Virus record (IMG/VR): IMGVR_UViG_3300028048_000123
Location: 1 to 64,000 of that record
Direction: 5' to 3' (one strand)
Length of the DNA stretch: 64,000 nt
Source of the DNA: a virus
Lineage: Duplodnaviria > Caudoviricetes
Below the pieces are notes generated by a model. The model saw only the letters and a list, made by a program, of their open reading frames with translations, was not told where the DNA came from and did not search any database. Each line of letters starts with the position of its first letter. The first letter of the stretch is position 1. A program made the position numbers and the translations under genes. Shown here one piece after another: positions 1-64,000 of the stretch.

Positions 1-444
1 GCTTAAAATTATTGAATAAAGATCAGCCGAACTATCGCCAGGGTCAGGTAAGTCTTCTTCAAAAACTAATGAATACACATAATTTTTATCATGTAAATAA
101 CCAACTGTTTCACTAGCTTTTGCAGTAGCTTTATAAAGCTGTCTTGTTGCACAATATTGCAAAGCCATATCATAGTTTGCAACTGTTATATGATTTTGTT
201 CAGCTCAACCTTCAGCTGTATATAGTACAGGACCCTTTGCAGCGTATCTTTGTGAAGTCTTCCCAACATATTTTACAAAATCTGCTTGTGTGTTAAGCTC
301 TAAAACCCCATTAATATCAGCAGCTGCATCATATACATTAATATTATCTGACTTAACAAAGCCTGGTACAACTACCGAAAAGTTAGCATATGCGGCTACG
401 CCTGTTGTAGAAAGATCATATTCATTTATTATTACATTAGGCAT
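1..444 (-). CDS. Tail sheath protein (gp18-like), N-terminal part, runs off window; 1 TGA read as Trp
   Basis: Start MPNVIINEYDLST resembles sheath N-termini; frame stays open past TGA 205-207 to the window edge; follows a gp15-like gene as in T4. Confidence 0.6.
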
Positions 445-494
445 TTTTCTCTTTTTCTCCTTAAAATTTGATAGGTATTAACCTAAATATCAAT

Positions 495-504
495 TAATTT
501 AGCA
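495..504 (-). promoter_or_regulatory. Candidate late promoter TGCTAAATTA (sheath)
   Basis: Recurrent intergenic motif 50 nt before the ATG. Confidence 0.7.
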
Positions 505-522
505 AATGATTTGCTTTAATTA

Positions 523-1272
523 TTACTTTTTTGTCTGTATAATTTCTATGTCTTCAATTTCACCTGATTCAGTGATTTTATTACTAATTTCAATGCCACC
601 TTCAGTCTTACTTAGTAGCTCTAGCTCTGCTTCTGTAAAGACAGTATCATCATCAATAAACATTCTTCAATTTTTTCTATATGGAATGCTAAATAAGAAG
701 CCATCTTGAAGCTCAATAGATATTGTTCATCTAGTAAATTGACCTGTAAATAAACGCTCTGAAATATCACTTGTGTCAGATACAGTGCTTAGCACTCTAA
801 GGTTGGCTGTATGTTGTATAGCAAGATTATTATAAGGTATTTCAATGATTATCTTAGGATTATTTATTAGTTTAAATAAAAAATTTCTAAGATATTCATC
901 GCCCTCATCATAAGTTTTAGTATAAATATCTAGCTTATACTCAACTGTAACTGGAATAACATTCATTTGTATAGTATATTCTGCTTGCTTAGTGCTAATT
1001 GGATCAAGTAATCTACCATTTTTAGCATCAGCTAAACCTATCTTTAGCCCATCATATGACCTAGGTGTTTTAATATTTAAGTCAATATTAAAATCAGTAT
1101 TTCTAGATAGAGCAATAATAGGTAAGTTAGCAGGCTTATCACCAGAATCATCAGCTTTTGTTTCAAATAAACGCTTGCTTTCGTCTGGTTTTAACACTCT
1201 TAACTTAGACCCTTCTGGTATTCATTTTTTTAGTTTTGCAACTATAATGTCGTCATAATATCTAAAAGCCAT
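523..1272 (-). CDS. Tail completion/sheath stabiliser (gp15-like), 249 aa; 3 TGA-Trp
   Basis: ATG 1272 overlaps the upstream TAA; TGA at 1222, 727, 667; ends TAA 523. VIPVTVEYKLDIYTKTYDEGDEYL resembles the gp15 core; lies directly before the sheath. Confidence 0.55.
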
Positions 1273-1619
1273 TAATTATAATTCCTTTTATTTAGAGCAG
1301 TAAGTGCATTTATAAGTATCTTACTACCAAATAGTTTACTATTACCATATGTTATTAAGCTAGCTACTTTGTCAGATGCACTATCATGAAAGCTTATAAT
1401 TATATGGTCATTAGCATCCGTATTAAAATCTAGCTTATCAAGTAGTCTTAAACACATTAACTTTAAGCTTGTTTTATAGTTAGCTATAAGATAATTATTT
1501 AAGTCTATTTCAGGCTTACCAACTTTATATTTTAAAATATAAAATCTAGCAGCTCTGTATGCTGAGTCCTTTAATATATTTATATTAAAACCTGTACTAT
1601 TATCAACAATAAAAAACAT
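1272..1619 (-). CDS. Hypothetical protein in neck/tail cluster, 115 aa
   Basis: Intact ORF tightly coupled to its neighbours. Confidence 0.7.
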   Translation of the reverse strand: MFFIVDNSTGFNINILKDSAYRAARFYILKYKVGKPEIDLNNYLIANYKTSLKLMCLRLLDKLDFNTDANDHIIISFHDSASDKVASLITYGNSKLFGSKILINALTALNKRNYN

Positions 1620-1630
1620 ATAATCTATAT

Positions 1631-3496
1631 TTATTGTGCAGTTGTATTAGCTGCTGCAGCTTGGTTAGGCTCAGTTGAAGCCTGTTGAGCTTCTACTCTA
1701 ACCAAATCATTTTCAAAAAGCTTTGCAACAGCATCGCAGAATTGCTTAATGTTACTACTATTAAATGTAAATTTTGCAAGCTTCTTACTCATATTTATGC
1801 TTGATTTAGCATCTGCAGGTATAGATGTTTTGTCAGCTTTAAGCTTATCAAAGATTTCATCTGAATTAAATGAAACATCATTATCTAGAACTTTCATAAT
1901 TGCTGTTGTAATAGCTAACATAGCTTCACTTGGTGTTTTTAGGTTCAAGTCATTAATATCTTGATCAGTAAACGAGCTCTTTTTATTTTTATTTATACTT
2001 TCTGCACTAGTAGCTTTTTTAGCTTTTTCAAATGCTTCTGCACCAAATTCATTTGCAAGTGTTTGTTCTATTAGTGTAGGTGAATTCATTTTATTACCCC
2101 AAACAGTTGCTTGTGTGTTAGTGATATCTGAACCAGTAAATAGTTCTATTATAAAGCTACTCCATCTTTGTTCACCAAAGCGTTGTGCATCTCTGTCATT
2201 TCAGCACTTAGCGGCTGATGCTTGCAACTCTAAATATCTAGTGCATTCATTTGAGCTAAAGCTATAAAAAGCATTGCTAAATATAATATTATTTTTTGTG
2301 CCAGAGCCATTTGAGCTATTATCAGCTTCTAGCTCATCAGGAGCTACTTTTAATGTATTTACCTTGACAAGCGATCCAACATGCTCAGATATAGCTCTAT
2401 AACCACCATAGCTTATTTGTAGCTTTCCAATATAATTGCGTAAAAATGTTATAAATGGGTTAGTTGCAGCGCTGTATCCATATTTATTGCATTGTTCAAT
2501 AATTATTGGTTTAATAGCTCCAATATATTGTTCTTGCTTTGCTCATTCTACTTTAAAATAAAGATTTATAACATCTTTTAAAGTTAGGGAGCTATTAGCA
2601 TAATAGCCAAATGCCGTTAGCTGTTGTATTTCTTCACTTGTAGCAACTTTACCTAATATAATAGAGTCTTCTTTAGCAGCTGCTGCTATAAGCTTATGCC
2701 AATCAACCTTAAAACGAGATTTAGCTGCTGTTGCTTTTTGAGCAGCATCGGCATCGCCTAATATATTTGTTAGTTGTCTTGCAAAGTCATTTAAACCAGT
2801 TATTAGCTTCTTAGCGCCTTCTCTAAGTAAATCAACACCTGACTTATTTAATATGTCATTAATAGAAGTTAATAATTCATTTATTTTATTATTAGCATCT
2901 TGTATAGTTTTGCTTTCAATATTACGTGGGTTATCTTTTGCTAAGCTGTCTACTTTACTTGCTGCAGAAACTACTGCATCTTTTGCTTTTAGTATGTTAT
3001 TTTTAGTAGCCTCAGTAATTAGCAAGCTCTTAAGCTTATCACCTTCAAGTATACCTCAGAAATTTTCTATGCCAATAGGTGTTATTCCTTGTTCTAGCTT
3101 TTCATATACGCCTGGAGCAACTCTTTTAAATGCAGTGACACCTATAATTGTATCAGCAAAATCTTTAAGTAAGCTACTAGCATTGTTTATTATACCGCCA
3201 GCAATATCTCTTGTTGTATTAGCTCTTTGTGTATGTGATTCACTATCATAGCGTTTTTTAATATTTGCAAACTTTTTAGCAAAGTCATTGATTTGATTAT
3301 TACGTTCAGTTATCTTTGCAATATAATCGTCTATTGCTTTATATAGCTTATCTAATATGCTTTTTGTGCTTGCCCATGAAAGTGGCTTACCAGCAGTATC
3401 ACCATCAGCTTCAAGCAAAACAAATCTTGCTTTAGATTCATCTAATATAAACTTTTCATTTAGTTCAAACATATTAGTCATCTTCCTCGTTATCAA
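1631..3496 (-). CDS. Hypothetical virion protein, about 621 aa; 3 TGA-Trp
   Basis: ORF fragments 3056..3496, 2543..3025 and 1631..2089 are in one frame joined only by TGA codons; true stop TAA 1631. Confidence 0.7.
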
Positions 3497-3983
3497 TAAG
3501 CATTGTAAAGTTTTCTTGCTTGAAGTCTTTTGTCAAGTTAGGTTCATCTCTATCAAAGTATTCAGGAGCAATAGCACAAGTAATAGCATAAGGATATACC
3601 ATTATTGTTTGCATGCTAATTACACGGAATACCCTTCCTTCAGCATTATCTATACCACTTGGCACAATAAATAGAGCACCTACTTGAATATCAGCCAAGT
3701 CATAAGGCACTTCTATTAGTATTTGATCCTCTTGAAGCTCTGCTACTCAGCCCATCTTTTTCATAGTCTTTTGGTCTGGATGTTCATGGAAGATCGTATT
3801 TACTACAATGCCTGGTTGGTAGTTAGCTTCTAAGTCACCATGCGTATCAAAGGTTTTTCCAGGAATAGGAGCTCGATAAATACACTTAATACCATGTAAT
3901 TTTGCAAACTCTTTAAAATGTTTTCTATGAAGCTTAATATCTTTATTAAGCAGTATTCCGTACTTATCGAATTCTTGTTCCAT
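3474..3983 (-). CDS. Putative head completion/neck protein (gp14-like), 169 aa; 1 TGA-Trp
   Basis: Fragments 3747..3983 and 3474..3710 join via TGA (KKMG-W-VAEL); position between gp13-like and gp15-like genes. Confidence 0.45.
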
Positions 3984-3992
3984 TATATATTA

Positions 3993-6900
3993 TTATTTAA
4001 TTAATCCTTCAACTAATGTTTCACCAATGTGATAGTTATATGAGAAGCTTTCTGCCATCATAGGCGCATCTTTGCATCCTTTACAGTTTAGCACAAATAC
4101 ACCGTCATCAGCTAAGTCATTATTTATACCCTTAAGTTCAATAATAACAGCATCTGGTGTTTCATCACACACACATTCATTGAAAATATATCTTGTTGCT
4201 TTTTGTTTTCCAGACTTAAAGTTAATTGTTCCTTCAACTACTAAATCTTTTTCTTCATTAATAGCTTTAGAATTTAACTTAAAGTTTTCTACATTTGAAT
4301 AAACTTCTTGTAAAGATTTATTTAAGCATTCTTCAATAGAAGCATCATCAATATCACCTAGTAGAGCAACTACTTCTTCATCATCCTCTGTAGCTTCTTC
4401 TTCAGCCTCAGCTTTAATTTCACCATCTTCAACTTCAGCTTCATTTTCTTCAACTTCAGCTTCCTCAGTAGGAGTCTCATCAGCTTTTTCTTCAACTGCT
4501 TTTTCAACAGCGCTATCAGCATAGTCGTTGGCTCTATCTAATATTTCACCATCAGCTTCAGTTTTTCCTGTTTCAATTTCTGTTGTCATATGAGCAACTT
4601 CAGTAGCAACTGTTTCTGCAATATCTTTTACTTCTTCAGTTGTGAATGTAGCATTATCTGCTTCAGCATTTTCTTTAGCTTCTATATTAGCTTTATCTTC
4701 AGCTGTTTCTTCTTCAGCAGGTGTTTCTTCTACTTCTACTACTTCTGCTTCTTCTTGGGCTTCTGGTGCGTCCTCAGCAGCATCTTCTTCAGCAGCTTCA
4801 TCTTCTTCAGCTTCTTGTAAAGGTTTCTTATCGCATTCTTTTAATGGTTTATTTTCACATTCACTATTTTTGCAAGCTTCTGTCATTTTATTTAACTGTT
4901 CTAAATATTGTTCAACTTCTTCTTCTGAAATAGGCGTTTTAAATTCATCACTATTCATTAGCTTATCAATATTGCTAGCTGTTAATTCAGGTAGTGTATC
5001 ATCAGCTGCTTCATTTAGGCTTTCTTCAACTGGTTCTTCAGCTAAACCTAAGTCAGCTAATACTTTATCACCATCAAACCATAGCATATCATTAATTTGT
5101 GTTAATGTTAATCCACCATCTGGATAAAGCTCATTTAGATAGTCTTCAAAAGCTTCAATTTTATCAGCTTCCTTAATCTTTTCCCAAGTATCTACAGCTC
5201 CTTGCCAAGGCTCATAGGCATCAGCTAAATCTACTTCAACTTCAATACCTTCATTAAGTGTTAGGTTTTCAGATTTATTTTCTGTGGCAAGCTCAGAATT
5301 CTTAGCAGCTTCTTTTTGGAATTCAGAGTTATTTAAGCTTTCATCTTTAGTCTTAACGTTTACTATTGCTGTATCTAGTATTTTGTATTTATCTGGGTCA
5401 AAGCTTGCAGATTGCTTACAGTTATCTAAAAACTTTTCACATTCTTCTTTTGTGCCGACATATATTTGTGTTCCAGCACAAGTTACTGAGCATAATTGGT
5501 CTGTTTCTTTTTCAACTACTGCCTCTTTTAAGCTTTCATCAATATAATTATAAGCTATTTTATCTAGAATTTTTTCCTGAGCTTCATTAGTAATTTCTAA
5601 TTCTTCACCAGTACCAATAATATCTTGACCATCAAGTAAAATATCAGCATCAGCTTTAGAAATGTAAGAAATTAAACAACCATCTTCTTCCTCATAGCCA
5701 TAGTGTGAAGTTTCTTTAGCTAATTTTCTATAAGCCTTTTTAGCATCTTTTAATGAATTGCCAAGATAGTTAATAAGGACTATACCATCTTTATTAAAGG
5801 ATGTAATATAAAGTTTTTCTTCATCAATAGCTTCTTTTAAGCTTTCATTAGTTTTAGTATCTAGTACTACATCATCATCTTCAGTAGCACCTAGCTTCCA
5901 TAAAGTAATTCCTGAGCAATCAGAATCTAATTCATCAAAGTCAGCTAATGCTTGTGCATAGTCTGCTCTAGCTTTCTTTTCATCTGTATAATAGAAAGCT
6001 TCAATTCCACCATACTCAACACAGAAACCTGGTCTATAATTAGTATCATCTACATCATTACTGCTTGCACCTTGTTCGATAGCTTCTTTTACTACAGTTT
6101 TAGCAGTATTTAAAAGTTTGTATCCTTCAGGTCTTGCTTTATAAGCAGCTGTATTTTTTAAGTTATTAAAAAACTTTTCACATTCTTCTTTAGTGCCAGA
6201 ATAAATTTGCTTACCATCTCTAGTTATTGAGCACAATTGGTCTGTCTCTTTTTCAACTACTGATTCTTTTAAACTCTCATCCATATCTTCAGCAAAGCTT
6301 ACATCTAAATATTCGTACTCAATGTCAGCTTTTGTCATATAGCTATCAAATAATTCAAATGCGCTAAAACTTGGTTCTTCTGAGGTATTATCTGCAACAT
6401 CATCTACTGTATCACAAGCCTTCTTAGCAAGTCTTCTTACTTCAGCTTCATCTTTTGCGTCACAAATAATAACCATATCCTCATCTATTAAATTATCAAG
6501 GTCATTACTATCTAGCATAACTGGCTCTGTAATTTTAAAGCTTTCTTTTAAGCTTTCATTAGTTTCTTCTTTTTCTTCCTCTTCTTCAGCTGGAAGTTCT
6601 GGTAGTTCTGGAAGCTCTTCTGTATTTTCTTCAGCAGGAGCTTCTTCTTGAGCTGGCTCTTCAGTAGGTTGTTCTTGGCCTGCATCAGCTTCTTCCTTAG
6701 CATCTAAGATGTCATCTACTTCATCAGTGTCATACTTATCAGCTTCATCTTCACCAACCTTAGCTACCTTACCAACTAATGTATAGCCAGAAGTATTTCC
6801 GCAGTGTTGACAAACCTCATTAATATTTACAACATCTGGATTTTCTTCAGAATACTCAATATCTTCTGGATTCTTATAGAATAATGTCATACATTGTGGA

Positions 6901-7220
6901 CATTGCATAATCATCTTGCCTTCGTAAGAAGGAAGTATATCTTCTTCTGTTTCAGCATCTAAATCAACAATCTTTTCGATTCTTGCCAATTTAGCTTTAG
7001 CTACTTCTGCCTCTCTTTCTTCTTTAGCTGCATCGACATCTTCGCCACTATTTAGATCATAGTATTCTTCAAACAATATATCTGTTTGAGGCGCTATTCT
7101 CATTGATTCCTTTAAGTTAACTCTATTAGGTATAATACCGCCAGATACCTTAGGAACATCGATTTCGTCCAAAGCTTTAAAAGCGGCTTCCATATTAAAT
7201 TTGCTAACAGGCTCTTTCAT
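3993..7220 (-). CDS. Very acidic 1075-aa putative internal head protein with CxxC...CxxC motif and internal repeats
   Basis: Intact ORF; CPQC and CQHC; many ESLKE/ESLNE motifs; duplicated VVEKETDQLCS...GTKEECEKF module. Confidence 0.6.
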   Translation of the reverse strand: MKEPVSKFNMEAAFKALDEIDVPKVSGGIIPNRVNLKESMRIAPQTDILFEEYYDLNSGEDVDAAKEEREAEVAKAKLARIEKIVDLDAETEEDILPSYEGKMIMQCPQCMTLFYKNPEDIEYSEENPDVVNINEVCQHCGNTSGYTLVGKVAKVGEDEADKYDTDEVDDILDAKEEADAGQEQPTEEPAQEEAPAEENTEELPELPELPAEEEEEKEETNESLKESFKITEPVMLDSNDLDNLIDEDMVIICDAKDEAEVRRLAKKACDTVDDVADNTSEEPSFSAFELFDSYMTKADIEYEYLDVSFAEDMDESLKESVVEKETDQLCSITRDGKQIYSGTKEECEKFFNNLKNTAAYKARPEGYKLLNTAKTVVKEAIEQGASSNDVDDTNYRPGFCVEYGGIEAFYYTDEKKARADYAQALADFDELDSDCSGITLWKLGATEDDDVVLDTKTNESLKEAIDEEKLYITSFNKDGIVLINYLGNSLKDAKKAYRKLAKETSHYGYEEEDGCLISYISKADADILLDGQDIIGTGEELEITNEAQEKILDKIAYNYIDESLKEAVVEKETDQLCSVTCAGTQIYVGTKEECEKFLDNCKQSASFDPDKYKILDTAIVNVKTKDESLNNSEFQKEAAKNSELATENKSENLTLNEGIEVEVDLADAYEPWQGAVDTWEKIKEADKIEAFEDYLNELYPDGGLTLTQINDMLWFDGDKVLADLGLAEEPVEESLNEAADDTLPELTASNIDKLMNSDEFKTPISEEEVEQYLEQLNKMTEACKNSECENKPLKECDKKPLQEAEEDEAAEEDAAEDAPEAQEEAEVVEVEETPAEEETAEDKANIEAKENAEADNATFTTEEVKDIAETVATEVAHMTTEIETGKTEADGEILDRANDYADSAVEKAVEEKADETPTEEAEVEENEAEVEDGEIKAEAEEEATEDDEEVVALLGDIDDASIEECLNKSLQEVYSNVENFKLNSKAINEEKDLVVEGTINFKSGKQKATRYIFNECVCDETPDAVIIELKGINNDLADDGVFVLNCKGCKDAPMMAESFSYNYHIGETLVEGLIK
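5430..6280 (-). repeat. Intragenic direct repeat (two diverged copies of about 110 bp, near 5430-5540 and 6175-6280)
   Basis: ESLKESVVEKETDQLCSITRDGKQIYSGTKEECEKF versus ESLKEAVVEKETDQLCSVTCAGTQIYVGTKEECEKF. Confidence 0.85.
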
Positions 7221-7257
7221 TTTATTTCTCCTTATTTAATAAGTTTTATTTTTATTT

Positions 7258-7980
7258 TTAGTAACTTCCTGAACTTATAGGTCCAATTAAGTTAGAATTA
7301 TCTCTTAGTCTTTCTCTTAGCTCTTTTAGCTCTTCATTTCCTTCAGCAAGAAGTGTATCACCATCTTGCTCCCATTGAGCTCCTGAATGTTTAAATCTTG
7401 ATCTGATTCGACCTTCCCAAATCTTAGCTGTTGCAACACACATTCTTGTTATAATGTCAATCCAGTAATCGCTTTCTACATCTTCAATAGTCGGTATTCT
7501 TGGTATATACTCAATAGTTACCATTCCAGGATTTGCCATATAGTTATTGATATATAACTTCTTTTCATGTGTATCTTCTACAAAAGACATATCTGTTGAA
7601 AGTGTATTTCTTATTTGATTTAATGTGCTCCAAGAAGCATAATTTAAGATATACTCACTTAGGTTATACATAGTTCCGCCAGAGCTAAATAATAACCATT
7701 GTTGAGCATAAGCAGGGTCTAATAAATCAGTGCCACCAGTAGAAGACCCAACAGCAGCTGTTCTATATACTTTAACAACTGAACTGCAATTAAAATCCTT
7801 TAAGTCAATGCACTTAGCAAAAGGCACCGTGATAAACTTAGATTCATCCCAATAGCGGCCAACTTCTCTTAGCACTTGATTTACAATAGCTTTATATTGA
7901 GCATCTTCTAAATCGCTTTCAAGAACACCACCACCGGTAATTGCATTACGAGTTTCTTCTATTAAATCTTGTAGCTCCAT
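7258..7980 (-). CDS. Neck/head-tail adaptor (gp13-like), 240 aa
   Basis: C-terminal DGDTLLAEGNEELKELRERL matches the gp13-type ending; T4-like synteny. Confidence 0.65.
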   Translation of the reverse strand: MELQDLIEETRNAITGGGVLESDLEDAQYKAIVNQVLREVGRYWDESKFITVPFAKCIDLKDFNCSSVVKVYRTAAVGSSTGGTDLLDPAYAQQWLLFSSGGTMYNLSEYILNYASWSTLNQIRNTLSTDMSFVEDTHEKKLYINNYMANPGMVTIEYIPRIPTIEDVESDYWIDIITRMCVATAKIWEGRIRSRFKHSGAQWEQDGDTLLAEGNEELKELRERLRDNSNLIGPISSGSY

Positions 7981-8033
7981 TACTTTTCCTCTTATATTTT
8001 ATATAAGTCTGTGTTATACACAAACCAGCTAAT

Positions 8034-8043
8034 TAATTTAGCA
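8034..8043 (-). promoter_or_regulatory. Candidate late promoter (neck operon)
   Basis: TGCTAAATTA before the gp13-like gene. Confidence 0.7.
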
Positions 8044-8063
8044 GAAAATGCAGCTAAACAAAT

Positions 8064-8090
8064 AAAAAATAAAGCAACTTACGCTGCTTT
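8064..8090 (-). terminator. Intrinsic terminator after the glycosyltransferase operon
   Basis: aaagca/tgcttt stem with a U-tract on the minus strand. Confidence 0.55.
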
Positions 8091-8220
8091 ACTAAAATAT
8101 AGCCTGTATTTAGTTTTATTTTAAGTTATTAACATTTGGTATAACCATATGTAAATTGTAAGCTTCATTAAACTCTATTATAGTGTCAGCTATACTTGTA
8201 ACTCATTCTTTGAAGCCCAC

Positions 8221-8964
8221 TTAGGCTTTTGGCAACTCTACTCTACTATAGAAAGGTCAGTCAGTCCTGTTTCTTGTAGTAAAATGTCATACTTTAATAG
8301 ATGGGTCAGCTCACATATAGCCACAGTTCTCTAAGTGGTTCATAGCTCCGTAGTGATAGTCTAAGTGAAGCTCAGGGTGCTTGTTCCAGTCCTTATATCA
8401 AAAGTTAAGCACACTCTGGTCATGCCAAGAAACCTTAGGGTCTAGGTCATCTAAGTATCTAACTAAGTTATGTCCTAAGTGTGGGTTCTCTTTAAAGTCC
8501 CAAACAAACATACCTGTGCAGAAAACAGAAGCTCCTAAAGTGTATTCAGTAATAAGTGGTCTTGGCGAAATATTAACCACAGCTGTCATATGTGGCATAT
8601 CCATAACTTCATCTATGTTTTGCTTAATCCATTGGTCAGTATCTAAGTAGACTATTTTATCAAACTTCTCTTCAACTTGTGTATCAAGCAATGATAGCTT
8701 AGGAAAAGCACTTTTATATCAAGCTGTTAGTCCGCTGCTATTAGTATATTTAGAAGTTCTTGTAGATAATACAAAATCAGTATCAAGTTCTAATATATTA
8801 ATGCCAACTGCTTTTAAAATATTTCTAGTATTTGAATTCACTTCTTTTGTTATAGCACAGTATATTGGATATTTTGTTTTTGTATCCAATAGATTTTTAT
8901 ATGCACCTAAAAGCATATAGACATAATAGTCATTAGAGCTTAAGAAAAACATTCAAGCTTTCAT
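8221..8964 (-). CDS. Glycosyltransferase family 8, 247 aa; 6 TGA-Trp
   Basis: FPKLSLL, FDKIVYLDTD (DxD), DQSVLN and VWHF are GT8 motifs; open only if TGA is read through; TAA at 8221. Confidence 0.8.
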
Positions 8965-8967
8965 AGT

Positions 8968-9843
8968 TTAAAAATATAAATAATTAGTTTTATGGGCGTT
9001 CGTAACTTGAATCCCAATTCTAGGAACAGGTTTTTTAGCAACTAAATCACTTGTTTTTGGTGGCAATGGTCTAGGATTAACCTTTACTTCTGGTATGCTT
9101 CTTTGATAGCTGTCCATAAACTTATGAATATCAGCAGGCACTTCACCATTCTCTTTTATATATCTTAGAATAGCATTTGTATTGCTTATTAAGTGATTTG
9201 TTCTAAGGCCAGGTTGTTTAGCTCATGTAGAAGGCACTGGCTCATTTCTGTTCAAAAATTGTACATGAGTTATAGTCTCTGGTGGAATAAATTCGCAAGC
9301 TGCAAATTTTACATGCAAATAGTAAGCATAAACATGGTCTTCAAAAGCTTCATTCTTTTGTGGATCTACATCAATGTATGGTGCTTTTTCAAATACGTAC
9401 TTAGAAATTGCACATAAATTTAGCTGTGCAGCTTTGTAGTCATCAAAAGTGCAGTTCTTAATTCCTGAGTGAATAAAACAGAAGCCATTTGGATGGTCGT
9501 CTATGGCCTTCATATAATCTTCAGCAGCTGTTTCTGCAGAGCATTCTATAATAGCATCATCATCAAGTGTTATTATGTAGTCATAGTCAAGATTTAAAAA
9601 CTCATCCCTTAAAGCTTTTCTTGCGCCTAAAATTCCAAGTGGATTATATCTTTTAACTATTATTTTATTGCTTACTTTTGGCACTTTTAGTCTACCTCAG
9701 TTTTGAGCTATTATTAAAATATCTATAGTAGGTCATAGCTCATTAAGTTGCTTAATAAGTCTATCTAATCTTGCTTTTCTTTCTTTCCTAGCTTGCTCAT
9801 CATCTGGAAGCCAGCTAATGATTCCAAAACATTTCTTTAACAT
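8968..9843 (-). CDS. GT-A fold glycosyltransferase-like protein, 291 aa; 3 TGA-Trp
   Basis: SD AGAGG plus ATG 9843; ILGARKALR...YIITLDDD resembles the GT-A nucleotide-binding region; ends TAA 8968. Confidence 0.6.
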
Positions 9844-9852
9844 TATATTCCT

Positions 9853-11745
9853 CTAAAAGTATAAAAAGTAATTTGATTTATGTGCATTATGTGTTTCAAT
9901 CCTTATAGCAGGCTTTGGCACTATATGTGGTGTGCTTAAATTTCTTTTCTTAGGCGTCGATAAAGCAAAGCTTGCCTGTGTATTAGCATAAGAATCAGCT
10001 AGTTTATTTGAGTTAGCAGTAATGAGCTCAGGGCAGTCTGTTAGCTCATACTTTGATTTGTTATTAAACTTATTATAAAAATATGTTCTTATTTGAGTAT
10101 TACTGTATAAGTCTATATTAGGATCTGTATCATTTAAACATACATAATCTTTTTTAAGAGCTTGTTCTATAGTTCTAGCGCTGGATGTACTACATAAGTA
10201 GCCTTGTTTTAAAGTTGAAGCCAATTCATGACCACACTTTCTAGTATATAGATTATATAAAAAGCATGTTAAGTTTTTATTGCTTCTGAATTGAGTAATA
10301 CTAGCTAGAATTTGTTTTTTATATTTGGTAAAGCACTCAATCATATCTGGCTTATAATAAGGCCTAAATTCATGGTCATATCGTAGATAGTCTGATGTAG
10401 TAGCTCCTATTATAAGCTTATAATTATTATAGCACATCATTCTTCACATATCTTTAACAGATGCATTTACTGATTCTGTTACAGTATTTATTTTACAAAG
10501 GTTGTCCTGATAAAAATTTCCAGGTGTTGTCTTATTTAACATGTAAAAGTCATCATTTGCATATATAAATCGGTTTGATAGCCCTGGAATATTTCATAAA
10601 AACATTTCTATAGTCCCACTATTAAAAGTAGGTAAATGTTCTTGTGGAATAAATTGGTCATGTGTAATTACTCTTACTTTTGTTTGGTCTAATCATTTTG
10701 GTACTTGAGATTTACTAGCAACTAATAAAAAAATATTGTTTATAAATGGCATATTTTTTTCTATACTTCTAAAGAAATATCTAAAAAAGTTAGCCTGACC
10801 CCTAAATCTATTTAAGTCATTAACTTCTAAGCTTTTATACTTAGGTGAATATTGTTTAAATAACTCTTGTCAACTATTATCAGTGCAGTCTACATAAGGC
10901 ACTACTAAATCTATATAAGCATATTGTGGAAAAAATTCATTGTATTCTTCAGTACATAAATTATGAATAAATTGACTCTGACTTGTATTAGCTATTATAA
11001 TATTCTTTAAGTATTTATATGAGTCTAAGCTTTTAAGCTTTTCAAGAAGATCATGTACGGCAGTAAGATAGGCTAATGCTCGCTCTTTTGTCATGCTACT
11101 TTTACCAGAAAGTGTATTAACATCACGTTTAAAATAGTTATATAAATACTTATTTAACATATATAAGTTCTTATGTTTAGCAAAAAGCTCAAAAGAAAAT
11201 AAGCTATCCTCTCTATATGGACATTTTGTAAAGCATATTTTATATTTATCCAGTATCTTACGATTATATAAGGCACAGGTAGTATATCCGGCATCATGTA
11301 AATTATCCGACCATAATTTCATATCTTCTGGTTTAAATAGGCCTTCTGCAACAGGCCAATATGATTTTATATTGCCATCAATATCAACTATTTTCATAGC
11401 ACATCTAACTGCGCCATATTTTTGAGCATATGGCAATAAAGTAGTGCAAAAATCAGGCTCTATTGTATCATCTGAATCAATGAAGGCTACATAAGCTCCA
11501 TTAGCATTATCTAATCCAGTATTTCTAGCAAAGCCTAGTCCTTCATTTTTAGGTTTTTTAACATATTTAAAACGGTTGTCTTTTTTGCAGTACTCAGCAC
11601 AAATCTTAGCACTGTTATCAGGTGAGCAGTCATCAACTAAAATACATTCTCAGTTTGTATACTGCTGTGCTCTAATTGAATCTAAGCATTTTTTTAAATA
11701 CGGCTCAACATTATATATTGGCACTATAATACTAATTAATTCCAT
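9853..11745 (-). CDS. GT2 glycosyltransferase fused to Stealth-family sugar-1-phosphate transferase, 630 aa; 5 TGA-Trp
   Basis: GT2: SIIVPIYNVEPYL, TN-W-ECILVDDCSPD, FIDSDD. Stealth: IDLVVPYVDCTDNS-W (CR1), RSIEKNMPF...LPTFNS...IYANDDFY (CR2), VCLND (CR4). One frame throughout. Confidence 0.85.
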
Positions 11746-21523: not shown

Positions 21524-22033
21524 TTAAGCGCTTAGCTCTCGTCTGTCATTTAGATACTCTAAAACCATGATGTCAGACTTGATTACAGCTAGCAAAGACA
21601 TACACTTTGTTAAGTCGCCTGTAGAGCTATATTCAGCTAAAGCATTAGCTATTTCATTGGCTCTTACTTGCTTTAAAAATAAGCTATCGTCTATCTTGCT
21701 ATTGTACAAAAATATTTGTGTAAGCAGGCTTGCAAGTGTTGTAGCTACTTCATTGCCATTTATAGAACCATCAATATCTTGTAATGAAAAGTTCATAATA
21801 TTTGTATATAAAGGTGAATTGTGTTTATTATGCTTTTGTCTTAAGCCTTCAAAGAAGTTAATAGCAGCAATACCTTTATTTGCAGCAATGAACTTTAGTA
21901 CTTCTATTGCCTTTGGATCATTCATATCCTTAGCAGTTAAAAGCTTTGATAAATTTTTATTTACTTCAATTTTAGAAACGCCTTCATCTTCAAGACGTAC
22001 TAAAAGTCCTATACAGTCATCTTTTAATATCAT
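21524..22033 (-). CDS. Hypothetical protein after portal, 169 aa
   Basis: Intact ORF with SD. Confidence 0.7.
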   Translation of the reverse strand: MILKDDCIGLLVRLEDEGVSKIEVNKNLSKLLTAKDMNDPKAIEVLKFIAANKGIAAINFFEGLRQKHNKHNSPLYTNIMNFSLQDIDGSINGNEVATTLASLLTQIFLYNSKIDDSLFLKQVRANEIANALAEYSSTGDLTKCMSLLAVIKSDIMVLEYLNDRRELSA

Positions 22034-22052
22034 ATTATATTCCTCTTTTTAT

Positions 22053-24005
22053 CTAGTTATTAGCTGTAAAATCTATTCCCTTAATATCCTCTGGTTTTGG
22101 AAGGTCCTCATCAGAGTTTTCTAATAGATCTAGTTTTTTCTCTAAGCCATCTAATTGTAAGCTTTCATTAGTTGGGATAGGTGGAAGTTCTATATCTTCT
22201 GCCCCTGCTTCGCTAGCTGGCTCATTAGGAGCTTCTGGAGCCTCGCCTCCAACTGCTGGCTCTTCACCTTCTGGTGTAGCATTCTTTTCTTCTTCTTTAG
22301 CAGTTTTGATAGCTTCAATTTCTTCATCAATGATAGCTTGCATTTCATCGCCATAATTTAATGTGCCTAATTGGTATTTCAATAGCTTTAATCTTCTTTC
22401 TCTGTCTTCAACATCTGTAAATAAGCTGTTCATACTACTAATTGCATTTAGTCTATCTGTTAAGTCTTTTCTATAGTCTAGCATTTCTTGTGTTATAGGT
22501 TGTTGCATCTTTAATACAAAGTTATTTAGATAGCTTACAAGACCATTATTAATAAGCATTAAATTAATAGCTTCTGTAACAGCTTGTATAACAGCATTTT
22601 GAACCATCTTTACATTCTTACCAAATTGAGATGAAATAATTGTTAAAGCCGTACCACCATTGAAACCACCACCTTCATCTGTAAATCCAAAATATTGTTT
22701 TGGCACACCAAATGCAGCGTAGAATTTATCATTCCACCATTCGATATCAGCAATACCCTTAACTTCTGTATCGCCACCAACAGCATTAATAGTAATTGCA
22801 CCTTGTCCATTATGTGTTGTATAATAAACATTGTTTTCTGTTGGACCTGGGTTAATAAACTCAGACATACCGCCGTCTGTTCTACCTTCACCAGTAACTA
22901 AAGCTGTTTTTTGCTCTATCATAGACTTAACATATCTTAAAGTAGCTTTTGCTTTTTCTTTAGACATGTCACCTACATCGACAGCTACAAGTCTAATAAT
23001 ACTTGAACGTGTAACTCTATTTAAAATAGCTGCATTTTCTAATAATGTCTTTTCTCTTCAAGTTTTATATGAATCATATAGAATAGATTTACCACGTTTA
23101 ACTGTATAATCCATACTATTTAAATCAGCATCATAATCAGTAGCATTTCTATAGATTTGAACTGTTTCTGGGAATCTTGTATAGTTGTCATCTAGATAAG
23201 CATGCACATAGTCATCAGCTTGGTGCACAATAACGTCATTACTTTTCATTCTGTAATTAGCTACAGTAATGCCTGATGTTGCGCTTACTACTTCAGAATA
23301 ATCATATCCTAAATCTTTTGTATTTGGAACCTCAATAAAGCCATATGTTTTACCATATTTAGTAAGCTCAAACATTGTGCTTGGATCTGGAACCATTTCT
23401 ACATAATAGCTATACTTATCGTTGTTATTATGCATTGATAAGATAATGTTTTCATCTAAACCTTGTGCTCTCGCTGTTTCCTTATCAAGCTCTTCATTTA
23501 AGATGTCTCTTGCACCTTTTGTCTTTGGTTGGCCAAATAAATCATCTTCATAGTCTGATTCTCTAAAAAGCTTTAGATAAACGTCGCCATATTTTAATAA
23601 ACAATAAGTCCAACCATAAACATATTTATCTACATTCATGATATTCAATAAGTAATTTACATACTTACTAACTTTTGGATCTTTTGCTTCACACCATATA
23701 ATATGACCGTTATCAGCTGCTTCACAAACTGACCCTGCAAATGTCTTTAACAACATAGCTACTGCAGAATCTCTTCCCATTGTATCAATTAGCTCATAAA
23801 CTTGTTCTCTGCCATTAGATATAGTAGTAAACTTTTCAAGTGCTGCATAGTCGATGTTTGTTCCACCTAAAACTTCGTCAACTAGTTGTTTAGATAAGTC
23901 AACATCTGCCTTTACCGTTTTATCCAATACAGTAGACTTAATTTGGCTTCCTGCTAATGGGTTTGGTGATTTGGCTCTTGGTTTTCTAACCTTTTCGTCT
24001 GCCAT
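22053..24005 (-). CDS. Portal protein (gp20-like), 650 aa; 1 TGA-Trp
   Basis: YKT-W-REKTLLENAAILNRVTRSSIIRLVAVDVGDM matches the gp20 W...ED...R...DVG block; AAFGVPK; TGA 23058. Confidence 0.85.
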
Positions 24006-24033
24006 TTTTGTTTCTCCTTGTTTGTATTTAGTT

Positions 24034-26085
24034 TTATCCTAAAAATAATATTCCGTCCGAGATGTCTGCTAGATCCTGTGTTAAATCAGGGTCATCGTCA
24101 TCATCAAACAGTCTATCAGTTTCATTTTTGTCTAACTCTTGATATATTTTAGCTAATTCATTTTGGAAATCAACTATTATCTGTTGCTTTCTTTGTGCTG
24201 CTGACTGCTCAGAGTTTACCTCAAGCATAGCGTCTAAATTAGTAGCTACATTTATGGTTGCAGTACATAAATCAGCATGTTGTGATGCATTCCATAAAGA
24301 ACCGACTACAGCATCGATTTGGTCTTTTGAACCAGATTTACCAGCGTCAGGGTGCTCAATATGTCCATCAGATAGCTTTTCAAGTCCTAAAACTTCTTCT
24401 GTCAAGAAATCACACTTTCTATAAACATCCATACGTCTGTCTGTCATAGTAGTTTTGAAATAAGCATATTGGTTTTGTTGTCTTGTTTTAGCATCAACAC
24501 GGTCCACAGATACAGTCTTTACTTCAAAGCCGTCTGTTTTTAGCTCTTGTTGCATCATTGGTCCGCCTCAAGTATCGCAAGATATACCCTTAATATTAAA
24601 GCCTTGGTCTCTTAGCCACCTAATGAAGTTTCTGTGCTTTGCAAAGCTAATTGAGAAGCCCTTAGGAGCTTTAATAGACACTGAGAAAGCTACTCTATAG
24701 AAAAGTTCTCTTGAGATGTCTTCACCTTCAATACTTTCAGATTTACCTTTTAACCAAGTACCTGCAATACCTGTTTTGTCTCCTTTACCCAAGCTTCCAG
24801 ACGACATGTCGAGATGAATAAATAAAGGTTTTGCTTTCCATTCATCAGGCACTTTACTTAGGTCAAAGAAATTCGCATATTGTGCAAAGTCATCAGGACT
24901 ATTTCCAACCTCAATAATTTCTTTTGTGAAAGGGTTTTCATAGTCAGCTTTAATAGCATTCCAAGAAATACCTGAAATATACTTAGTAGCAGAAGCAGTT
25001 GAAATACCTGCAATATCTGTTAAAGCTAATTCAATGTTCGTTTTGAAAGCTTCTAAATAAGCTTCTGTTCTTGGAACTGAAATAATCCTGTTATATCCCT
25101 TTTCTCTGTATGTTGCCTCATCAGCATTATCTGGGATAAGTTCATTTGGTAAGTATCTATCACCTACAGCTACTTTAAACCAAGTGCCTGTTTGTTTTCT
25201 GCTATCAACTACCCATTGTGGTTCGTCAATGATTAGTGTTGTCTTTGATTCATTTTTCTTCTTAGTTTCAATATAGTCATCTAAGAAAGATTGGTCTGAT
25301 GCTTTAGAAGAAGCTATAATATTTAGTGTTGGTAAGAAGTTTCCTCTTAAGAATCTTGAAGCCATACGGGCATCAACTTGAGAAATGATTTTTTTTAGCT
25401 TTGCCTTTTGTCTTTCAACGTCAGCACTTCTAGCATCAAAGTTAACTTCGTCTGAGAAATTACAGAATAGCGCACGACCTACAATTTGATTGTTGCTTGA
25501 AGCACATACAAACTCAATATGCTTTTCTGGAACAAACATCATATTGCTGGTTCCATGCATTTCACCATGAGACATAAATCAATCACTTGAAAGTATTAAT
25601 TGATTTAGCTTATCAAGAGCAACACCTCTAGCGTTATCAATAGTGATGTTCATTAAAGATATTGTGATTTTATCGATAGGCTGCATTCCATAATATAAAT
25701 ATGGATCTTTTAAGCAAAGTAATCTATAAAGCATATACAACTGACAAATAACGGCCATAGTAGATTTACCAATACCAATAGACCCTGTAAGTATTAGAGT
25801 ATTATAAGCAGTTGTTGTATTTGTCGGAAATATTTTTTCAAGTGTTTTTTCTCAGTAAGGGTACAGTGTAAATCTGCCTTCTGGATCATATAAGCCATTT
25901 CCAAGATAATGTCTGTCATGTAAAAAAGTGTGCACGTCAACTGGAACTTCCTCTCAGTCGGCATACTTCATTTCTTCTAAAGTCTCAGATGAACCAGCTT
26001 TAGCATATTCGCCTAAAATCTTTAATACTTCAGCTCTTTCTTCTGGACTTAAATTGTCTAAAATTTCTTGACTAATCCTTTCCAT
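24034..26085 (-). CDS. Terminase large subunit, 683 aa; 4 TGA-Trp
   Basis: Walker A LTGSIGIGKST; SSD-W-F; FSDE; IHLDMS; SCDT-W; KDQIDAV. One frame from ATG 26085 to TAA 24034. Confidence 0.9.
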
Positions 26086-26096
26086 AACACTATTAT

Positions 26097-26104
26097 ATTA
26101 TACA
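26097..26104 (-). promoter_or_regulatory. Sigma70-like -10 element before terminase
   Basis: TGTATAATATAATAGTG, 11 nt before the ATG. Confidence 0.45.
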
Positions 26105-26121
26105 TTATATATAATGTATTT

Positions 26122-27138
26122 CTAATTTTCCTTATTTTCTTCCTTTAATCAATTTAATATTTCACCTTTATTGTAAAACACTAAATAATTTAGTTTATTG
26201 GTTAAAGCACTTGCATGCTTTCTTATATCTAAGTCTGTTCAAGTATAAATAGCATTTTTATAATATTTAGATACTAAAGCTTTTTCTGTTCAATTAGTAA
26301 GCTTAGACCTACAAATATCTAGTTCTGGGTCAAATGGCATCCCGCCATGTGTTCAAGTAATATGTAATTCTATAAACAAATCTAATGATTTTATATAAAA
26401 ATCACATTCAAATGGATAACGAGAATCGTTGCTATAGTGCCAGACCACATCACTATCTCCATACTTTTCTTGCAATAGCTTATAAAATTCTTTTTCTATC
26501 CTTGAAGTATTAAATGTACTATTTAATTTTTGTGTCCTATATTTCTTAGCTAATCAATTTTCAGCATTGGTACGAAGCTCTGTTTTTCGTTTAGAACAAG
26601 CTGAGTACGAAGTAACACCATATTTTTGTAGGCATGTCTCTGAGACCCTATTTTTATACTCAGATGTTTTGGTGTATCAGTCTACTCCATATTTTTTTAG
26701 ATTCGTAGCCCTAATTCTTTTTATAGTAGCTTCGTCTTTAGTTATATTATCTACATTATACTTGTCTACTAAAGTTTGTTTTAGGTTTTTTAGCATTATA
26801 TCCATCTTTTCTTCAGCTGTATGCTCAATTATATTATACTCAGCAAAAATTTCACGTAAATGCTTTTCTTTTATATGAAATTTGCTACAAGTGCTTTTTA
26901 TATTATTGTCTTTGTAAAAATCAATAATAGCCTTTTTATCTAATTCAGTAAGGCTTGCTTTTCGGCTTTGCCCTCGTCCTCAGCTAGCTGGATGCCTTTT
27001 AATATTGTTATCTGCTAGTATTTTATTATAATTAGGTCTAGACAATCCAAATTTTTGCATAGTGCTATTATCGCTATGTGTAGACTGATACTTAATTAAT
27101 TCAGCTATTTCTTCAGGGCTTAAAACTTTACGCTTCAT
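26122..27138 (-). CDS. Homing endonuclease-like protein, 338 aa; 7 TGA-Trp; absent from the ORF track
   Basis: KKYGV repeats; C-terminal RYPFECDFYIKSLDLFIELHIT-W-THGG is paralogous to 16800..17675. Confidence 0.75.
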
Positions 27139-27943
27139 TATTTTCCTCTGGCTTATTGGCTGTTATTGTTCCTTTGCCTGTAGCTGGATTTTTATTTGAG
27201 CCTTTTTGTATTTTGCCTCTATTCTGTGCTCAAGTATTTATCGTTTCAATAGTATGCTTATCACTGGTCAAGTCAACGTCTTCCGGCACTAAATTATAAT
27301 CTGCAGCCTCATCAACTGTAATACCATATAACTTTGGAAAAATAACCTTTAAAAAAGTATCATGCATATTCTCATCTAAATAAAATATATAGTTTTTAAT
27401 GCATGAAGCAACTTTCATCAAGAAGTCTTGATTAGAAAGCACTAAAAGAATATGCTTACAACCTCTACCTTTTTCATCTCTTGGGTTTCTAATGCCTTTT
27501 CCTGGGCCTGGATCTTGTGCTGTGTCATCTACCGATACATTATTTACAATGTTTCAGTGGGCATAGTTAAAAGTATGGTCCGGGCAAGTACATTTTATAT
27601 AGATATTAGCAGTATTAAAAATCTTTGTCAAAGCTTGTATTATAGTTCTAAATTCAAGCTTGTATTTATTATTTTTAATATTTTTAGCTATTTCAGCACA
27701 TACACCTTCCATTTTAACTGTAACAGTATAGCTATCTGTCTCGCCTGTTACTGGCACATCAAATTGTAGTATATCTTGCTTAAAGAACTTATTCATGTCT
27801 ATGCTCGAATACGATTTAACTTGATTAGCAATCTTAGAATAGCGTTTTCTTTCAAATCTATTTTTGCCACGAGACCTATCTTTGTAGTCTCCTACATTTC
27901 TTGATTTATTTATTAAGGTTGTACGTGTATCTTCTAATAACAT
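27128..27943 (-). CDS. SWIM-type zinc finger protein, 271 aa; 2 TGA-Trp
   Basis: CTCPD...GCKHIL joined across TGA 27554; ends TAA 27128. Confidence 0.7.
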
Positions 27944-27972
27944 TTTTACTCCTAAAATATTGAGTCTCAGTA

Positions 27973-27982
27973 TAATTTAGCA
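27973..27982 (-). promoter_or_regulatory. Candidate late promoter (SWIM-terminase-portal operon)
   Basis: TGCTAAATTA 30 nt before ATG 27943. Confidence 0.7.
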
Positions 27983-28002
27983 TATTTTTAATAAAAATAA
28001 AT

Positions 28003-28031
28003 AAAAAAAGAAAGCTATTTTTCAAGCTTTC
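28003..28031 (-). terminator. Intrinsic terminator after the NTase gene
   Basis: gaaagct/agctttc stem plus long U-tract. Confidence 0.7.
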
Positions 28032-28054
28032 TTCATTATAATTTTACTATTTTG

Positions 28055-30007
28055 CTAAATTTTTATTTGGCCTGATATATTGTACATTCTATTAGGCATT
28101 CCTGTTGTAGCCATTGCTTTGAAGTCAAATTTACCAGCAGTCTTATTTACATTAGCTATATAATCCTGAGCTTTAAGCATTCTACAGATATAGTCAGCAT
28201 CATTTTCGCTTACATTAGAAATGGTAAACTTACCATAAGGATTTATAAGTGGCTGTGTATGAGCTAACTGAGCAATTTTAATTCTGTATTCCGTTATTTG
28301 CTTATTTGATAGCATATCTAAGCCTTCAGGTAGCTCCTCGGGCTCATTATTGCCCAACTGGTCAACCATTTCAGATAAGCTTAGCTCTTTTCCTAAAAGC
28401 TCATTCTTTAAGTCTTTAAGTCTGTCTAAATAGCCCTTGTTTCTAATGGTCTTAAATATAACATTTTCAAGTCCATATTCACCTGTCAATGGAAGGCCTA
28501 TTTTTCTTAAATTATATAAGTCTTCAATATAAGCATCAATTTCTCTAATTTGTTGTGTCTTAATATCTTCAGCTGCATCTGGATCTGGCTCATAGTATTC
28601 TTCAAGCTCACCTACAGCATCATTTAGCACTTGTCTATATCTCTCTTCTCACTTAGCTAACTCAGCATTAAATACGTCCATATCCATATCTGGAATATTT
28701 ACGTACTTAGGTTCTTGTAGCCATTCTCTATTTAACACTGAATAAACACCATTGCTTACTCTTGGTGTGCTTTCGTCTTCAACATAGATTTCAACTGGGA
28801 TGTCATAGAAGTCAATATCAAGTCTCTTATTAAATAAGCTTCTATAAGCACTGTATAGCTTTGAGTATAAGTTATCTGGACATTCCAAACTGTCTGTATC
28901 AACTATAATATGTAAGTCTAAATCGCTATAAGGTGTATAGTTATAACTTGCATTTGAGCCAATAATTAAAATATCTTTTACATTTATTTTGATTTCGTCT
29001 TCAGCTAAACCGGCTAAGAATACATCAACTATTTGCTTAATCTTTTCTTCAACTTCTGGTTTTAATACTTCATCAGCTGTCCAAAGCTTTGGATTAAGTG
29101 TTGTGTGCTTAGCTACTGCATTTGCAGAAGGCATTTCTTCTGTGTCTTCTATTAAAGCATCTGAAAAATCTCTTCTCATAGATTTACTTCCTTTTATTAA
29201 GCCTTCATGGCATTTACATCTTTTATTTATATAAGCAGGGCCACAATCTGTATTAACTAAATCATAGCAGTCTTTTAAGTTACCAAAATCAGGTATAGCT
29301 ATTGGCCCAATTCCTCTAAACTGGTCATCAGTTATTGTAAATTCAAAATCTTTAACTGGCTTTTTAGTTTCCATATGATCAGCTGCAGCAATAATAAAGT
29401 CTCTTGCTTGCTCTACACTTTCAAAAACAGGCTCTGAATAATTACCTAATTTTCTTGGTACACCATCAATTCCCATTTTATATAATCCTGGAGATTTTGG
29501 TCTTAAAAATACAATATAAGCTGCACAACCTTTTTCATATCTCATATCTTTTGATATAATACGATAATGGTCTGTTCGGCCTGTCTTTCTTATTTTGATT
29601 CTTGATTCAATAGTTGCCATAGCTTTTTCGTCAGCTTTCTTCATTTCTTCAGCAGCTATTACTTTAATTTCCTCAAGCTTACGTGCTATACCTGGGTTTG
29701 AAGCTATCTTATTAAGTATATCACTAAGTTCTGCTTTTGGTATTGGAAGCCCATAATAGCCACCTTCAAGTATATATGCAAGTTCTCCAGCTGTTTTTGA
29801 ATTATCTGCAAGTATATAATAGCAAATACATGCAATAATAGCAGTAATTATATCTTTGCCACTATACTTCTCTACACATTTAGCTAAAGCTGCTGTGCCA
29901 GACTTTAGATGCTTGCATACAAATATATAATCTTCAACATTGAAGTCGTCTTCACTTATTGCCATCCCTGGCCCTAAGCTTATTGCTGATTCATTTAGCT
30001 TATCCAC
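28055..30007 (-). CDS. Pol-beta superfamily nucleotidyltransferase domain protein, 650 aa; 1 TGA-Trp
   Basis: IIGSNASYNYTPYSDLDLHII (GS...DxD) and VEIYVE; joined to 28055..28630 via TGA 28649. Confidence 0.75.
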
Positions 30008-30009
30008 TA

Positions 30010-32820
30010 TTAGTCTTCCTCTACTTCATCAATTTCTTCATATTCAGGCTCTAAACCTTGATATTCGGCCATTCTTGCTGGAATTACAAACTTCATATTG
30101 CAGGCATCACAGCATCTACCTTCGCTCTTAACTGGGGCTGGATTATTTCCATAGCCATCAATTTCTTCACCACAGATACAGCAGATGCCACCCTTAGCTT
30201 CAGTTAATGTTTCACCAAAAGCATTTACAGGTGCAAAGTCTAAATCAAAAGCTTCATAAATTTCTGGTTCAACTTCTGGAAGGTCAGCTACTGTTAGTCT
30301 GTCTTCATATTCTTGCTTAACTGGCTCTCTTTCTAAGTTCATATCTGTACCAGTGAAGTGCTTACGTTTTTCTTCCTTTTTAACATATAAGTCATAGTCC
30401 ATAATTCTAACATGGTTTTTATCGTATAATACGCCTTCATCGTAATAATATATAATATCATTATTTGTTAGCTTATGTACGTCCTCATTATCAACTAGGT
30501 TCTTTAATGAATAAACAGAACAGTTTTCACCCTTGTCTCCAATAGCAATAAGAGCTTTAATAATACCAGCTTTGTTAGCGCAATAAATATTTTGTGGTCT
30601 TATGTAGTATCTTCTAACTTCACGCTTTGCTTCATTTAAGTTTTTAATGCCTTCTATTAGCTTGCTTTCTAAGCCTTCATCAAGCTCTGCTAGCATACTG
30701 CTTAATCTGCTAGTGATCTCAGGGTCAGAGCTTAACACATTTAATATATTCTTAATATCGTCTACAGTAATAGAGTAACGCTTGCAGATATGGTCTATAA
30801 TTATTTGTGCTACTTCTGTCTTACCCAAAGTTATAGCATAGAGCAATCTTACAAAGAATGCCTTTAAACGTTTATATAACGGATCCTTAGAATACTCTAT
30901 ATCATGTAGTGTTGACTTTATGCTGCTTGGGTACAATTCAATTTCTTTAAATTCAGCTAGCATTAAATCATCTACACTAGGTGCTACCAATCTCTTTTCA
31001 GCAACCCAGACTTTTGGAATAGCTACACCTTTTGACACCATTTCAGCTTCAAGTCGTTTTAAGGTATCTGTATAACCATTAACTCTGCATATGTTCCAGT
31101 TATATTCTAGTTTTTCAGGAGACATAGCTTTTATGCCTGTGCCGGCACGGTCTCTTGTGCCTTCTTCAGTGTCTTTCATTTTCTGAAGTTGTGTAGCATA
31201 GTCTAATCTAACTTCAGTAAGTTCTTGAGCTTCTGCTAAAGATTCAAATGTTTCATTTCCCAATGTTTCATAAGGTGTCTTTAAGAAATAAATTTGGTTT
31301 GTATATAAAGCTCTAACTTGTGGCTTTGCTAGCATACCATTTGAAATCTTAGACCTTGTTTCAAAATTCTTTTCAGAACTTAATTGAACAGCATCAATAG
31401 TTTTAGCATCTGATTCAAGTTGAGCTCTAATCTTATTAGCTAAATCAACTATTTCTCATCTATGCTTCTTAGGTTCGCCTTTAGCTGTTACGCCATATAG
31501 AAGGTCATCAGCTATTTTCTCAACAGCAGCTAAAATAGTCTCTTCAAGTAATTCACGAGACACTTTAATATAACCATTGCCATCAAATATATCAAGATAA
31601 TATGTTACTACTGGATAGCTTCCAACTCTTGGATAGAATAGAATAGTATTATAGTTATCCTTTGTTATCGTGCCATCAGCTTGTACCTTTGTATTTGTAT
31701 ATTGCTTAACAATTTTATTTGCACTTGCATAGTTTGCTGAGAAATCAGCTTCTCTATGAGCAAGTGGTCTTCTATTTTCATGATGTCCAGCATCATTACC
31801 AATAGCCATAGTATCTTTAGCTATTTGAAGTCTTCTTTCTCTGTTAGTATCATCATTAGCTCTTGCTTCAATATAGTCAATACCTGTATAGCCAAGTAAA
31901 CGAGTACACTTTAATAATGTAAATTTATCCTTTAGCTCTGAATAGAAATAAACTGGAGTGGCATAACCAACTTCAAATTCTTCTTCCGGCTCAAGTTTTT
32001 CTAAGGCATCTTCAATTTTTTTCTTTTCTATAATATGAAGCCCATTTGGTAAATCAATGTCTTCACCAGCCTTAGCAACATACATTTTATCTTCATCAAG
32101 ATCAATAGCTTCTTCTAAGCTTTCATTAATATTTAATGTATCCCACATAATACCATTATTAGTATAATATAAATGCTTCATACCTTGTGTAGTATCTACA
32201 TCTACCCCTTTATAAGTAACACCATCGTCAATACTACCGCCATGCTCTACTTGAGTAATTGTATCATTACTTTTATTTTCTATGTAATCAAAATCTATCT
32301 CATCAAAATATAAAATAAGGTCTTCTTTATCAAAATATGGCACAGCAAAACCATTCCAATCTTCATTTGGATCATAATAACCCTTAACTCTAACGTCTGG
32401 GTCTACACAATAAAAAATTGCAGGCTTAAGAGCAGCAGTATCTTCATGTAAGCTTTCACCCATAGCTCCTCCGCCTTCACCGCTGGCAGTTCCACCATCA
32501 CCTGCGCCTGCATCTCCAGCACTTGCACCTGCATCTCCTGCAGCTTCAGCAGCAGCTTCTCCAGGTCCAGCTACATCTACAGCAGCTCCTGTACCAGCAT
32601 CTATGGCAGCAGCTTCAGCATCAACAGCTATTTCTACAGCATTAGCTTCTTTTTCTGCTTCTTTAGTAGCATCTTTTATTTGGTCTTCAAAATCTGTTCC
32701 CATTCTTTTATTGAACATTTTGCAGTTATAATCTGGATTTCCAGTTGTAAAAGTCAAGTAAGCACCACTTACTTTCTTCTTCTTTTTCTTATCTGCTTCT
32801 GTTAAACGTAGTTTAATCAT
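30010..32820 (-). CDS. Large acidic hypothetical protein, 936 aa; 1 TGA-Trp; C-terminal CCxC...CCxxC motif
   Basis: Fragments 31456..32820 and 30010..31335 join via TGA; Ala/Gly-rich linker; LxE motifs. Confidence 0.7.
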
Positions 32821-32854
32821 ATTTTATTTTCTCCTTAACTTGAGCAACGTCATA

Positions 32855-32864
32855 TAATTTAGCA
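32855..32864 (-). promoter_or_regulatory. Candidate late promoter (936-aa and NTase genes)
   Basis: TGCTAAATTA before ATG 32820. Confidence 0.7.
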
Positions 32865-32886
32865 GAAAAACCAATTAAATAATAAA

Positions 32887-32915
32887 ATAAAAGAGACCCA
32901 AATAAGGTCTCTTTT
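32887..32915 (-). terminator. Intrinsic terminator after the MoxR-vWA operon
   Basis: aaagagacc/ggtctcttt stem. Confidence 0.75.
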
Positions 32916-32932
32916 TGTATAGCTTAATTATG

Positions 32933-33418
32933 TTAGTTAAAAAGATTAAAAGCTTCTTGTAAATCTATTTTTTCTTCTTCATCAGCGGGTGTTGGTTCAT
33001 CAAAGTCTGTAAAATACTCAAATGGCTCTTCAACCTTAGCTGGTTCTTCAGCTTTTTCTTCGACTTCTACTTCGCCTTCATCTTCATCTTTTTCAATTTT
33101 AATCTTTGTCTTGTCTTCATCACCATAGTTTTTAACTTCAATATTAACGTTAACGTCTTCTGTTAATGCTTTGTCTTCATCCTCTGGGAATTCAACGTAG
33201 TCTTTAGCTTCTGCAAAGGCCTCTAGTTGTCCAATAGCAATTAAATAGCTATCTGCCAAAGCTTGTAATGTGTCTTCAATTTGCTTCGCACCCTTATAAG
33301 CACTTCCAATAGACTCAATGTCAGCTTTAATATTGCCAACTTCAGCCCAACCTCTGCTAATTAGGTCTGTTAACAAACTTACAGGTATTGTTTCTTTTGA
33401 TTCTTTTAATTCTGCCAT
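32933..33418 (-). CDS. Acidic hypothetical protein (possible prohead core), 161 aa
   Basis: Intact ORF with SD; LKE/LTE/LQE motifs. Confidence 0.6.
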   Translation of the reverse strand: MAELKESKETIPVSLLTDLISRGWAEVGNIKADIESIGSAYKGAKQIEDTLQALADSYLIAIGQLEAFAEAKDYVEFPEDEDKALTEDVNVNIEVKNYGDEDKTKIKIEKDEDEGEVEVEEKAEEPAKVEEPFEYFTDFDEPTPADEEEKIDLQEAFNLFN

Positions 33419-33431
33419 ATTTTATACTCCT

Positions 33432-34973
33432 TTAAACCTTATATTCATAAGTGCCTTTTCTGCCTCTTAATTTTATGCTAGCTTCTGGAACTCTATCACC
33501 ATTTTTCCATAAGAACCATACACAACCAGGAACGACAGTACCTGGACCTTTTATGCAGCCATGTTGGCCCGGATGATTATAATTCACAGCAATATCTGAG
33601 TCAGTCATTATAATTACATTCTTAGTTTTTGGTGCAGCATCAATATTTTGGATGATTAGGTCCCAGCATTCTCTTGCACCTCTTGATCTTGCTGCAGCTT
33701 GATTTGTAGTTAATATTTCTGAAAAATAGAAAATATTAAGCTTTAAGTAATCCTCTTTTTCAAGGTCAAGCATATCTTTAATTGCAGCCATACCTTGTCT
33801 AACCTCACTTTCACTCCAAGAACCTGATTGGTCAAAATATACATCAATAGATGGCTTGTTTTCATCTGGTATATCATCAATTCTTATACCAGGAACAGCT
33901 ATGTCATCAAGCTCATGTGCTCTATTAACAATAGCATATGTTTCTTCTTCAACTTCCATCATATCTCTGATTTGGTCACCAATAGCTTTCTTCAAGTCAG
34001 CTTTGAATGTTTCCATATTGCCTTTAAATGCGGCACCACGAGCAGCTTCCAATTCTCTTTTTAAACGTTCTTTTTCACGTTCTGCTGCTTTCATCTTTTG
34101 ATATTCTGGGTCTGTTACAATATTTTGCTTATCTTCATCATCTAATAGCTCATTACCATATACATCAGCAGCGTCATCTTTGATCTTAGCAATACGGTCT
34201 TTTACATTATCAATTTTAGTATGTGCTACGCCAGCTTTTTCAGCTATATCAAGTGCTTTATTAATAAGTTCATTGAATTCTGAAGCTGACATGTCTTTAA
34301 CTTTTTCAGGGTTTTCTTTTAGCTCTTTATGCATTTCAGAAAGCTTTTCATCAATTTCCTTTAATGTAGCTTTATCTTCTTCTGATAGTGATGGGCTTTC
34401 AGACTTTTCATCTTTATCTAAAGCACGCTTAATTTGTTTATGGCAACTTGCAGCTTCAACTCTACGTCTGAAGGCTTCTGATTCCATTTTCTTTTTCTCT
34501 TCTTCTTCAGCGCCATCTTTTGTTAAATCTTTATCTAGCTTGCTTTCTTCTTCATCATCAACAAGATCATCATCATCTGGCTTCTTTGAATCGCCTTCTT
34601 CTGATTTTCCAGGGTCACTTTCATCACCCTCTTTTTTATCTTCAGCTTTACCAGGATCACTCTCATCTGACTTTTTTGGATCGCCTTTATCTTCGTCATC
34701 ATCATCTTCATCATCTGTTGAACCAGGCATATCAATGTCGTCAGGATTTTCAAATTCAGTATCATCTGGTGGTGTAGGCTCTTCTGGTGTAGGTTGTTCT
34801 AGCTCAGGATCTATCTCAGTTTCAGGTGGGATAGGAAATCCAGGTGGAATTGGCATACCACCTTCACGAGCGCCAATAACAGCGCTTATGGCATCCATAA
34901 CGCCATCTTTTTCGTCGCCGGTTGTTAAAGCTCCTATTCAGTCTTTTAATGCTTTTAATTCGTCACTTGTCAT
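33432..34973 (-). CDS. vWA (MIDAS) domain protein with acidic N-terminal region, 513 aa; 1 TGA-Trp
   Basis: VYFDQSGSWS (DxSxS) and IIMTDSD; ATG 34973 directly follows the upstream TAG; TGA at codon 12. Confidence 0.75.
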
Positions 34974-34974
34974 A

Positions 34975-36165
34975 CTAATCCTCTACTGTTACCTTTTCTT
35001 TAGCTTTAGAAGGCTCAATAAGCTTTCTTACAGTTTCTATAATATCATTTAGCTCTTCATCTGAGCATTGAGATCTGCTTTTACAACTTCTTATAATTGT
35101 ATTATATGCATCTCTATATTCTTTTGAGTGCTCTACTTTTGTAAGCTTAGTTTTTGGCCTGTCTGGTGCATTTCCTTGTACTGTTTTAATAACTTGCGCT
35201 GCCCAGAACTTTTCTTCTGGTGTTAATACATCAAGCTCGCCCTTAATTCCAACACTTTCAAAAGCTTTTGATTTAACTATCTTATCAAGCAAGTCTTTTA
35301 ATTGTTCTGGCGAATAGTCTTTGATAGCTTCATAAGTTTGCTTTACTAAGTCTTGCCATCTTTTAGCTATACTACGAAATACTTTACTTTTAGCAATATA
35401 TTCGTCAATAGGTTTCCAGATTTGAGAAGGTGTATCTTTATCTTTATAGTATTTATATGCTTTAATACCACGATTGGTGATCATATCACCTGCTCTTGAT
35501 TTTGAGCCAGTGCTTGTATATAGTAGTTCGCCACTATCTATATCAGCTGAAATCTTATCGAGCTCAGCAGATAAAGCATCATACATATCTTCTAAAGGCA
35601 TCTTTTCTCAGTCGGTTCTATGGTCTTCAGTTATTAAGCCACCAATAAGCTTGCCATTTAAGTACATATTTCTGATAATCTTTTTGTCTTCAGTTGTATA
35701 CTTACGGTTTGAGATTTCAAAGTCAGCTATAACATTTAGCATATCAAAAAGAGATTGACTTGTTTTAATTCTTGAGTAAGGTTTTTCACCAATTCTCTTT
35801 GCCATACGAATTTGATGCATTAATAAAACATGGGCTAATTCGTGACGAATAATAACATTTAGCTGATAACATTTAGCATCATCAACTAAAAAGCCTTCAC
35901 CAATATAGATTACCCCATGGTCAAAATCAACAGCAGCTGTAAAACTGTCATCTTCCTTAATAGGAACTATTCTTAATATAAAATCTTGGAATCTTTTAGC
36001 ATATAAAGCATGTTGATAAGGACCCCATTTGCCAGATTTGTTAAGCAATATTGAAGTAATTTTATTTTTCCAATATTGCTCTCTATCTGTCATGTAGGTA
36101 GAATTTGTATCATTCTCTCAGTCTGTTACAGCCTCAAAAAGTTTTATGTCTCTATATAGCTTCAT
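34975..36165 (-). CDS. HExxH metallopeptidase-like protein (DUF2201 N-terminal type), 396 aa; 2 TGA-Trp
   Basis: FTAAVDF...IYIG...IIRHELAHVLLMH; SD AAGGAG before ATG 36165. Confidence 0.7.
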
Positions 36166-36178
36166 TTAAGCTTTCTCC

Positions 36179-37525
36179 TTATCTACCTACTCCGGCTAGA
36201 GAAGAAGCGAAATCTCTTAATCTAGCTTCAATAGTTGCATCTGATTCTTTAGCTTTCTTTACCTTCTCATCATCAGTAGTAGCTGCTCCACCCCAATCTG
36301 CATCATCTTCTCTACCTGTTTCAAAGTCTGCATCTGTGAAGGAATCTTCATCTTCAACCTCAACTGGTTTTGTAGCTCCAGCTTTAACATCAGCCTTTAA
36401 GTCTAAGCCCAATTCTTTAGCTTTATTAGCGCGAAGAACATCTGGGTTTGGTAATACTAGAGAATCAATAATCTTTAATAGCATTTTCTTAGCTGAAGCC
36501 GTTAAGTCGCCACTATTAACGTCATCCTTTAATCTTTCTAAATTACCTTTAGAGTGGTCTATTAATTCTGTAATTAAAGATTGGCAAGTAATTTGTCCTT
36601 TTTCTGTCATTCCTTCATACTCATCAATAGTTGTATAGTGGAAATCTGGGCTAATAATAATCTTCTTTCCAATTCATTGTCTTAAACAAAAGCTATTGAT
36701 ACGCTTAATATCATCTTCTGTCATATCTGGGTGCTTTGCAGCCCATTCTCTAATTTTATTATCATAATATTCTTTGAAGTATACTTCTGTTGTCTTTACT
36801 TCTGAGTTAAAAATACAGTGGAAATAGAAACGTCTCTTTTCAGCATCATTTAATTCTGAAGCACCTCTATCACCATCTTTAGCTGGGTTAACAGCAGCAA
36901 TAGAGAATAATAGATTAGGGAAGTATCTAACACCTTCTTCACCTTCACCAGCAACGCATCTGTCAGCAAGAAGTGTTAATAATGAACCTCTCATATATTC
37001 TTTTGTTTGTCTGTTTAACTCATCAAGGAATAAAATAGAGTTTGGTCTATCTAGCTTAGCCAAAGCATTTGAATAAGCTGTATTAACTTTTGGGTGCTCT
37101 GGATCTGTTCTATCAATAGCAGAAGCACCAGATGTTAATAATTGTAAGTCTGGGTTTTTAGCATCTAAGTAGTATAAATTACAACCATGTTGTCTACACC
37201 AGTTGTTAATTGTAGCTGTCTTAGAAGAACCTGGAAGACCAACAACTAATACATTACAATTTGAGTCATAATTTTCTTCAGCTAAAGCATCTTTAGCATC
37301 AGCAAGTGCTTTATCAAGTGTATTTGTTAATGCATTAGTAATATTAAGTGCATCTTTCTTTGTAGCTGGTGTAGCAGAAGCTGGGTCTGTAGATGTCATA
37401 GCAACATCTACTTCAACAGTTTTACCACTATCACTAACTTCAACAGCTGGATCCTCGCCCTCTGCTTCAACTAATACCTTATCCAAATTTTCTGTTATTT
37501 TCTTAGTAATCTTTTTAATTTTCAT
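36179..37525 (-). CDS. MoxR-like AAA+ ATPase, 448 aa; 1 TGA-Trp
   Basis: Walker A variant GLPGSSKT, Walker B LFLDELNR, sensor-1 AAVNP, KRRF; joined via TGA 36674. Confidence 0.8.
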
Positions 37526-37539
37526 AATCTATTTACCTC

Positions 37540-38631
37540 TTAGCAATCATATCTTTTATAGTCTTTATAAAATTCTTTTATATCAGTTATTTTGTTAGCT
37601 TCTGTAAGTTCATCCTCAGCTTCTTCTTGAAGTGGTTCTGCTTCTGTAGCTTTCATAGCCTCAAATACTTCTTCAAATAATTTTTCATTTAATTTTGTTG
37701 GCTTAACTAAAACTTCACCAAATTCGGTATTAACTCTAAAGTATCCACCAGGATTTGGTCTATAACCCATTATAGTAGCTGTTCCACCATACTTTTCAAA
37801 AGCGCCTGATGCTTTTAAGCTACTTTGTATACGTTCCATTTGAGATAAGTCTGTTGAATAAATCGTTAAGTCTGTATAGCCATTACCAGCACCAAATTTA
37901 ACTATTGGTAATCCATCGCTATTAACCTTAGCCTTTTCACCAGCATCTGGATTATTTACTGGGTGAATAAATGCATTTGGAACAATTGTTCCAGCCTTAG
38001 GACCAATAATAGCATAAACAGTGCCACCTGCTAATGTCTTTTCACCAGGTGCTCCAATCAAACCAACAACGTTAGCTGATTGTGGGCCAGCTGATTTGTA
38101 GCCACTCTTTGGTGCACCACCTGCAGCAGCTCCACTTGTTGAAGCGGCTCTTGTTCTAGCTACTCTTGAAGGCTGTGATGCAAAGCATTCTGCTTCATAA
38201 AGCATTTGAGCAAATACGCTATCTTCTCTTATAGCTTTTCTTTCTTCCTCTGTATAAGCTGTGTCATCTCAGTATATTCCATTTATACCACAACAGAAAG
38301 CAACAAACTTTGGTAAAGTCTTTGTATTTCTTGCTTGCCAATATGGTTTGTCAGCAGTAGGCGTCTCACCAAAAACGACAGAACGGCTATAAAGTGTATC
38401 AAATGCGCCATCTATTTCTTTAAAGTTAAATGTACGTCTGCAAACTGCATTAGCTATTGTTTTAGCGGCTTCTTTGCAGTATCTTGCAGCAGTTCCATCT
38501 GGACAAGCAAGTGATCTGCCTCAGCTGCAATACTCTTCAGAACGTGAATTAGTAACTACTCCTGCACAGATTAAAATATCTAAAAAACAAGAATAGGCTT
38601 TTTGTTTTTGTTCTTCAACAAATCTAATCAT
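37540..38631 (-). CDS. Hypothetical protein, 363 aa; 2 TGA-Trp
   Basis: ATG 38631 reads through two TGA codons into ORF 37540..38205. Confidence 0.7.
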
Positions 38632-38688
38632 TATGTATAAAATCCTTTATATTATATTGATTTAGTAAAATAAAACTGCCAAATCAAT

Positions 38689-38698
38689 TAATTTAGCA
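38689..38698 (-). promoter_or_regulatory. Candidate late promoter (MoxR-vWA operon)
   Basis: TGCTAAATTA inside the inverted repeat 38671-38703. Confidence 0.65.
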
Positions 38699-38719
38699 GT
38701 TTTTTATCTTTGAATTTTG

Positions 38720-40564
38720 TTATTTTACATTTAACAAGCCATTACATTTTGGGTAGTTAGAACAGCCATAGAAGTTCTTGCCGTATTTGCTTCTTCGCAG
38801 TACCATTTTAGCTCCACATTTTGGACAAATAGGTGCATCTTCATCACTTTGACCTATAAGCTCTTTATTGTTTTTAATAGTATTCTCTAAGTTGTTATAG
38901 AAGTTATTTAAGAAGTCAAGCTTTTTCATTTTTCCTTCAGCTATCTTATCTAAGTCAGCTTCCATATCCTTTGTATAATTTAAGTTAATTACATTAGAGA
39001 AATTTCTATCTAAGAATTCAACAAGCTGTATTCCTCTATCTGTTGGCACAATAGCTTTATCTTTAAGCTCAGCATAACCTCTTGAAGCACTTAACACAGT
39101 TTCAACTATTGTAGCATAGGTAGATGGTCTTCCGCAGCCATTCTTTTGAAGCTCTTTAATTAGCGTTGCTTCTGAAAATCTTGGTTTTGGCTTTGTTTGT
39201 TTTTTGACGTCTTCTAAGCTTGTATCTTGAAGCTTTTCACCCTTCTTAAAGGTTTCTTTAACCGGCCCTTCTTCTTTACTGTCCTCATCTTGATATGAAT
39301 ATACCTTTCTATAGCCTAAGTCTTGTATTTCATTTGAGATTAAAATAAACTTTTCACCTGTATTATCAATTAAATATTGTGTTTCAGCTATCTTGGCGTT
39401 AGGAAGAGCTGATGCTACAGTACGTTGCCAAATAAGCTTGTACACTTTTTGATTTAATTGGCTTGAGTCTTTTGCAGCAAATACTTCTGGTGTTAATTCT
39501 GGGTTTGTAATTCTTAAACATTCATGGCCTTCTTGAGCATTTTCTTGCTTTTTGCCAACACGTGGTGTGGTCCAAGAAGCTTTACCATAATTATTTTCAA
39601 TATAGCTTTGTAAAGTTGGAATAAATTCTGCTGCAAATTCTGTATCATCTGTACGCATATAAGTTATCGCGCCTGCTTCAAATAACTTTTGAGCAATAGT
39701 CATAGCATCTTTAACTTTTAAGCCAAGTTTACTTGAGGCTTCTTGCTGGAATGTTGCAGTACAGAAAGGTGGCTTTGGTGACTCTTCCTTAACCCTACTT
39801 TTAATATCTTCAATTAAATAGTCTTTTTTACAATTAGCTTTTAATTGGTCTACAGCAGCTTGTGTAGTTAAGTGGTCTATATTTCCAACTGTTTCATTAC
39901 CAGCATATTTAGCCTTAAATTCAGTACCATTTTTCTTAAAATGTAAATAAACATCAAAATATGTTTCGGGCTTGAAGTTTTGTATTTCTTTTTCTCTATC
40001 TACAACTAGTTTTAAGCCCACTGACTGACATCTACCAACTGATCTTGCTCCAATATATCTCTTTGCAATTGGGCTGGCAACAAATCCAAGCATTTTATCT
40101 AATGTTAATCTAGCCAAACCAGCATCAACTAAAGCATCATTAATATCAATAGGGTTTTCAATGGCTTTAACAACAGCTTTTGGTGTAATTTCGTGTGTAA
40201 CAGCTCTTCTAATTTTATTTTTTGGAAGTTTTAAAAATTTAACTAAACTCCAAGATATAACTTCACCTTCACGGTCAGGGTCTGACATTAAATAAACCAA
40301 GTCTGCTTGTTTTGCTTGTATTTTTAGCTGTTCGACAACTTTATGCTTATCTTCAGAAACCTGTAAATTTAATTCAAAATTATTGGTAGGCTCTATACCA
40401 GAATTATAATAAGTACCACCATTAGCTAATTCCATAATATGGCCAATAGATGCTACTACATTAATATTATAGCCTGCTTTTTTAAGATATTCTTTAATAT
40501 GTGCTGTCTTATTAGGGCTTTCACAAATTACAAGTATCTTCTTATCCTTTAGTGTGTCTATCAT
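38720..40564 (-). CDS. topA: DNA topoisomerase I (type IA) with C-terminal zinc ribbon
   Basis: Toprim ICESPNK, DPDREGE, active site ITYMRTD, GRPSTYA, CPKC...CSNYPKC. Confidence 0.95.
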   Translation of the reverse strand: MIDTLKDKKILVICESPNKTAHIKEYLKKAGYNINVVASIGHIMELANGGTYYNSGIEPTNNFELNLQVSEDKHKVVEQLKIQAKQADLVYLMSDPDREGEVISWSLVKFLKLPKNKIRRAVTHEITPKAVVKAIENPIDINDALVDAGLARLTLDKMLGFVASPIAKRYIGARSVGRCQSVGLKLVVDREKEIQNFKPETYFDVYLHFKKNGTEFKAKYAGNETVGNIDHLTTQAAVDQLKANCKKDYLIEDIKSRVKEESPKPPFCTATFQQEASSKLGLKVKDAMTIAQKLFEAGAITYMRTDDTEFAAEFIPTLQSYIENNYGKASWTTPRVGKKQENAQEGHECLRITNPELTPEVFAAKDSSQLNQKVYKLIWQRTVASALPNAKIAETQYLIDNTGEKFILISNEIQDLGYRKVYSYQDEDSKEEGPVKETFKKGEKLQDTSLEDVKKQTKPKPRFSEATLIKELQKNGCGRPSTYATIVETVLSASRGYAELKDKAIVPTDRGIQLVEFLDRNFSNVINLNYTKDMEADLDKIAEGKMKKLDFLNNFYNNLENTIKNNKELIGQSDEDAPICPKCGAKMVLRRSKYGKNFYGCSNYPKCNGLLNVK

Positions 40565-40566
40565 TT

Positions 40567-41361
40567 TTAATCCTCTTTCTTATATTCCCATTTATATCCA
40601 CCAGCATTTTTTCGCTGGCCTTTACATACTCTACAAATATTGCCTACCTTTATATTTAATTCACTGGCAGCTTCAGAAAGGCTATTCCATTCTTTTATAA
40701 TAGCACCAGTAGCTATGTCTATTTGATTTATATGTATATTTCCTAATGTACCATTTTTAATTTTAGTTTCTAATGCTTTTGTATAGCTTTCTGGTAGCAT
40801 TTTTTGCAAAGCTCTTCTTTCTCTTATTTTTTGTCTTGTAGCTTCATCTCTATGTTTTCCTAACCAGTAGCGTCTTGGGTTTTTTAAATTATCTTGTCTT
40901 ATTTTTTCTTTTGTTTTAGCTGAATGATGTTTTCCTTTCATTGCAGATGGTTTACCATTTGGAAAAACTTCTTTAAGCCGCTGTTTAATTTTTGCTTTTG
41001 TTTCAGATGAATGCTTATAGCCAATTGATCCTTCACCACCTTTTGTTAAGTTATATCCAGCAGGTACATTATCATAAATATAAGTATGATAATAAGCTAT
41101 CCAGTATTTTTCTCTTTCATTGGCTTTTTCTATTGTTTCAATATTATCTTCTAATATTTCATGAGCCCAAGCTGTATCCCAGTTCTCTAAACCATGTTTT
41201 TTAATAGCCCTTGCAAATAAAGTATCTTCAGTTAAATAGCCTTTACCATCTTTCCATCTTTTATTTGGCTCATTAGCACAGGTTTGCCCGATATAGCTCC
41301 AGCCTTTATGGTCACAATCTATAATTAATGTATGTTTATAAATAATCCAACTCATAATCAT
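40567..41361 (-). CDS. GIY-YIG homing endonuclease with NUMOD3/NUMOD1-type domains
   Basis: IIYK...SYIGQT, EKYWI, GYNLTKGGEG, HSSETKAK, AGGYKW. Confidence 0.85.
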   Translation of the reverse strand: MIMSWIIYKHTLIIDCDHKGWSYIGQTCANEPNKRWKDGKGYLTEDTLFARAIKKHGLENWDTAWAHEILEDNIETIEKANEREKYWIAYYHTYIYDNVPAGYNLTKGGEGSIGYKHSSETKAKIKQRLKEVFPNGKPSAMKGKHHSAKTKEKIRQDNLKNPRRYWLGKHRDEATRQKIRERRALQKMLPESYTKALETKIKNGTLGNIHINQIDIATGAIIKEWNSLSEAASELNIKVGNICRVCKGQRKNAGGYKWEYKKED

Positions 41362-41372
41362 TTGCCTCTTAA

Positions 41373-41382
41373 TAATTTAGCA
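41373..41382 (-). promoter_or_regulatory. Candidate late promoter (GIY-YIG endonuclease)
   Basis: TGCTAAATTA just before the SD. Confidence 0.6.
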
Positions 41383-41400
41383 AATATTTTTTAATAGTTT

Positions 41401-41562
41401 TTAATATTTTTTAACATTATTTAATAAAGCATAGACTGATTCAGCATTATATCGGTACTGGCCATTGATACATGAATCAACTTTAATTAGCCCTTGCTTT
41501 ACATATTTGCATAAAGTTGGTCTTGTTATTTGCAATATTTGTAATACTTCTTTTGCTTTCAT
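41401..41562 (-). CDS. MerR/excisionase-like HTH protein, 53 aa (IS607 TnpA N-terminal type)
   Basis: MKAKEVLQILQITRPTLCKYVKQGLIKV...NGQYRYNAESVY; not in the ORF track. Confidence 0.65.
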   Translation of the reverse strand: MKAKEVLQILQITRPTLCKYVKQGLIKVDSCINGQYRYNAESVYALLNNVKKY

Positions 41563-41708
41563 TATCTATCCTTAGCCTCCACATTAAGCTTTTTTTCAAG
41601 AATCTCACGTATTAAAGCTGACACAGATTTCTTTTCATTAAAGGCTGCTAAGCGAAGTGCTTCTTTAAGCTCCTCAGAGGCCTCAAAACTGATTATTATT
41701 TTATCCAT
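41562..41708 (-). CDS. Ribbon-helix-helix DNA-binding protein, 48 aa
   Basis: MDKIIISFEASEELKEALRLAAFNEKKSVSALIREIL; TAATG coupling to the next gene. Confidence 0.65.
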   Translation of the reverse strand: MDKIIISFEASEELKEALRLAAFNEKKSVSALIREILEKKLNVEAKDR

Positions 41709-41724
41709 AAGCTAAATCCTCAAA

Positions 41725-41937
41725 TTACTTTCTATTTTGCCATATAAACGAAACTACACAATCGCCAACAGCTACAACTCTACCATAGAAATCAGTAGTA
41801 TGATTATATTTCTTTCTATAATAGCCTAAGATTTGCCTTGTATCTGCATCTCTAGCTATCTTATCACCATTGGCATCAGTCTCAATGATGCCTATAACTA
41901 GTCTTGTATTTGCATCTCTAATATATTCTTCTGTCAT
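41725..41937 (-). CDS. Hypothetical protein, 70 aa
   Basis: Intact ORF. Confidence 0.65.
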   Translation of the reverse strand: MTEEYIRDANTRLVIGIIETDANGDKIARDADTRQILGYYRKKYNHTTDFYGRVVAVGDCVVSFIWQNRK

Positions 41938-41939
41938 AA

Positions 41940-42785
41940 TTATCTGCCCTTCCTATTTAAGAATTGTTTTCTATTTGCATTTAAATAAGCATTAGAAGCT
42001 GTAACTGAGCTTGCTGCTACTCTTGCTGCTGTTTGCTTTTGAACTTTAGCTCTTCTATCTAGCTCATCATTAACTATTTCAATGTCTCCATTCAAAGCTT
42101 TCTCAGTAAAGATGAATTGCTTATATCTCTTTGTTAACTCTTCATCTTGCAAGATAATGCTCTCTACATTTTCATATACTGCTTTATTATATCTGCTATA
42201 TAAATCTAAAATTTCTTTTAGGTCTTCTTGATTTAAGTCAGCAAAAGAGCCATCTTTTTCAATATCTGAAACTAAGCCATATGCTACTGGCATGTTGCCA
42301 ATTTTCTTGAAATTATCTACAATAACTTCTGGAAGATTTTGCAAGTTATAAGCGCAAGCTAAAGTCCCTTGTAAGATCTGTGTTAGTTGGTCAAAGATTC
42401 TTGCGGCAGCTCCTAGTAGCTTATTATCTTCATATTTTAATTCTTCTGTGTAGTAAACAATAGTTAGGTCTTCTGGTCTTCCAATTAAGATTTCCTTTCC
42501 TGGTAAACTTAAGCATGTTTCTGGTTTTATAGCTCCACCTTGTTTTTTCTTAATAATTGGATTAATAAATACCTTAATGCTGTCATTGAACTTAATAGCT
42601 ATAATTTGCTTATTAATGCCAATTTGTGGTGCTGCTAAACCTAAAGCTTTATCATTGCCAATCAATGCTTCTTTAACCTTTTCAACATCTGCTTTGATTG
42701 CTTCCCTTTCCTCATCTGTGCAACCTACAGCTTTAACTGTCTCAGCTACACCTTCAATCTTGTCTAATTCTAAAATATCTGTCAT
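41940..42785 (-). CDS. Peptide deformylase homologue lacking the HExxH metal site, 281 aa
   Basis: LGLAAPQIG, VFINP and ETCLSLPG are present; QHEIDHLNG is replaced by DQLTQILQG. Confidence 0.75.
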   Translation of the reverse strand: MTDILELDKIEGVAETVKAVGCTDEEREAIKADVEKVKEALIGNDKALGLAAPQIGINKQIIAIKFNDSIKVFINPIIKKKQGGAIKPETCLSLPGKEILIGRPEDLTIVYYTEELKYEDNKLLGAAARIFDQLTQILQGTLACAYNLQNLPEVIVDNFKKIGNMPVAYGLVSDIEKDGSFADLNQEDLKEILDLYSRYNKAVYENVESIILQDEELTKRYKQFIFTEKALNGDIEIVNDELDRRAKVQKQTAARVAASSVTASNAYLNANRKQFLNRKGR

Positions 42786-42820
42786 ATATACTCCTTTGTC
42801 TGAAATATGCTTACATTATA

Positions 42821-42829
42821 ATTATACAA
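42821..42829 (-). promoter_or_regulatory. Sigma70-like -10 element before the PDF homologue
   Basis: TTGTATAAT, intergenic. Confidence 0.55.
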
Positions 42830-42886
42830 TATATTTTTTAATATTTAATAATTTAATAATTTAATAATTCATTAAATTTTAGCTAA

Positions 42887-42918
42887 TAAAAAAGTCAATA
42901 ATTTTATTTATTGACTCT
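42887..42918 (-). terminator. Intrinsic terminator
   Basis: agtcaata/tattgact stem plus U-tract. Confidence 0.6.
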
Positions 42919-42925
42919 TAACTTA

Positions 42926-43312
42926 TTATTGCTTATCTTCTTTTAGCTTTTTGAGCTCTTGTCGTAAATGGTCTAAAACGCTCTTGTTTTCATCTACAAC
43001 ATCAGCCTCAAGTACACCTTTTTCCTCTAAATTTTTGAATAGCTCTTTATTAGCCTTCTTAAAGCTTGGCTCTTTCTTGTTATTGCCAGGCAACTCCCAC
43101 AAGTACATAATATATTGTAATCTGCCTAAGTTTTCTTCCATCAGAGCTGTGTCATCTTTTACAGCTTCTAACTTATCTTCTGTAATGTGTCCATCTTTTA
43201 AAGCTTGTTCAAAATCGGCTAAATCTGCTTTTGCTTCCATAAATTGGTTTAGCATTGTATAGTAATATTGTTTAACGTGTTTTAATGCCATCTTATTAAT
43301 CCTTTTTTGCAA
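42926..43312 (-). CDS. Hypothetical protein, about 128 aa
   Basis: Intact ORF. Confidence 0.65.
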   Translation of the reverse strand: MQKRINKMALKHVKQYYYTMLNQFMEAKADLADFEQALKDGHITEDKLEAVKDDTALMEENLGRLQYIMYLWELPGNNKKEPSFKKANKELFKNLEEKGVLEADVVDENKSVLDHLRQELKKLKEDKQ

Positions 43313-43673
43313 ATATTTTAATTAGATCAGGCAAGTTCTCAATCACTTCTTCAAATTGTATTTCTTCTACATTTTCGAGTCTTGCCATTCTTCTTGTAAT
43401 GTGGGTAAAATTAGTAATTTCTCTTTCAATTTTAGCTTGATTAAATTTTACTTTTTTTACCTCAAATGAAAACTCTTCTCCATCACAATTATTATCTAAA
43501 CCCAAATAAAGTGGCCCAATTGTGAATAATCTTGAAAAGCCCATATCTGTAATGTTAACTAAGTAGTAAGAAGCTCCATCTGAATAATCACTTTGAATAG
43601 CAAAATTTCCCATTTGCTCAACTAAGAAAGTTTTTTCAAATGTTACTGTACCACAATATTCAAATTCGTACAT
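43296..43673 (-). CDS. Hypothetical protein, 125 aa
   Basis: Intact coupled ORF. Confidence 0.65.
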   Translation of the reverse strand: MYEFEYCGTVTFEKTFLVEQMGNFAIQSDYSDGASYYLVNITDMGFSRLFTIGPLYLGLDNNCDGEEFSFEVKKVKFNQAKIEREITNFTHITRRMARLENVEEIQFEEVIENLPDLIKIFAKKD

Positions 43674-43996
43674 TAATTGTTAGCTCCTAAGATATTTTCA
43701 CCAATTTTTAGATAATACTTATCATTATCAAAGTCAGCTATTAAAAATAAGTTATAAGTAATATTATCGTCTTCTATCTCAAAGTAATGTGTCATTTTGA
43801 CAGTATTTTTACTTGAGTTTTGACCAATATTTGGAAACTCTGTGTTAATAGCATTTTTTTCAAGCTTAGTATACATTTTAGCATATTCATCACTATTTTC
43901 TATATTAATAATATAAAAATGGTCCTTATATGTTCCTGTATCTTTAAGCTCTAACTTTTTTAATACATTTCTAATATCACTAGTCATCTTCTTCAT
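43673..43996 (-). CDS. Hypothetical protein, 107 aa
   Basis: Intact coupled ORF. Confidence 0.65.
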   Translation of the reverse strand: MKKMTSDIRNVLKKLELKDTGTYKDHFYIINIENSDEYAKMYTKLEKNAINTEFPNIGQNSSKNTVKMTHYFEIEDDNITYNLFLIADFDNDKYYLKIGENILGANN

Positions 43997-44561
43997 CTTC
44001 CTTAGCTATAATTACATCACCATCTACTACAGTTTCTTCAGTTTGCTGTTGTGGTGTTACGCCAAATTGCTTTAGAATATCACTAACAGCATTTTGTATC
44101 TTATTTCTTGATTCTTTAGTAAAGCTCTTACCTTCTGTATTAACTGTATTAGTTTGTTGGTTAATTTGAATAAGTGGTGCTGTATCAGTAATTCCTGCGG
44201 CTTGCTTTTGACCTTTTTCCATAAGCTCTTGTGTTATCTTCATCATATTAAATAGCTCAGTAGAAGTAATTTCATCAGGTCTATTATTAACTCTGTTCAT
44301 TGCTTCACCTGTTAAGCTATCCATAAGCTCATTAAGCTTATTATTACGTGCTAATGTTTTCTTGTTTTGATTGACATTAAATAGATAAGTCAAATCTTTA
44401 ACCTTATCCATATCATTCTCAGCAATAAGCTCATTGATAAGTTTTACTGATTCCTTATCAAGGGCTTTAACATTAACTGGGTCAATAGCTAAAGCAGTCT
44501 CTTTATCCTCTTGGACTGCTAAATCGGTAATTTGGTTATTTTCTTTCTTTATATCTTCCAT
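43980..44561 (-). CDS. Hypothetical helical protein, 193 aa
   Basis: Intact ORF; a small-terminase-like role is only a weak guess. Confidence 0.65.
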   Translation of the reverse strand: MEDIKKENNQITDLAVQEDKETALAIDPVNVKALDKESVKLINELIAENDMDKVKDLTYLFNVNQNKKTLARNNKLNELMDSLTGEAMNRVNNRPDEITSTELFNMMKITQELMEKGQKQAAGITDTAPLIQINQQTNTVNTEGKSFTKESRNKIQNAVSDILKQFGVTPQQQTEETVVDGDVIIAKEDEEDD

Positions 44562-44564
44562 TTA

Positions 44565-44894
44565 TTATAGGGCCTCTTCACAAGCTGCAATTAACTTTTG
44601 TGCAACGGCTTCTTCGATAACTAATTCTAATGGATCAATTGTGCTTGTTAATGACCTCTTAATAGCTGTCTTTAGGCTCTTGCTTGGTAAAAACTTACAT
44701 TGCATATCGGCTAAGTTAACACTTAAAGCTCCGATTCCAATGTTAATTACAACATTTTCTTCCTTTTGCATTTTAGCATCATAAATAATGCTACCAATAC
44801 ATAAATTTAGCTTATCTATTAGCTCCTCTAATGCCTTATTTGGAATTTTTAATAGTGTTCCTACGTCATTTACTACATTTAGTTGTGCTGCCAT
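44565..44894 (-). CDS. Possible HU/IHF-like protein without beta arms, 109 aa
   Basis: NVVINIGIGALSV...KFLPSKSLKTAI resembles HU VxLxGFGxF...FKPGKxLKxAV. Confidence 0.35.
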   Translation of the reverse strand: MAAQLNVVNDVGTLLKIPNKALEELIDKLNLCIGSIIYDAKMQKEENVVINIGIGALSVNLADMQCKFLPSKSLKTAIKRSLTSTIDPLELVIEEAVAQKLIAACEEAL

Positions 44895-44908
44895 ACTGTT
44901 ATTTCTCC

Positions 44909-45118
44909 TTATTTCATCTTCTTCATTACTGACATTAAGTTTGCATTTTCCAAAGCATTTAAACTCTTATCCATTTCTTCAATATAATTATTTAATGAGT
45001 TTTTTAGCTTAAAATTTATACAACTTGTCATTATTGCTGTTCTTGAATACTTATTGCTAAATATTCCATTTATAAACTTTAATCTTGTTTCAAATGTTCT
45101 TTGTTCTTTATTTTCCAT
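44909..45118 (-). CDS. Hypothetical protein, 69 aa
   Basis: Short intact coupled ORF. Confidence 0.55.
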   Translation of the reverse strand: MENKEQRTFETRLKFINGIFSNKYSRTAIMTSCINFKLKNSLNNYIEEMDKSLNALENANLMSVMKKMK

Positions 45119-45509
45119 TCTTCTGTAATTGTCCTCTATTAACATTATATTGCTTAATTACTGGTATTATTTTTAAGTACATATCCATTGCATCATCTTT
45201 TTGTTTTGCTGTTAGATCCCCAAGTTTTTTAACTGCATCTGTTAAAGTCATCATGTCAATATTTACATATTGATAAATCAACAATGCATTAGTTAAAACT
45301 GCAAAATCCTTTTCAGATGGAATAGTAATTGTTTTTCCGGCAAAATAAGTTAATAGTCTTGTTAAATTGCTGCCATCCAAAAGATAGCATAATTCACTTA
45401 ATACTGCATATTCTGGAATATCTTGCACTTTGTATAAGCAAAATAACATTAGTGAATATACATCTGATAGGTGCAAGGAATTTAGGTTTGCTTTAATGCT
45501 AGTCTTCAT
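45108..45509 (-). CDS. Possible Mor-family transcription activator, 133 aa
   Basis: LTRLLTYFAGKTITIP resembles the Mor-family KL..FGG..IYIP motif, followed by a helical C-terminus. Confidence 0.4.
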   Translation of the reverse strand: MKTSIKANLNSLHLSDVYSLMLFCLYKVQDIPEYAVLSELCYLLDGSNLTRLLTYFAGKTITIPSEKDFAVLTNALLIYQYVNIDMMTLTDAVKKLGDLTAKQKDDAMDMYLKIIPVIKQYNVNRGQLQKNGK

Positions 45510-46320
45510 AGTTATCCTCCATAGGTGTAGAAAGCATATTCTTTAGCTCAGAATCTGAAATACTTGGAAAAGCTTCCTGGTAGTCTTCAATAATTTCTGT
45601 CTTTAGTTGTGTGTAGAATTCTCTTAGTAGGATTCTCACATAGCTTCCCATAGACTTAGGTAACTTTCATAAGACTACTGCTGCTGGCTCTACGTTTAGC
45701 TTTTTATCAGCTTGAACAGTAAAATAGCAATTCAAAAGCAATGAAATCTTAATTCTCTTGTGTTCTATAGTCCCTGGCCCAAATGGTGACTTCTCTAAAA
45801 TCTTATCAATGATTCTCCCAGCCCCATTAATAGTAAACTTTAACTGCTTAATAAAGTCTTCCATAGCACCTTCTGTATAAATCATTTGGCTCTTTAGTCT
45901 TTCTGTAAAAGCATAAGCATCAAACTTTTGAGAAGTATACTCATCTGACATAACCTCTCTGAAAGTCTCGTTTTGATACTCAACCTTCATAGGATACATC
46001 AATTTCTTCATATAGTTTAAGCAAGACTTAATAGGTCTAATTTCTTTCCCCTTAATAATCTTGCCCCTATTGATTATGTTTTTTCTTAAAGCAAAAAATA
46101 ATCTGTTTGCAGCATGGAAGGCAAATGGGTCATAGTCTTCAAAGCTGTCAAACATGCACTTTTTAATAGCAAGTGCTTTAACAATAAGTCATAAATAGTT
46201 GTAAATTGTATTTTCAATTTCTGGGTTAGATCCTGCTGGCACTAACTTGTCCATGTTTTCATCAATATACATGCACAACTCCGTATACTTCATTCCATCA
46301 GGCTTTTTCCAAAGCATCAT
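45499..46320 (-). CDS. Candidate late-transcription sigma factor (gp55-like), 273 aa; 2 TGA-Trp
   Basis: SD GGAGA, ATG 46320, TGA at codons 44 and 218, TAG 45499; ENTIYNYLWLIVKALAIKKCMF resembles gp55 [21 protein letters not shown]; adjacent to gp46/47 homologues. Confidence 0.45.
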
Positions 46321-46354
46321 AAAAAAATTCTCCTTAAAAAATTATCACTATTAT

Positions 46355-46362
46355 ATTATACA
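46355..46362 (-). promoter_or_regulatory. Sigma70-like -10 element before the candidate late sigma gene
   Basis: TGTATAATATAATAGTG, intergenic. Confidence 0.55.
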
Positions 46363-46390
46363 GTAAAAAATTATAAAATAATTTTTTACA

Positions 46391-48271
46391 TTAAGCGGCA
46401 CAGATTTCACTTATGCCATCAACTGACTTTATAATCTTAATTTCTGAGTCAATAGGGATTTCCAAGCTTTCCGAGTGATGTGAAATAATGAATACAGACT
46501 CAATATTTTGTAGCTGTGTAGTAACTAAATTCATAACTGCGCTACAGCTCTTACTGTCAAGATAGTCAGTAATTTCATCTAGCACTAAGATATTAGAAGT
46601 ATAGCCAAAATATGAGCACATTAGGTCTCTAATACTTAGCTGAATAATCAAGTCGCATCTTTGTCTTTCGCCACCTGACAGGTTATCAAGCATTTTACCA
46701 CAATACTTAATATCTAAGTTATTTCCATCTAAATAAATAGAAAGCTCCTTAGTGCCAAAAACTATTTGGCAGTATTCCTTAGCTTTTGTATCTAAAAATT
46801 GAATAATGTTTTGTAATAAATAGCCTCTAAAATCACGCTTTATTAAAGTATCCATTTTCTTTAGCACAGCACTGTGCTCAGAAAGTCTTAATTTTTCAGC
46901 ATTAAATGTTTCTAAAGATTTATCTAGCTTTTCAATAGCTTTTATATTGCTATCAATTTGCTCGTCAATAGTCTTCAAAGTAGCTTCATGAGTTGTATAG
47001 CTATCTACTAAGCTCTTTAAATCTCCTTCTGCTGTCAAATGTGCTTGGTATAAATAATCGCTATCATCTTGTTCTTTTTGCTTATCTTTAGCTAATTGTT
47101 TAAGCTCATCGTCAATAGTTTTTAGTGCATCTTCGTACTTTTTAGTAATTGCTGCTCTATCTGCATTATATTTAGTATCTAGCGCGGTTTTTTGATCTTG
47201 TAGCTTATTTATTTCTTCAGCTAATAATTTGCCCTTGTTTCTTTGCTCAGTTGTATCTGGTTTATGAGCTCCTGGTATCTTTTGTCCGCAAGTAGGGCAA
47301 GTATCTTTAATAGCTTCAAGTCTTTGTATTTCGTTAGCTAATAAGCTTGCTTCTGCATACTTAGCTGAATAACTTTCATCAAGTTTTGGCTTTTCTGCTC
47401 TATATTTTTCATCAACTTTATTAAGCTCTTCATTTTGGGCTGTAATTAGAGTGCTTTTCTTTGCAAGCTCCTTAGTTGTGGCCTCATCTATCTCTTTAAT
47501 AGCCTTTACAATAGCTTCTCTATCCTTTTTGTTTTGTTTTAGAAACTCTGTAAGCTCTCCTATTCTTTGTTTCATAGCAGATAGGTCTTGTGCCTCAACT
47601 TTAGTTTTTTTGTCCTTTAATTGGTCAATTTGGGCTTCATATAGGCCTTTTTGAGAGTTAGCTTGAATAATAGACTTATTATTATCAGTTTCTTGACCGC
47701 CAATAACAGCTTGTCTATCGCTTAGTCTTGTTTTAATATCTTCAAGCATAAAATCAGACTTAGTTAGCTTCTCTAAAAGCTCTTTTCTACCGCTTGGGCT
47801 GAAAGATGAGAATTTAGCTGGCATACCTTGTCCTAAAAGTATTGTTGAAGCTATTAAATCTCTATTTAGATCAGGCAACATTTCTTCGAGCTTTTTACTT
47901 GACTCTTTAATGCCCTTTCCTGATACATTTATGTCATTTTGAATAATTGTTAAATCTGATTTAGGTGCAATATATCTTGTAATTACATAGTTATCTTTAT
48001 TATAGCTAAATGAAAGCTCTACATAGCTATCTGGCTCATCATTAAAGATATTCTTTAGATTAGTATGTAAGCCACTTATAGTCATTCCTGTAATAGCAAA
48101 GCAAATAGCACTAAAAGCAGCCGATTTTCCAGCTCCATTACTCTTAGCATTATCCTTTGCATAGTTATTTTCACCTGTAATTAAGCAGAAACCCTTGTTT
48201 TGTAGGTCAAATTCTGCATGGTTGTAACTTAAAAAGTTATGTAAAACTACTTTTTTAAATATCAGTCCCAT
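46391..48271 (-). CDS. sbcC: SbcC/Rad50/gp46-like ATPase
   Basis: NGAGKS Walker A, CPTCG zinc hook, LSGGE signature, LVLDE, ISH. Confidence 0.9.
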   Translation of the reverse strand: MGLIFKKVVLHNFLSYNHAEFDLQNKGFCLITGENNYAKDNAKSNGAGKSAAFSAICFAITGMTISGLHTNLKNIFNDEPDSYVELSFSYNKDNYVITRYIAPKSDLTIIQNDINVSGKGIKESSKKLEEMLPDLNRDLIASTILLGQGMPAKFSSFSPSGRKELLEKLTKSDFMLEDIKTRLSDRQAVIGGQETDNNKSIIQANSQKGLYEAQIDQLKDKKTKVEAQDLSAMKQRIGELTEFLKQNKKDREAIVKAIKEIDEATTKELAKKSTLITAQNEELNKVDEKYRAEKPKLDESYSAKYAEASLLANEIQRLEAIKDTCPTCGQKIPGAHKPDTTEQRNKGKLLAEEINKLQDQKTALDTKYNADRAAITKKYEDALKTIDDELKQLAKDKQKEQDDSDYLYQAHLTAEGDLKSLVDSYTTHEATLKTIDEQIDSNIKAIEKLDKSLETFNAEKLRLSEHSAVLKKMDTLIKRDFRGYLLQNIIQFLDTKAKEYCQIVFGTKELSIYLDGNNLDIKYCGKMLDNLSGGERQRCDLIIQLSIRDLMCSYFGYTSNILVLDEITDYLDSKSCSAVMNLVTTQLQNIESVFIISHHSESLEIPIDSEIKIIKSVDGISEICAA

Positions 48272-48692
48272 CTATAGTATCTCCTAATTCCATCCAACTT
48301 TGCATATTTGTGCTAACTAAAGCCCAAAATGTATTCCAATGTTGCTCTGACTCAACTAAATAGTCTGTCATAGCACCGATAAAAGACCTTCCATTTTTTG
48401 GTTGAACATCTGCTTTGGCTTTATCTATGTCAAAATACTTATTTATGCAGTCAGTATAATCTGTAATTTCTGAAACAGCCGAAGTAAGTGAAGCTATTTT
48501 AATGCTATTCTTAGTATTCTTTTCTTCACTTGTTAAAATGTAATAATCTCGCATAAATTTTAAATACGTAATAAAATAATCCATTGGATTCATAAATTCT
48601 TTATATGCTTCCTTATGTGCTTTCTTTAATTGCTTGTCATAAAGCTTATATAATTTATGATATTTTTTTTCAAAAGTCTTAGCTCTACTCAT
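48255..48692 (-). CDS. Hypothetical protein, about 145 aa
   Basis: ATG 48692 coupled to the upstream TAA. Confidence 0.65.
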   Translation of the reverse strand: MSRAKTFEKKYHKLYKLYDKQLKKAHKEAYKEFMNPMDYFITYLKFMRDYYILTSEEKNTKNSIKIASLTSAVSEITDYTDCINKYFDIDKAKADVQPKNGRSFIGAMTDYLVESEQHWNTFWALVSTNMQSWMELGDTIDGTDI

Positions 48693-49024
48693 TATTCGCT
48701 CCTGTCTTGTTTTAACCACCAAGTTGTCTTGTAGCCAATCCATAAGAAATCATGATGTTCACATCTATTGTCAACATTTTCTGTTCTAATAAAATCTTTT
48801 TCAATCCATATTATTCTCCACCAATTGCTATTTTTGTCAAAAATATAGGAATTATTATGTAATTGACATCTAACTTCAAGCGGACAACTTACTTGTTCTT
48901 CTAAATCTTCTAATTTGCCTAATTTATTAACTAATTGCTCCTCAGATAGGTAACAATATCCTTGTTCATCTTGCTTATATTCATAGCGTCCCAAATCTTT
49001 TCTAAACTCTGTTAATCTTTCCAT
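48692..49024 (-). CDS. Hypothetical protein, 110 aa (paralogue of the next gene)
   Basis: Shares CP(L/V)EV and C-terminal W.LK.DRSE with 49024..49359. Confidence 0.7.
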   Translation of the reverse strand: MERLTEFRKDLGRYEYKQDEQGYCYLSEEQLVNKLGKLEDLEEQVSCPLEVRCQLHNNSYIFDKNSNWWRIIWIEKDFIRTENVDNRCEHHDFLWIGYKTTWWLKQDRSE

Positions 49025-49359
49025 TATTCACTCCTATCGTCTTTTAAAAACCAAGAACCTGTATATTCACACCAAAAATAGCAATTATCCAATCCTTGTC
49101 TGTCTGATTCTGTTTCAAAATAAATACTCCAAACTTTTTTAATATCATAATAGCAATTATCATGTGGATTAAATACTTTACCTTGTTTAATTGCTTTAAG
49201 TATAACTTCTACTGGACAGCCAAATTCATACTCTAGTTTTAGTAAATTCTCTATATAGTCTAGTAAGTCTCTATAGTCACTGCTTAATTCTGCACCCTCT
49301 TTACGAGGCTCTGTTATACAAGAGGCTTTTATTATCTCAAATCTATCTAATCTATTCAT
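49024..49359 (-). CDS. Hypothetical protein, 111 aa (paralogue of the previous gene)
   Basis: Shares CP(L/V)EV and C-terminal W.LK.DRSE with 48692..49024. Confidence 0.7.
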   Translation of the reverse strand: MNRLDRFEIIKASCITEPRKEGAELSSDYRDLLDYIENLLKLEYEFGCPVEVILKAIKQGKVFNPHDNCYYDIKKVWSIYFETESDRQGLDNCYFWCEYTGSWFLKDDRSE

Positions 49360-50408
49360 TATTTACAAATCTCTGCTAATTCTTGATCTAAAACAGCCGT
49401 ATTTTCAATGCTTTGTCTGCAACACTTCTCAAACTCGGCTATATGATTAATTGCTAAGTCCTTAATGTCTAATGTAATAGCATCTGTGTCTAAAGCTGTT
49501 TGTACTAAAACTATTCTTGACTCAACTATCTTATCTGAAAGTGAAGCTAGCACTTCTTTTGCTTTTTCAGTTAAGCTTGCAGCACATCTAACTGATAAAA
49601 CTGCATTATCTTTAACACTCTTTAGGATTTCTAAATCTTCTTCCTTCAAAACATCAAACTTATAGAAGTTCAAACTATAAGGGTTCTCAAAGAATTCAAG
49701 TTTTAAGGTATCTGTGTCTAGTACCCAGGCTCCATATTTATAATTTAATGAATCATTTGTGAAATTATGAGCTGATAAACTACCTAAATTCAAAACATTT
49801 TTAGTTATAAAGTCTTGATTATGTAAGTGCCCATTTAAAGTTAAATCAAATTGTTTAGATAAATCCTCATAAGGAAACCCTATTTTACTAATAAATCCAC
49901 CGTAGTTAATTCCTTGAATATCAACATGTGAAAATAGTATATATTTATCGCCTTCATCTAGCTTAAAGTAGCTTTCAAGTGGCTTTCTGTCTGACTCTGT
50001 TACATATGGTAAAAAACAAAACCATGTATTAGGGCTAAAAGCATCGATAGGTGTTATACAAGGCTCATCAATAATAAAGTGGTTTCTTTCGCCTAGACCT
50101 AACACATTTAAAGTGCTAAATTGTAAGTCCATCGTACTTGATTCATGATTTCCACAAACAAAATATTTATCAAGCTCATTCCACTCTATTTCTTTTAAAG
50201 CTGTTACTTCTTCATCATTAATTATATCTTTATCAAAGAAGTCGCCACAGCATACCATAGCTCCGCAAGCTTGTTCTATGGCTAAGTCATTAACCCAATT
50301 CATACTCTTAATAAGATACTCAAGTCTTTGGCTATATTTAGCGCCACGCTTAGTAACTATTGAAGACTTCTTGTTCCAATGCACATCCGTAAATACGCAG
50401 ATCTTCAT
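49359..50408 (-). CDS. sbcD: SbcD/Mre11/gp47-like nuclease
   Basis: FTDVH, GDFFD, GNHE, SH and GHLH metallophosphoesterase motifs; next to SbcC. Confidence 0.9.
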   Translation of the reverse strand: MKICVFTDVHWNKKSSIVTKRGAKYSQRLEYLIKSMNWVNDLAIEQACGAMVCCGDFFDKDIINDEEVTALKEIEWNELDKYFVCGNHESSTMDLQFSTLNVLGLGERNHFIIDEPCITPIDAFSPNTWFCFLPYVTESDRKPLESYFKLDEGDKYILFSHVDIQGINYGGFISKIGFPYEDLSKQFDLTLNGHLHNQDFITKNVLNLGSLSAHNFTNDSLNYKYGAWVLDTDTLKLEFFENPYSLNFYKFDVLKEEDLEILKSVKDNAVLSVRCAASLTEKAKEVLASLSDKIVESRIVLVQTALDTDAITLDIKDLAINHIAEFEKCCRQSIENTAVLDQELAEICK

Positions 50409-51001
50409 TAGTTTTCGTCTCCCATGTAGCTTGCTGCTAATTCTGCCATATGTGTTAGTAGCACTAACTTATAAGATTGCATAATATCATAGATGTCAGC
50501 TGTCTTAAAGCCGTCTTCCATACCTAAAGTAGCATGTACAATAGCTTCAATGTGTTCGTCTGAAAGCTCTGTGAAGTATTTAGCTATCATATAAGAGCTG
50601 AAACCTAGTGTTCCAAAAGTTGGTCTTACATCTTTAACCTTGTATTCAACTCTTGTTTCCCATTTACCTGTTTCGTCATTCTTAATGTTTCTATTATACT
50701 TTTCATATAGCTCAGCTTTATAGATGTCCTTGAATAAAGCAACCTTAATAATGTCTTGCTCAGTATATTTGCCTGGATGATAGGCATTGCATAACATTGT
50801 TAGCTCATTGTATAAAGCTAAAGCATGCTCACAAAGACCACCAGCATATGCTCCAACATATTTTGTTGTATATGGTGCATTAAAATAATCTGCTTTATAA
50901 AGATAATTCTTAAAAGCTTCCATATCTGGCACAACTTTTGTAGCTAATGCTAAATATGCTTCATTATTCTTAAACTTTCTGTCATCTGTTAAAATAGCCA
51001 T
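50408..51001 (-). CDS. HD-family hydrolase homologue with HD changed to KD
   Basis: FNAPYTTKYVGAYAGGLCEHAL...ALFKDIYK versus the family pattern APASTKYH..YEGGL.EHSL...LLHD.CK. Confidence 0.65.
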   Translation of the reverse strand: MAILTDDRKFKNNEAYLALATKVVPDMEAFKNYLYKADYFNAPYTTKYVGAYAGGLCEHALALYNELTMLCNAYHPGKYTEQDIIKVALFKDIYKAELYEKYNRNIKNDETGKWETRVEYKVKDVRPTFGTLGFSSYMIAKYFTELSDEHIEAIVHATLGMEDGFKTADIYDIMQSYKLVLLTHMAELAASYMGDEN

Positions 51002-51002
51002 A

Positions 51003-51182
51003 TTATTTACTCTCCTTATTATCATCGACTAATAATTTTATTCTATTAGATAGCTTAATAAAAGCATCTGCTGGCACTTCCCAATATGTTACTAGACCAT
51101 TTTGATCAGTGCCTTTACCTTTTACACTATCAGCCATTGCTTGAATAAATTCTTGTATAATATCGAACTCTCTATTTGTCAT
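51003..51182 (-). CDS. Hypothetical protein, 59 aa
   Basis: ATG 51182 to TAA 51003 fills the gap exactly; not in the ORF track. Confidence 0.6.
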   Translation of the reverse strand: MTNREFDIIQEFIQAMADSVKGKGTDQNGLVTYWEVPADAFIKLSNRIKLLVDDNKESK

Positions 51183-51193
51183 TATTTGCTGTC

Positions 51194-51628
51194 CTATTCA
51201 ATAATAAACTTTACTGCTTTACTTGCATCAATATCTGCATAATAGATTTCATTTGTAAGCATTGGATCTACCACAACTAATGCTTTACCAGCATCTCCAT
51301 CAAATTCGCCTGCCATGTAAGGTCCTAAAATTGGCATATCACTACTGCGCTTAAAATCACTATTAAATGAAATTACTGGCACAAAACTTGCTGGAATAAT
51401 TAAAATTGGTGCTTTTAAGTCATCTGTTCCTAAAGCCATAACTCCTTTTGTAAATAGCTTATTAACATAACCTGCATAAGCATCTAGCTTTGATTTAGCA
51501 CCAACTAATGAATCTCTCCAGTGTGGCACTTTTCTTTCTAAATCAGGTGTTGCATAAGCTTTAATATCATCTAAAGCATTTGTCAAAGCTGTATAGTTAA
51601 TTTCTTCCCATAATTCTTTTGCTGTCAT
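51194..51628 (-). CDS. Hypothetical protein, 144 aa
   Basis: Intact ORF. Confidence 0.7.
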   Translation of the reverse strand: MTAKELWEEINYTALTNALDDIKAYATPDLERKVPHWRDSLVGAKSKLDAYAGYVNKLFTKGVMALGTDDLKAPILIIPASFVPVISFNSDFKRSSDMPILGPYMAGEFDGDAGKALVVVDPMLTNEIYYADIDASKAVKFIIE

Positions 51629-51629
51629 A

Positions 51630-52427
51630 TTATTTATTCTCCTTCTTAAACTTATTTTTCAAAGACTCAAGTGTTTTTTCTGTGTTTTTAACATTATATT
51701 TTGTGCATTTGCCAATAGCATACACATTGTCAACTCCTGGAATAAGCCCATTTTCAACAATTATATAACCTTCTTCATCAAGCTTCAGCATTCTACTAGA
51801 AAAAGTTGCTGTATCTGGCTTTTTTCCTAATGATACATACAAAGCATCACAAGGAAGTTCTGCTAATGTACTCAAGTAGACTTTATTTAGCTTACCATCA
51901 ACATCATATTCATAGCTTTGTATTTTGCTCATTGGTAAATAGCTTATATTATCATATCTTGGCTCAATTTGTTTCTCAACCAGCTGAGCTAAGCTGTTGC
52001 TTTCTTCACAAATAAATACTTTATCTGCTTTTCTTGAGATAGAAATAGCTTCATTTATTGTATTAGCATTATTACCAAAGACAACTACATTTTTTGCGCC
52101 TTTTTTAATAGCTTTTACATTATAATATACATTATTATCTGGTTCATTCATCAATTTTGTTGCAATTTGTCCTGTAGCAAAGACCAAATTTTTAGCTAAA
52201 TAAGCCTCTGTATAAGAAATAATAGCTACAGCAACCCCATATGAATACTGTGCATCAACAACTGTCCTCTCAATAGCTTCAACACCCTTTACTTGCTTAG
52301 ATACTGTACTGCTAATAAGTAAGATTTTAAGCTCAGAATTTAACTTATAGAGCTCTTTTATAAGATCTAGCCCTTCTTGACTTTCACCAATAACTATTAA
52401 ATCATAAATTAAACCATTTAATGCCAT
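51630..52427 (-). CDS. Degenerate thioredoxin reductase-like protein, 265 aa
   Basis: YDLIVIG, LVFATG, DALYVSLGKKP and LDEEGYIIV are TrxB scaffold motifs; GxGxxG and CxxC are absent. Confidence 0.7.
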   Translation of the reverse strand: MALNGLIYDLIVIGESQEGLDLIKELYKLNSELKILLISSTVSKQVKGVEAIERTVVDAQYSYGVAVAIISYTEAYLAKNLVFATGQIATKLMNEPDNNVYYNVKAIKKGAKNVVVFGNNANTINEAISISRKADKVFICEESNSLAQLVEKQIEPRYDNISYLPMSKIQSYEYDVDGKLNKVYLSTLAELPCDALYVSLGKKPDTATFSSRMLKLDEEGYIIVENGLIPGVDNVYAIGKCTKYNVKNTEKTLESLKNKFKKENK

Positions 52428-52429
52428 AA

Positions 52430-53389
52430 TTATACTAAATGATGCTTCCTTTTAAAGTTTTCCATTATAACTGGGTGCATGCTCATGCCTAACCATTCAT
52501 TTTCCTTGCCAAACATCTTTCTATCTTTTGTCCATAAGCTATAATATGGGCATAAGTTATATTGCTTATTGGCAGGATCCTTGCCAAACTCGCTTGTTCT
52601 GCTGAATTCACACCAAGCACAAAGTGGACAAGGTGCTGGTTTCCAATCTTTTCCTTCAATGCCTAAGAAAAGCTCATCAAGCTTCTTGATTCCGCGGTCT
52701 ACATAGCCTTTTGTGCCTGCATCTTGAACCATATCACATAGTGGTAAGTCATATTGGCAGCTTATATCAGCAAAATTAGCCTTATACTTCTCAGCCATAG
52801 CTAGTGTATAGACTACAAATTGCAAAGGTGTAGTCAATTTATCCTTATCAAGTGGCACTGCATAAGACTTTATATCTTGCACAATAAATTGTTTTGTATC
52901 TTTGTTATAAAATATTCTATCTATAAAGCCATGGAACAGATATTTGCCATTAAATAAGAAGTCAAACTCAACTTCACAACCAATAATCTCATATTCAGGG
53001 TGCTTTTTCATCAAAGTTTCTAGTCTGTATATCCCTGAAGTTAAGTATTCAATAGCTTTATCATCATAAGTTCTATTAGACTTATCTTTTTCCATCCAAG
53101 CTTTTGTATATTTGGCTTTTAATTCAGCAGATCTTATGCTAAAATTATGCTTTAATGCTATATAATCAATAGTCTGTCCATCTTTAATAGCATTTCCAAT
53201 AGCTTCTTCTGTTTCATGAATAAGTGTTCCAAATTCTGTAGCAATACTGTCAAATGGCACATAATTTCCATCTACATATTTTAATTTATAATGAAATGGA
53301 CAGTTCTTATAAGTATCGATTTTAGAATAAGAATACTTTTCTTGCTTCTTTTCAGGTTCTAATATTTCTGTTTTTAACTCTTCACTCAT
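52430..53389 (-). CDS. PD-(D/E)XK RecB/Cas4-like exonuclease with Cys cluster
   Basis: YSYSKI...CPFHY, GFIDRI...VQDIKS, QFVVY, CPLCAWCE; likely start MSEELK after the SD. Confidence 0.8.
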   Translation of the reverse strand: MSEELKTEILEPEKKQEKYSYSKIDTYKNCPFHYKLKYVDGNYVPFDSIATEFGTLIHETEEAIGNAIKDGQTIDYIALKHNFSIRSAELKAKYTKAWMEKDKSNRTYDDKAIEYLTSGIYRLETLMKKHPEYEIIGCEVEFDFLFNGKYLFHGFIDRIFYNKDTKQFIVQDIKSYAVPLDKDKLTTPLQFVVYTLAMAEKYKANFADISCQYDLPLCDMVQDAGTKGYVDRGIKKLDELFLGIEGKDWKPAPCPLCAWCEFSRTSEFGKDPANKQYNLCPYYSLWTKDRKMFGKENEWLGMSMHPVIMENFKRKHHLV

Positions 53390-53413
53390 TAATTGTCTCC
53401 TAAATAGCTTATT

Positions 53414-53440
53414 TGGGCTCATTATAAGCCCATTGTCAAG
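53414..53440. repeat. 27-bp palindromic element, copy 2
   Basis: tgggctcattataagcccattgtcaag. Confidence 0.85.
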
Positions 53441-53475
53441 TGTTTTGCTACCTTACAGCTAATTTATCGGCTTTT

Positions 53476-54378
53476 TTAAATCAAGCAGCCACATAAGACA
53501 TAATCCAATAGAGCATCTTTTGAGATGTCTAAGGCACCTGTCTTTAGTTTATTATCAATATCTGATAAAAACTCTATTTTATTCATTAAATACTCTTGTG
53601 AATACTTAATATCTTTGTCATAATACTTCGTTGCATTAAACTCTTTTGGTGTAAGGCCTGCACCTTTAGCATAAAATGCAAAAAGCACACTCTTTAGCTT
53701 CTTTAATACTAAGCTAGTAATTGGAAAGACGTCAAAATCGCAGCTTTCTTTATGCTTTAAGAAGTCTAAAACTACATAAAGCTTTCTTCTAACTACTGCA
53801 TCTGATAGCTCAAATACTTGCATATTAAATAAGTCGCTATTTTCTGCTTCTTTCATAGCTATTAGTATATCTCTTTGCTCTTCTGGCTTAAATAGCTTCA
53901 GCTTATCAAGCTCAGTTTGCACTTTATACATGTTATTTTTACAAGCGCCAACTAACCATTTAATATCTTCATCAGTTAAACCTTGTATTTGTGTTTTAAT
54001 AAAAGCTTCCATTTGCCAATCTTCAACTTTTGGAAACTTTACAACAAAATCTGATACAACTGCTTCAACTTTTTTGTCAATCTTATCACAAATTACTACA
54101 ACATTCTTAAAATTATAATAACCTTTATATAATTCTTCAAACTTTTCAACTCTTAAGACTGATAAAGTCGTATCTGGGTCTAACATAAAGCCTGCTACAT
54201 TATTTGAATAAGAAGACAAGCTTTGAATAGCATTCAGTGCAAGGTTTTTTCTTTGGCTAATTTCAGCTATATATTGATCGGCTAAGAACTTAGCATTATC
54301 ATCAGCACAAATAAAGACAAGTAAGTCATCTGATAGCTTATCTTCAGTAATATACTCTTTTAAATCAATAATATCCAT
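53476..54378 (-). CDS. holA: Clamp loader delta (HolA)-like subunit
   Basis: NMYKVQTELDKLKLF and VFELSDAV are delta-like; clustered with HolB and DnaX homologues. Confidence 0.65.
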   Translation of the reverse strand: MDIIDLKEYITEDKLSDDLLVFICADDNAKFLADQYIAEISQRKNLALNAIQSLSSYSNNVAGFMLDPDTTLSVLRVEKFEELYKGYYNFKNVVVICDKIDKKVEAVVSDFVVKFPKVEDWQMEAFIKTQIQGLTDEDIKWLVGACKNNMYKVQTELDKLKLFKPEEQRDILIAMKEAENSDLFNMQVFELSDAVVRRKLYVVLDFLKHKESCDFDVFPITSLVLKKLKSVLFAFYAKGAGLTPKEFNATKYYDKDIKYSQEYLMNKIEFLSDIDNKLKTGALDISKDALLDYVLCGCLI

Positions 54379-54381
54379 AGC

Positions 54382-55179
54382 TTATCTTGTCTCCTTCCAA
54401 AGTTTTGTTAAGAAATTAAGCATAAAAGGCTCTTTTGAAATAGTCTTTGTAATCAATTTTTGCTTATATTCATTTGTTATTTGATAAACTGTAAAGCTTA
54501 AATCACTTTGTGTCTTCATAAACTCTTTAAAAGCTAATAATTCAAGCACATTAAAGAAGAAATAGAAGTCTGGCTTATCAAAATCTTCTTTATAGTTAAT
54601 AAAACCGCTTAAGCTTAAGGCATCTGCATAACCTGCTTTATCTATATTTTTAATAATTTTGTCGCATAGGTTAATAGTTTGCTCAATAATCTTTTCTGAG
54701 ATGTTCAATAGCTGACCTGGTGCCTTTACAACCTCAAATACAAGGTCATTTCTTAAAACCGTATGTGTAATAGCTATTATCTCTTCTTTTGAATATGGCT
54801 CTAAGGTCCATTTTGTGCATCTATTAAGCACTGTATCTAAAAGTCCTACAGTAGATTCCGTCAAAAGCACGATATAGCTTGCAGTTGGTGGCTCTTCAAT
54901 AAACTTTAATAACTGATTTTGTTGTCTTTCTGTGAATAAACCTAAGTCTATAATAAAAAGTCTTGGCATAGATAACTGTCTATACTCAATCAAGTCTTCG
55001 GGGTCTACCTTCTCAACAAGCTCAATAACCTCAAGCTCAAACTTTTCAGCTATCGTGTCAGCTATTAAATGCTTACCGCTACCGTCAGGACCAATAAGCA
55101 TTAAAGTCTTTGGCAGATTATCTAAAGTAAGCTGATTTATTTGGCTAACTATCTTGTTTTGTCCGATAATCTCTTTCAT
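54382..55179 (-). CDS. holB: Clamp loader delta-prime (HolB)-like subunit
   Basis: IIGQ, GPDGSGKH, QNQLLKFIEEPP, LLDTVLNRC. Confidence 0.75.
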   Translation of the reverse strand: MKEIIGQNKIVSQINQLTLDNLPKTLMLIGPDGSGKHLIADTIAEKFELEVIELVEKVDPEDLIEYRQLSMPRLFIIDLGLFTERQQNQLLKFIEEPPTASYIVLLTESTVGLLDTVLNRCTKWTLEPYSKEEIIAITHTVLRNDLVFEVVKAPGQLLNISEKIIEQTINLCDKIIKNIDKAGYADALSLSGFINYKEDFDKPDFYFFFNVLELLAFKEFMKTQSDLSFTVYQITNEYKQKLITKTISKEPFMLNFLTKLWKETR

Positions 55180-55183
55180 TTAA

Positions 55184-56203
55184 TTAATTGCCTCTGCAAA
55201 GTTTCAATAAGTAAGCTTCTACTGTTGCTTTTTGTGATAAATCATATTTGATATTTGTCTTTAGGTTAAGCAAATACTCAGCAAGCTTATTATACCATAG
55301 GCCTGCACCATCAAAACTTGTCAAGTATTGCACTTCGCTCTCCAAATATTTTGGAATAGCTGTAATATCTATGCTTTTGAATAGCACATATTTATTTAAG
55401 TCGAGCACAAATTCTAAATATGAGCCCATGAATTGCTTTATATCACCATTTTTATCTACTTCTTCAATAGTTTGTATCATTCCTTGGGCATCTGCTGACA
55501 ACAAAGTGTTAGTTAGCTTAAGCATAACTTCAAAAGCAAAGCTACCTAAGACCGCTCTTGTGTTCTCTAAGCTCAAATCGGCTGAATACGTAGCACATTG
55601 ATCAAGCATAGTGATAGCATCTCTCATACAGCCCTTAGCAACCTTGCTAATTAGGTCTATTGTGCTATCATAGTTTGTGAATCCCTCTTGCCCACAAATA
55701 TATTTTAAGTAGTTCTTAATGGAAATAGAATCAATTTTTGAAATATTATATCTCTGCATTCTGTTCAGGATAGTTTGTGGAAGCTTGTTAGGCTCTGTCG
55801 TGCAGAAAATAAAGATAGTGTATAGAGGTGGTTCTTCAATACCTTTTAAGAAAGCTTGCCAACCTGTTGAAGTGATAGCATGACATTCATCTATAATAAA
55901 AATCTTATAAATACCTGATAAACTTCTTTGATTTGCACTCTCTATAATAGCTCTTATGTTATCTACAGAGCCATTACTTGCAGCATCAATTTCAATTGGG
56001 TCACCTTCGCCATTATTTATTCTGTTTGCGAAACAACGTGCAAGTGTAGTCTTTCCACAACCTGAAGCTCCTGCAAATAAATAACAATTTTTAAAGTTTT
56101 GAAGCTCTAATTGTTTCTCTAAAACCTTACAGACAACACTTTGTCCTGCAACTTGCTCAAAAGTTCTTGGTCTATATTTTACTGCTAAACTTTGTCTATC
56201 CAT
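55184..56203 (-). CDS. dnaX: Clamp loader gamma/tau ATPase
   Basis: LAVKYRPRTFEQVAGQ, GASGCGKTT, EIDAASN, IIDECH, LKGIEEPP. Confidence 0.9.
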   Translation of the reverse strand: MDRQSLAVKYRPRTFEQVAGQSVVCKVLEKQLELQNFKNCYLFAGASGCGKTTLARCFANRINNGEGDPIEIDAASNGSVDNIRAIIESANQRSLSGIYKIFIIDECHAITSTGWQAFLKGIEEPPLYTIFIFCTTEPNKLPQTILNRMQRYNISKIDSISIKNYLKYICGQEGFTNYDSTIDLISKVAKGCMRDAITMLDQCATYSADLSLENTRAVLGSFAFEVMLKLTNTLLSADAQGMIQTIEEVDKNGDIKQFMGSYLEFVLDLNKYVLFKSIDITAIPKYLESEVQYLTSFDGAGLWYNKLAEYLLNLKTNIKYDLSQKATVEAYLLKLCRGN

Positions 56204-56218
56204 CTATTACCTCTTTTT

Positions 56219-56584
56219 TTAAAGTATTTCTATTTGTGTTAGGTCATTTGCTGGCAACCAGCCATTCCAAGCTATCATTAGGTCTTGCTTTTTGTCCATA
56301 TCATAGCCAAATGAATTTACATAAATCATTCCGCCCATTTTTTTTGTGACAAAAATCTTTAAGTACTCAAATCTTGGTGCCGTGCTATTATTCCAATTAG
56401 CTGCCAATGCTGAGTCTATATTTCCTACAATATCTTTCGCCACTTTGACTAAATAGCATCCTTGAACATCATATAAAGGCTTAGAATACTTAGGAATAAT
56501 GAAAGTATTCGTCTCAGCATTATAATTGCTAAGGTCAGCAAATGCAACTTTATCTAATTGTTTTTGTATAATAGGTCTAATCAT
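56219..56584 (-). CDS. Hypothetical protein, 121 aa
   Basis: Intact ORF with its own upstream -10 element. Confidence 0.7.
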   Translation of the reverse strand: MIRPIIQKQLDKVAFADLSNYNAETNTFIIPKYSKPLYDVQGCYLVKVAKDIVGNIDSALAANWNNSTAPRFEYLKIFVTKKMGGMIYVNSFGYDMDKKQDLMIAWNGWLPANDLTQIEIL

Positions 56585-56605
56585 ATCACTATAATAATAT
56601 ACAAT

Positions 56606-56632
56606 AAAAAGTAGGCCGTTTTAACAGCCTAC
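56606..56632 (-). terminator. Intrinsic terminator after clpP
   Basis: gtaggc/gcctac stem plus U-tract. Confidence 0.6.
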
Positions 56633-56656
56633 CCTATATTTTCTTTTAAGTTTTTA

Positions 56657-57298
56657 TTAAGCAAGCTCATCAAAGTTATCAATAATTTTATCAATAATGC
56701 CATATTCTAGAGCTTCTTCAGCTGAAATATACCAGTCAAATGGCGCTTTCTTTTTATATAGCTTTTTATCAATCTTTGTGTCAGCTAATAATTGGTCATC
56801 AGCTTTTTTGCTAACCTTATCATAGTATTCTTTTGCTTTTTCTGCTTGCTCAGCTGTGCCTGAAATTTGACAACTGCCACTATGCACTAGAACTGTTGAG
56901 CCAGGCATTGCAAAACGCTTGTGTCCTGCTGCTAAGATGTGTGCACCAGCTGATAATGCTGAAGCAAAGTTAATTGTCCATACAGGTGTCTTACTAATTT
57001 TAATAGCATTTATGATAACATTCATAACATCAACACTTCCACCTGGTGTATCTAATAAAAGCTTAATTGGCTTTCTTTCTTCGATAGCTGTATCTTTGTC
57101 CATAATATTGTAATTCATGATTTTTTTAACTATTGAAAGCGAATCATGGCCTACGCTATCATCTAACCAAATTATTCTATTCTTTTCTTCAAGCCATAGA
57201 TCTCTCAAGTCTGGGTCTGGCAGCTCTAAGTTTGGCGTAAATGTTTTGATATTTCCTAAAATATCGTCTAAGTCTTCATCTAATCTATACATTAGCAT
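56657..57298 (-). CDS. clpP: ClpP-family serine protease subunit
   Basis: IKLLLDTPGGSV, SAG (Ser), VLVH (His), FDWYISAEEALEYGIIDKI. Confidence 0.9.
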   Translation of the reverse strand: MLMYRLDEDLDDILGNIKTFTPNLELPDPDLRDLWLEEKNRIIWLDDSVGHDSLSIVKKIMNYNIMDKDTAIEERKPIKLLLDTPGGSVDVMNVIINAIKISKTPVWTINFASALSAGAHILAAGHKRFAMPGSTVLVHSGSCQISGTAEQAEKAKEYYDKVSKKADDQLLADTKIDKKLYKKKAPFDWYISAEEALEYGIIDKIIDNFDELA

Positions 57299-57320
57299 TC
57301 TCCTTTACTTTGTCTATAAT

Positions 57321-57329
57321 ATTATACAA
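57321..57329 (-). promoter_or_regulatory. Sigma70-like -10 element before clpP
   Basis: TTGTATAAT. Confidence 0.55.
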
Positions 57330-57338
57330 TATTATTTT

Positions 57339-58415
57339 CTAATTGTTGTTTTTTGTTTCTAAATAATTAAGAGTTTTACCTTCTATTACTCTTCTATGCT
57401 TTAATATTTCAAAAATTATTCCACGTGATAGGTCAAGTCTTACATCCATACTGGCTTCTTTTATAGTGCTATAAATAATATTTTGCTCTATTCAAACTAC
57501 TTTTTTTCCGCTATTTATACCACGTTTTTTTGCTGCCATGCTCATTTTCTTTTTACTTTCCTCAGAAAAGTGCTTTCCAGTGTTTCATGGCTGATGCCCA
57601 GTTTTTCATTGGCCAGAATTATCGATAGAACATTTTTTTACTATTTCTGAACTTTCTTTTGTAAGGCCTTTATTTCAAGGGGTTCTTCCAAGATGAGCAA
57701 GTCTATTTTTTTCACGTGAAGCAGCTGATGGGTAATGTTTAGCTATACAATTTTTTGGCAATCTACCCAGCTTTCAACCCTGCTCTATATAGCTAGCTAA
57801 TTCATTAGGCATAACCATTTTTTCAAGCATTCCATTATTAATTGTTTTTCTGCCTTTTATTTTATCCTTATTTGCTAACAGTAATTTTAATTTCTGCTCA
57901 TCTGTCATAGGCAATTTCCCTATTTTTCAGTCTGGATTTTTAGCTAAAAAATCTTGCAAATTTTTACCACTGACATATCGCTGACTTACTGCATTATTAA
58001 CTCACTTTCCATCTCTAAGACGTATAGAGTCATTCTGTTTATCTAATATATATAAGTCATTTAAGTTGCTTACTATTGATAATACTTCTGTTTCTGTTAA
58101 ACTATTATCTGCAATTAATCTATTGCTTAGATAAGTAAGTGCTCGAAGCATACAATTATTAAATCACCCCTTGCTGCATTTATATAAATAATAGTGAGCT
58201 AAAACATGGTCTTTATAAGTTAAGCACACTAGATTAGACTTAGAACTATCTACCTTAATATTATTGTGCTTAAAATATGCCCTTGGTATAATATGATGTT
58301 TTTGAGTTTCAAATTTGGTATATTGCTTATTATAAGTGCTAACTAAATAAATATACTTATCTAAGTATTCATTATCAATAAAAATAGCTAAATCAAGTAA
58401 TTTTTGTTTTTCCAT
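57339..58415 (-). CDS. HNH homing endonuclease with NUMOD3-type repeats, 358 aa; 8 TGA-Trp
   Basis: HHIIPR...NLV.L...H..AH; G-W-KLGR, P-W-NKG, K-W-VNN at TGA positions; TAG 57339. Confidence 0.85.
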
Positions 58416-58434
58416 AAAAATAACCTCTTATACT

Positions 58435-58444
58435 TAATTTAGCT
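58435..58444 (-). promoter_or_regulatory. Candidate late promoter (HNH 57339..58415)
   Basis: AGCTAAATTA 20 nt before the ATG. Confidence 0.65.
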
Positions 58445-58483
58445 TACTTTTTAACCATCTTTTTAAATAAAGTTGTTCCTGTA

Positions 58484-58867
58484 TTAATTGTCTTCATTTT
58501 TGGTATTCATATAGTCTATAAAATCAATCATTAAATTTTCATCGATAATATAATACATTTTTTGATTTGGACCAAAATTAAATGCTACAATACCATAAGG
58601 CAAACCACGAAATACAGCTTCCCTAGTATTTTTTTCAAACCATTCTTTTTGGATAGAGATAGATTTAGAATCAGTCATTTTAGTTTTGCATTCAACTAAA
58701 AATTTTCCAGCTACTACATCTCCAGGTGCCCACATAGTTGCCCCACTGTTTGGCTGTCTTTGGCCACTAACAGCTTTTGCCACAGATTTTTCTTGTTGTG
58801 ACGAGAAAAATCTTGTTGGCTTTGGCTTGTCTGTATCTTTTATGCGTTCTCTTAAACCAAAGGCCAT
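58484..58867 (-). CDS. PD-(D/E)XK Holliday-junction resolvase-like nuclease
   Basis: QQEKSVAK...SGA...GDV...LVECKTK. Confidence 0.65.
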   Translation of the reverse strand: MAFGLRERIKDTDKPKPTRFFSSQQEKSVAKAVSGQRQPNSGATMWAPGDVVAGKFLVECKTKMTDSKSISIQKEWFEKNTREAVFRGLPYGIVAFNFGPNQKMYYIIDENLMIDFIDYMNTKNEDN

Positions 58868-60036
58868 TAAGATACAAACTCCTTATCTGGAAGTCTATCA
58901 GCTGCTGTTGCTTCTTCTTGTGCATCAATTTCTGCTGAAGCTCTTGCATCTAACAATGAGCCATAATTTGCATCTGAAGCACTAATATACTTAGTAAGCA
59001 TATCCATGTAGCTTTTTTGGAAAGAAATATTTGTCTTAATATAATCAATTAAATCTGCTTTCTTACCCTGTAAAGCTTTACCATTAGTATCTATATAGAT
59101 TTCGCCTGTTTCTAAGTTTACCAATTGATAAGTTATATTATTTAGTCTTTTGATAAAATCAAAACCAACAGCTATTTCAAGTAAATCATTTAGCCAATCT
59201 AAACCTGTTGCATATCTATAGGTAATGAAACCACCACCTCTATTGCAAGGAGCTGTTTTATTCTTCATAATCTTAAATTGAAGTCTAAAACCATCAGCAC
59301 CTTCACCATTTGCAGCACCACAAGCATCCATGTCATCGCCCTTAGTAAACTTTCTTGTACCAAATCTTACTGAAACTGATGAATAGAAACCTGGCGCACC
59401 ACCACAAGGTTCTTTCCACTTTTGAGCACCTGTAAATGTCTTGCCATCGTCTCTAACTTGGTTAATCATAATAAATATATTGTTTTTCTTTGAGCACAAA
59501 TCAGCCATTTCTGCACAGAATGGATATAATCTTTTAGCCATTGTGCCACGCATACCAGCATCTTTTGTTAGGTCTTCTTTCAAAACTGCCTCTGGAATTA
59601 AGGCTGGAAGTGAATCTAAGACTATCATACCAACATCATCTGACTTTTCAAGCTCAATAATAGCATCACAGATTTGTTCGCCTGATAAACCATTTGGGCT
59701 AAAATAGAAAAGCTTTGATAAATCAATACCATTCATAGCTGCTTGGAACTTTAAGTCTAATGAGTGTTCTACATCAACATATACACAAGTTTGATCTGGA
59801 TGCTTTCTTTGATAAGCTGCTAATTCACAACATGCACCTGTTGTTTTACCAGAGTGTGGAAGACCTGAATAAACACAAAGTCTACCTTCTGGCAAGCCAC
59901 CAAATAGTACATAGTCCATACCAAAAGCACCAGAAGCTAATCTTTCATAACTTGGTAAAATGTTGCTTTTAATAATTAAATTGTCATCTTTGTACTGCTT
60001 ATTAAGCGTCTTAACTGTATCTAAAATACTAGCCAT
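58867..60036 (-). CDS. recA: RecA/UvsX recombinase
   Basis: GLPHSGKTT, VDVEH, IVLDSL, FIMINQVR, KNKTAP. Confidence 0.9.
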   Translation of the reverse strand: MASILDTVKTLNKQYKDDNLIIKSNILPSYERLASGAFGMDYVLFGGLPEGRLCVYSGLPHSGKTTGACCELAAYQRKHPDQTCVYVDVEHSLDLKFQAAMNGIDLSKLFYFSPNGLSGEQICDAIIELEKSDDVGMIVLDSLPALIPEAVLKEDLTKDAGMRGTMAKRLYPFCAEMADLCSKKNNIFIMINQVRDDGKTFTGAQKWKEPCGGAPGFYSSVSVRFGTRKFTKGDDMDACGAANGEGADGFRLQFKIMKNKTAPCNRGGGFITYRYATGLDWLNDLLEIAVGFDFIKRLNNITYQLVNLETGEIYIDTNGKALQGKKADLIDYIKTNISFQKSYMDMLTKYISASDANYGSLLDARASAEIDAQEEATAADRLPDKEFVS

Positions 60037-60046
60037 TTATATCTCC

Positions 60047-60565
60047 TTAATTAAATGTATTTACTGTTGGTGGTATTTCTGCATTTGAGCCAAGGTTCAT
60101 GAATTTTGACTCTTGCATGCGAGACATTAAAATAGACTTTAATGAATCTACCATTCTATATAAGCTATCAAGCTTTGTCTTTAATAGGCTTGCTATTAAA
60201 TTATATAAGGCACTTGTTGCTATTTCTGGCGCATTAGCTACTAAAGCTAGCTTATCCTTCACTGCTGCTGCACCGTCAAAGCTATTGAAGCTGATAGCAA
60301 ATTGTTCTTTTTGTAAAGCTTCAGCAATTTCAGCCTTCATTGCTGATTTTTCTTTTACTTCCGCTAATTGATAAGCTGCTAATTGTAAAGCTAAAATATT
60401 ATCTCTAATCTGTTCAATAGTCAAAGTATAAGCATTAGCATTAATATTCTCAATAAGCTCATTTGCATGCTTTACTATTGGGCCAATAATATCATTAGCT
60501 ATTTCTACAAGCTCACCATAAGTTGTTTCAACTTTTTCTAAAGCATTTTGTAATTTGTCATTCAT
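60047..60565 (-). CDS. Hypothetical helical protein, 172 aa
   Basis: Intact coupled ORF. Confidence 0.7.
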   Translation of the reverse strand: MNDKLQNALEKVETTYGELVEIANDIIGPIVKHANELIENINANAYTLTIEQIRDNILALQLAAYQLAEVKEKSAMKAEIAEALQKEQFAISFNSFDGAAAVKDKLALVANAPEIATSALYNLIASLLKTKLDSLYRMVDSLKSILMSRMQESKFMNLGSNAEIPPTVNTFN

Positions 60566-61044
60566 TATTTATCCTCCATAATACTTGGAATAACTGTATA
60601 ATCTGAATCCATAAATGTTCTTTTCTTGACTGATGGGATTGCTACTATATTATACGATGTGTCTTGAAGCATTTTAATATTGATTGATTTAAAGTCTAAG
60701 TCCTTTAATCTTTTAATTTCCTCTATTCTAACTGCTATAACTTTATCATGCGAAGAAAACCAAATAATAACATAAGGATTCACACCTTCTAAGCCGCTAT
60801 AACTTAACATATCTTCATATTGTGTTAGTTTTGCAAAATTAAAAGTATTTTCCTTAGTTTCTTTGCACTCAAGCATCCACAATTGCTTATTTACATATGC
60901 TAAATAATCACAAGGATTTTGTGATGTAACCTTATAGCCTGACATTTGATCCTTCAGTCTAAATAAAAATGTATTTGGAAAACAGCTTCGCCAATTCTTG
61001 GCAAATCTATCTTCAAATTGTTTACCTAAAGTTGTTTTACTCAT
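60565..61044 (-). CDS. recU: RecU-like Holliday junction resolvase
   Basis: GKQFE, PCDY, LECKET, then QYEDML. Confidence 0.75.
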   Translation of the reverse strand: MSKTTLGKQFEDRFAKNWRSCFPNTFLFRLKDQMSGYKVTSQNPCDYLAYVNKQLWMLECKETKENTFNFAKLTQYEDMLSYSGLEGVNPYVIIWFSSHDKVIAVRIEEIKRLKDLDFKSINIKMLQDTSYNIVAIPSVKKRTFMDSDYTVIPSIMEDK

Positions 61045-62029
61045 TTATTTGTATCTTTCCTTTTGTTATTTTGTGTTTAATAAGCAATTTCTTAATAAAA
61101 GCCTCGCTACAATTATATTTTTTTGCAATATCAGCTCTTGACCAATTTTGTCTTACATAAAGCTCATATAAATAATCTGCTGTGAGTTCATTTTTAATAT
61201 TATCAAAATACTGCTTCTTTGTTATATTATGATTAGCTAAAAATATTACCATTTTATCAACAGGTATATTAAAATGGGCCGCTGTTTCGTATTTATTATG
61301 ATTTTGGTTTACAAAAAAATCGTATACGTCTTTTTCATTTATTTTTAAATAAAGCTGTTCATGCTTACATATGCCATATTTTTTATTTAATACAATTAAT
61401 TTTGCAGTACAACATCCAAAATGGCTAGCTGTTTCTGTTAGTGTATGATTTTCATTTTTATAATATTGTATAAGCTCTGCTTTACTTGGTGTATAGTAAT
61501 TTGGAATTACTATATTATATTTTTTAAGCTTTGCTCTAAAGTATGATTTACTACAGCCAAAAAAATCACAGGCTTCTTTTTTTGTATGCCCTTCAACTAT
61601 GAGATAATTATATAATCTATCATAAGTTAAGCCAAGTTCTAGCTTTTCATATAAAGCTTGCAAATCTTTATAATCAGCTTCACTGAGCTGCTTTTTCTTT
61701 AAGTCATCTCGCCCAATTCAATGAAGCATGGATCTAACTGCTTTTAGATTAGCTGCAGCCATAGTATCAATTGTATGTAAAGCTAAGAAATAATGTGCTT
61801 TAATATGGTCAGCATAATGAAGTCTAACTAAATTTGTGCTGTTATTATCTATAGCCATATTATTTTGCTTATAGTATGCCCTTGGAATAATGTGGTGCAC
61901 TTGACAACCTAGTTCTGTATTAGGCTGTGCATTATCTACTAAAAATTGTAAATAGTTTTTGCAATCAGCCTGCTCTTTAAAAATAGCTATATTGCTAAGC
62001 TCTGTCATTTTTATATGTATATTAAGCAT
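61037..62029 (-). CDS. HNH endonuclease with repeated HTH units, 330 aa; 1 TGA-Trp
   Basis: HHIIPRAYY...H..AH domain paralogous to 57339..58415; TGA 61718 joins it to 61037..61663. Confidence 0.75.
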
Positions 62030-62060
62030 ATTATAGTCTCCAATTAGTTTAGTATCTATT

Positions 62061-62070
62061 TAATTTAGCA
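62061..62070 (-). promoter_or_regulatory. Candidate late promoter (HNH-HTH gene)
   Basis: TGCTAAATTA 32 nt before the ATG. Confidence 0.65.
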
Positions 62071-62115
62071 CTAAAAATAACATTATTTATCACTTTGTAG
62101 CCACTTACTTGCCTC

Positions 62116-63249
62116 TTACTTAAGCTGTTCTGGAATTACGTTAGTAATATCACCACGCACAAGCATTACAGATCTATGATTACCACAGTTTAATGTGATA
62201 GCTTCATTCTTGCATGAGTCTAAAATAAACTTTAAGTCAGCTAAGTTAAGCTTCATTGCATAGCTTCCATCAATTATGCTACCTGTATTCGTTTTTACAT
62301 ATTCAACATTACCATTTTCATCTGTAATTACCATATCATCACCTGAGAATGTGCAAATGCCTTTAAGTTCAAATGTATTTAACTCTTTATTGCAGTTTTT
62401 ATTAAATGTAATGATACGGTTAATGGCATTAGATAGCTCTGTTGCTGAAACAATAACTCTATTTTGATAGCTGTCAGCCATAAATTGCTTAATTAAATTA
62501 ATAGGCCCTTGAATTTTTCTTAACATTACATCATCGCTATTTACAATAGCTGCCAAATAAGTTGTATCATTATAAAATACAGCTTTTGATTGCAAGAAGC
62601 CATTTGATAAAGCATCTGTACCATACATAAAATTAACATCTGTCTTGAATAGCTTAAATAATCTAACAATTCTGTCAGATAATAATAGCTTAATTGGTTT
62701 CTCTAACTTAAATGAATTAACACATGCACCAGTTGTAAAGGTAAAACAACCGTTTTCATCTAAATAATAAAGCTTTTGTAATTCATCAATTTTTGCAGGA
62801 TCAATTCCTTTTGTCTTTTGAATTTCTTTACTATTTACATTTAAAATGCTCATTAAAATATCGTTGCTAATATTCATATTAACAGTATCATTAACTAGCT
62901 TAATTACAGGTAACGTCATAAGCTTATCATTATCGTAGATTAATGGAATTTTATAACTGCTCTTACCTACTTTAATAGTTAGATCTTGTTCACTAGCTTC
63001 TACTTCAAAAGCATCAGCTGTAATACCAGTGACTAAGCCTAAAAAAGTATTTGCATTTACAACAGCTCTAAAGTTAATATCTTCTGTTAAATTATATTTA
63101 ACTGATACAAACCATTCTTTATTTGTTGCATTTAATGAAATAGCTTTATCTTTAGCTATAATCTCAACATTAGCTACATTCTTATCAGAACTAATAGCTG
63201 CTAAAATAGTATTAGCCACATCTTTAAATTCTTTTGTTTGAATAATCAT
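62116..63249 (-). CDS. dnaN: Bacterial-type beta sliding clamp (DnaN-like), 377 aa
   Basis: Three-domain length; LNATNKE, FTFTTG, ATELSNAINR and LKFILD resemble DnaN; next to the polymerase and near the clamp loader. Confidence 0.7.
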   Translation of the reverse strand: MIIQTKEFKDVANTILAAISSDKNVANVEIIAKDKAISLNATNKEWFVSVKYNLTEDINFRAVVNANTFLGLVTGITADAFEVEASEQDLTIKVGKSSYKIPLIYDNDKLMTLPVIKLVNDTVNMNISNDILMSILNVNSKEIQKTKGIDPAKIDELQKLYYLDENGCFTFTTGACVNSFKLEKPIKLLLSDRIVRLFKLFKTDVNFMYGTDALSNGFLQSKAVFYNDTTYLAAIVNSDDVMLRKIQGPINLIKQFMADSYQNRVIVSATELSNAINRIITFNKNCNKELNTFELKGICTFSGDDMVITDENGNVEYVKTNTGSIIDGSYAMKLNLADLKFILDSCKNEAITLNCGNHRSVMLVRGDITNVIPEQLK

Positions 63250-63269
63250 TGTTTATGCTCCTTCTATAT

Positions 63270-63278
63270 ATTATACAA
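63270..63278 (-). promoter_or_regulatory. Sigma70-like -10 element before the beta clamp
   Basis: TTGTATAATATA. Confidence 0.55.
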
Positions 63279-63280
63279 TA

Positions 63281-64000: not shown

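Follow-up and report, generated by a model that had tools for sequence, protein, structure and literature searches.

The window analysed here is a DNA stretch of 64,000 nucleotides (positions 1 to 64,000 of the IMG/VR record IMGVR_UViG_3300028048_000123). It belongs to a T4-superfamily phage of ~220 kb from the cattle gut, the DNA of which is present in bovine gut sequencing runs. The contig, which corresponds to 34% of the phage genome by a completeness estimate, encodes a T4 gp23-like major head protein as well as a clamp, clamp loaders, UvsX, and SbcCD. The SbcD-like nuclease subunit (49359..50408, minus strand; phrog_100 and Metallophos) and the TGG-only SbcC-like nuclease subunit (46391..48271, minus strand; phrog_77, E 2e-74) are located immediately upstream of the target gene P0001 (45499..46320, minus strand), and the adjacency to SbcCD that had been noted in the preliminary description is therefore correct. 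The end of P0001 overlaps by 11 nt with P0002 (45108..45509, minus strand), a conserved partner gene encoding 133 aa, which is found next to P0001 in every relative examined. The Shine-Dalgarno (SD) sequence (GGAGGA) and the ATG codon of P0002 lie inside the last codons of P0001.

The P0001 frame is open over 273 codons only when TGA is read through, and the 273-aa sigma-like protein is whole only if TGA encodes Trp. Translation with table 11 yields fragments of 43, 162, and 50 aa. The in-frame TGA codons are codon 44 (46189..46191, minus strand) and codon 218 (45667..45669, minus strand). In alignment A1, both of them face an invariant Trp residue in 28 homologues, and both are TGG in standard-code relatives. 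At least 783 homologues were found, and the family has 507 clusters at 50% identity. P0001 is a real gene, as originally proposed, and the standard code stops it at codon 44.

A perfect extended -10 element of the early type, TGTATAAT, was read directly at the 5′ side of P0001 (46355..46362, minus strand, or 46362..46355 in the direction of the gene), which agrees with the host-type -10 element described previously. It is followed by the SD sequence AAGGAG (46330..46335, minus strand, also read directly) and then by the ATG codon. This element is one of nine TGTATAATATA sites found on the contig's coding strand; eight of them are intergenic and located just upstream of genes, and the ninth (26104) is situated 19 nt upstream of the called start of terminase, a late gene. 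In most relatives, P0001 begins 3-20 nt after sbcC with only an SD sequence in between, and this spacing suggests that it is often co-transcribed with the TGA-free SbcC gene.

Predicted structure and the relation to sigma factors

The AlphaFold model of P0001 (pLDDT 88.9) consists of two helical domains. The N-domain (residues 1-125; 45946..46320, minus strand) is predicted to have a sigma region-2/gp55-like fold, with four helices and a basic hairpin. The best match among solved structures, found with VIA-align for residues 12-122, was 7d7d_F, the identity of which was confirmed as T4 gp55; the Z score was 8.1 with an rmsd of 3.1 Å for 98 of 137 residues, although a Z score of ~8 is in the common range for helical bundles according to the aligner's own notes. 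Sigma factors account for ~20 of the 50 best structural rows for the N-domain; after gp55 come SigB, ShbA, pro-sigmaK, sigmaE, SigC, SigW, BldN, WhiG, sigmaA, sigma32, and sigma28. C-domains of TetR proteins and SRI domains are also present in the match list, with Z scores of 6.6-7.2. In a second structural look, full-length sigma factors were at the top (SigB, Z score of 8.0 over 155 residues), and an earlier, weaker model gave the same ranking. The ESM-Atlas neighbour cluster of P0001 carries Sigma70_r2. Foldseek found no PDB structure similar to either model at E <= 0.001.

The C-terminal helical domain (residues 135-265; 45526..45918, minus strand) has no assignable fold. Its best match was a mitoribosomal protein (Z score of 8.6), and no sigma-4 match was obtained for residues 151-253 as a separate domain. 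Over the whole chain, P0001 aligned loosely with SigB, sigma32, and sigmaA. Across the family, there is almost no variation in IKS.LNY.K..LYPMK, a putative recognition helix. The C-terminal ED.YED sequence was considered as a clamp-binding tail but rejected; it coincides with the SD sequence and ATG codon of P0002, and it is conserved because these signals are embedded there.

Sequence comparisons gave a different picture from the fold. P0001 has no Pfam match and no PHROG match at E <= 0.1, none of 61 family members matches a sigma Pfam family (Sigma70_r2/r4) at E <= 1, and a sequence-profile search of the PDB with P0001 was empty. A tblastn search of GenBank phages with P0001 and two distant members gave no match. 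Alignment of P0001 with the gp55 family (27 sequences) by hhalign had a probability of 0.16% and was not significant, nor was the alignment with a single gp55. The sigma-like character assigned to P0001 in the preliminary description is thus favoured by the fold, in which gp55 is the best match and region 2 dominates, but not by Pfam, PHROGs, or hhalign. The same division applies to the match between P0001 and gp55 that had been noticed by eye: it is the sole local alignment returned by hhalign, and its register agrees with that of the structural superposition, although significance is not reached. Taking these observations together, we regard a sigma role of P0001 as a supported inference.

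Several features of the T4 gp55 system (PDB 7D7C/7D7D; phrog_234) resemble those of P0001, including a T4-type replication/recombination module near SbcCD homologues. T4 gene 55 had been described as lying beside gp47/gp46; it is near them but not adjacent, because a-gt and mobB separate it from gene 47, at a distance of about 3.1 kb. The gene order also differs, with P0001 downstream of the nuclease genes and T4 gene 55 upstream. In contrast to gp55 (185 aa), P0001 (273 aa) has an extra C-domain of 130 residues and shows no detectable sequence similarity. The gp55 homologues end in L(D/E)FLY, a sliding-clamp-binding sequence of the LDFLY type, whereas the P0001 family ends in ED.YED. Group 3/4 sigma-70 factors (SigB, sigmaE/ECF, and SigI) are, like P0001, built of two helical domains with a flexible linker between them, and the region-2-like N-domain aligns with them at Z scores of 6-8. 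Unlike in these factors, the C-domain of P0001 gave no sigma-4 match as a separate domain, and the GCTAAATTA promoters described below show no -35 element.

An alternative explanation is that P0001 is a helical accessory protein of the SbcCD recombination/replication module, and that its resemblance to sigma factors reflects a common helical arrangement. The co-transcription with sbcC in most relatives, the Z score of ~8, which is within the chance-match range for helical bundles, and the missing sequence similarity to sigma factors are all compatible with such a role. However, SbcC and SbcD are TGG-only and P0001 is TGA-rich, and therefore P0001 appears to be wanted at another time than its operon mates. 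The large share of sigma factors among the best structural rows was obtained with two independent models, and the partner P0002 has a Mor-like lead. We consider the accessory role very unlikely.

The relationship of P0002 to Mor comes from its ESM-Atlas neighbour cluster, which is named Mor family and is a language-model lead. P0002 is similar in size to Mor and C of phage Mu, and its FAGKTITIP segment aligns with GGGQVYIP of Mor. The hhalign comparisons with Mu Mor (E 0.023, probability 2%) and Mu C (E 0.26) were insignificant, P0002 has no Pfam or PHROGs match, and Pfam Mor (PF08765) matched 0 of 17 members of the P0002 family. We thus treat P0002 as a Mor-like partner only as a lead. No similarity to T4 RpbA, the positional analogue encoded after gene 46, was detected by hhalign for either P0001 or P0002 (probability of 0.16-0.17% each). 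A sequence-profile search of the PDB with P0002 gave AimR/SRP72 alone, a weak match that was discarded as noise.

The GCTAAATTA motif and its candidate reader

The motif GCTAAATTA occurs 12 times on the coding strand of the window and never on the other strand, compared with 3.3 expected copies. Eleven of the 12 copies are located 12-65 nt upstream of gene starts. All are on the minus strand. The copy at 38689..38697 precedes the first TGA-bearing late unit. Three copies are placed before endonuclease genes: 41373..41381 upstream of the homing endonuclease 40567..41361, 58435..58443 upstream of the TGA-rich homing endonuclease 57339..58415, and 62061..62069 upstream of the HNH endonuclease 61037..62029. 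The copies at 32855..32863 and 27973..27981 are upstream of the late genes 30010..32820 and 27128..27943, respectively, and that at 21053..21061 is upstream of the unit encoding the head protease and the major head protein. The others lie upstream of 21111..21377 (21442..21450), 13365..14288 (14317..14325), the adaptor-like gene 7258..7980 (8034..8042), and ORF 1..444 (495..503), except for 12823..12831, which is within ORF 12445..13365 and is the only copy that is not intergenic.

The strand bias is also found in the relatives, with coding/other strand counts of 36/5 in G004, 39/3 in G003, 36/3 in G005, and 27/1 in G006. In these four genomes, GCTAAATTA is kept upstream of late genes, even in G006 with its GC content of 52%. 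The putative late-promoter consensus is ttATtT-GCTAAATTA, and no conserved -35 element is present at the GCTAAATTA sites. Like this phage, T4 has -10-only late promoters with a TAAAT core and relies on the host RNA polymerase; the core is common to GCTAAATTA and the T4 late motif TATAAATA, but the motifs themselves differ.

Five relatives with 95-100% completeness contain no Sigma70_r2 match above the cut-off and no beta/beta-prime domains. G003 and G004 gave no match to phrog_12791, and the contig itself has no match to Sigma70_r2 (PF04542), phrog_234, or phrog_12791. The co-conservation of P0001 with the motif, and the fact that no other sigma factor or phage RNA polymerase was detected, suggest that P0001 reads GCTAAATTA.

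Other candidates for a sigma factor were discarded. The contig lacks a homologue of the G003 protein that gave a weak Sigma70_r2 match (E 0.0076), and a match at 205.5 kb of G003 is a fibre-like protein. The tblastn match of the sigma-like ORFs of phages SP-15 and LIS04 to 15500..15583 of the window was attributed to chance, and the 92-aa ORF is not sigma-like.

Bacillus phage SP-15 (Thornevirus) has true homologues of both proteins, SP15_139 for P0001 (hhalign 90%, E 1.6e-6) and SP15_140 for P0002 (hhalign 97.7%, E 2e-12). The two genes follow SbcD-SbcC, overlap each other, and are both annotated as hypothetical; they offer a culturable model for P0001 and P0002. Unlike the phage studied here, SP-15 uses the standard code, has an extra weak ECF-like sigma ORF and a different recognition-helix sequence, and its genome shows no enrichment of GCTAAATTA.

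The comparison with SP-15 bears on another explanation, in which P0001 binds RNA polymerase or a sigma factor as a modulator (anti-sigma, appropriator, or inhibitor) and another factor reads GCTAAATTA. The cultured relatives SP-15 and LIS04 have separate weak ECF-like sigma ORFs in addition to the P0001 homologue, and because of these ORFs, the late sigma factor there may be a protein other than the homologue. In addition, the gene right after SbcC in the Twort-like Staphylococcus phage phiSA_BS1 is annotated as an anti-sigma factor, and the unassigned fold of the C-domain would be compatible with a modulator. However, the fold of P0001 resembles sigma region 2 itself and not known anti-sigmas, this phage family lacks homologues of the sigma-like ORFs of SP-15 and LIS04, and the complete relatives yielded no other sigma factor or RNA polymerase. 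A host shut-off factor would moreover be expected to be early and TGA-free. We judge a modulator to be decidedly unlikely, and P0001 is hereafter discussed as a sigma-like factor.

TGA codons of P0001 and the switch of the genetic code

TGA codons are distributed very unevenly over the contig. There are 54 in-frame TGA codons in the left arm, in contrast to the nearly TGA-free early arm. At 38.7-76.4 kb, 44 other ORFs have 90 TGG and 3 TGA codons, whereas P0001 has 1 TGG and 2 TGA codons. The true start of 48255..48764 is at codon 25, past both of its TGA codons (alignment A5), and the single TGA codon of 51194..51751 (codon 31), located where this ORF overlaps the gene before it, is probably outside the real coding sequence. 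The remaining TGA-containing genes of the early arm are the homing/HNH endonucleases 57339..58415 and 61037..62029. This confirms the earlier description, in which P0001 alone has in-frame TGA codons among the genes of the 38-kb early arm that do not encode endonucleases. This phage belongs to the code-4 recoded phages with a standard-code early phase, and TGA stands at Trp positions in late genes.

The same bias is observed in related phages. In 11 recoded relatives, the P0001 gene has 34 TGA and 8 TGG codons, compared with 19 and 56 in genes up to 3 kb away (Fisher p = 7e-9). Not one of the 15 recoded genomes examined is free of TGA codons in the gene. In G004, the gene has 4 TGA and 0 TGG codons and lies inside a TGA-poor early region. 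In G006, in which GC3 is about 0.75, it has 2 TGA and 0 TGG codons, and ~30 ORFs around it carry ~66 TGG codons. The small gene upstream of sbcC is also TGA-bearing in some relatives, and the feature is therefore not exclusive to P0001.

The TGA positions themselves are not kept in recoded relatives but vary among lineages (positions 3, 17, 43, 82, 146, 186, 199, 209, 217, and others), which answers a question raised in the preliminary description. What is conserved instead is the enrichment of TGA in the P0001 gene of all recoded relatives, as opposed to their TGG-only operon neighbours. This enrichment, an indirect indication drawn from codon counts, would argue more strongly for gating by the code than positional conservation would. 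Because standard-code relatives carry TGG throughout the gene, the dependence on TGA is not an inherent property of the factor but an add-on of the recoded lineages.

The codon bias could also arise passively, with P0001 being a sigma-like factor of late promoters and its TGA codons a by-product without a regulatory role. If P0001 is needed only after the code switch, changes from TGG to TGA would be tolerated and drift in. This explanation accommodates the different positions among lineages, the 81% share of TGA in the P0001 gene, which is similar to that of the late genes of G004, and the standard-code relatives that function with TGG; most relatives are also AT-rich, which favours the change from TGG to TGA. 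On the other hand, G006 keeps TGA at both Trp codons of the gene while all of its neighbours have TGG, which counts against drift because GC pressure should have reverted both codons. The presence of TGA in every recoded genome examined makes the full-length protein in effect dependent on suppression. Passive TGA codons are in our estimation unlikely, and gating of P0001 by its TGA codons is a supported inference.

These considerations lead to the following putative sequence of events for a gated factor. The P0001 gene would be transcribed among the TGA-free early/middle genes, here from its own TGTATAAT element and in most relatives after sbcC. Under the standard code of the host, translation of the mRNA would halt at codon 44, and no full-length protein would be made until a phage opal-suppressor tRNA(UCA) decodes TGA as Trp. 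The N-domain would then dock on the clamp helices of the beta-prime subunit of the host RNA polymerase, like sigma region 2 and gp55, and P0001 would guide the polymerase to the -35-less late promoters ttATtT-GCTAAATTA. P0002, which overlaps translationally, may act together with P0001. Because full-length P0001 needs TGA suppression, late transcription would come after the code switch, and TGA-containing late mRNAs would be present only when they can be translated.

The gene with its TGA codons at Trp positions, the promoter elements and motifs, the similarity in fold, and the codon bias among relatives are observed features; P0001 would in addition bind RNA polymerase and read the late promoters, and its TGA bias would have been selected as a gate. 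The proposal as a whole, in which P0001 is a highly diverged protein of two domains that belongs to the sigma-70/gp55 class or is analogous to it, and acts as a TGA-gated late factor, has in our view an even chance of being correct. We hold more tentatively a fuller version, a genetic-code checkpoint in which selection holds the late factor in the alternative code, even against GC pressure and within an operon that otherwise follows the standard code, and late transcription as well as late translation would be licensed by the tRNA (a feed-forward AND gate), with P0001 as a sequence-orphan gp55/sigma-70 branch that has a fused C-domain and a Mor-like partner. If true, P0001 would found a new sequence-orphan branch of this class.

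Recoded stop codons have been reported to be enriched in lysis and structural genes, and a role of recoding in the timing of their translation has been proposed (Borges et al., bioRxiv 10.1101/2021.08.26.457843); no sigma factor is mentioned in that study. Like those phages, the phage studied here has TGA for Trp in structural genes and standard-code early genes. A phage suppressor tRNA is common to those phages and the relatives G004 and G005, and the size of ~220 kb fits the ~200-kb TGA-recoded clades. The difference is that a candidate regulator of late transcription is itself consistently recoded inside a standard-code operon. The present analysis thus offers a possible link of the code switch to the transcription programme through the best candidate for a late-promoter factor, and a wiring diagram that would run from an early promoter through the suppressor tRNA and the sigma-like factor to the late promoters. 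It also points to a probable specificity factor of RNA polymerase in a large orphan family (>500 clusters at 50% identity) and to the likely promoter of that family.

A tRNA(UCA) gene is present in the recoded relatives G004 and G005, and none was found in the standard-code G003. The tRNA(UCA) gene of G004 is preceded by the early-type element TGTATAAT. The delay may be short if the suppressor is expressed early, like the mRNA of the factor. No tRNA, including tRNA(UCA), was found on the window or on the 34%-complete contig, and G006 has no tRNA(UCA) with a canonical loop. One odd tRNA with a 6-nt loop was observed in G006.

A TGA-containing gene in the early arm

The source IMG/VR record measures 76,464 bp and is rated 34% complete; its first 64 kb form the window, where GC is 32.6% and every gene is on the minus strand. 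Bovine gut sequencing runs contain the DNA of this phage. Structural genes (major head protein, prohead protease, portal, terminase and adaptor) occupy the left arm to ~38.6 kb, and the right, early arm encodes a T4-style module for replication and recombination. Among its members are a DNA polymerase piece, a clamp, clamp loaders, a topoisomerase, a UvsX-like recombinase, resolvases, an exonuclease, SbcD, SbcC and a peptide deformylase. The gp23-like major head protein matches 1,166 phage records, with Bacillus phages vB_BceM-HSE3 and SP-15 and Listeria phage LIS04 as the nearest cultured matches. No TGA is present at 14451-21010 in the major head protein, the prohead protease (the most highly expressed late genes) or a small-gene block, despite the recoding of this arm (TGA read as Trp).

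The gene at 45499..46320 (minus strand) is 273 codons long; codons 44 and 218 are TGA, as the preliminary description had stated. Under table 11, its product, P0001, is split into fragments of 43, 162 and 50 aa. Both codons correspond to an invariant Trp in an alignment of 28 homologues and are TGG in standard-code relatives. Suppression is very probably required for full-length P0001. The -10 element claimed ahead of the gene was also recovered: TGTATAAT occupies 46362..46355, and AAGGAG and the ATG come after it. Nine TGTATAATATA sites, including that of P0001, are present on the contig's coding strand; eight of them occupy intergenic positions shortly before genes, and the ninth (26104) precedes the called start of terminase, a late gene, by 19 nt.

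The claim that this is the only non-endonuclease TGA gene of the right arm holds when three TGA codons elsewhere are placed outside real coding sequences. The 44 other ORFs in 38.7-76.4 kb contain 90 TGG and these 3 TGA codons. Two fall in a first-ATG extension of 48255..48764, for which the orthologue alignment puts the real start downstream, and we infer that the third, where 51194..51751 overlaps its upstream neighbor, is likewise outside the real CDS. Apart from the P0001 gene, TGA in this arm is confined to two endonuclease genes, both with the late motif ahead of them.

The early arm contains three genes for homing or HNH endonucleases (40567-41361, 57339-58415 and 61037-62029), all preceded by the late-promoter-like motif GCTAAATTA. 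TGA counts are 8 and 1 in the two TGA-rich genes; the third, with nine TGG and no TGA, may therefore have been acquired recently from a standard-code source. The seven to eight small genes downstream of P0001 (42926-45509) are nearly devoid of Trp codons (no TGA and one TGG in ~900 codons), and their orthologous blocks (L002-L036) mostly have neither codon in all relatives.

Predicted fold of P0001 and its gene neighborhood

P0001 belongs to a large uncultured family (783 matches in a word search; 507 clusters at 50% identity in a full HMM search), which is carried on contigs of up to 237 kb and has no sequence match in Pfam, PHROG or PDB. The AlphaFold model, with 61 diverse sequences as input, has a pLDDT of 88.9 and consists of helical domains 5-124 and 135-265 with a disordered linker between them. 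In a structural alignment against 48,161 representative PDB chains, the top match of the N-domain was 7d7d_F, confirmed as T4 gp55 (Z 8.1, rmsd 3.1 Å, 98 residues); a Z of ~8 is unexceptional for helical bundles, and TetR C-domains reached 6.6-7.2 in the same list. Approximately 20 of the top 50 rows were sigma factors, mostly region-2 domains. When the top 1,000 Foldseek entries were re-aligned to P0001, full-length sigmas led (SigB, Z 8.0 over 155 residues), and an earlier, weaker model gave the same structural picture. Foldseek's own search with the models returned nothing significant, and the C-domain had no assignable fold in the structural comparison.

The proposed likeness to gp55 and sigma factors is supported by the fold, with gp55 as the best N-domain match, but not by sequence (Pfam, PHROG, PDB profile or hhalign). 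The single local alignment given by hhalign against the gp55 family alignment is the match first made by eye and has the register of the structural superposition, but it is not significant. The putative recognition helix is nearly invariant family-wide. We consider P0001 a probable sigma-like RNA polymerase factor.

In SP-15, a homologous pair occupies the same position after SbcD-SbcC: SP15_139 is homologous to P0001 (hhalign probability 90%), and SP15_140 to P0002 (97.7%), the product of the overlapping gene 45108..45509. SP-15 differs in lacking the GCTAAATTA motif and in its recognition-helix sequence. SP-15 and LIS04 have additional weak ECF-like sigma ORFs with no homologue in this phage family, which makes it less safe to carry function over from one group to the other. 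In the Twort-like Staphylococcus phage phiSA_BS1 (L065), an annotated anti-sigma factor gene (5906-6544) is located directly 3' of SbcC. The slot after sbcCD in large myoviruses seems to be a recurrent home of RNA polymerase-directed factors.

P0002 (133 aa) is highly conserved. Its gene overlaps that of P0001 by 11 nt, and its SD (GGAGGA) and ATG are embedded in the last codons of P0001, which accounts for the conserved ED.YED tail of the latter. The designation of P0002 as Mor-like agrees with an ESM-Atlas lead to Mor activators, but Pfam gave no match and hhalign to Mu Mor was insignificant.

TGA codons in the relatives

The relatives fall into two groups, standard-code genomes, in which the Trp codons of the P0001 homologue are all TGG, and recoded genomes. 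In the standard-code G003, 59 homologous alignments contain a single stop, and there is no tRNA-UCA. All 15 recoded genomes examined have at least one TGA in the homologue; conservation of the TGA positions, raised in the preliminary description, was not found, as they vary among these genomes. At 11 recoded loci, the homologue contains 34 TGA and 8 TGG, compared with 19 and 56 in all neighbors within 3 kb (Fisher p = 7e-9, without correction for shared ancestry). In the complete recoded genome G004, it has four TGA and no TGG, and the surrounding early region of >40 kb is TGA-poor.

In the GC-rich G006 (GC 51.8%, GC3 ~0.75), both Trp codons of the homologue are TGA, whereas ~30 ORFs around it contain ~66 TGG and 2 TGA; AT drift is a poor explanation of this case. 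In most relatives, the homologue starts 3-20 nt past the sbcC stop with only an SD between, suggesting that one transcript holds the TGG-only sbcC and the TGA-rich homologue. The lock is not exclusive, as a small gene upstream of sbcC is also TGA-bearing in several relatives. That the bias was selected as a gate is possible, at slightly below an even chance.

Both G004 and G005, which are recoded, carry a gene for a UCA-anticodon tRNA; that of G004 is in the early region, immediately after the early-type element TGTATAAT. No canonical tRNA(UCA) is found among the 33 tRNAs of G006. A G006 tRNA with a 6-nt anticodon loop (CTCAAC), at 121229-121304 (minus strand; L088) and called 'SeC|Leu' by ARAGORN, might be the suppressor.

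The late motif and the code switch

Neither Sigma70_r2 above cut-off nor beta or beta-prime domains were found in five 95-100% complete relatives; phrog_12791 had no match in two of them (G003 and G004), and the phage's own contig yielded no Sigma70_r2, phrog_234 or phrog_12791. The GCTAAATTA motif is almost confined to the coding strand in all relatives examined, with coding/other strand counts of 12/0 in the window (3.3 expected), 36/5 in G004, 39/3 in G003, 36/3 in G005 and 27/1 in the 52%-GC G006 (control count 0). Despite its shift to ~52% GC (GC3 ~0.75), G006 thus keeps 27 coding-strand copies of this AT-rich 9-mer. Late-gene starts follow the sites at a distance of 12-65 nt; the extended consensus is ttATtT-GCTAAATTA, and no -35 is conserved. 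T4 late promoters (TATAAATA) are of the same style and have the core TAAAT in common. This context favors P0001 as a transcription factor that works with the host's RNA polymerase. On balance, we slightly favor P0001 as the factor that reads GCTAAATTA.

The most likely reading, to which we give an even chance as a whole chain, is that P0001, a sequence orphan, is a gp55/sigma-like factor for late promoters. Full-length P0001 would be made only with TGA suppression, and this tie would place late transcription behind the code switch. In the recoding literature consulted, including Borges et al. (bioRxiv 10.1101/2021.08.26.457843), recoding is presented as timing the lysis and structural genes, and no recoded sigma is mentioned.

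At ~75.8 kb (75827-75853, beyond the window), an early-type TGTATAAT element lies 18 nt upstream of GCTAAATTA, and TGTATAAT also occurs within the late arm, ahead of terminase (26104) and a small-gene block (15981), so that the two promoter classes are interleaved. In the recoded relative L021 (2915-2965), GCTAAATTA at -85 and TGTATAAT at -37 precede the P0001 homologue, and the presence of both elements would permit positive autoregulation of the factor.
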